A stretch of DNA of 53,082 nucleotides from Lama guanicoe (lineage: Eukaryota): the NCBI GenBank assembly GCA_013239625.1, contig MU053594.1, forward strand, positions 2,856,127-2,909,208. Direction: 5' to 3'. The notes under the pieces are model-generated. The model had not been told where the DNA came from. It did no database searches and saw only the letters and a program-made list of their open reading frames with translations. Shown piece by piece: positions 1 through 53,082 of this stretch (its first letter is position 1; each line of letters begins with the position of its first letter). The translations under genes and the position numbers were made by a program.

Positions 1-869
1 CTGATCTTTTTCAAGAGGACTGAGATTTCTAGGTGGAATATTTTGATTTTTAAGGTTGGTAAAAAGTGTGAAAAAAAGTGTATGTTGAAAAACATGCCTG
101 AATTCACTCAGTGGGCCATCAGTTTGCACCCCCTGCTCTAGGATATTTGGGTAGCACTACTGATGATTCTTGTGCCCACTTGGGGGCTTGCAAGGACTGT
201 TCTGTGGATTCGTTTTGGCTGTATTCTAAGCGCCTGGCACAATGTCTGACACATAGCAGGCACACAATAAATACACTGAATGAACACGGTGCACAGACAC
301 CTCCCTCTGTATTCACTGTTATTCAGTCTAACGGTTGGTAAAACATTTAGGTTGCATTCTGAGATTGCTTCCTGTTAAAGGTCTGCTATTGGTATTTCCC
401 AGCTGTTACACATTGCTATTCTCAGTACTTTGCTTCATGGTTTGTTTCAAAATATTCTGGATACATCCTGCTTGTGTCAGACATGGTCATCACACTCCTC
501 CAACCGCCTTGTCATCACTTTGGTTTTCTGGCATCACCCGTTTCTACAACATAACATTCCCAGTGCAGAAAAAATGGTTTTACTGTCTGAGAAAAGACAA
601 GGCTGGCCTAGGATTGTTCCTTCCCCATCAGAGATCTTCCTTATATTGTGCAGCATAGTGAAGATAGTTGTTTTACTATTTCATTCATTCATTCAAAAGT
701 AAGTCCTTGAAAAAAAAATCATTGAAAGCATACTTGTCTGCCTGGCACCAAGAAGAAAAGACAAATAAATGCAACCTTCAATTTCAAGGAGCTTACAGGC
801 AAGTAAACAGATGGTAGCAGTATAGTGTAAAACATGCTATGAAGAGAAGAAACCACACACAGGAGAGGC

Positions 870-1120
870 AGTACAGCCAAGTGGTTAAGAGCATGAGCTG
901 CGGGCAGACGCCCCAGTTTCAAGCCTGGCTTCACTGCTTACCAGCTGTTTAACAAGTTATTTAACATCTTTGCAGCTTGGCTTTCCCATGTGTCAAATCA
1001 GGTGTGTGGGTTTCTACCTTGTAGGATTATAATGAAGATTTAAGTAAATTAATATATTGAAATGCTTAGAATAGTCTGGTATAAAGAAAGCACTCAATAA
1101 ACATTATCTGTTGCTACTAC
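870..1120 (+). mobile_element. MIR SINE remnant
   Basis: gtggttaagagcatg..caagttatttaacatctttg..ctaccttgtaggattataatgaagattaa..cactcaataaacatt resembles the MIR core and 3' end. Confidence 0.65.
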
Positions 1121-1136
1121 AGAAGGTGTGCTTAAC

Positions 1137-1138
<2 letters not shown>

Positions 1139-1172
<34 letters not shown>
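1139..1172. repeat. (TG)17 microsatellite
   Basis: Read directly. Confidence 0.95.
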
Positions 1173-1173
<1 letters not shown>

Positions 1174-1329
1174 TGCTTGGAGGTAGCGAGTAATAAAATT
1201 AGGAAGATTTTCCTGATTTAATTATTGATTTAAGTCTTAAAGACCATTTCCTCAACAAATATTTGTTGGGTATTTACTTTCACACTCGGCACTAAGTAAA
1301 TAAGTGTAAAGCAATAAGTTAGAAAATAT

Positions 1330-1625
1330 AGAAGGAGAAATTCCTAGGCAAGGGAACAGCAGGTGCAAAGTCATGAAGGTGTGAGAGGTCATGACAAGTT
1401 CTTGGAAGTGCACATGGATCAGTGAGAGGGAGAATAGGGGGGGAAATGAAGAGGGGTAAGAAATGAGAAAAGGAAGAAGTGGGGGCCAGGGTGTCAGATT
1501 ATAGGCGTAGTACGTCATACTATGGCATTTGAAATTTATTCCATAGACACAAGGAACCACAGAAGGTTTTAAGCAGAGGGAGTGATGGGATCAGACTTGT
1601 GTTCTTAAAACGTTACTCTGGTGAT
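1330..1625. mobile_element. L2 LINE remnant
   Basis: gggaacagcaggtgcaaag..ggaaccacagaaggttttaagcagagggagtgatgggatcagacttgtg is typical of L2. Confidence 0.55.
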
Positions 1626-2289
1626 CACGTCACTCTGGGCAAACTCAGTTTTCTTTAGGAGGTGAGACGTCCCTCAAAACTCCTTCTAACAGAGGGAGAG
1701 GATGGTTTTCTATGTAAATCAAAACTAACAAATTTTGAAATAAAAAGCACTTACAAATTAAGAAGTAAATGTGAGTTTTCCATACATGCAGTGTAAGTAA
1801 CACTTCAATTGGGAGCATGAGGTATTTATCTCAAAAAGAAATACCTGATAGCACCAGTGAAATTACCAACTCTAGCCAGGCCATTCTGGATCTATCTCAT
1901 ATCTTTTTTGTGTCTCATTCATTCATTTAATTAAACAAACATTTGTTGTGCCAGACACTGCTCTAAGGCACTCGGGAGGAACAACAACAAAGGTTCCTGC
2001 CCCTCTGCAAGACAACAATAATAAAATTTAAATGGAGTAAGTAAATCACATGAAATATTAAAAGGAGATTAAGAACTATTGAAATTTAAAAATGAAGCAG
2101 AGTGAAAACAACTGAAATCATACATTCATGGTAGGAATCATCACAGCATAATTTCAACAATGAAAGGAACTGGAAAAGCCCTCTGCAGTATGAAGTGTGA
2201 AATTCATGATAAACTCTAGGATGGGTGCAAAGTGTTATCTCAGGACACCGGTCTAAGCAGCAGAAAGAGAATCACCCTGAAAAACTGTC

Positions 2290-2422
2290 TGTATATATGT
2301 GTGTATATATAGATATACACATATATACACACATACACACATATACATATATATGCACATACATATCTATTAGCATGACTTATATAATCAGATGTGTGTG
2401 TGTGTGTGTGCATGTGTGTGCA
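2290..2422. repeat. Alternating purine-pyrimidine low-complexity tract (TA/CA/TG)
   Basis: tatatatgtgtgtatatatagatatacacatatatacacac.. followed by (TG)n. Confidence 0.85.
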
Positions 2423-3241
2423 TGATTTATAAAGCCTGTGTAAGCCTACTTTAAACCATATGATATGGACAAGGCTTAAAACGGGCTGGAACATTTTCCC
2501 CCCATTACTTCCACAATAAACAATTCCAGGGTTTGGTGTGGTGGGTGGGTGTGTGTACGTGTGGGTGTGTTTTGGACAGCAACTCCTGTCTGGAACAGGG
2601 CTGGCCAGAACCCTGTTCTTCCAAAACCTGTCCCGGTAACAGTCCAACCCGGCAGGAACCTCGATCTGTTTTTTCTTATCACAAAAACAAACAAACCCCT
2701 TCAACAAGCCAGTATCATAGAGTGGCGTCCTTCATCACTAAACCGCCCTTTCTGTAGTCTTGACTCCAAGGGAAGAATGCCACCTACCGAACCAACCACA
2801 CTAGTCAGCCAGTCCTGCAAAGTGCAGCAACGCTCAACTCAGCCCGGGTCCGCTCCAAATCCCCTCCCTCTGATTATTCTTTGGCCTTTAAAAAATTTGC
2901 CACTATTTGGGCTGACAGGAAGTTATGCTCTCAGTGCACATATCTGATAAACACTTCCACATATTGTAGCCTTCTCAACAGCGAAGCCAAATTTCAGAGT
3001 CCTCTCTCTGCCTGCGTTTTCCTTAATCGCCCTTGCACGTTTGGAGTGCCCAGGTCTCTGCAGCCCGCAGACAGCGGAAACCGCCCGTGCAAACTGCGCG
3101 GGGGCTGCTGCCCGGCCCTGCGGCTGCAGAAGCGGCGCGGGTCCCCCAGGGAGGCTAACGTGCGGGACTGCACAGGAGGTCAGTCGGGGCTTCCAAACCC
3201 CTCCGCGACGCGCAACTCCGTCCCCGGGCCATGCCGATCCC

Positions 3242-3261
3242 GGGCGGGGCGGGGGGCGGGG
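3242..3261 (+). promoter_or_regulatory. Tandem GC boxes / G-quadruplex motif
   Basis: gggcggggcggggggcgggg: four G-tracts with 1-nt loops, overlapping Sp1-type sites. Confidence 0.55.
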
Positions 3262-3862
3262 GACCCCTCTGCGGCACGGAGAAAGCCGGACAGGCATCAC
3301 CGGCACTTCTCTGTTCAGGCTGAAGTCGTCACGGCCGCGCCGATGCACGGGCTGCCGCGGCGCCTTTCCCGCGGGCGCAGCACGGGAAGGGATGGAGTCG
3401 GGGGCGAGTGGGCGGGGCGGCAGGAGAGGCGCGCACCCGCGCGCTAAAGGCCCGGTTAGTGACACCGGCCGGTGAGCCCCTTCGGACTGGACCCACTCGG
3501 CATCGCGGACTGAGAAGATCAGTCGGTGGCCGGTGTCCTAATTTATATCTGGAAAGGCGCGCGGCAGACCGGGCCGCCGCGGGGAGGGCCGCCGCCGGAG
3601 GAGGGCGGCCAGGGGCGGGCCCGACGCGGGGCGCCCGGCGCGGAGGGGCGGACCCGAGGCGGGGCGGCCGCCGCCGCAATCGCCTGCAGCCGCCTGCAGC
3701 CGCGCTCCGGAAGGCGGGCGGCGGTGCATGGCCCCGACGGGAGGTGCGCGGCCCGCACCCGGAGCCCCGCGCGCCGCCTGAGCGCTGCGGCCGCCTGGGC
3801 GCTGCGAGTCCTCGGCAGTCCGGCCGCCGCCCCGCGGACAGGACCGCGTAGCCCCCCTCTTG

Positions 3863-4061
3863 GGCTGGAACTTGCTGAAAGTCTTCCCCCTGGAAGCGAT
3901 GTCCCCCCAACAGGAGACGCTAGGGGGGCAGCCGGGGCGCTCCTCTTCCCTGACAGGACCCGCCCGGCTGGAACTTGCTGAAAGTCTTCTTCATGGAAGC
4001 GATGTCCCCCCAACAGGAGACGCTAGGGGGGCAGCCGGGGCGCTCCTCTTCCCTGACAGGA
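3863..4061 (+). repeat. Tandem duplication of ARHGAP20 start region (two 96-bp copies, period 103 bp)
   Basis: 3863-3958 and 3966-4061 are identical except ttccccctgg vs ttcttcatgg around the start codon. Confidence 0.95.
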
Positions 4062-4094
4062 GTGTGTCTGATCGCGGGAGGCTCCAGCACCAAG
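3993..4094 (+). CDS. ARHGAP20: ARHGAP20 coding exon 1 (MEAMSPQQETLGGQPGRSSSLTGVCLIAGGSSTK)
   Basis: ttcATGg at 3993; donor AAG|gtaagg at 4095; 102 nt, ends phase 0. Confidence 0.92.
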
Positions 4095-4121
4095 GTAAGG
4101 ACCCCGAGCAGAACCCCGTGC

Positions 4122-4145
4122 CCGCCGCCGCCGCCGCCGCCGCCG
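4122..4145 (+). repeat. (CCG)8 trinucleotide repeat at the start of intron 1
   Basis: ccgccgccgccgccgccgccgccg read directly. Confidence 0.9.
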
Positions 4146-6739
4146 CGGCGGCCCCATTCCCGGCGCGAGCCCTCTGCGCCCCCGCCTCCGCGGGGCTCAA
4201 CGTTCGAAGCTCGCGTTCGGAGCCGTTTGTTCCAGGCCATTCCCGCCTTACCCGCCCTCACGCCCGGCAGCGCCCCCAGCACCTCCCGGCCTTTTCTCAT
4301 CTAGCCTTACTCGCTCCACACAGGACCCCGCGGCAGCCCATCCACCGCGACCCCGGCGGCCCCGCTCCCGCCCCCGGCGGGGGCGAGGGCCGGGAGCCGG
4401 GCCATGCCTTTCCCCTTCCCCTCCTGGCGCCGGCTCTCGGCGCGCCGCCCCTCGGCGCGCCGCCCGAAGTCCCCCGGGCACTCACCGCTTCTTGACCGGG
4501 TCAGCCCCGATGTCGTTGAGGCCGGCGGCGTCTGTCCGGGCGCGGCTACCGCGCCGAGTAAGGTAGGCGGCCGCGCTGCGGCGCCCGCGGCCGCTTCGAG
4601 CGGTTTGCGAGGGTCGGGGCGGGGGGCGCGCCCCGCACTGCGCTCCTGGAAGGACTCCGGGTCTTCGAGGCGGTGGGCAGCCTCCTAGGTGTGCTGGGGA
4701 AGCTAACGGTCAGCGCCACGGAGGAGCCTGGGACCGTGCTGGGTGGGGCCGGTGGGCTGCAGCGGGGGGTCGTGAGGGCTGCGGTGAAGGGCCTTGGCCC
4801 TGCGCTCGGTCCCGGCTCCGGGGCTCGGCGGGGCTGGGGGGGACCGGGTGTCAGTGTGGGCGTGCGGACGGCGCGCTTGGTCCCTGTGAAAGCTGGGAGG
4901 AGGGATGCGGGCCACAACTTGCAGCGTACCATGCCGATCAACACAGCCGCCGTGCGGCGTGCCCATTCCGATCGGGTCAGGTTTCCTTGGAACCGTTCCC
5001 TCCGCAAGTGCACGTGGCCGCGAGCCGCCGGCCTCTGCGGCTTGGCTCTCTCTCCCAGTGATTGATTTGGGTGTTTCTAGCCTTGCTTGCTCTCGCTCCT
5101 CCCCTCCCCCAAGACCTTCTGCTATTTGGCCATTTTTACTGAGGGATAACCTAACTCTTCCTTGAGAAATGTCTTGAGGCATTGTATTTATATCTTTGGA
5201 GCCCTAAGGGACCGCGGAGGCTCCCTGATGTCAGAATCTTAGAGCCTTTCATGACTCCTCCGACCAGGATCCGGGTGGGCTCCAGGTCAATGGCAGAGCG
5301 GCGAGATCCGTGCGTCCGTGCGCCGAGTTGAGAAGTGTGTGTGAGCTCCCAAGGACCATGACCATGTCAGCAAGTCATCTAGGTGTTGGTGAACTCGGTA
5401 TCGCTGTAGTGCAGGCTCAGCTTTTGATGTATTGAGGCTGAGGTTTGTCCTTGTTGCTTGTCCCCTTCAGAGATGCACGGATTGGGGGGGGGGACTTAAA
5501 AGGTTAGAGCTTTATTTGGGAAGGTACTTGAATGTTCAGTAATTAGCATTTTAAAGCATTTTTATTCTTGTAAACTTAAGGAATTGGGAAAAATCAAATA
5601 TTTCTATTCGTGAACAGATCTCTTCCTTTTTTTACTAACGGTAATTAGGCATACTGGTGAGGGGAGAACACATTAGAGGAGCTTGCTCATGTATCAGTAG
5701 TATTGTCCAATAAATGATAGGTTGCTTTGCATCTTAAGCCATTGTCCTAAAATGCTGTCCTTCATTATAAAACATAGTGGGTTGTCTTGTTACCAATCCA
5801 GTCTTTTCCTTTTCCTTTTTAAAAAAAGTAAATGGATGTTGCCAGTCTGGTCTTTTGACAGCATTTTACTGCCTATAGAGCAGGAGTAAGGTTAAAGAAC
5901 TGTTTCATTTTGCTTTTAACATTTTTTTCCAGAAAAGTGCGTCTCCGCTTGTTCAAATATTAGTAGGCATGTCTATTTGATTTCAGACCCCCAGAGCAAT
6001 AGGAAGTAATACTAATAAAAGATTATTTACAAAAGCATAGCTCAGAGAACACTGCCATTTACACTCATGGACCACAATCTTCATGTATCCCAAATACTAA
6101 ACAGACTGATCTTTTTTAGATTTCACCCTACCATTCTAGTGCTTGGTCGTCCAGCTAAGTCATGGGATTTATTTCTAAAAAGTCTACTATGTGGTTGTAA
6201 TGTTAATTACTAGGACTTGGATCAATGTCGTTTAAATCACCAGTTATAATCAACATTTAAAAATGAAATAGAAAAGAAAATATTAGCAGGGTAGTAAGGG
6301 TAAAGACTGTTTTGTGTAACTTCTTTTTCTCTGTGTCACATATGTATATGTATTTTGGGTAGGGATGTAAAATATATTTCTTACTGAATGGTCAGAATTT
6401 TTAAAGATAGGTTTATTGGCCAGACCACTGCATGGGATGAGTTCACTTGGCTTTTAGTTCTAGCTGTATTACTGTCTCAGTAATCTTGAGAAAAATCACT
6501 TAACATGTTTCTGTTTCCTCATCTGTAAAATGGGAATCAAAGAGATAATGCTGGAGCAAGTGCTTTGAAAAGTATACACAGTGGACAAATACATCTTTTA
6601 CTCTATGAAAATAAGATGCTCTTAAATAATAGGCCTTAAAGGAACACGCTAAGCAGTAAAGCAGTAGGGTCTTTCAAGCTAGTCATCCTGAGAGTCTGAA
6701 TTCAGTGGTGTTACCAGTGCCTTGAATGTGGTTGCCAAG

Positions 6740-6965
6740 GACGCGGCTTTGTACACTGTGATGAAATTTGGAGTGTGATGACCTAGGTTCAATTCTACAT
6801 TGTTTCTGTCATAGCCTACTGACCTACTGAACCTTTCAGTTTCCTATATGTAAAATGAAAATAACAATAGTACCTAACGCCTTGAGATTTTGGGGGAAAA
6901 TCGAATGTGAAATTGAGTGAATATTGACATATAATAAGCACTCAAAAGGTGTTAGCTCTTATTGT
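6740..6965 (+). mobile_element. MIR SINE remnant
   Basis: cagtttcctatatgtaaaatgaaaataacaatagtacct..taagcactcaaaaggtgttagct. Confidence 0.6.
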
Positions 6966-7009
6966 TTGTACTTAACGTGCATGTCTGCTGTAATTCATAG
7001 TACTATGCC

Positions 7010-7800
7010 CCAGTGGTTCAAGCCAAAAATCTAGGATTCATTTTCAGCTCCTGGCATTTCCTCACTCTATAGCAACCATCAGAAAGGCCAGTTGACTATC
7101 ACATCAAAACATGTCTTGAATTTCTCCACTTCATCTCCACTGTTGTCACTGTAGTCCAAACCACCACCATCTCTCTTGTACCTTTGCAGAAAGTCCTTAA
7201 CTTGCCTAACACCTCTTTTTCTTGTTCTTCCCTGACCCAGTCTCCATTTAGGAGCACCAGAGTGATCTTTTAAAAATGTAAATTGATGCTGTTGCTCACC
7301 TGCTTAAAATCTTGTAGTGGCTTTCCGTCATACTTAGGATAAAATTCAGACTCCTCTTCTTGGCCCCCTTTACTTCACCCACCTCACCTGCCTTCTCTGC
7401 CTTGTTTGTGGATGCTCCAGCCACATGGGTCTTCTTTTTCACACATCACGTCATCAGATTCATTGTGTCCTGAGGCCTTGGTTTTGCTGTTCCCTGGGCT
7501 TCTGCCACAGGTCTTTGCCATGTGGACACTTCCGTATTGTTCAGATCTTGGGTCCTCCCCGAGACCCGTCCTGACTGCCTAAGTAGAAGTTGCTCCTCAG
7601 TCATGCTCTATGCCTTCTGTTTTATTTTCACCTTAGCATTCATCCTTGCCTGGTATGTTCTTATTTATTCTTTGTTGTGTTACCTGAACCACTCACCAAA
7701 TTGTGAAACCATGAGAAGAGGGACGTTATAGTATTCAAGGCAGCCTCCTCAGTGCCTAGGACACTGCATTTAACGTATTCATTAAATATTAGCTGGATTG
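7010..7800. mobile_element. L2 LINE remnant (3' part)
   Basis: ccagagtgatctttttaaaaatgtaaat..ctcacctgcttaaaatc..cagtgcctaggacact..attcattaaatatt, L2-like. Confidence 0.6.
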
Positions 7801-9477
7801 TGTACAGCAGCGAACAGGGACAGATACGCCCCTGTGTTCAGACTTTGTGACTTAGGGCAGGGTCAACAATCCTTTTCTGAGAGGGCCAGGTAGTGAATAA
7901 TTCAGGTTTGTAGACCACCTTGGGCTTCCTAGCTTTCAGAACCATGAGTAATAAGAAATAAATCACCCACTGTGTGTTATTTTGTTATAGTAAGTAGGCT
8001 AGCCGTGCTGACTACCTGGAAAATAAACTTTCCTGGAGGGGGAAAGTTTGCTCTCCTCCTTTCTTCTGCTCATATCTCAAGTGTTCTGGATCCCAAGGAT
8101 TCTACAGGCCCAGATGTGTGCAGAAGGTCTACATGGATGAATGCACCATTTGGTAGCTACAGTTTTCTGAAGCAACCTAGGATGGGGTGAGGTTTAACTT
8201 TTGTTTACTTACAGCAGACTGAGCCACAATGTGGGAGGCTGGAAAGGGATCAGAGGAAACTGCCTCTTATCAGCTACCAATAATGGGGCTTATAGGCAAC
8301 ACAGCCCGGATTATTTTATAATTTGTTTCAGTCTGATTTTCTATATCTAGGACAAGTTTAGATTAGAAACATCCAACCAACAGCAGGAATAGCCCTATCA
8401 GCACCGTATGTCAGTGTTGTGCTGAGCAGCCTTGACCTAATTTTGACAGACAGCTGTCACATGGCAAAACCAAAAGGTAAAAACCTGTTTCTGGATGTCT
8501 GGTGACTTGTGTGCGGATTCTGAAAATGGAATATATGTGTGCCCACATCAGCGCACATTTTAGAGCTCCAGAAAACTCAGCTTCTCTGTGGCCTTTTGCG
8601 TCCTGTTTACCTGGATCCTAATTTATAGCTACTAGTGTGTCTGTATTTCCTCTTCTGCCCTGACATTCACCATCTTGAACCTCAGCTTCCACAGTAGGCA
8701 TTTGCTAGGTTCCAGCATATCTAAATCTGGACAGACCTTGGCCCGCTGTCTTTTTGATTCTCATTTGATATACTCTGGTTTTTGCCATTGCGGTTTCTGG
8801 ATTTGATCAGGGGGAAGTGAGAGGTTGCTGTAAGGCAGAAATTCCCAACACAGCAGACCAGAGGGGTCTGACACATTCAGCCTTTAGCCTTCATGCAGGT
8901 GGATGGGCACTGGGGCAGCCAGAGAGCCCCTTTGTTTATCGCAGTGTGCTGTGGACGTACAAAGATCACATGGGCTTTGTGTGGGCTGTGATGTGAAAAA
9001 TGTGGTGCAGCCCTGCCCTGGAAGGGACTGTTAGGAAGAGAGCACTGGTGGTCGACCTTGCCTCCCCTAGGATGCTGCTGAAAGGGAATCGTAACAGGAG
9101 TTTGAAACTGGTGGCTTGGCCGCAGAAGGAAGCCCAGCCAGCCTGAGGGCCTGTAGTGGTCCTCCAGGCGGAGGCCAAGGAACAAATAACGTAGAAGGGG
9201 GTTCCGCTCTGCCTGTGTTTACTGTGTGAGTACTTATGCACTCTGTAGCCCTGGAGGAGTAGGGAGGCGTGGAGGCAGATGGGCATCTTTCTCAGCTCTC
9301 GGGAAGCCACTCAAACATTTTGTACAAAAACATGTTGGACAAAAAGCAAACAAGTAATTTCCATTTTCACGTATTATACTTCAGATGACTGTTAGATGAA
9401 TAAGGAAAATTACAGCTTCTGGCTATGAACCAGTTTGCTGGGATGGAGCCCAGTATATCAGTAGCTCGGTAGTTAGT

Positions 9478-10752
9478 TTTTTGTTGTTGTTTTTGTTTTT
9501 TCATCTCAGCAGCTTTGTTGCAATATAATTTCCATGTCATACAATTTATCCATTTAAAGTATCTAACTCAGTGGCTTTTAGTGTATTCATAGAATCGTGC
9601 ACCCATCACTACAGGCAATTTTAGAACATTTTCATTACCACAGAAGAAACTCTGCTGTCCCCTTAGCCATAACATCCCAATTCCCTGATCCTCGCCAAGC
9701 CCCAGGCAAGCACTCATCTACTTTAAGTTTCTACAGATTTGTCTGTTCTGGATCTTTTATTTAAATGGCATCATATAGTATGTTGTCCTTTGAGTCTGAT
9801 TTATTTTAATTAGCAATAATGTTTTCAAGATTCATCCATATTGTTGCACGTACATTACTTCTTTTCTTTTATTGGCATATAATACTCTATTTTATGGAGG
9901 TACCACATTTTGTTTATACATTCATCAGTCGATGGACATTGGGGTTGTTTCCACTTTTTGACCATTAAGAATAATGCTGCTGTAAACTTCACGTGCATGT
10001 TTCTTTGCGGACATAAGTTTTCATTTTTCTTGGTTACGTACCTAAAAGAAGTTGTGAGACCATATGGTCACTCTGTGTTTAGCCATTTGCAGAACTTCCA
10101 GACTGTTTTGCAAAGTGACAGCACCATTTTACATCCCCACTGGCCGGTGAGTAAGAGTTCAGTTTATCCACGTCCTCACCCCAGCATTGGTTATTTGTCT
10201 TTTTTGTTTGCCCATCCTGATGAGTAGTGCAAAGTGGTATTTCATAGTTTTGATGTACGTGTCCCTGATGGCTAGTGATGGTGAGTACCTTTTCATGCCC
10301 TCATTGGCCATTTATTTGTATACCTCCTGTCTATTTGCCCATTTTAAAACTGATTTATTTGTCATTATTGAATTGTAACCATTTTTTAAGTATTCTAGAT
10401 ATAAATCCCATGTCAGATACATGACTTGCAAAAATGTCCTCCCATTTTGTGGGCTTTCTTTCCACTTTCTTAATAGTGTCCTTTGAAGCAAAGGAGTCTT
10501 CATCTTGATGATGTCCAATTTATCTGTTTTTCTTTTGTTGTTTGTGTTTTTGGTGTCCTAGCTAAGAAACCATTGCCTAATCCATGGTCACACATACTTA
10601 TGTCTGTGTTTTCTTCTAAATTTTTTATAGTTTTGGCTATTACTTTTGGGTCTTGGATCCATTTTGAGTTAATTTTTGTAGATGGCATGAGACAGGAGTC
10701 CAGCTTTATTCTTTTGCATGTGGATACCCTGTTGTCCCAGCGCCATTTGTTG
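9478..10752 (-). mobile_element. L1 LINE 3' region (old L1MA/MB-type), antisense
   Basis: T-rich tail; cattcatcagtcgatggacattggggttgtttccac..aataatgctgct; minus-strand ORF2-like peptides (KINSKWI.D..V..KTIK.LEEN). Confidence 0.85.
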
Positions 10753-13700
10753 GCAAGTAGTTAAATTTTAGCATCAGACAGGTGTTTACTGTGCAGCTCA
10801 CTGGTCATGTAAACGTCAGCACTGTGTCAAAAGAGGCCGTTTGCAGACAATAAGGGTGACTCTTGCCGCCCAGCTTCATGGCAGGCGTTTACATTTTCAT
10901 AGCAACCGCATACCAGGAGATTCCCTTATAGGTTTATTTGTTTGTGTTTCTGCGTATATGTGTTTGGAGACAGTGGTATAGATGTGGAGAATGAGTGAAT
11001 TTTAAAACTCACATAAAACCTTCATTTATTGAGCATATTGTTTGTACCAGGCATTGTACTAGGCTTTAGGGATGCAAAAATAGGCCTGCTACAGAGTGAG
11101 TTTCAGTAAGTAATTGTTGAAGGACAGGAGAAAGTTTGAAAAGAGGATATAATCTCTGCCCTCCAGAAAGGAGCAGAAAGATGATTGATACAATATGAAA
11201 TGCTGTAACTGAGGCGTATCAGTGAGGCAAGCCAGGAACACAGGGAATTCAACATTTAATTCATTCAACCGATTAAAAAAGAGTTGACACAGAAAGCACC
11301 TTGCCGATTGGCTGGTAACGTTGCTACAGATTTACGTTATTAGTGAAACATAAAAGAAAAATGAATTCTAGTCCTTTGGTTCACATCTTCAGTTATGGCC
11401 TCTATTCATTTACTCTTGCCTTTAATACTGCATATAGCCACAGAGGAGACAGCTTAGAAAACCGAAGATCCAACTTCTCTCTAGAATTTGTGCTGCACTT
11501 TCCTAACAAATGGCTATTAGTACAAAGATGTCAGTTTTTAAAATTTAATCACTGTTTATTCCCTATTACAACTTCTTCCAAGCTCCTGCTTTCCCATTTG
11601 TGAGCAGTAAAGTAAGTAAATCTACTTCATATTTGTTTGCTTTTTTAGCTCACGCAAGGATCTTCTTTAGTTTTGGGGGGGGGCTGCTTAAGCCCAGGTA
11701 AGTGGTACAATATCAAGAAAATCATTTCCAAAAAATTAATGCAGTTGATTTTTTTTTTGCCTAATGTATAGTTTATCAATTTAGGAAAAAAAAAGGTTAC
11801 CTTTTTAAATATACTTAGTTTCGGAATGTCATCTAATCTTTATGAGGTCATCTCAGTAGAAGCATCAAGCACTTGGGCATTCTGAAAAGCCACACTCAGG
11901 CTTGTGACTTTGGAGTTTACAAAGAACACATACCCTATTTCCAGTCTATCTTCTGTGTCCTGTGAGGCACAGTCATAGTTTTCCTCGTCTCTGAACAACT
12001 GGGAAACTTGTTAGTGCTAGGTGTAAGCACAGCCTCGACCTGTCCTGACAAGTTTGTACTATTACACATTTATAAGGGAATAAGTAGTCTCCTTCAGGCT
12101 CTGTGTATTGTGTTTCACACAGTTGTTATAAACAAAAAGAAAATCCTAGTATTCAGTGCAGGGGAACAGATTCTTAGATAGATAGAAAAGTGAACATTTT
12201 TTCTGAAGTCACCAATGGCTCTTTGTTTTGCTACACTTTTGAGCAAAAGAAAGAGATGCATATTTTGAATGAATGAATACCTAAATCTACTTATAAAGTC
12301 CTTGTCATATTGGTAGCTGTTAAGACTCTTTTATTATTTGCAGAAGAACTGAATCCTGTGTCTTCTAAATTCATGATGTACATAATGTTTATTTTCTTGC
12401 ATTTGGTGTACACGTGACATGATGATGTCGGAAGCAGAAGGAACTTGAGGGACTATGTAGTCCAAATTTTCTCAATTTCTAGATAAGGAGAGGGGGGCCC
12501 AGGGAAGTGTCTGGATTGCCTTGATTAGCTCATCTCATTAGTAGCATGGCAGTAGAGTAAGTCTCTACCAACAATAGGACCTTAAATAAGAATAATATTC
12601 TCCCCGTACTTTGATGGCATTCTCTTGAGTGTGAGTCCACTAGATGAGGTAGGCATACTCCACATTCGACTCCTCACACATCTGACAATTTTATACCTAA
12701 GAAAACCGTCTAATCCCTGTGTATATATACACAAATGGTCCTCTGCACTAGGTCTCCATGGAAACGCCTGTCTTAAAAGCACCTTTACAGAAGAAAATTT
12801 GCCACCCTTCTTTGATTTATCCATTCTCATGCTTAACAACCATCACTCTCAGAAAGTTTTCCTTATAGCAGAAGGTTTCAATTCTTGGGATCCACGGATC
12901 CCTGAAGAATCCATGTTAGGGGTTTCTGAAGCCCTTGAAGTTAATGTGCATAATTTTGTTCACAGTTTTTGTGAACTTCTCTGAGAGCCACTACCCAAGA
13001 TCAACCTGGATTCTCAGCCTACAGTTTGGCCACATTTCTTTTTGCCTTATTTTCTTTGAAAGATGCTTTCTATCCTCTGTATTATAACTCTGCATTAATT
13101 TGTATATGTTTACTGTTTCTAAGTGAAGAATTTCAGGTCATTTTAACTTCTCTCATTTGAAATCATTTTGATGGTAATCTTTTGAACCTTTTCCAAAATC
13201 TTTATAAACCTGAAAGTCAAGGAGCTCAGGATTGGAAATCACACATTGATGAAGACCTAGTTTAGGAGCTTGGATCTGCTGACAGTGTCAGAGGGTTAGA
13301 GCAGCAGAAGTTAAGACTACTGAGATAGGCCCGGGATTGTGGCCTGTGCTCAGGTAGCTAGGCAGACCCTCACGATCAGAACAGACAGTGGGCAGGGGGC
13401 CCAGGGCAAGCTTAAAGGATTGGGCACATTTCAAAGTTCAAAGCCTGGTAAATAGATCCTGAGTAAAGGGAGTCAGGATAAGGAGCAGGAATCAAACCCA
13501 GGCCTCAAGGTGGAACAGAATCCTGCAGAAAATCTGCATATGAACGAATGGCCACCTGTTTTAGTAAAATCAACCTGATCTTCCAAAATTGAGACCCTTT
13601 ATGTGGAGACAGGCTGCTGGACCTTGCAGTACAAATACTAGTCTCCCATATTTCCCTGGATCCTGCAACCTCTGCACGCAGAGTGGCCACAGAGTATCAG

Positions 13701-13759
13701 ATCCCTGAGCGGTACATTCCCTAGAGATGTGACTCATGGAAGCAGTGCAGTGGGGCTTA

Positions 13760-13975
13760 TAAGCTGTAATATATAAAACAGTTTATCAGAATCACTGGGC
13801 TTGAGAGGGATTACAGATTCTCCTGGGAATCTGATGAAAACTGCGGGCTTTCCCTTCAGAAGGGAGGCACCAAATATGTATCATGTAAAAAAAAAAATTA
13901 CACAATCTAACCTGCCCCAAAACGAATTCATGGTTAATAAGTCCTGATTGAGTATGGTGTTCTGCATTTCTCACC
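13760..13975. mobile_element. MER5-like hAT DNA transposon remnant
   Basis: atcagaatcactggg..ctgggaatctg.., MER5-like motifs. Confidence 0.35.
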
Positions 13976-14312
13976 CGTATGTTTCCTGCCCGTTATTAAA
14001 GTTTTACGTAATTGTTTCAGTTGCTATCTGAGCTGTACAAAGAAGGTTTGGGCATTTAGTTTCTACACGTGAGCCAAAAGACAAATAGGGGAAAGAGTAA
14101 CACTGAGATCATGGCACTGGTGACAACAGTAACTTGTGTGAGATCCCCGGGGCACGGTAAATCTGGAGGCAACAAAATGGGCCGAGGAAGTCCAGTATCC
14201 CCTTCTCATTGGATGGTTCTTCCTCTCTTCCTTAGGATCTAGGTTTTATTTTACTAGCTAAGAAGCAGTTCCCTTATAAATCACGTAAGGAGATACTACT
14301 ACTGAGCCAGTT

Positions 14313-14313
<1 letters not shown>

Positions 14314-14361
<48 letters not shown>
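14314..14361. repeat. (GT)24 microsatellite
   Basis: Read directly. Confidence 0.95.
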
Positions 14362-14364
<3 letters not shown>

Positions 14365-15245
14365 AAGAGCAGTATCCAGTCCCAGGCATGGCTAGCCTAG
14401 GCCCTCAGGTGGTGGGTGGGTGAGACCTCACCAGGATAAGGAGAGAGGGTGGAACAGGAAGAAAGCTTCCGTGACCCAGCCTGAACTTCACTCACGGCTG
14501 TTTGTGACTATATTGTAAATTCTACACATCCAACTCCAGTGGCAGGCCCTCAGACTCTGACTAGAGGTGTTAGATATGTAACATTAAAAATTTAGGGAGT
14601 AATTATCTGGATAATTCAAATTGAATAAAACCGCATTTATCACAAATTTTAGGTCCTGTGAAGCACAGAGTATCTGAATTATTCAATTAATCCTATATTT
14701 ATATACCACTTAGAAAAGAAAAAAGTGTTAGTTTTTTTAAGTTACAGGTAAATATCTATTTGGAAGAATAGATTCCCAAATGTGTAAACATTTAAATTTA
14801 AAAGTCTATTAAGTGTGTATGAATCTAGTCTCCATCTTTCGCTTTAACTATGTACTTTCTCCCTTTTCTTGATCTCTTTGAATTCTGTTTTCCCTTGAAG
14901 CCCACTTTGGGGCCCACCCTGCCTGTGAAACAGAGCTAGCAGAATCACTCCGATGAGATTCCGGAGAGGAAATGAGACAGTCCGGTCCTGTCCTCGGCAT
15001 AGGGCCATGAGCCTTGAGGCCGCAGTTGATGCTAATGGTCGGGATGCTCTTTCCCAAATACGCTGGTCAACATTTAACCTCCTTGAAAAAGACTTACTGC
15101 TTGTACTGCTTTTTGACACTTAGCTCTCCTGGTTTAGATGTTATTATTTCATGTCCTTGGTAAGATTGCGAACTGGTATCGAAAACTGGCATTTACTTGC
15201 TTTATAGCCACGTGGTCTTCATTGTGATTTTTCCCCCCTCAACAG

Positions 15246-15328
15246 AAAATGAAAACACTAGCAGAAAGGAGAAGGAGTGCCCCATCTCTCATCCTGGATA
15301 AAACCCTGCAGAAACGGCCGAGTACCAA
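15246..15328 (+). CDS. ARHGAP20: ARHGAP20 coding exon 2 (KMKTLAERRRSAPSLILDKTLQKRPST)
   Basis: Acceptor ttttcccccctcaacag, donor AA|gtaagt; 83 nt, phase 0 to 2. Confidence 0.95.
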
Positions 15329-15567
15329 GTAAGTGCAGAGCTCTGTGCTACACATTTGGTTTGTGCTGCATTGTTTTTCTAAATGTGTGAGGTTTGTTTT
15401 TAATCAAGACCAGGATTCTCTGTTAACTAACTGAAAGTAGGACTTTTGTTCTGAGGTTATTTAATAAGGCCTATTCTTTATGTGAAACATAAACATAATG
15501 AAATACGTAATTAATAACTTGCATTTTCCTTTATATTACTGTTATGCTATTTTATTGACACCTTTTT

Positions 15568-15665
15568 GTATTTTTTTAAATTGAGGTATAGTCAGTTTAC
15601 AATGTTGTGTCATTTTCCGGTGTACAGCACAGAGCTCCAGTTACACATGAACGTACATATATTCA
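15568..15665 (-). mobile_element. Short 5'-truncated young L1 3' end, antisense
   Basis: tttttttaaattgaggtatagtcagtttacaatgttgtgtca..ggtgtacagca; flanked by near-repeat gacac(c)ttttg. Confidence 0.65.
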
Positions 15666-16269
15666 GACACTTTTGAAATTCTGTTAAGTAGCTGTGAATT
15701 TTGTCTCAGGAAAGAAAAGGAGGAATTGAAATGAATGGATAAACGTAGACATGTATATAACAAAGGGACATTGGGCCTAATAGAGTTGAAAGTGACTGAG
15801 AGAGGTGAAGTGCCGGGTTAGGGAAAAAGCCAACACGTGACTTAGTGGGGTGGTTTTGAGTTAAGAGAACCAATATGACAAAATTGCAACCATGACCTTC
15901 CCCACTCCAGCCTCCTCATCACCTCTGCAGTAATCGGTGCTCACATTGGAGCCAGTTCCCCAAATTCCTGCATCACAGATAATGAAATATGATGGGTTTT
16001 GTGTCAAAATAACCACAGGAAAAAAAGTTTAAGTTGAAATTGTATATGTCTTAGTCGTCAGCTTATTTCCTATGAGTTTCTCTAGGTCAGTAAGATGAGT
16101 ACATAGTGCCAGAGAACAGGACTTTCATTTACAGGAATAATGCTTTTACTCTATGTAGTATCAGGTGGTTAATATTTGCACAAAAAAAAAGGTATCTTGG
16201 GTGTTGAAGGTGCACAAAATATTTGTAAGTAGCGTAATCTAGTAGGATTGGAGAAGACCTTAAAGGACA

Positions 16270-16390
16270 TCTAGTCTGGAGGTTTCCAAACCTTTCTAAG
16301 TCCATACTCTGCAGTGAGACCCAGACATCTGCATATTTGTTTAAAAACTCTTCATAATTAATTCTGATACACTTTCGGTGGAGAACCACC
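16270..16390. mobile_element. MER5-like DNA transposon fragment
   Basis: gtgagacccagacatctgcatatttgtttaaaaactc..attctgatacac..ggagaaccac. Confidence 0.45.
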
Positions 16391-16429
16391 CCCGCAAGCT
16401 ACAGAAGAATCCTTTCTTAAAAGAATACT

Positions 16430-17660
16430 GTGGGCACGGGAGTCCATGTGGGCACCGATGGACTGCAGAGCCGCGTCAAGTCCGGGGTGAAGACCGCCCC
16501 CGAGTCCCCACCATACAGCTTGGGGAGCTACGACTCCATCAAAACCGAAGTCAGTGGCTGCCCTGAGGACCTGACAGTGGGCCAGGCCCCCACCGCAGAT
16601 GACGATGAAGATGACCACGACGACCATGAGGACAATGACAAAATGAATGACTCTGAAGGCATGGACCCAGAGCGCCTCAAGGCCTTCAGTATGTTTGTGC
16701 ATCTCTTCGTGGACGAGAACCTGGACCGCATGGTGCCCATCTCCAAGCAGCCCAAGGAGAGGATCCAGGCCATCGATGAGTCGTGCAGCCGGCAGTCCCC
16801 TGAGTTCCAGGAGCGGGCCCGCCAGTGCAGCTGCACGTACCTCAACTCCTGCCAGCGCATGCAGAAGAACAGTGTGGAGATGACCAGACCCACCCCACCC
16901 CACCTGACCTCGGCCATGGCAGAAAACATCCTGGCACCTGCCTGTGACAGTGAGACAAGAAAAGCAGCCGAAAGGTTGCGCCTGGAGATCTACCAGTCCT
17001 CTTAGGACGAGCCCGTAGCCCTAGACAAGCAGCGCTCCCGGGACTCTGCAGCCATCACCCATTCCACCTACTCACTGGCGGCCTCCTCCTACTCCCAGGA
17101 CCCTGTCTACGTCAACAGTGGCCCCAACTACAGTTACCACAGTTATGGGGCCTTGGGCAGCAACCTGCCTCCCTCCAAACAGAAAATCACAGTAATGGGC
17201 CCACAGACCTCAGCATGAAAGGCAGGGCCTCGACCACCTCCACCACGCCCATGCCCACACCTTCCAGCAACAGCACCAACCAGGCCATGCCCACTGCCCA
17301 GCTCAGCCCCACGGAGATCAGTGCTGTGCGGCAGCTCATCGCCGGCTACCGGGAGTCTGCTGCCTTTCTGCTGAGCTCGGCAGATGAAGTGGAAAACCTC
17401 ATTTTACAGCAGAACTGACCCCGCAGCACCTGGAGTGCACTACCCTAGGGAAGGAGGCCCTCCCAGCCCCGGACTGGCTTCCCGCCTCACCAGTTGGTAC
17501 CTTTTGTGTTTTGAAAGAGGTGGATCCAGAAGAGCTGTTTCTAGCCACACTCCAAGCGCCTGAGACTCTGGGCACAAGGACACTGTTTTTTGGAATCTCA
17601 CCACACAGGTGCTCTGACCTGCTTGGAAGAGGCCAACGGGGCAGCTTTGGAAGGGCTGCC
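16430..17660 (+). pseudogene. NOL4L: NOL4L processed pseudogene (5'-truncated; C-terminal CDS plus part of the 3' UTR) in ARHGAP20 intron 2
   Basis: Intronless match to recalled NOL4L ([71 protein letters not shown], stop ending at 17418). Premature TAG at 17003-17005 and a frameshift near 17165. The 3' boundary is approximate. Confidence 0.9.
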
Positions 17661-17739
17661 ATTGAGGGAGAAGCTAGAAACTCTTTTTTCCCCCTCAAAG
17701 AGCTATCACAAATTCAAGGCAGAATTAGGCTGCCATGGG

Positions 17740-18780
17740 GATTGAGGAAGGGCAGGACTATGAGAAGACCCTACCTCAGAGGCCCAGGTGCATAGACTCT
17801 GCCTAAAATTGAGACAGGTCAGGAGGACTGAGAATCCCACTTGTTCCCACAAAGAGCCTAATGCTGAGTAGCATGCAGTAGGAACCTCCTGCTAGGACAA
17901 GAGCAAGAGCTGGCAAGGACCACCCTTCCATGAAGAGCAGGCGTCCAGGGGCGGCTAAAGGATGAAAGTGGAGCAGGATCACTGAGAAGAGCTCTGTAGC
18001 GTTCCAGGCCTCACACTAAACACAGGCGGCAGTGGTCCATCACGGGAAGAATCCGAAGCCCGTGGTTCACTGACGTTAAAGACAGCAACAACAAAACCCA
18101 AACCCAGCTCAGCGACTGACTAAAGCGACTCAGCCTCCCGTGCTAATGATAATGACCTGACAGAAGAGGCGTGCCCATTTCCATGAGTAAATAGCAGCCT
18201 CTGTTGTTCTTCTATCACAATGTCTAGTAGTCAATCAAATATTTCATGACACAATAAATGGCTAGAAAAAGACCCATGGTTGAAATCTAAAGCAGCCAGC
18301 CAGACTTAGAGATGAAACATATGTTGGAACTATCACACGGGGACATTAAAACAACTATGATTGATATGTTAAGGCTCTAGAGGAAAAGGTGGGCAGCAAC
18401 CATGAACAGGTGGGGAATTTCAGCAGGGAGATGGAAACTGAAAAAGAGCCAAATGGAAAAGTGGGAGTTAAACGTGTGCTATCAAAGGTGAGGAATTCTT
18501 CAGCAGTTTTATCTGCAGACTTGACATAGCTGAAGAAAGAATCAGTAAACCTGAAGATGGATTAATAAGAAATTTTCCAACATTGAACGCAAATTAAAAA
18601 CCTGTGACGTATCCAGGAGCTGTGGAATACTGTCAGACGGCCTGTCATACACGTGAGCGGTCCCAGAAGAACAGAGAGGAAAATGGGGCAGAAAAAAATA
18701 CTTGAGGATACAAATGGCCAAGAATTTTACAAAATTAAGGAATAAGCTCAGAAGCTCTCAAGCTGAATAAATAAACCAAA
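17740..18780 (+). mobile_element. Old L1 5'/ORF1 remnant
   Basis: aatttcagcagggagatggaaact..gcagacttgacatagctgaagaaagaatcagtaaacctgaagat resembles L1 ORF1 coiled-coil DNA. Confidence 0.7.
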
Positions 18781-21700
18781 TTTTGTGTATTGGTAGTGGA
18801 GGGAGGCTATCCAGGCAGGGAAGGATGGCTGGAACTCTCAGCTCATTGTCTTGTCCCTTTACATCCATGCACCACTGAGGATCTCGCTCTGCTTATCACT
18901 GCTGTCATCACACTGATAATTGAAGACTTTAACCCTAGTGTACCTATAGCCCAGCGTCCCAGCAAGGGCAGACTGTGTGGGATTACCTAAGCGAGACGCG
19001 GGAGTGCATTTCTCCATGTGTGTTCAGTGTGAGCGGGCAGCATTGCTGCTGTCAGATGTTCAGTTGAGGGGACGGAGGGTTCTCCACCAGCTTTCACTGT
19101 ACGTATAGCAGAGTAAAAGCTGTGGGAAATAGGGAAGTAAAGAAACCTCTTCAATCTCATGTTCCCCCCAGGTTCCTTTTCCCTGATCTTCACAAAAGAT
19201 AAACTGTAGAAGCATTTTGTTTGTGTCATTCACCTCTTAGAACAGTGCCTGGCAATTGTTAATTTATTCAGTAAGTATTTAAATGCCAACTATTTGTCAG
19301 GCACTTTTCTAGGCATTTGGGTATACTGTTATGTGGTCCTTGCTTTCATGGAGTTTACATTCCAGTGGGGGGATGTGGATGGGAAAATGCAAAACAAATG
19401 AGAGTATTAAAAAGGAGTACCTTGTATAAGAGAACAAAACAGGGCAATAGGAGAGAGAGCAGCTAGTCTAGGTAGGATGGCAAGGCAGGTGCCCCTGAGC
19501 TGGACGCCTTTCTCGTGGTCCTCTGAGTGCCAGCCCCAAGGAGCTCCACATTCTTATGTGACACCAAGTCCAAGAGTGAGAAGCCAGAGTCGGACACTCT
19601 TACCCACTTCAGAAACCTGCCTCTTCCCATGTCACTAACCCTGACGAAATCTGCCAACTTCAGAGAAGACCCGTGGCTGCCTGTGAGGAGCTTTATAAGA
19701 CTAGCAAGACGGACATCGCCAACATAATTCGTTCAGCAAACCTCCATTGACTTTCCGGTGGCCAGATGCTGCTAGGAACACAGCAGTGAATACGACGGAC
19801 AAAGCCCCTGGCCCTCGTGGGGGGCAGGGACCCTGATTTTGTCCTGCTGATATTTTGGGCACATGAAGCTCTGGCTCTTAAGAGAAGACGGCTTGCTTCC
19901 CACCTCCCCTTTGTTTACTTCTCTTTCTGAAGTCTGCCTGCTTAACTCCCTGGTTTGGAAAAGGAGACTGGAGTACAGCCAGCAGAAAGGTGGTTAACGT
20001 GACTGTATTTCTGTGGATTACTCGTACTCCCCACAGACCTCTAGAGTGAGGTCTCTGGAGAGGCTTTTTCTGAAGAATGAGAAAAATGAAACTTGCATTG
20101 CAATTTGTATTCTGCTTAGCCTTCTCCAAACCCCTGCTTTCAGAAACCTCTGGAATTTATTTCCAATGTAATTTTATTGGCAATGATAGAAACACTATCC
20201 TCCCTTTCCAGGGAGGCCTCTGAGACGGGGGATATTGCTTTAGCACTTTGCTGAATGGTCAGAGAGAGTGCCGTTAGCAGCACACTAATGTCTTCACAGC
20301 CTGGAAATAAATCAGGCCGCATGTGTGTTTGCTCAGCTCCCAACACAGATGCAGTGCATGCTTTCTGCTCTGTTAAGGCAATGATGTCATTCTAGCTGTG
20401 TGAAAAATGACTTTAGAATGTGGTTGGGTTTTAGTGGGGCTGTCAATTTTTACTTTGTCTGGCCTTTAATATGTGCATTTCACACTTGAACATGCACCAG
20501 CAGTGATTTTTAAGTATTCCATTTATTACTAACACTTTTAAGGACTTTCAATAACATAGAAATTAATACACTTGTTACTTAGCATTTGTTTATGATCATT
20601 GTGATTAAACTCTTGATGATCTAAACACGAGAAAAAAAATTTTGAGAATGATGAAAGGATTTTTTAATATGATAATTTTAATACGATGGTTCCTTATGAT
20701 GAATGTCCAGTTGGTGAGAACTTTATAATCTTTCTTGTTTGCTTTTTTTTTTCAGTTTGGTTCTGATTTCAGTTCAGCACACATTTGTTGAATATATGCT
20801 AGGCTTTGTGTTTTATAACGAGCAAAATTTAAAGATCTGCCCTTGTATGGGGAGTTAGAATTCCAAAACCACACTGGGCTTCTTAGCACATGCTTTTGGA
20901 AATGTGCACACAGCCCAAGTCTTTGAGAGGGGTGAGTCTGAGCTAGAGTCTGTTAACTTAGGCAACAGAAACAGTTTTTTGAGGGTTCCCCCCCACCTAA
21001 TATCTTTTAACTTTTTCTCAGTTTTGGAATGCTTTGATCACTTGAAGCCGCTATAAATGAAATTGTGTAAAGTCAGGTACTCATCTTTCTGGAATTCTCC
21101 CGTCCTCTTTTATTTTTATTTAGCAGCATTGATGGAAAAGAATCCCAGAAATAGAGTGATGTGGATGTATAAGTGGGACTACAATCATAAGGTAGGCGGG
21201 AGCTGGAGCAAATAAGCAAATGCATGTGCCTCCTCCAGAGAGTTACTTCTTTACCTGTGTTCTACTGGGTTACCATGGTAATTATGTCAAACAAGAGAAC
21301 CGCTCTTCCCCACCCCTCTCTTAGTCCAGCCAAAGAGTATTAATACCAACATTAGATTCAGAGCAAAGTGGCTTTGAGGTTTGGTTTTGGTTTCTGAATG
21401 ATCCAGGTAAATTGAGTGATTTCCCTAATTTACTTTTGTAGGTGGAGAAGACACTGTTTTGTTTGTTTAGCTATTAATCCTGCAAACATTTTAGTCCTCT
21501 GTACCAGGCACAGTTCTAGAAACAGAGGATCAGAAATAAGACATGGACTCTACCTTACTGCACAGTGTAAAGTGCTCACTGGGAGCTCCATTCAGTTGGG
21601 GAAGCAAGGCTCACAGATACAAGACACATAAAGAATATGAAAGAGAATATGCAATTAAGTGCTATGTAGCACGTTTACAGTACATTCAGTCCACAAGTAA

Positions 21701-23114
21701 CACGTGAGTCAGATACTGCTAATATATCAAAATACAGACTTAAAAAAAATTTGTATAGTTTCTGTTTAGAGAATAGAAAGATTACTAAGCAATGTAGGTA
21801 ATTTAGACATACAGTGAACATATTCCTGTTCTCCGAGTCTTTGTAGCAAACAGTGTTTGTATTGTGACCAATTTCAACCAGAAAAAATGGAAAATAGACA
21901 AAGATCATTTACTGTGAGGAAAAACTAGGTGAAAAGGACTGCCAAAACTGCTGCTTCTGCCCCAAATTGAATGCATAATCCAAAGCCTACTTGCTTTCAG
22001 CCATCAGCCATTGCTCCAGGCCTGACTTTGCAATAAGCAGTTTGGTGACTTTGACAAATCACTCAATCTTTTTGTGCTAAAGTTTTACTTTTGTCCAAAA
22101 CCTAACTCTCTTGAGAGACTCAATCCAATGCCGACTCCTCTGTGAAGCTTTTTCTGATCTCCTGTCTTCCTCCATGCCTTCCCGCTTCATCCCTGTTCAC
22201 CACCTAATTGTCTCAAAGGATGCTTTCTGACTCTTAAATTCCCCTCATCTTTGAGTTGTACCTCTTTTCTATGGTACTTACCACTTTGACCTTATATCGT
22301 ATCATTTTTTACACCAAGTTACACTATTTTCAATACGTCTAGATGGCAATCAATGGTCCTGGTCAATTTAAAGGATTTTTGTGTGTGTGTGTTTGGTTTT
22401 GCATCTTGCTTTGGTGACAGATGCCGATGTTTTACAGGGTAAAAAGAGTTGTTTAAAATGCCAGGCCTTTTAAGTGCTATGTCATATCATATTTCACTCA
22501 GATATTTGCACAAGTGGTGACAGCCCCAGGTGAAAAGGATCCATAACTGGAGTTTCTCATACAGTAGTAAATATAAAAATTGCTTCTCTTAGCAACTTAA
22601 AAATCTTTCAACTCAACATTTGTTGACAGTATATATTGTATATGTCCCATAGAAAGCTTTTATTTTAAGGATTAGACTCACTTTTGTTTGAAATTGGAAA
22701 GTGTATTGGATTTTAATGCTTTCAGGAATTAATATCAAGATTAGAATTCCCAATGTAGGCTCGCTTGAAGCACTTGAAATAATATTAAGTTAGCCCTGTC
22801 TGAAATTACAGCATCTTCTTTGTATGTTATTTCTGTTTTACCTACAATAAGTGAGTTTTAGTACAGTAAAATAAACAACTTTTTGGTTCTGTGTACATGC
22901 TGTGCATTGACAGTATACATCAAGAAGGCTAATATGATAGAAGCAAGAAGTGAATAGTATGGATTGAAAAGTAAGAGCAAGGAAGTAGAGAGTCCAGTTA
23001 GGAGTTTATTACAAATCTAGACTCAGGAGGTTTTATTTTTTAATTAGAATGTCCTTAAACATAGAATGTGATTACATATGGGGAACAAAAGAGAGAAGAA
23101 TAAAAAGTAGCAGA

Positions 23115-23735
23115 AGGACCCTCATTCATTGCTCGTGGGACTGTACAATGGTTACAACCACTGTGAAAAGCAGTTTCGTGGTTCCTCGGTAACTTAAACA
23201 TAGAACTACCATATTACACAGCAGTTCCACTCCTGGGTCTACTCAGAAGATAAAAGCAGGTGTTCAAACAAGTGTGCACACATTTTTTTTTATAGCAGCA
23301 CTATTCACAATAGCCATGAAACAGCCCAAATGTCCATCACCTAATGAATGGATATCCATGCAATGGAATATTATTCATCAATAAAAAGGAATGAAGTACT
23401 GATTCATGCTACAATATGGATGAACCCTGAAAGCATTATGCTAAATGAAAGAAACCAGGCATAAGAGGACACAGATTATATGGGCTGAAATATCCGGAGT
23501 AGGCAAATTCATAGAGACAGAACGAGGTTAGTAGTTGCCAGGGACTGGGTAGAGTAGGGAGTGATTGTTTAATAGGTCCAGGTTTTCCTTTGGGGATGAT
23601 GAAAATATTCAGGAACTCTAGGTAGCGGTGATAGTTGCACAACATTGTGAACATACTGAGTGCCACTGAATTTTAAAATAGCTAAAATGATAAATTTTAT
23701 TTTATGTATGTTTTGCCATAATTTAAAAAAAAACT
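23115..23735 (+). mobile_element. L1 3' end (L1MB-like)
   Basis: cagcccaaatgtccatcacctaatgaatggata..aaaaggaatgaagtactgattcatgctacaatatggatgaacc..; A-tail near 23725. Confidence 0.85.
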
Positions 23736-24169
23736 TAAAATTAAGCTAGTTTTTTTTTTTTAAGAGATGCTAGAGCAAGAATCGTGGACTTAAATGTTTT
23801 CAGGTCCCTGGGAGGTGTAGAATGCAGAGTAAAGAAGTTGCAAGTGAGGGAATGTGGTGAACCAGGCAATCAGAATGCAGGCCAAATAAAACATGACTGT
23901 GGGCTGTGGTTCCCAGCCTCTGTTACAGAGGGAGCTGAGCAACAATGACGTGATGCCAAGTAGATGCTTTATGGCAGAATCAGGCTCAGCAGTTGTGTAA
24001 CAGTAGAGGGTAAGTCTAACTTGTTTACCCCATGTGTTCACCATTTAGCATGGTGCCTAGCCAACACACACAGATGCTCAGAAGGCATTTGTTGGATGAA
24101 AAATAAATTAAAAATAAGTAAATAAATAAAGACTGGGCAGTAAGTCTATTGTATTCCTTTTCTCAGCCA

Positions 24170-24890
24170 AGTCGATCTCCATTTACCCCACCCCCAACTA
24201 GTCAGTTTGCAAATTTTAAGAATCTATATTTTTAATATCTCTTGAATATGTTTTTTTTCCCTATATCCTCTATCCTTCACTCACTGCCAACTCAGGTCCA
24301 TGACATTTCTTTCCTGAGATTACTGCAACAAATTCCTAAAGGTCTCCCTTCCTCTAAGCTTGCCTTCATTTATTCTCTTCAACATATTGTAAACCACAGT
24401 GTCCTGCTTAAAATCCTGCAGTGCTTTCAAATGGAGTCTGAAGGTGGTGGGGAAAACACCTGTAATACACAGCCCCTTCCTCGTCTGCTGCTCCTCCTCT
24501 TCAGACCTTTGTCACTCCAGCATCTGTGAACTTCCCAGGGTTACTGATGCACACCCTCCTGTCTTTGACACGCTCTTCTTTTTCCATAGAATGCCCTTCA
24601 GCCTTCGTTGTCCTTCCATCATTTAAGACTTTGGTTCCTCCAAAAAACTTTCCTAACCAATTCAGTCTCAGAGAGGGCCTCCTATTTTGGCTTTTCTCTG
24701 TGCCCTCAGTGCCCTGCATTTCTTTTATGTCACTTACCTCACTGGTGTATCATGACGTTTACTGGTCTGATTCCCTTGTCACGTTGCTACCTCCCTGAGG
24801 CTAGAAACCACATCTATCTCCAGTGCCTGGCACATGGCAGCCACCCAGCAAAGGCAACCCTGATCACTATTACAAACAACTAACTTATTA
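24170..24890. mobile_element. L2 LINE remnant
   Basis: cctgagattactgcaacaaattcctaaaggtctccct..cctgcttaaaatcctgcagtg..ccagtgcctggcacatggc. Confidence 0.55.
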
Positions 24891-25681
24891 TATGGTGATC
24901 ATATACCCGGTGTATTTTAAATGAGAATACTTTTAAGAGGGTCAAGGTAGGATGTAAGTGTTAGGTATGTAAGAGATGCCGATCAAGAATTCAACTGAGA
25001 GAAATTTTTCGTGAAAGAGATGGCATTTGGAATGAGCAGGGACCGCGTGTTAGGCTTTGAGGCTATCAGGACCCTACCTAGCACTGGGGACTGGTACTAC
25101 CCAGCCATCAGTAGCCGTTAGTTGAGTCCCCCTTAATAAACACAGGTATTTCCAAGAAGCATTCTGAATTTTAGTTTATTTTCTTTTGTGATTTAAGATG
25201 AAGCAACACTGCCTCTTAAAACTGTACCTGAAAATAGACTCACTGTTACAGTGAGCTTCAGGGATAAATATCGAGACACTAGTGTGGCCCAGCTTCATGA
25301 AAGCTGTCATCTAGTTTTAGTGAAAAATGATTAAGGTCCTAAAACAGCTTTTTGCCTTTCAGAAATGGCTTCACAAATGCATTTGAAGATGGAATGTTAA
25401 TACATAAGAAGCAGGCAGCCGGCTGACCCTTAGACTCCCCTTGTACTTGTTAGCTTGTTTTAGAGCGCTCTTAATTATAAGTTGTAAATCGTAATCAGGC
25501 TGTATTGAGAGGCTAAATAGAAGGTTGTACTCTTACCCTTCTCCCTGTTTCCATATCCAAGAGAGTAAAATAAAACACATATATCTGCATTGCACTCAAT
25601 AAAAATAAACACTTAAGAGTCACATAAAATTGAGAAATACATTTTTAATTAGGAAACGCTGATTAAGATGGTCATTTTAAA

Positions 25682-25782
25682 TGAGTGTGTATATGTCCAT
25701 GTATGACTGAAAAATTATGCTGAACACTGGAATTTGACTCAACATTGTAAAATGGTTATAAATCAATAAAAAAGTAAAAAGA
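25682..25782 (+). mobile_element. ~100-bp 5'-truncated young L1 with TSD
   Basis: tgtatgactgaaaaattatgctgaacactggaatttgactcaacattgtaaa..aataaaaaa; 17-bp TSD aagat(g/t)gtcattttaaa at 25665-25681 and 25783-25799. Confidence 0.75.
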
Positions 25783-26498
25783 AAGATTGTCATTTTAAAA
25801 ATTACAAAGATTATTTGTGTTTTTGTTTCCTTTTGTAAAAGATGTTTTTCTTTTTAAATTATGTGAGAGCTGAGATGTCTGTTTTTACTGTGGAGTGCTA
25901 AGTGTTGGAGTTTTTTTTTTTAATCAATACTTAGATTGCCAAAATCATGAGGCATCTCTTGCCATGCTTATTATATGTAGATCTTTAAAAATGACAGACT
26001 GTAAAACATGTACATTGATAAATCCACACTGGAAAAAAAGATTTTAACTTCATTGTGGATTCTCCCCCAACACTGCCATCAGATCTACTTATTTAAAACT
26101 ATTATTGTAAGATGGGAAATGAGTTATTATGTGTTAAAATCCTTTGGGATTGCTTTTAAATGCAGAACATTTTTCAAATAACTTAATTAACCTTTGGTCT
26201 ATGCTAACCACAGCAAAAAGAAGTTTGCAAGGTTGTGAAGCAACTAAAATTCTCCAGCAGTCTTGTTGAATATGTAAATTGATACAACCACTTTAGAAAA
26301 TTATCTGGTAGTTTTTTATAAGATTAAACATACACCTACTTTGTGACCCAACAATTTTGCCATGAGGTGTTTATCCAAGAAAAATGAAAACATAGGTCAT
26401 AAAAAGACTAGAAGAAAGCTGTGATTTTTATAGAAATTTTTTAGAAAGTCTATATTTGATCACCTGACCAAAGATCTGTGGCGTTTGATCTGCTGCAG

Positions 26499-26660
26499 GG
26501 AAAGCCGGTCTGCTATCATAGACACATGTGCATTTCTGTCATCCATGTGCACCAGTAGGACCCTGCTAATTGACGAACAGGTAGAACTCAGAAGAGGCCT
26601 GCAGAGGCAGGAGCGGCATCTTTTTCTATTCAATGACCTGTTTGTTGTGGCCAAAGTCAA
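26499..26660 (+). CDS. ARHGAP20: ARHGAP20 coding exon 3 (start of PH domain; ESRSAIIDTCAFLSSMCTSRTLLIDEQVELRRGLQRQERHLFLFNDLFVVAKV)
   Basis: Acceptor ctgcag, donor AA|gtgagt; 162 nt; PH-domain motif ERHLFLFNDLFVVAK. Confidence 0.93.
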
Positions 26661-27859
26661 GTGAGTATACTCTATACACTCTCTCCTGGTTATCGTTATA
26701 AAATTGCATTTCCACTGACAAAGGCAACCTTTCTGTTCTTTGCTTACTATGAGACTGTCTGGACTCTGTTACCATAACTAATATCTGAAGTGAGTTTTAC
26801 ATTTGGTTTGGTTTGGTTTTGAACAGAGTGTTTCAATTATTTATTCATTCATCAGGTGTTCATTTAGACCCCAGTCTGTGTCATGTTCTCTATAAATATG
26901 GGATGCAAAGAAGACTGCGATGGACATGATCCTTGCTTTTGTATTTTTATGTGTAGACATTGTCTTCATTGTTATTTTTAGCAGCTTATTCTTTTAAACA
27001 CTTTTTAGAATCCTAAGCATTACAGTTTGGACTCCAGACATTTTCTCCTAAGACACTGAGGTAAGCCTCGATTGCCCGAATGTCCCTTCCCTTTCCTTCT
27101 ATACACTGTGGGCCTCTGAATTCTTACACATAAACAAGGACTCCTTTCTCTGAGTCGTTGTGCAGAGGTGGAAATGAATACTGTGCTTCGAACACGTGAT
27201 GTTGTAGAACTCAGCCTGATTGGCCAACCATTTTACATTACACCTGTCATTGTTACTCCATAATCAAGATGCTGTCCAACTGGCTTGTAAAACATTCACT
27301 CTGCCTACTTCCAGTCGCCCAGCACTCTAGACTGAGTGTGTAGTGTCAGCATGGTAGCCTGGGTTCAGATCCAGCACATTTTGCTGTGATAACACAGAGC
27401 AGTGAGAGCCGACTGGCCAGTATCCCATTTACTGGAGGCCTAGTCCACAGCTCTGCAGGTCTGCATGGCAGGAGGAATCAGCTGCCCAGTATCCGAAGTG
27501 ATTTCTTGGGATCAGTAGAGTCTCTCTCAGTCTCTGCTCCCTTGATGCTTTCATTCTAATGTGTGGGGGCAGACATTACAAATTGTACTTAGTGTTGAGA
27601 AGAAAATAGGGTGCTGGTTGAAGTGAAATCTGGGATATATGTTAGGTAGGTTTAGTCAAGGGGAAAAAAAATCGATGAAGGATAAAAACAACCAGCCATT
27701 CAGATATTAGGAAGATGGGCAGAGGAGACAGCAGGTACAAAGGTGGTGGGGAAAGCTTTGCCCTTTGGAAGAGTTAAAAGGAAGCCTGTCACTGGAGCAT
27801 GATAAGCAGGGGAAATAGGCAAGGATCAGCTTATCAGGACCTTCGGGGGCTGCTTTAAT

Positions 27860-28372
27860 TGCCTATTATCATATAACAAATTATCCCAAAACACAACAGC
27901 TAATGAGTATGAATGTCTTTGGACATTTTCTCTGAGTCAAGAATCTGAGAGTGGCTTAGCTGGTGGTTCTGGCTCAAAGGCTCTCATGAGGTTGCAGTCA
28001 AACTGTTGACTGTGGTTACAGTCAGGTCAGAGCTTAAATGGAGCTAGAGAATCCCCTTCCCATCTCACTCGTGGGGGCTGGCAGGCCTCAGGTCCTCAGC
28101 GGCTGTTGGTCCAGGGCTGTAGGTCTTGTCCAGGTCAGTCTCCTCAAAGTGAAAGATCCAAGAAGGTGAGGAAGAGAGTACATAAGGGAAAGAACACCCA
28201 AAACAGAAGCTGCAGTCTTATAACCTGTTTTGGCAGTTGCATACCATCATTTCCAGTGTCTGCTGTTGGCCATAGAAACCACCTTGGTGCAGTTGGGAGG
28301 GAACTACACAAGGGTATGAATATCAGGAAACAGGTGTCATTGGGGACCATCTTGGGGCCCAGGTACCACAAA
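27860..28372 (-). mobile_element. MLT1-type (ERVL-MaLR) solo LTR remnant
   Basis: taacaaattatcccaaaac..tggcttagctggtggttctggctc..tctcatgaggttgcagtcaa..cattggggaccatcttgg..taccaca. Confidence 0.7.
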
Positions 28373-28844
28373 GGCTATGATGGGAGTTTGGATTTTATTC
28401 CAAAGGGTTTTAATTAGTTCATAGTTTTAAAATATTGTTCTGGCTATGACAGATAATGGATCAGAGGGTTGGCAAGAGTAGAAGCAGGGAGACTCGACAG
28501 GAGGTTATTGGCCTAGACCTGATAAGAGATAGTGAGGGCCTTAACTGGGGAAATGGCAGTTACATGAAGGATACCGACATATTTGGAATATACTGTAGAG
28601 GTAACCAAAAGAATTCACTTTTCACACAACACTAAATGCCAATGCAGTTAACATCCAGCCTAGAAAACAGTGGTTGCAACTTGCTCCATCCCCCATTCTT
28701 ATTGTTTATGAAACATCCTAAAAGGTAAGAGTCGTTTAACAAATCCAGTCTCATCAAAGAGATTGTTAGTCACTAGAGAATAGTAAACACTCTTTTCTAC
28801 TATTCACATCCTCTCACCTAATTTACGCAGTGTCATAGATAAGA

Positions 28845-29220
28845 CATGGGTGGGGAGGAGATCCAGACAGTGGAGTAGGAGGACGGTGAGCTCATCTACC
28901 CCCGGGAACATGTCAAAAGTACAGCTACATGTGGAGCAATTCTCACTAAAAAGCTGGAGACTGGCAGAAAGACTTTTTTCTACAATCAAGGCTGCGAAGA
29001 AAGATCTGCAAGGAGTCAGGTAGAAAGGGAGGAGAAGCAATCAGGTTGGGGCCTCCACCCCTTGGAGGGGACACAGAAGAAGAAGGGGATCTCATGGGCT
29101 TGCAGATCTTACCTGGGGAGTGAGCAGTTTGAACCATATATTGGGCACCCTAGCCAATACCAACAAGACAGGTCCCTTTGAAAACCAGTAGGAGGGCTGT
29201 AAGAAACTGAGAGTCCACTC
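28845..29220 (+). mobile_element. L1 5' UTR fragment
   Basis: gagtaggaggacggtgagctcatctacc..acagctacatgtggagcaattctcactaaaa..ctggagactggcagaaagac. Confidence 0.55.
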
Positions 29221-30363
29221 ATGTAGAATGAAGCCATTGTGCCACAAAGCACTTTACTGTTACACTTAAGTGGTGTGCCCTACAGGAAGCATAGATGAGG
29301 CTTTGAATCTAGACTGTCCTTCTTGTATATAGTTCCTGCAAATCCCCTTTCAGTTTATAAATCCTGCTGAAGAATTTTAGCTTTTAAATATTCCATGAGG
29401 AGTTTTAGAGTTACTTTCCTGTGAAGTATCTGGGATTTCGCTTTAGCTTCTGGTGTTTCCACAAATGGCTCTGAATGATAGGAAATACCCAGGTTTCCAG
29501 AATGTTCTTTTTATCCTTCCCAGTGCCTTCCATTTAAGTCTCGGGTTCATTACGAGCATTAAATCTGTGAACTATGCCAAGAGATAGAATGGTTTCAATA
29601 CCAAGGTTCTAAGGAGGATTAGGTAGAAATTGTCCGAAAGCAATTTCATTGCCATCTTAAAGAAGATCAACTTCTGGGTCTCCAGGGATAAATATTAATT
29701 GTATCAACAACTTCTTGGTATTTTTTTTTAGTTTAATTTAGAGTCTATTTTTAGGCTACAATTTTTCAATTTTAGTAAAAATACATGGGGAAATGGTATG
29801 GACAAAATCTTAAGAAAGGAAATTTAAAATAATCTTTGCTTCTAAAGACTAGAAAATCTTATAGCTGCCCAGTTGGAAATGCATTATAAATTTCTGTAAT
29901 TAATTCCAGGTTATATTTTTTAGTGTATCTATTGCTCTTAAGGGTGAAAATTTTATAAATATTTTTTGAATAATGTTTTTTTAACTCTTTTGTTCAACCA
30001 CTAAAATATTTTTGGAAGTAAGCAAGTTGTAAATAGTAAATGAATTAATTTTTTTGTAACAGCAGTAAGTTTAAAATTAGGGGGTTTGATCCAAATGCAA
30101 TGCTCAATATAGAAGAATAAAGTCACAGGTGTATGACTATTTGCTGTCATAATACACCAAACGTCTCAAAGGCCTTTTTGGGCCAAGGTAGCCAACCATG
30201 TTACCATTTACCGTGGTAGGCACCGAAGATAAAAACAGTAGTGAATAAGACATTCTTTGCCCGTGATTAGTGAGAACTGTCCTCCTATCACAAGTGCTGA
30301 AGTTGTCATAAAATTTAACAAGCCGAATTACAAGAAGTCCCTGTCTGGTTTTTATCTTTCTAG

Positions 30364-30507
30364 ATACAACAACAATCTTAAGATAAAAAAACAAATAAGA
30401 TTAAGTGATATGTGGGTAGCAAGCTACATGGATGAAGTGGAAGAAGACAGCGCCATGGAATCCTTTATCCTGGGCTGGCCCACCATCAACTTTGCGGTCA
30501 CTTTCAG
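30364..30507 (+). CDS. ARHGAP20: ARHGAP20 coding exon 4 (PH domain; YNNNLKIKKQIRLSDMWVASYMDEVEEDSAMESFILGWPTINFAVTF)
   Basis: Acceptor tttttatctttctag, donor AG|gtgaga; 144 nt; lies within ORF 30257..30511. Confidence 0.94.
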
Positions 30508-31794
30508 GTGAGAGCCGCAGCCGGTCCGTGGGTTGGCTGCTGCGAAATACCGTCAGCTATGGAATGTCCAGGGTGGAGGAAAAAAATTAATCAGATTTTG
30601 TTCCAGTTTTGTTCTTCTGAGTTTTTATTTAAAGGAAATATTTTCTTCTGATTGATCTGTTCTGAAGCCAGTGACTCATCTTTTGATACACCCCACTGAA
30701 GGCTCCCGTATGCCTTATATTTTTTCCCAAAGAGCTTTTTATTAAAATATGTGAAATATATTGGTAAATACTGAGAACTCTTGGAATCATTATCTTGGTT
30801 TGAGCGGTGATTTCTAAAGGGGCTACCGAAACATCTCAAGCACTGTGAAAGAGGAAGGGGGTGGTCAGAGCTCTAGGACCCCATCTCCAACATCCCTTCC
30901 CTCGTGGTCAGGTATTGCTTTATATATTGAGCTTTCAACTTGGCTTTTCAAACCACTGAAGCAGACCTTTACTGAAAAAAATTTTATAAAATACTCCAAT
31001 TAAGTTTGAATAACTGGTTTATACTCCCAAATTTTCTAAAAAAATTAATTATAGAAATGAATGTCATGAAATAATGTGGTTCCTGAATTGTATATCATGT
31101 TCTGATTTAGTGTCTATAGAGATGTGACAATCAAAAGCAAATACATGATACAAGGAGTGAAAGTCAGTTTCCTAAGACTCACTCCTTGGTGGGGATGGAG
31201 TCGGAGAATGTATGAACAGACAATCTTTGTGCTGTCATCCTGAACATGCTAAGTTGGCACTTTTCACATCAAGGTGAGCCAACCAGAACTCTAACTTGTG
31301 ATTTTGAACAACTGCATCCTCAAGTGCAGTGTAATGTTGAAAAAGCTTGAAAGAGCTGGTTTTCATCACATGCACACAATGTTTTTCTTTCTGCTTCTTC
31401 TCTCCTCACTACCATCAAACTCCTCAGGCATCATCTTAAAGCTAGAGAACTAAAAATTTTTAAGCTATTAATTGTTTGATAAAGGAAGAGCATGCCATTA
31501 AGTTCTGTTATGCACAACTGGCCCACCAAAAGATTTTAAGAACTCATTTGGAAGAAAGCATGTGTTTGTATCATTCTCAGCATATCTTCTTTTCCATGAC
31601 AGATTTCTCTAGATATTATCATTTCCTATTGTTTAATCTTCTTGGAGTTTACAGCTGAAAGGAAGTGATTTCAAGTGAGGGCTGGGACTACATGGCATCT
31701 TTAATCAAGGAGTTTTTTCATGAAACTTTTCTTAAGAAGAATGGAAAATGTAGAAGCAAGTTATACAATACATTATAATTCCTGGAAAAGTACA

Positions 31795-33260
31795 GCAGTT
31801 TAACCAAATGTTTAAGTTAACATTACTAGTGATGTTGTGTGAATATCTGCCCCTTGAAGAGCAATTCACTCCTGTAGCATCTCTCCCCAAAACCTCAGTC
31901 TCATCATGAGAACTGAATCAGAGAAGCTTAAATTGAGGGATGTTCTGTAGGGTTACCTAACCAGTAAGCCTCAAAACTGTCAAGGTCAACAACAACAAAA
32001 ACAGGAAAAGACATAGAAACAGTCACTAAGGAGACATGGTAACTGAATGCAATGTGGTATCCTTTGGATGGATCCTAGGACAGAAAAAGGACATTAATGG
32101 GAAAACTGGTGAAATCTGAACAGTCAGGATTCCTGTAGAGGAAACGAAAGCTAGGCGTGAGATATACAGAGACTTTCTGTACTATGTTTGCATTGTTTCT
32201 GAAATTTTTAAATTATTTCCAAATTAAAAGATTACTTTTGTTTAAAAAAAAAAGTAGTGTTGAAGAGTTCAGACTCTGGTTTGGCAGAGTGAGGTCTCAA
32301 CAGGCTGACCACTCTACAGATAACAATTGTAAACTCTAAGCAAAATACAAACAACAACAAACCACCTGAGGGTCCTGAAAAGTGAGCAAAAATTGGCATA
32401 TTTTGGAGAAGAAATGAACCTTGGAATGAGGTAGCAACTCTGGGTGAGTTTCCTGTTTTTAAGGCATTAGCCTGAGGGCAGGCTGCAGGCATACGGTGGT
32501 GCAGGAAAACCAAACTGACAAAAAGCCACAGTCTTTCTGGGCTCCAGAACCGAAGTACAGAGTCTGGGTCAGCCACTACCATAGGAACATGAGGGAGGAA
32601 ATCTCAGAAAGGAGAGTATCAGAGACGAGAAGCTCCAGAATTTTTGTTTAGACTGTGCCCCAGCCTCTGGCTGAAGGCTGAACCGCACATGCATGGCACA
32701 GACTTAAAGCAGTCTGGAGCTAAGGCTAAAAAAATCGAACCGAGGTGCTGCTCAACACAGGTGAGATAAAGTTTTCAGCTTGAGTCTAATAAAGTTAGTT
32801 GTCTGTTAAAACAAAAGCATCAACAGTATTTAGCAAATATAACATAGCTCAGAGTCTCCAAAACAAAGCATTCCTAATGTCCAGAATGCAATCTAAAATT
32901 TCTTAACATAGGAAAAACCTAGAAAGGAAAAGATAATAAATAAAAGCCAGTCCTCAGATAACTCATATGTTGGAATTACCATAAAAGAACTTTCAAGCAG
33001 CTCTTATGACTATGCTCAGTGGGTAAAGGGAGAAGCCAATTAAAATGAATGAAAAGATGGGAAATCAAAGCAGAGAAATAGGAAATATTTGTAAAATCCA
33101 AATGAATAATCTAGATCTAAAGCTGTAATATCTTAAATTTTTTAAAAAAAATCCCCCCTGTGGCCTTAGTTGCAAAATGGAAATGAAAGAGAAATGAGTC
33201 AGTGAATTTGAAGGTACATTGATAGAAATTGTCCAATCTGAGGAATAGAGAAAACAAAGA
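31795..33260 (+). mobile_element. Old L1 fragments (L1MC-like 3' end, then a 5'/ORF1 remnant)
   Basis: aactgaatgcaatgtggtatcc..ggatggatcctaggacagaaaaaggacattaatgggaaaactggtgaaatctgaa; later gagtcagtgaatttgaaggtacattgatagaaattgtccaatctga. Confidence 0.65.
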
Positions 33261-33689
33261 TTTTTTTTAATGCCTTGGTGCTTAGGAAGAAGCCTCTGCA
33301 CCTGCTCCTTATAACCATTTCCTCCAGGGTCTTCTGTTTCCTTAGGTACCTCAACTGAATGACATGTGGTTTCCAGCTAACTCTTAATCACCTCCCAAAT
33401 TTGAGGGGATCTTCCCAAACTGTCTTCCCCTTTTTCTTTCTCTAAGGTACACTGCTTGCTTCTCTCCTGGCTCTTATCTTAGGTGTTTATGAAACACTGA
33501 AATAACCTTGATTTGGGAGTACTTCTGTTTTTAGTTCTACAAAAATGCCTGAGATTAGGAATTACTAGGGAAGGAAAACCCTGAATTCTTGCTTAGAGCA
33601 AGAGCTAGGGGAAAATGCAAGAAGATTACCAAAGTAATCTCAGTGAATTAATTTGTTTGTTCATAATTTGCTTATTTTAAAGTAAAGTA

Positions 33690-34050
33690 TGCTATATATT
33701 CAAACAGTGGGACACGAAGCAGCACTGAGGATGGATGAGCTAAAACCACGTGCAATAAAATGGATAAGTCTCACAAACACAATGTTAAATAAAAGAATAA
33801 AATATTGCATGCTATATGGTTATATGTATATAAAGTGCCCAAATAAACAAAACTATTGTGTTTTATTAGAAGTCAGGATAGTAGCAACTAGTGCCTGAAA
33901 AGGAACACAAGGAAATCTTCCAAGGTGGTTTTTTGTTTCTTAATCTGGGAGCCTGTCAAACGGGGTGTGTTCAATTTGTGAAAATTCTTCAAGCTGTACA
34001 ATTAAGCATTGTACAAGTTCTCTCTGTGTATCTTATATATCAATAACAAG
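33690..34050 (+). mobile_element. Old L1 3' UTR remnant (L1MC/ME-like)
   Basis: tggataagtctcacaaacacaatgttaaataaaagaa..agaagtcaggatagtag..caatttgtgaaaattcttcaagctgtaca. Confidence 0.6.
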
Positions 34051-34789
34051 TTAAAAGTTTATAATACTGATTGTTTAAAGGGACAGTTTTATTTAATTGC
34101 TTTGAAAAAGGTACAAGTCTAAAGAAAAACTTACCTAATTTTTTCAACATAGATTTTTTTGCCAAATAAATGCAGTATTTGACATAAATGAACCTAGAAA
34201 ATCTTCTGTTCAGGGAAGGAGAAGGCATCAAAGATTGTAAGGGACTATGAAAGATGAAAATTGGTCAGTGGCAACGAGATGTAATGAACTTTCTGATGAC
34301 CAATCCTGGGAGATTGCTCATGGAGAAAATTGTTAAACAACAGAGTTAGAAACCAGTTACAAATATCTGTTAAGTGTATTTTTCTGGAGCAAGAAAGTAA
34401 CTGAGGTTTCCAACTTCTTGAAGATTAGAAATATGATTTTAAAAGCTACTGAGTAACAAGACTATGTAGAAATAAACTTTAAATTATTTTTAACTTTAAG
34501 AATTAAATACAGCAGTGACTTCAGAAAAATTATTAATCAATAGTAATTTAGTTGTAAATAAGTTGATCTTAATCAGAGGATTACAGTAATTAAGAATAAA
34601 TTTTCTATGAACTAAATAACTGAATTATAGTTCTGCCATATGTATAGAGAAATAAATGTTTCCTTTCCTGACAACAAACTGGTTTCTGAGCCAAAATATC
34701 GCTATCAGTATGCCAAATTTCTCCTTAATCTCTTTAATCTCAAATTAAGCATATTTTCTGTTTGCATGACACTTAAAGCTACAAAAACA

Positions 34790-34930
34790 CTCTTGAGATA
34801 ATTAGCCCAGTTTTACAGATGTGGAAACCAAAGCTTAGAGATATTAAGTGATTCGCCCATGATAATATGTCTTGCATGTATTTTTGAAGCCAGGTGTTGG
34901 AATTCCAAATCAAGTACTTTCTCCACTATA
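34790..34930 (-). mobile_element. MIR remnant
   Basis: cccagttttacagatgtggaaaccaaagcttagagatattaagtgattcgccca. Confidence 0.6.
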
Positions 34931-35202
34931 AGGATATTACTTGTAAGAGAGCCATAAAGTAAGAAAGTGGATCTTTCTTGGCTCCTTCCAAGAAACTAAA
35001 ACCTGACTGTGTAGTTTTTCCTAACAGGGATTTTCATTTCTGGGTTCTCCAGAGCACAGGTTTGCCCAGGGTTGCAGCACTACCGTGCACCCCTGTCAGC
35101 AACAATGGGCTGTTGATATTTTGTCTGGATTGATGCTCTTAATTTGTTAGGATAAGTATTCTACGCGGTTTAATTGTCCTCTCCCATTTTCTTTCATTGC
35201 AG

Positions 35203-35244
35203 TTCTCCAGAACAAACGGGCAGATGGTTCTATCTCTTTCAGAG
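35203..35244 (+). CDS. ARHGAP20: ARHGAP20 coding exon 5 (PH C-terminal helix; SPEQTGRWFYLFQ)
   Basis: Acceptor ttttctttcattgcag, donor AG|gtattt; 42 nt; conserved PH tryptophan present. Confidence 0.88.
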
Positions 35245-36158
35245 GTATTTTTTCAGTATACATATTTTTAATCTTTCAGGTGTAGTTAAACGATTAAATT
35301 CTTCTCTGCAGGAATGTGCCCCAAACTATTCCCCTTCCTCTTAGTGGAAATTGTTCATTTGTCCTCAGAATAATCTGAGGTTTAGACTGTATGCCAAGCT
35401 ATGTGCTGCAATTAATGTTCTCTCATTACATGTATTTCTTACTTTCTAGGAAGGAGAACATTGAGGTCTGGATCATATTAGACAGAATTTAGTTAATAAT
35501 CTCTCCCATCTCTTTCTTTGTCTCCAACCTGTCACTTGCAGCTAAAAGTTTCCTCAACGCATGTATTAAGTTTCCACACATGGAGGGTTTTCTGCTGAGC
35601 ACCTCAGAATTCAATTATTACCCCTACCTCTGAGCATACAGACTGAAATGGTCAATTTAGATCCATCTCTGATTCCCGTGGACCTTCCCCCTTCCTCCCT
35701 GCTCCCCCTTTCCAAACACTGGGGATAACCAAGATGCACACTCCCTTGGAGAGCTCAGTGAGAAGGGAAAGGCCACTGCTTTGGTTTGGTCTAATAAAGT
35801 GTTATAAATGCTCCTGTGCCAATGAGCCAGGTTCTGGGCCTGTCCAGGGAAGGCAGGGAAGCTTTGATGATAAAACATCACCCAGAGCTGCCTTAACCTG
35901 ACTCTGCTTCTCAAGCCTTGCTTGGAATGGATCTTCTCTGTTCTTTTTTGTGCCCATGCCTAATGTCCCGAGAATTTTTAAAGTGGTCTTCCAACCCATA
36001 ATGTAATCTGACTTTGCTGAGTCTTTCCACCTGTCTTTTAAAAAATAGCATATAAGTATATTGAAAAATATTAGCAAAAATAGATTGATTTAAAAATAAG
36101 CTGTTAGCAAAATCCATCTGACTCAGTCTTGTTTTGGGTTGTTGTTGCATTTGATTAG

Positions 36159-36243
36159 ATACATCGATCTAGAGAAAGAAAAGGACTACCCGAAGAGCAT
36201 TCCGCTCAAAATCATCACCAAGGACATTGGGAATTGTGCCTAT
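36159..36243 (+). CDS. ARHGAP20: ARHGAP20 coding exon 6 (YIDLEKEKDYPKSIPLKIITKDIGNCAY)
   Basis: Acceptor tttgattag, donor TAT|gtaagt; 85 nt, phase 2 to 0. Confidence 0.94.
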
Positions 36244-39124
36244 GTAAGTGTTTCTAAGCCAGAAAAAATTAAGTTCCAGGTCCCTACATAAGGCAGAATA
36301 CCATGGATGAAAAGAGAGACAGGCAGGTAGACAGAAAGACAGACAGACTGTGTACATTCTACAGAAGGTAGGCGTTTAGAAATATAATGTGGGGAAGTGC
36401 ATTTTCCTGGGTGTATGTATATCTTTGTATAAGTGAAAAGCAACCCTAGAGAAAATGAAACAAGAGAAATCCTTGTTAACTACAGTGTTGAACATTGACA
36501 CTGGGAAAGGATATTGCCTGTCAGGTGTCTCTTGCCTTCCTCTGGCATCCGTGCTTCTCTGGGTCCTTCCAAAAGCCGCTGCAGAGGCTTGTAGTAAAGC
36601 CATTTCCATAAGGAGATATTTCCTATTAGTATTAAGCAACTTTTTTCCAACTTGTCAGAGATAAGGAGAGAGTGGTTTTGGAAAGTTCTCCATTCTTTGA
36701 GTTTTTAGGGATTGAATCCCTCAGGTTATTAATAAATGGATGAGCTTGGAGAGATGGTATTTTTATGGATCAGCATGTTTCTTCCTCACAGTTATTATCA
36801 TATCGGTTAAGAAAAAAGTCTATTTAGCCCTAGTCATTATGTGGAATGTGATGACTGAAATACAGCAAAGTGCCATGATGTTATATCAACGTGCCATGAT
36901 GTGAGCAAAATGGAAACATGAATATTTCTGTAATACTGTGGATTGTCACACGTCCCAGGAGCTCCAGATCACACAGGGTAGTTTTGTGTGTGGACAAATA
37001 TGTAGTACAAAACAGATATATTTTGGGCAAAAGTTATGCAAAGGTCTGATACGAGTGCCAGATGTCACTGCTTGAGGGAAATACTCAAATTTTTCTCTTC
37101 TTTCATCTTCTCTTCTAAAACCAGTTATTTCTCAAGGACACACTTTCCATACACTGCAAGTGTTTAAAAATTTTTTTCAAGGTATTTTTCCATGAAAATC
37201 CTGAATGTAACCAGCTGCCATAACCACTGAACGAAGGCCAGCAGGAAAACAGTGGTGTTTTTTCTCCCCCTTACTTTGCTACAGAAGGTCTCTGCAGCCT
37301 CACACCATAAAAACTTGAGTGGTTGAGTTACCAGTGGACTTCACTTAGCTTTATTTTTATATCATATTGTTTGTGGTCGGGTTGGGTGCTCTGTTCTATC
37401 ACTAGACCCTGGTGAAGTCCACAATGATGCGACACACTGTCCTTTGCTCTCTGAAGTTGTTTCATGGCAATAGTCTCCTTTCGGGGAGCCCTGCTGCCAG
37501 AAAGAGTGATTCCCCCAAACAGGAGTACATGTACGAGAGTGTTCTTTATCCTTGGCCTTCAGTTATGTGCCACCTGCTAGTGACCTCTGCTAATATGGGA
37601 AAAACAGCCACTTTTTCAGTTTTGTCTCTTTATTTTGTGTACTAGCCAAAGAAAACTTGTCTGCTAAAATTCATTTGTTTTGTCTACCAGAGAGGCATGC
37701 AGGGAAAAATACACATCCTATAATTACTGTTTTGAGCAGATGTCTCTAATATTAAGAAAAATCATCGTCTTAGAAACCAGATAGATTGCGGGTGATTATT
37801 AGTATTACGGGATAGATACTTCACTTTACAAAAGATTTGATATTGAATGTTTCTTTATATGAAATGGAGAGGTTGTTCAGACTTTAAAGTAAAAAAGCAG
37901 AAGCCTTTCATGAGAGTCTAGCTCAAGTTTGCAAAAACATCTCTGACATTCTGGTACAAGATGAACACTGAGCCCTCCCTGCTGGGTTCTGAGACACTTC
38001 TGCATCAACCATGGAGCTGCAAGGAACACAATTTGTAATCAGTTAACAAATTCAAGCAATTTGTCATGTCAAGTAATTGGCTCATAGAGAAGAAATGCTC
38101 TATAACAGACGGATGAGTGATGAGTTATCAGTGGCTTTCACTTAGCTTCATATTTATACATCATTTTGTTTCCATTTATGCTGCCTTATCTGTGCCATTT
38201 AAGCCCTGTCGGGGACACAGCCCTAATTACTGATTTATCTGATCATTGTAACATGTAGAACCTACCTATAGTAAATACTTACTTTTTATAGCATAGCATT
38301 GTCTTCTATTTAAATAATGCCTTGGAATTCAGTGAACTCTATAGATATTTCAGAATCTTATTCTCTTTGTTGTGAACTGGATTTTTAAATAGTCATTTCT
38401 CACTGTGGTTTAGCACAGAGTTGTTACAGATACCCTGTTCAGTGGCAAAGCTGGTAACAGGACTGAGCTTTCTGAAATGTTCAGTCTCTTCGCTAGACTC
38501 ATTGGCTTTAAGGCCGCTCCAGATTTCAGAAATGAAGATCCTGGTAGCCGCAGTGCCTGACATAGAGAAAGTGCTCAATAAACAGTGGGGCTTTTTAAGT
38601 CTAAATGTGAAATGTCTTTTGTAACCAGTTCTAATTCTGATTTTACGTAAACTGACTTTTTACCATGCAAAGAAATAAAAACCCACACTGAAAACAGTAC
38701 ACAGAAAGAAATAGGAATTAATCCAGCTCAGTCCCCGCTTTACTAACATGCTGCATTATGGAAATACTCATGGGCTGGATGATCAGCCTCACTGATTTTT
38801 TTTCTTTTGGTTGGGAGGGTGATTCATGTAATCTCTCTGAAATATTTTATTCCTTTTCTGTCTGGCTTAAGGTCTTATATTCTTTGAGCCACATATTCTT
38901 TATTTTAAGAGAAAGAGATGCTGTATTAAAAGGCATCATATATAATAGAATGAAAATAAATTATAATCAAGGGTTCGTGTTCTACTTAGGCCATGTTCTT
39001 TACTCTTTAAACACTTTAAATTAAGATTTGCCTGTAGATAACCATTTGACGATAATTATTTTTTCACCTGTTTTAAAATTCTCTGTTTATAGCTGTGTTC
39101 TTTTATTTCTTTTTTTTTCTACAG

Positions 39125-39202
39125 TCTAAAACTATAACAGTAACAAATACAGATACTACAAATGACGTTATCAACGCGACCCTACCAATGCTGGGGATAA
39201 CT
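39125..39202 (+). CDS. ARHGAP20: ARHGAP20 coding exon 7 (RA region; SKTITVTNTDTTNDVINATLPMLGIT)
   Basis: Acceptor ttttttttctacag, donor ACT|gtaagt; 78 nt. Confidence 0.93.
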
Positions 39203-39374
39203 GTAAGTTACTCTCCTAGACATTCTTAATTAAAAACAAACTTTGATACTTTAGATTCATGTAAATATTATCTCTTCCATCATAAGACAGCTGATTACTA
39301 GAGATACTAAAGTCCTGTTTTGTCCCCAAAAATGTAGAAAATAGGGACAGTAGATTTTTTTACTCTTTTTGAGG

Positions 39375-40690
39375 GTTTTGTTTGTTGTAAATTGAGCTAT
39401 AGTTGACTTACAACATTATATTAGTTTCAGGTATAAAACATAATGATTTGATGTTTTTGCAGATTATATCCCATTTGCGTTACTATGAAATACTGGCCGT
39501 ACCCCCTGTGCTGTACGCTGCACCCATGTGTCTTACTAATTTTATGCCCGGTATTTGTACCTCTTGATCGCCTTCACCTGTCTTGCCCTTCTCCCTGCCC
39601 ATCTCCTCATTAGCAACATTAGTTTGTCTCTGTATCTGTGTTTCTATTTTGTTAGACCCATATGTTTGTTTTATTTTCTAAATTTCCACATATAAGTGAT
39701 ACACAGTTTTGTCTTTCTCTCTCTAACTTATTTCATAGGCATAATATCCCCCAGGTCTATCCATGTTGTCACAAATAGCAAAATTTTCATTCTTATTTTA
39801 TGGCTGAGTAATATCTCATTATACACACACACACACACACACACACACCCCACATACTCTATTCATTTTATCTGTTGATAGACACTTCGATTGCTTTAAT
39901 ACCTTTCTACCATAAGTAATGCTGCTATGAACATTGGGGTGCATGTATCTTTTAAAATTAGTGTTTTTGTTTTCTTTGGATATCTGCTGGATCATATTAG
40001 TTTTTTGAGGAACCGCTAAACTGTTTTCCACAGTGGCTGCACTAATTTACATTCCACCCAGCAGTGTGCAAGGATTCCCTTTCCTCCACACCTCAAGAAC
40101 ATTTGTTATTCATAGACTTTTTTAAAAATATTTTTTATTGAGTTATAGTCATTTCACAATGTTGACTTTTTGATCATAGCCATTCTGACAACTATTAGGT
40201 AATTTCTCATTATTGTTTTCATTTGCATTTCTCTAATAATTAGTAACGCTGAACATCTTTACATCTACCTATTAGTTAGCCATCTGTATGTCTTCTTTGG
40301 AAATATGTCTGTTCAGGTCTTCTGCCCATTTTTGGATTGGACTGTTTGGTTTTGTTTTTGTTTATTGATACTGTGTTGTATGAGCTGTTTACATATTTTG
40401 GATATTAACCCCTTGTCAGTCATATCATTTGCAGATAACTTCTCCCATTCTGTAGGTTGATTTTTTGTTTTCTCAATGTTTTCCTTTACTGCACAAAAGC
40501 TTTTAAATTTAATTGGTCCCATTTGTTCATTTTTGCTTTTATTTCCTTCATGTTAGGAGATGGATCAAAAAAATCTTGCTGTGATTTATGTCAGAGAGTG
40601 TTCTGCCTATGTTCTCTTATAGGAGTTTATGGTATCTGGTCTCACATTTAGGTCTTAATCCATTTTGAGTTTATTTTTATATGGTGTTTT
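39375..40690 (-). mobile_element. L1 3' region, antisense, containing an (AC)n tract at ~39823-39847
   Basis: attgagctatagttgacttacaacattatattagtttcagg..gtaatgctgctatgaacattggggtgcatgtatc; minus-strand ORF2 peptide IKFKSFC..KE.I..TK.QPTEWEK..AN...DKGLISKI. Confidence 0.88.
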
Positions 40691-40929
40691 ATATGCGCTA
40701 TTCTTGTAGTTAGGGGATTTTTTTTGTATAAGATTCTTAATAAGAAAATTTCAACCTCCTTCCCCATTCCCCACTTGTCATTGTATGACTATTCTTTCCC
40801 TGTTTCCTCTCTTAGTTCTTCTTTGTTATCTATTATTCTCTTTATTATCCCAAAATTCAATTCAGTCTTAGGATGCTGAATTCTGAAGGATTTACTCTAT
40901 AGGATTTTTACATAAAGAATATATAGCTA

Positions 40930-43175
40930 CTCGCGATGCTCAGAGAAGCGCGCCGGGAGCCGCGAGCAGGGCGGGCAGACAGGTGAGCCCGGGCGGGAGG
41001 GGACACGATGGCAGCGCAGGCGCTGGCGCTGCTGAGGGAGGTCTCGCGGCTGGAAGCGCCGCTGGAGGAGCTCCGCGCTCTGCAGCCAGTGCTGCAGTCG
41101 GTGCCGCTCGGAGAGCAAGCGGCGGGGCTGCGCCTCGGCCCGCTTTTCTCCGCCCTCTGCAGCCAGTGCTGCAGTCGGTGCCGCTCAGCGATCTCCGTGA
41201 GCAAGCGGCGGAGCTGCGCCTCGGCCCGCTTTTCTCCGCCCTCTGCAGCCAGTGCTGCAGTCGGTGCCGCTCAGCGATCTCGGCGAGCAAGCGGCGGAGC
41301 TGCGCCTCGGCCCGCTTTTCTCCCTGCTCAACGAGAACCCCTGGTAACAGACTACTTTGTGCGTATCCATCCTGGAGAGGTTGCTCCAAGCTTTGGACCC
41401 AGTTCACGTGGCCCGGAACTTCAGGAGTGACCTGCAGAGGGGACTGACTCATCCCAATGATTCTGTGAAACTCCTTACTCTGTCCCAGGTTGGAAGAATT
41501 GTTGAAAATTCTGATGCTGTTACTGACATTGTAAATAATGCTGAATTGCTAAAACAAATCGTTTGTTGTATTGGTGGCAAGAATCTATCTGTAGCTAAAG
41601 CAGCCATTAAATCCCTGTCAAGAATGTCACTGACCCAAGCTGGCCTGGAGGCTTGCTTTGAAAGTAATCTGCTGGATGATTTGAAAAGTGTAATGAAAAC
41701 AAATGACATTGTTCGATACAGGGTGTATGAGCTAATTGTGGAGATTTCTTTTGTGTCCCCAGAATCTTTAAAACTACTGTACCACCAGTGGATTGGTAAC
41801 CCAGCTCCTTAAGGAACTGACTGATGAGGATGTGCTGGTCAGAGCCACCTGTATAGAGATGGTGACATCACTGGCATGTACTCATTATGGACGACAGTAC
41901 CTTGCTCGGGAAGGAGTAATTGATCAGATTTCTAACATAATTGTGGGGGCCGATTCAGACCCTTTCGCTAGCTTCTATTTGCCAGGATTTGTGAAGTTTT
42001 TTGGAAACCTAGCTATCATGGATAGCCCTCAACAGGTCTGTGAGCGTTATCCTTTTTTGTGGAAAAAGTCTTTGAAATAAAGTCAGGACCCCACCATGAG
42101 TGGTGTAGCAGTGGACATGATTGGAATTCTGGGATCCAATGTTGAAGGAAAACAGGTTTTACAGAAAACAGGAACTCGCTTTGAACGCTTGCTCATGAGA
42201 ATGGGATATCAAGCAAAGAAGCCTCAGTAGAGCTCAAAATTAGGTGTTTGGATGCAGTTTCATCTCTTTTTTATTTACCGCCTGAGCAGCAGACTGATGA
42301 CCTTAGGATGGCAGAATCCTGGTTTTCTTCTTTATCTCGGGACCCACTGGAGCTCTTCCGTGGCATCAGCAATCAACCCTTCCCTGAACTACGCTGTGCT
42401 GCCCTGAAAGTGTTCACGGCCATTGCAAACCAACCCTGGGCTCAGAAACTTATGCTTAACAGCCCAGGTTTCATAGAATATGTGATGGACAGGTCCGTAG
42501 AGCATGACAAAGCTTCAAAGGATGCCAGATATGAACTGGTGAAAGCACTTGCCAATTCTAAGACAACTGCAGAAATCTTTGGGAACCCAAATTGTTTGAG
42601 GCTCAGAACTTAACCTGAGTGAAGGTCCATACTACGTGAAACCTATTTCCACTACAGCAGTGGAAGGGGCTGAATGATTTTTTCTAGAGTCTTCACCACT
42701 TATTGACCAAAATTTTTCCTGAGTCTTCTGACTCCATTTGTATTTTACAAAACAGAGACTTTCCTCCCACCAGAGTTATCATGGAGTATCTAATGTGACT
42801 TTATCGCCAACACTGGTTGTGTTTCTACACTGAAATACAATGTAAATCCAGGAAAGCAGGCACACTTGATTATTGATCCAGATGTTCTTCAGACTCCTTT
42901 GAGCATCTTAATCTTCACAAGAATATGGAAGTTTTGTTCTCCTCCCAGAAAGTTTTTGTGGACTTCTCACTGTCTTATTTTAAAACCCACAGCAACTTAA
43001 ATGGAACTAAATTGTTTCTGAATTCTCTTTATCGCCTTTTTTTTTTCTTTTGATCCTTTCCCCACTTCTGATTCCACTTTCGCAGTCTTGGATATAAATA
43101 TTCTTTGTAAAACAAATATATGCAATCTTAAAATTATGATCCCTATGCTAAGAATAAATACTTTTAATTTAAAAA
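40930..43175 (+). pseudogene. PSMD5: PSMD5 (26S proteasome non-ATPase regulatory subunit 5) processed pseudogene, full length, in ARHGAP20 intron 7
   Basis: Intronless, from [22 protein letters not shown] (ATG 41008) to ..YYVKPISTTAVEGAE* (TGA 42675-42677). In-frame TAA at 41345 and several frameshifts (~41770, ~42055-42080, ~42220, ~42611). AATAAA at 43153, short A tail, 16-bp TSD AAAGAATATATAGCTA at 40914-40929 and 43176-43191. Confidence 0.96.
41071..41323 (+). repeat. Three-copy tandem repeat (77+86+86 bp) inside the PSMD5 retrocopy 5' CDS
   Basis: Units start with CTCCGC at 41071, 41148 and 41234 and each contains tgcagccagtgctgcagtcggtgccgctc..gctgcgcctcggcccgctttt. Confidence 0.95.
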
Positions 43176-44835
43176 AAAGAATATATAGCTAGAAACCACA
43201 TTCACAAACTACAGGTTCAGAGGATGAGAAGGATGGTACCTCTGATGAACAGGTAAATTAAAAAAATAAGCTTTGAATTAGATCATGGATTTGAAGATCT
43301 TTAGTATGCACACCACACTTTCCTTGTTTAGCTTTTAGCTTCCACTTATTGCTTTTCATGTTCAATGGTGAGTTTTTAAAAATTTTATTAGCGGAGAAGA
43401 ATGGAATGTTTGTGGATGAGGTAGGGAAAGAGCATTGGAGAGTCCCATCTCCTCCTTACCGGTGTATCAACACCACACAGTGGGTCCTCATATTAAAGGG
43501 AATGCCTTTCAAAAGGATGGATGCTAAAGGAAACACTTGAACAATACCATTTCTTGCATGAGAGTCTCTATAAATATGAAGACATGGTGTTACTATGATG
43601 TGACATGACATGTATTTAAGATATGTCATAGTCTTAAGTATTTTGATTTGCTTGTACACATTGCTATCGTTAAGCCCTTAAGAAAGAACCAAAATTTAGC
43701 ATAAGATGTCTGATTTATTTTAATTCAATTTAGTAATATATTTAAGATACAATTAAGTATATATGCGCTGAGTAAAGCAGGCCCCTCTGCATAGATTTCT
43801 AAGCCTGTAGAATTATGCATTGGAAGAGAGTGAGTAGCTTGAGGGGAAGGAAGGGAAGTTAATTAATGACATGACTCATTTTCTTATTTATGCTTTTCTT
43901 TTGGATAAGTGATCAGTCTCATCACCCCAAAAGTATTTCTATTCAGTGTGTAATTAGGAATTGAGTCTCTCTGGTTATACTGCTCTAAGGAATTATTAAT
44001 GTGTACACTATACTACATGAAAAGAAAGGATTTTTACTAGATTGCTCTTCCTGTTTGCAATAAAAATTTTTGACTAGAGGATAGGAAAGGAAGTGACAAA
44101 GTAGGGGAGGGGACTTGGCAGGATGATCTCCTAGCCAATTCCCTTCATTATAAGGTCAGGGTCATGATTTTTAATCAGAAGATAAAGGCAAGAATATTAA
44201 ATATTGCCATTCTGTTGTGACTTCATTTTAAACATTTTTGCTTTATCCTCTTCTAGACGATACAGCAAAGTCTGTATAATTTGGTATTATTTCTTTGAAA
44301 TAGAATTTTTAGTATTACTGGGTTGTAATTCTGCTAGTGAACGGTTTCATTGTTTCCCATAACTGGGCCTATTCTCTAGACAGTATTCTTGTCCTTTCTG
44401 TCCCCAGGACTGGACTTGCCCAAAATAAAGCCAGTGTACACTGTGCCAACTACCTGTCTCCTCAAAGCCCCTTGGTCAGTCTTTATTGGTTTTGTTTGTT
44501 TGTTTGTTTGTTTACTTTACACAAGGGCATGTATGTGATCTCACATTCTGTGGGCTACCCTATTTATAATACTGAGAGCCTGATTCCACTGAAGTTCATG
44601 GATCCCTCGTCATCACTAGGGGAAAAGGGCAAGATTTCTGAATCCTCTGTTAGGGGTTAGAGGAGAGATGGGTTGTAGGAATCAGCATTGCCACCTTCAA
44701 AGACCGTATCACCCCCATGAACCATGAAAGCATTTATATTGGCCCTATGTTTTTGCAAAACATAGAAATGCCAAAATATGTCTTTGTTCAGTTACCAAAT
44801 GTGAGAGACTGATTGTTAATTCTTTTATCTCCAAG

Positions 44836-44902
44836 GACTCTGAAAGTGAATACAAGTTGTGGGTGTATTCGGGCAGAGAGGAGGCACCATACCGACTTAT
44901 TG
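44836..44902 (+). CDS. ARHGAP20: ARHGAP20 coding exon 8 (RA region; DSESEYKLWVYSGREEAPYRLI)
   Basis: Acceptor ttcttttatctccaag, donor TG|gtaagt; 67 nt, phase 0 to 1. Confidence 0.92.
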
Positions 44903-45899
44903 GTAAGTTTCTGTGAAAATATAAGATGGATTGTGTTTTAATTATAGTTCTAAATGTCTCAGAGAATTCGTCATATGGTCCCAAATTTAAATACTATTAA
45001 ACAATAAATCCCATGTAATATTCATTTATTCATTTAATATATATATCAAGTATGTCCTATGTGCAGGTAAATGATAGCTCTTCATTCAAGCAACTAGTGG
45101 TGTAGAGGGGAAGCGAAATGTTAATTTTCCTTTCTTTTTTTTTTCACTTTGCAAACAGAACTGTTTGTCAAACCTTTTAAAACTTTCTTTCTAAGAGAAA
45201 GCAAGATGTGCTGGAATTCCGTTTTCCCTGTATATTTATTTTTCATATTTAGTTCTTGAATCTCCTTTCCTTTTCCTACCATTTGCCTCTATAGAAAACC
45301 TTCTATGATCCAGTCATGCCTCTTAACCTATCAGTGAGTATTTAACACCTGCCCTGTACCCAGATCTTTGCTAGGCATCAAAAAAGAAAATGAAATTAAA
45401 CCGTTTAGATTCCTAAAAATCTTTATTGACTTATTTAGCAATAAGTACTACCTTACTAACTAACTACTTTGCTGTTTCTCCAGCCAAATATCCCAGCATC
45501 GGTTTTGAGGAATTACTGGTAAATAGGTCACATCTCACCTTATTTAAATCATTTAGGTAAAAAAAATTTCTTGATCAGTGAAGTCCTTCAGTATAGTTAA
45601 TGGAAATAAGGCAGTTAAAATAAGGGACGGCATCTGGAGCAAATCTTGAGATGATGACATTGATGATATGACAATTTCTGTTAATAATTTTTAAATGCTT
45701 GCTGTCTGCGTAGCATGCAAAGCATATCACATGAGTTATCTCATGTAATCCTTTCATTTACCTGTGAGATCACTACAGTGTAATTCAGGTTTCAAGTAAT
45801 CTGAATAATCTAAATCCAAACTTTTCTATGAAATGTATATTCTCAAGCTTTAAAGCAAGCCATCATGCACATAGCTGAGGACAAAATTCCCTGCATTTT

Positions 45900-46034
45900 G
45901 GGGGAGGGTATAGCTCAAGTGGTAGAGCACATGCTTAGCACACAGAAAGTCCTGGGTTCAATCCCCAGTACCTCCTCTAAAAATAAATAAATAAACCTAG
46001 TTACCTCCCCCCACAAAAAAAAAAAGAAAGAAAG
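45900..46034 (+). mobile_element. tRNA-derived SINE, camelid vic-1-like
   Basis: Head GGGGAGGGTATAGCTCAAGTGGTAGAGC (A box), GGTTCAATCCC (B box), A-rich tail; perfect 16-bp TSD AAAATTCCCTGCATTT at 45883-45898 and 46035-46050. Confidence 0.9.
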
Positions 46035-47434
46035 AAAATTCCCTGCATTTCCTGTTTGTTTCTTAATATTGTCATTTGTGTAAAAGTCAATGAGCAACAA
46101 TTAAAGCTATGATGAAAAGTCAAATAAGTACTTAAAATAGTTGTTTTAATAAAATACATTAATTTAATTAAAACTATGTAGATAGTAACTTTCAGGCTTA
46201 AAACAACATGAAGCTTCATTTCTAACTCTCACTTATAAAAAAAACCACAGGATATAGGACATGGTTGTTACTTAGCCGCAATTCTCCGTTATATATTTTA
46301 CTGCACCTTGCAAATTTCAGTTGTGGATTAGCTACTGGCTATTTTGGTAAATCAGTTTTGTTTTGTTGCTGTCATAGAAGTCTTTTTTATTTTTCTGCCT
46401 TAGTCCCTGAAAGTTGCTATAGTACTTAATATCAGTGAAACATTGACACTGTATGCCTATGCAAGATGAAAAGGAAAAGTTCACTGAATTAGATTCAGTG
46501 ATAAGTCTGGAATGGAAGAGACTTTACTCTCTGTACTTAAAAAGTAAACAAATCTACAGCACAGTGGTACTTAAGAATTGAGAAAATGAAATTATTTAGC
46601 GTACTAAAGAGCAAAAACTGATATTGCAGTCAGGTGTCCAGGGTTTAGTTTTTCTAGTTTGAAAATTCCTTTTTGAATCTTGTTTTTGTATCTCTCATAC
46701 CCTGCAGTCTTCCTTCTAACTGTTGCCTGTGAATAACGGCCTCAGAGTGGCGTGGTGGGAGGGAAGCATAAGTCAGACAAGCCAGCCCTTGAGTAACTCT
46801 AATTGTGTATAACTAATAAAGAGTATAAAATGTCTTCTTTCAGGTAGATATCTTGTACTGAATAATAGTAATAGTAGTGATCTTTGAAATATATAGTTAT
46901 TTGCCCTTTATATTTAAATACTGTTAACCACTAAGTTTTACTTATTTGATCCTTATAATACTGTGTGATGGGTAGGATAAATATTTTAAATCATGGATTT
47001 AAGGCTGAGAGAGGTCAGGGATTTGCTGATGAGAGAGGTATTTGCTGAAGATTTTACAGAGGTAGGTAGTGTCAAAGGAGAAACTAGAATGCCTTTCAGT
47101 ATTCTCAGATATGATCATAGGAAAAGTCAACATGATGCAACTCACAAACTAACCTGTGCATTCCCAAACAAGATATTCTTTAAAGACTTCTTTCTCTTTG
47201 TTTCTCCTCTCTACCCCCACCCCCCCCAAATAACTAATTTGGTGGGGCCTCCTGCATTACACAGTGGTCTCTAAGTGTAAGAGTGTGCATGGCGATCGCT
47301 CAGTCAACAAAAGGATTCTTTATACCAAAAGTCCCAGGAGCAAATTGCAGGACATTCCATCCTGTAGCACACATGCTTATACTGACACAGTGCCAGCCAG
47401 CCTAAAGTCTACATTTAGATTTTTCTCTGTGTAG

Positions 47435-47623
47435 GACACGAATTCCCCTATGGGATTAAAATGAATCACCTCCGAGACACGGCACTCCTGATGCAGGGGT
47501 CAGAGGACTCCCCGACGCCTTCCAACCTCCAAGAGCCCTTCCTCATGGAACAGCTGCCCCAAGAGAAGCAGTGTCACTTCATCTTGAAGCCCAGCCGGCT
47601 GGCTGTGGCCCAACAACTGGGTG
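47435..47623 (+). CDS. ARHGAP20: ARHGAP20 coding exon 9 (HEFPYGIKMNHLRDTALLMQGSEDSPTPSNLQEPFLMEQLPQEKQCHFILKPSRLAVAQQLG)
   Basis: Acceptor tttttctctgtgtag, donor GTG|gtgagt; 189 nt; overlaps ORF 47461..47802. Confidence 0.94.
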
Positions 47624-48659
47624 GTGAGTTTTCTCCCTCTTTCATGAGAGCCTTTTTTTTAGCAAAACTTTTCATTCCTGAAAACCAAGTTTTCAAAGTT
47701 CTTTGCCTTTATACAGGCAAAGACCCAAACTTCCAGCCAGATGAGGTATTTTTTTTTCTTTTGAATTTTCTAAGTGTTTTGAAAGGAAAGCTGGAGCTTT
47801 AGAAGATGGGTTTATAAATCAGCGGTAGGAGTGACTGACGGGTAATCAGCGGTTGGTTGTGGTACGGTCTGTTCTTTCTTCACTATCCTTCCCCCTTTAA
47901 CCTTATGCCCACTGCAGAGTCAAAGGCACCAGGCAGTGCGGCAGGTGCTTCAATGCCTTCTTTGTACTGTAATGCATTGCATTGTGTGTTCCCCCTAAAT
48001 GATCACATTATTAAAAGAAGGCCGTCAGTGATGGGTGTCAGGAGACGCTGGTGCCCTACCTGGATCTGGCACTGATGATCATGGGAAGATGAAGGTAATT
48101 TCCACAGAAATCTCTCCTTAGCCTGCTAAGCTAATCTGAATTCCCTGGGAACATAGCCATCTGTTACCCTCCCCATAATAAAGACTCCAGAGTGATAAAA
48201 AGTGGTGCTCAACACAGGAGGACCATCATTAATTACCCTAACCCGTGTTTGAGCTTTAAACCATCAGTCTGAAAGTAAGATTGTATAGAAATAAAAGCAT
48301 ATGTATCATACCAAAAAGTGTGAGTTGGGGGTGGGAGGATAGCCGAAAATTGATGCTGAATGTTTGGAGCTGCTTTTGTAAACCTGAACAAACTGGGATA
48401 CCCCATGGACAGTGGCCACTGTTTTATGCTCATCTCCACACACATGCATGTCCAGCCCTGTCTCTTTCGGTTGATGACCTAGCCCCAACCTCATACTTTA
48501 TTGAAATCACTGGTCAGGACTCCTTCGTCTTGCCAACACCAGTGATAAAAACTGACCCTGCATTTGCACCAGTCCTCCTCTCTCCCACAGAGTTAAAGTG
48601 AGTTTTTGAACTCTAAGGCTGTTTACTCACATCTTTGGGGTGTTATGGAGATACTACAG

Positions 48660-48792
48660 TTTTCCATCCCCTGAAACGAGAGCTCCATGAAGGCAGAGAG
48701 TTGAGTCTGTTTTGTTCACTGCTATGTTTTCAGCACCTGAAACAGTGTCTGCATATATAAATTGAACTCAATAAATATTTGTTGAATGAATT
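48660..48792. mobile_element. L2 3' end
   Basis: agctccatgaaggcagag..tctgttttgttcactgctatg..cagcacctgaaacagtg..ctcaataaatatttgttgaatgaat. Confidence 0.75.
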
Positions 48793-49251
48793 CTTTTATT
48801 GACAGGTCTGTTGCTGGTACTCATTGTAGACACAAAGGGAATGTTGCCTTTATAACTATGCTGAGGAAAATGGTGTTTTACTCTTCTATCTTTATACCCA
48901 TGTTGTTCAAAATGATTTCTCTGGGTCCCTTGTCAGTAAAATAAATTTATTTTAACTGACTTGACCAAAACAATCAGGGGTCAAGAATCCTAAGAGTTTT
49001 ACCCAACTTTGTCAACAGCTTGCTTAATTAAACTGTAGGCATCCTCTGTGTGTTAGTCCTCTGTTTCTCTCTGTTGGAAGTTAGGATACTATTGGTTGCA
49101 GCTGTAAGATGATTCACACTAAGGGAAGGAGTGACTACAGACCCATGGTGGCAACCTACCTGTGAAACTGAAAATTAAACAAATGAACCAGTTTTGTATT
49201 TTTTTAATACCCAAGATTTTGATGAACTGCTGCTTTGGAAACCACTGACTT

Positions 49252-50015
49252 AGACCAGGGCTCAATAGACTTTTTCTGTAAAGGGCCAGATAGTGAAATT
49301 CGCAGATCAAGAGACAGAATTGACGGTATTACACAGGTACTTAAATAACAAGAGGAAAAGCAAATTTTCACAAATTTTTTATCGAGGACATTCGATACAT
49401 AGTAATAGAGTACAATTTTGTGTAGTACAGATCTACTGAGGAATTGGATTGTTTTGAGGGAATAACATTTTGCTTAATTGAAGTGCAAAGTTAGTATTCC
49501 AGTTATCACCATTGAATGGAAAGTGTTCTGATCTGTAATTAGGTTTTATGTATTTCATCATCTTTGAAAATACCTTTTCACACAAGTAGGTACTGCCAAA
49601 TACTGAGATACCACGCTACAAGTGTACAATTTTAATTGAGCATGTTTCTCTCTTCAGAGACATTTGTAGAATTTTGTTAGATTCTTCTTTTGATATTTGC
49701 CTTTTGGCGTGTCGTTTCACTGCAGATTAATCACTTCCAATTGAAAGTTAGGTAGAAGTGAAAGGCTTTTGAAACATGAAAGTCCCCTTTGCACAGGTCA
49801 ATTGCACAGTTAAAGGATTTGCAAATGTAGAAATATCCTTTGCACTTACATTGTGGCAGGTAAATACTGCTAGACTTGTAGTTTGAGCTCAGAAAATATA
49901 ACTGCTACAGTTTTTTTTACGGGAATGGAGATCTTGCTGCTTGTTTTGACTTTAGATGGCAAGGAAAGTGTGAAAGTAGCTTGACATTACTTGATCACTA
50001 AATGTCATTAAATGT
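49252..50015. mobile_element. hAT-Charlie (Charlie1/MER58-like) DNA transposon remnant
   Basis: ccagggctcaatagactttttctgtaaagggccagatagtgaaatt terminal motif, followed by Charlie-like internal sequence. Confidence 0.6.
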
Positions 50016-50022
50016 CAAAGTA

Positions 50023-51540
50023 GTGTTTTTGTTTTCTTTAGATAAATACCCAGCAGTTGAATTGCTGTGTCATATGGTTGCACTATTTTTACTTTTTGGA
50101 GAAACCCCCATGCTGTTTCCCATAGCGGCTGCCCCAAGTTGCACCAACAGTGCGTGAGGGTCCCCTTTCTCCACATCCTCACCAACACTTGTCATTTGTG
50201 TCCTGCTGATAATAGCCATTCTAACAGGTGTGAGTTTCCATCTCATTGTGGTTTTGATTTGCATTTCCCTGAGAATTAGTGATGTTGAGCATCTTTTCAT
50301 GTGCCTGGTTGCCATCTTTATATGTTTCTTGGAAAAAGTCTCTTCAAATCCTCTGCCTATGTTTAATTGGGTTTTTTTTTTTTGCTGTTGAGTTATATGA
50401 GTTCTTTATACATTTTAGACATCAGATATGTGATTTGCAAATACTTTCTCCCGTCAACTTATTGAAGTAGGTTGATTTTTCATTTTGTTAATGGGTTCCT
50501 TTGCTGTGCAGAAGCTTTTTAGTTTGATGTACTCCTTCATTTTTTTCTTTTGTTGATTTTCATTTTTGGTGTCAAATGCAAAAAAAAAAATTTATTGCTC
50601 AGACCAATGTCAAGTAATTTACCCCCATGTTTCCTTCTAGGAGTTTTATGATTTCAGGTCTTATATTCACGTCTGATCCATTTTGAATTAATTTTTGTGT
50701 ATGGTGTGGTCCAGTTTCATTTTTCACTTACTGCTGTCCAATTTTTCCACTAGAACAAATCATAAAATTTATATGGAACCACAAAAGACCTAGAATTGTT
50801 AAAGCATTACTGAAGAAAAAGAAGGAGCCTGGAGGAATAACCCCCCCCCAGACTTCAGACAATAGTACAGAGCTACAGTAATCAAAACAGCATGGTATTG
50901 GTACAAGAACAGACATCTGGATCAGTGGAACAGAATAGAGAGCCCAGAAATGAACCCACATCACTTTTGAAGAGACTGTCCTTTTTCCATTATATATTCC
51001 GGGGGGTATCCCAGTGGCCCTGCCCCTCAGACCAGTGCCTTAAAATTAGGAAATTAGTCTCTTTAACATAAAGTCAGTGATTTGGAAAGAACTGCTTCTG
51101 CCCTGAGCCCTGGGGTGGGTAGTGTGCACACAAGTGCTCTAAGAACTGTTCCCCAGTTCACCATGGACCACAGATCTCCTGGGCGTGAGCTCTCTTGGCC
51201 TTCAAAGTGAGATGTTTTAGGGGCTCGTCTCTCAGGTGCCAGACCTTAAAAGTTGGGGTGACCTATGTGGGGTACAAACCTTTCACTCCTGGGGAAGGTC
51301 CGGGTTTTGAGGAGATTTTAAGTTCCCTCCCAACTGTGGGTTGTTGCACTAGGGGTGGGGTTTATGGTGAGATTGTCTGAGCCTTTTCTAGCCACTTCCC
51401 TCTCATTTGCCCAATGTGACAGTCTCTCTGTCAGTTTTTAGGTTTTTTCCCAGAGAAAACTGTCACATAGGTAGCTGTAGATATGGTGTGTGCGTGGGAG
51501 GAGGTGAGATCAGGATCTTCCTATGTCACCATCTTGCTAA
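50023..51540 (-). mobile_element. Antisense L1 fragments (ORF2 3' part with an inverted insert at ~50750-50960, then a 5' UTR-like piece)
   Basis: Minus-strand peptide RHMKRCSTSLILREMQIKTTMRW.LTPVRMAII; plus-strand insert encodes [27 protein letters not shown]. Confidence 0.8.
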
Positions 51541-52439
51541 AATCTCTCATTAAAGGGTTTTTTGTTGTGATTATTCTTTAACAATCTATGAGGACAAACT
51601 TCTGAGCATTATACTTTTTAATATTCAGCTCCCTAATAGAAGCGTGGAGAAACGACAGCTTGGACCTTGTCGGGGCTGTCTGGGATGCTAGGCTTTCCTG
51701 AATCCCACCTGCCCTGCATTTACATCTCCCTTACAGTTTTTATAGCAATTGCATGTCTTTTCATCAGTCTTTGACATTTGGAAAGTAAGAGCTGTGCATT
51801 AAAGCTCTGCAAGAAAGTAAACTTTAATCAAATTTTTTTTCTCTCAGCCCCAGAGGGAACGTGAGCTCTAAAATTGAATGTTGTACATAGTAAAAGACAT
51901 GGCTGCAGCTGAAAGTATTTATAATAAAGTTCAGGACTCAATTTCTGCTTTATCCTCTGTCTGCACTTGTAGGATAGCTGGGTATATAACTTTATGATAG
52001 AGCATTCTTCCTAAGAATTGTATGAAAGCTAAAAAAAAAAGCAAATAATTCTGACAGTTTTAGAAATAATGAAACCAGATTAAATGTGAGGAAACCGGAC
52101 TGAGTACAACTACTCATCATATGTAAACATACATACTCAACAAACATTTGCACAGATTGGCATTGCTGGCACCCAGGAACCTTCCCGTCCTGGATTTAAG
52201 AATGAGTTCAGCTTCCTTTCCTGTTCTCTAAGATGGTGCAGGTTGGGAATGTCAGGACAGGAAGAAAGTGCTTTAGTTAAGCAGAGTCTGGTATTCCTTC
52301 CTGTCCACACACTTCCCGAAGCCTGTTAAACAAGTGGAGAATGGATGTGGGGAGGAGGTCCTCTTTCTGGGAAGGAGATTGGTGTCTTGGCAGCTCTGTT
52401 CAAGGCTGCTGTGGACCTATGCCCTGGGCAAAGTAACAC

Positions 52440-52590
52440 TTTTCAAACATTATCCTACTTAATTCAGTGAGGCTGTGAGCTGTAGGTGGTGTTCTCATTT
52501 TAAAATGAAGAAGCAGGATAAGTAACTTGCACAAATAAATATCTGAAGCAGGAGTCTAGCTGGGCTCCTGACTCCTGAAACAAAGACCTT
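52440..52590 (-). mobile_element. MIR remnant
   Basis: ctcattttaaaatgaagaagcaggataagtaacttgcaca..ctgactcc. Confidence 0.5.
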
Positions 52591-53082
52591 TACACCTGGG
52601 TGTATGAGCATTTATGATGCACTTCCTGTATCCTGAGGAAGCCAGGGGTGGATGATGGTCTAGATGCTGTTCAGTAAAATGTTTCCTATTTGATTATCTT
52701 CCCACGACGTGGCTTTTTTAGTATTTGGTTTATGTTGGGTATGCTGAGGAAATAAACAGTATGAAACACTTGATTGAAATGAGCACCGGGCACTGCCGAC
52801 CGTGCCCCCCTCTGCCCCAAAATCATCTCCTTTTGTGTCCCATGGTCAGAGAGAGCTGGGGGGTAATGCACCATCTCTGGCAGCATGGTTGGGGGTCAGG
52901 GCCTCAAAGCCAGAGCGTGATGACCGTTTCATGCACTGTCCTTGGTGAAAAATGTAGTCAGACTCTATGTGGGCACCACCTGTGGGCCCATTCGCCTCAA
53001 GAGCTGTTTCGCATCTGCCCCACTCAACGCAGTTTTCGGGGGTCAGCCAGAGGTTTGGGCAGAATTCATGCCCATTATTTGG

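Follow-up and report, generated by a model that had tools for sequence, protein, structure and literature searches.

In people, upstream AUGs whose reading frames run out of frame into the coding sequence form the most deleterious class of new uAUG, and selection acts more strongly on new AUGs that create such overlapping ORFs than on ones that create separate uORFs, its strength rising when the context is moderate or strong and the AUG lies close to the CDS (PMC7253449, in the portion available to us). The leader of ATF4, as the available text of PMC11058473 describes it, combines a uORF1 of 4 codons, an overlapping uORF2 of 60 codons and near-tandem AUGs. ARHGAP20 (RA-RhoGAP), the gene considered here, is a RhoA GAP downstream of Rap1 and a Rap1 effector (PMC13419509, as excerpted).

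We analyzed a 53,082-nt stretch of the Lama guanicoe genome (hereafter the window) in which the start region of ARHGAP20 stands twice in tandem. Like the overlapping ORFs created by 5' UTR variants of NF1, NF2 and IRF6, the upstream copy presents a new AUG, out of frame and moderate in its Kozak context, that lies less than 100 nt from the main start, meets no stop ahead of the CDS and is predicted to cost protein; unlike those variants, which are point changes or 1-nt indels on patient alleles, it stems from a duplication of the gene's own start region, the first 23 codons of its ORF copy the real N-terminus, and the sequence is of reference type (PMC7253449, same portion). The camelid ATG lies 94 nt from the CDS, whereas the disease variants reported in that portion of PMC7253449 cluster inside 50 nt. 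By its sequence features, the predicted mode of action thus falls in a known class, the out-of-frame overlapping uORF. The layout also resembles the ATF4 leader in having a short uORF, a longer out-of-frame overlapping ORF and two close in-frame AUGs of medium context, but its uORF1 has 17 rather than 4 codons, its overlapping ORF has 83 rather than 60 codons and crosses an intron, and it is not conserved across mammals (compared with the available text of PMC11058473). If real, the duplication would offer a clean natural case in which a single step made an overlapping uORF out of a gene's own start region, and other mammals show the ancestral state.

Gene identity and exon structure

With the exon at 47437-47619 as query, a protein search yielded 118 proteins from 123 candidates. 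Joined together, exons 1-9 encode 316 stop-free codons, and all 316 residues agree with XP_072809846.1 (alpaca ARHGAP20 isoform X2). Domains were tested on XP_072809846.1 itself, the RhoGAP exons falling outside the window; PF22286 (RHG20_PH), PF00788 (RA) and PF00620 (RhoGAP) follow one another there in order and above cut-off. Thus, the window carries the alpaca-type ARHGAP20, an intact named gene, and the identity proposed in the first-pass annotation is confirmed. A pseudogene paralog, which the first exon match had suggested, is ruled out by the same full-length identity. Exons 3-9 (26499..47621) keep an open frame with the PH and RA domains; the acceptor of exon 8, as placed, ends in AAG rather than YAG, and the frame still fits the alpaca protein.

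Coordinates of the features are collected in the table. Past the duplication, the gene has an annotated alternative first exon whose translation equals the first 53 residues of XP_072809845.1, and the rest matches at 282 of 282 positions. It contains an inner 15-nt tandem of 2.6 copies (4427-4465), amounting to five additional codons relative to paralog models; at 4510 it also has an ATG that is out of frame and weak in context. Among 28 alpaca records (five clusters), 14 start with this type of exon, 2 with exon 1 and 12 further in; the isoform labels X1 and X2 carry no abundance information. A (CCG)8 tract (4122-4146) directly follows the exon-1 donor.

Features of the ARHGAP20 start region and exons in the window (positions of the window; oORF, overlapping ORF)
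Feature	Position	Strand	Basis
CpG-island promoter region of ARHGAP20	3001..5000	.	GC 0.73-0.74; CpG observed/expected 0.93
Candidate core promoter: TATA-like 7-mer at 3542; GC boxes at 3603, 3613, 3646, 3662, 3716	3542..3721	+	pattern match only
uORF1, 17 codons, T at -3, G at +4	3728..3781	+	translation
Upstream microhomology, 9-nt match to junction site 3952-3960	3837..3845	+	sequence match
Upstream copy of 96-nt unit, ancestral position	3863..3958	+	repeat search, TRF, codon spacing
Three-substitution cluster; ancestral first ATG to CTG (3890-3892)	3887..3890	+	copy comparison
Surviving out-of-frame ATG, copy of conserved second Met; opens 83-aa ORF	3899..3901	+	translation, homologs
Acceptor-like pyrimidine tract, AG end 3956 (twin ends 4059)	3937..3956	+	sequence pattern
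Junction spacer, 7 nt	3959..3965	+	copy alignment
Downstream copy, ancestral Phe-Phe-Met context kept	3966..4061	+	copy alignment, homolog comparison
Exon 1, coding part; main ATG 3993, second ATG 4002, donor after 4094	3993..4094	+	start of XP_072809846.1 (isoform X2)
Alternative first exon, coding part, downstream of duplication	4404..4562	+	first 53 aa of XP_072809845.1 (isoform X1)
Exon 2; in-frame ATG 15249; oORF stop TAA 15299-15301	15246..15328	+	exon mapping
Exon 3	26499-26660	+	exon mapping
Exon 4	30364-30507	+	exon mapping
Exon 5	35203-35244	+	exon mapping
Exon 6	36159-36243	+	exon mapping
Exon 7	39125-39202	+	exon mapping
Exon 8	44836-44902	+	exon mapping
Exon 9	47435-47621	+	exon mapping

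From the end of the short uORF1 of the leader it is 117 nt to ATG 3899 and 211 nt to ATG 3993. The corresponding block in the read-through ORFs of five other mammals has the same length, with protein letters compatible with, though short of proving, the same start and stop; this uORF may be an old regulatory element of ARHGAP20 in its own right.

Anatomy, junction and ancestral state of the tandem

The two copies of the 96-nt unit are 97% identical and start 103 nt apart in the assembled window, where TRF reports a tandem of period 103 with 1.9 copies and a score of 377. They differ at three positions (3887/3990, 3888/3991 and 3890/3993), all of them substitutions without indels. Both the duplicated start region with this period and the confinement of its mismatches to the neighborhood of the upstream first ATG, as the first-pass annotation had them, are therefore borne out in the assembly. 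The window contains no N. Given the structured junction, differences that are substitutions only, the error-free coding frame and the older alpaca model described below, all of them indirect support, we consider it likely that the duplication exists in the real genome, beyond the assembly. At the remaining 93 sites the copies show no difference, which, under substitution rates taken from general background, bounds the age of the duplication at 7-16 million years, a limit too loose to place the tandem against the camel-alpaca split.

The 7-nt motif GACAGGA occurs at 3837, 3952 and 4055. All three had been read as junction marks, and the positions are correct; however, 3952 and 4055 are one site in two copies, so that the independent occurrences number two, not three. 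The site at 3837 matches that at 3952 over 9 nt and that at 4055 over 7 nt, and a chance match within 40 nt of island-like sequence has a probability of 0.0012 for a 7-mer and 0.00015 for a 9-mer (200,000 Markov draws). Both breakpoints thus share a short homology of 7-9 nt beyond chance, as is characteristic of microhomology-mediated duplication, and the proposed microhomology at the junction holds. A pure single slip, in which the period equals the homology spacing, does not fit; since the motif spacing is 115 and the period 103, a microhomology duplication also requires a net loss of 12 nt at the junction. The spacer between the copies measures 7 nt, against an ancestral spacer of 19 nt. 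Microhomology-guided template switching, with a 115-nt step and the 12-nt net junction loss, would produce the tandem of the exon-1 start region. A search of the island for a template of the 7-nt spacer gave a best match of 9 nt, a length reached by 27% of random island 7-mers, and the best match to a template for the substitution cluster (7 nt) was likewise at chance level. The residue encoded at the upstream motif is Gln in the window versus His or Tyr in other mammals, and, to judge from these protein letters, the upstream microhomology may itself be camelid-specific.

To establish which copy occupies the ancestral position, we compared codon spacing with that in other mammals. A search with the frame 3782-4093 yielded five read-through ORFs from 1431 candidates, non-camelid by sequence and all single-copy. 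A conserved Trp codon and the first Met are 54 codons apart in four of the five and 53 in the other; in the window, 161 nt separate the Trp codon (3729) from 3890 and 264 nt separate it from 3993. The 161-nt spacing thus identifies the upstream copy as the ancestral place, with its first ATG lost, while the downstream copy, judged by its retained Phe-Phe-Met context, is the present start. Because the upstream copy occupies the ancestral place, 3899 is expected in exon-1 mRNA unless the start site has moved or a new splice is used. The exon-1 head is present in 63 of the 118 proteins, with both Met residues kept in 63/63. A repeated head was looked for in 157 proteins and found in none, which, together with the single-copy state of the non-camelid ORFs, upholds the claim of a lineage-restricted duplication.

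Other camelid records bear on the allele in different ways. In three Camelus orthologs the first Met is the start, which is uninformative on the duplication, since a model would begin in the downstream copy. The older alpaca model XP_031531383.1 matches at 297 of 298 residues and starts at the second Met, as expected of a CTG-headed single copy, whether a collapsed tandem or a true allele. Its accession series presumably belongs to the VicPac3.1 annotation. That assembly was built from 190X short reads and 8X long reads (PMC6598621, in the part available), a read mix that can collapse a 103-nt tandem. If the CTG-headed single copy is instead the true allele, the tandem may have arisen when a CTG and an ATG allele exchanged unequally, and 3899 would formerly have been a working start. 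The second Met is likewise the start of XP_074211031.1 (P0149), a paralog model from the Bactrian camel that belongs to the other clade; this suggests either repeated loss of the first ATG or that the gene can do without it.

Searches for a second, independent camelid sequence of the region came back empty: a 24-nt pattern taken at the head of the unit had no match in metagenome contigs, a protein search with the frame 3526-3915 found none among 1945 candidates, and a HMMER search with the frame 4067-4492 gave one weak low-complexity match (P0157, E 2.6e-4), which was dropped. Of 24 public runs listed, 20 share words with 3400-4300 and 5 share at least half, the best reaching 0.53 of 85 sampled words and RNA runs 0.05-0.12; such word shares give no indication whether the junction is included.

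A second tandem in the window (86 nt, 2.5 copies, 97%; 41113-41323) sits in the GC-rich 5' part of a copy, broken and lacking introns, of a gene for a 26S proteasome chaperone (PF10508, E 3.5e-45; approximately 40950-43500, intron 7, + strand), which we take to be PSMD5. A LINE-1 5' UTR was rejected as the identity of this tandem. A near-identical GC-rich tandem in a broken retrocopy indicates that such duplications persist in the window without function.

The out-of-frame ATG and readings of its effect

ATG 3899 lies in frame +2 relative to ATG 3993 and has G at -3 and T at +4, a moderate Kozak context with the same flanks as ATG 4002, while the flanks of 3993 are T at -3 and G at +4. Read through the splice 4094/15246, it opens an ORF of 83 codons that has no stop before the CDS, spans the in-frame ATGs 3993, 4002 and 15249, and ends in exon 2; checks of frame and splice agree with the first-pass annotation on the intact ATG and on the length and stop of this ORF. 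As 3899, 3993 and 4002 are all of moderate context, some ribosomes would start at 3899 and some would leak past. On an mRNA from the ancestral promoter, scanning ribosomes would meet 3899 before 3993. Initiation there would carry them across all three in-frame starts to the exon-2 stop, so that no ARHGAP20 would be made and the mRNA would be marked for nonsense-mediated decay (NMD), 3993 being reached only through leaky scanning. The duplication would in this way have shifted the working start 103 nt downstream and stranded the second ATG of the gene in another frame, at 3899; CTG 3890, in the same frame, could contribute weak initiation. The stop of the overlapping ORF lies 27 nt before the end of exon 2 and upstream of at least 6 further junctions. 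By the usual rule, a stop far upstream of later exon junctions leads to NMD, which would probably accompany the repression expected for the exon-1 isoform. The exon-1 isoform is probably hypomorphic through initiation at 3899. The earlier proposal that the overlapping uORF represses the main ORF is in line with the general rule for out-of-frame overlapping ORFs (PMC7253449, portion as above).

We favor, with confidence that is about evenly balanced, a real and lineage-restricted tandem whose hypomorphic exon-1 isoform is tolerated rather than selected, since transcripts from the first exon at 4404-4562 leave the duplication out, the gene belongs to a multi-copy family and constraint on that family looks relaxed. 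Were the duplication neutral, it would amount to a small annotation point, with protein models that conceal it. The first-pass annotation had instead suggested selection against the competing start and a lineage-specific translational brake. Three differences within 4 of 96 nt have P = 0.002 if independent, so the substitutions look like one event; the chance that three scattered changes would touch the start codon is approximately 0.09; and because the lost start at 3890 and the surviving 3899 share a frame, the competitor was thinned at most, not removed. The case for selection is thus weak: the substitution pattern is compatible with tuning and provides no evidence for it. A selected brake, for example as a dosage offset after family expansion, could draw on the fact that the overlapping ORF covers all three in-frame starts, that loss of one of two competing ATGs could tune its strength, and that the family has expanded, all nine rows of one alpaca contig forming a recent clade. 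Set against the apparent single event, the untouched bypass exon, and searches for fixation or conservation in a second genome (metagenome contigs, 1945 protein candidates, HMMER) that came back empty, this reading is improbable, and its purposeful character is unsupported.

An unlikely alternative, though one that deserves some weight, accepts the duplication but holds that translation is unaffected, exon-1 mRNA being scarce, starting past 3899 or being spliced from an upstream exon into the acceptor-like tract ending at 3956. Splicing into this candidate acceptor would skip 3899 and keep 3993. The tract has 13 pyrimidines in 16 positions, within the 10-15 of eight true acceptors, with 5 T versus their 6-13, and donor-like sites agreeing with the consensus at 5 of 7 positions lie after 3178, 3454 and 3471. 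Exon 1 is used by only 2 of the 28 alpaca records, and CpG-island promoters often scatter their transcription starts. However, a start past 3899 requires a promoter shift, given that the upstream copy is the ancestral start-codon site, and the twin acceptor-like site at 4059, inside the coding exon, is read through in 63 homologs. Somewhat less probable again is an assembly artefact in which two alleles or read ends were falsely joined in a GC-rich island. Such a join would be in keeping with the location of both near-perfect long tandems in GC-rich patches of the window, with XP_031531383.1, which shows no sign of a usable first ATG, and with a best public run that covers little over half of the sampled words; yet the unique 7-nt spacer and the 9-nt upstream match are unlike a simple concatenation, the copies differ by clustered substitutions and not by indels, and the N-free window has an error-free coding frame.

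The least probable of these readings is an ATF4-like switch, in which ribosomes that have translated uORF1 would reinitiate at 3899 normally and at 3993 or 4002 under eIF2-alpha phosphorylation. The DNA holds a short uORF1 (3728-3781) and an overlapping uORF2 (3899-15301) of the ATF4 type, provided that the mRNA starts upstream of 3728, with a 117-nt gap between them, 94 nt from ATG 3899 to the main ATG, and two in-frame ATGs three codons apart. On the other hand, uORF1 has 17 codons instead of 4, the GC-rich leader is predicted to fold strongly (-147.6 kcal/mol for 3690-3992), and NMD would oppose a switch. The overlapping ORF is also absent from all five non-camelid read-through ORFs, unlike the mammalian conservation of the ATF4 type. 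If a switch did exist, one 103-nt duplication would have turned an ordinary leader with an old uORF into a two-uORF switch made from the gene's own N-terminus, and full-length PH-RA-GAP ARHGAP20 from exon 1 would be damped at rest and raised under stress.

The ARHGAP20 family in camelids

ARHGAP20 is amplified in camelids, with 16 alpaca model groups on six contigs and two to three per camel species (proteins P0006-P0008, P0026, P0045 and P0124-P0156), separate loci being inferred from accessions and labels. We built a tree of 33 rows (16 alpaca, 7 Camelus and 10 outgroups), using one row per model group and leaving out isoform twins and fragments. All 23 camelid rows group together (100/100) and split into two subclades (100/98 and 95/94), and since each subclade holds camel and alpaca rows, the first duplication is older than the camel-alpaca split, gene conversion aside; the recent clade from one alpaca contig comprises 9/9 of its rows.

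Camelid copies have diverged further from lynx than other mammals have: identity over the PH and RA domains is 75.8-82.6% (4 of 5 copies tried were measurable) versus 90.6-95.5% in nine other mammals, and over the GAP region 80.0-87.8% (5/5) versus 88.6-95.5%. The catalytic-arginine motif is kept in 33/33 tree rows; the family is thus not simply decaying. These sequences make constraint on the family look relaxed, although the fast camelid change could instead come from positive selection. In camelids, ARHGAP20 stands out as a Rap1-RhoA regulator that has been amplified and is changing fast, and a new first exon may be taking over from its canonical start.

Alpaca-specific copy blocks are known, for instance 19 NEK10-related sequences on chromosome 17, and like these, ARHGAP20 has many '-like' copies in alpaca and few in Camelus; in contrast to the blocks described in the available part of PMC13751797, its first duplication is older than the split between camel and alpaca, and long open frames and the catalytic motif are preserved in its models. 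The main text of PMC13751797 does not mention ARHGAP20, ARHGAP does not occur in the main text of a camelid CNV preprint (10.1101/2025.08.28.672513), and ARHGAP20 is absent from one supplement of PMC13663546. Within open-licence PMC and bioRxiv texts, we found no paper on a camelid ARHGAP20 duplication or amplification and no relevant one on an ARHGAP20 uORF, exon-1 variants or an alternative promoter.

Compared with mammalian ARHGAP20 as excerpted in PMC13419509, the camelid gene has the same PH, RA and RhoGAP domains and the same exon-1 head; it differs in its duplicated start region, its MPFP-type first exon, its faster sequence change and its many paralogs, of which P0008, the sole model scanned, lacks PH and RA. 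In several alpaca models, that one included, the MPFP first exon is joined straight to the end of the RA region.
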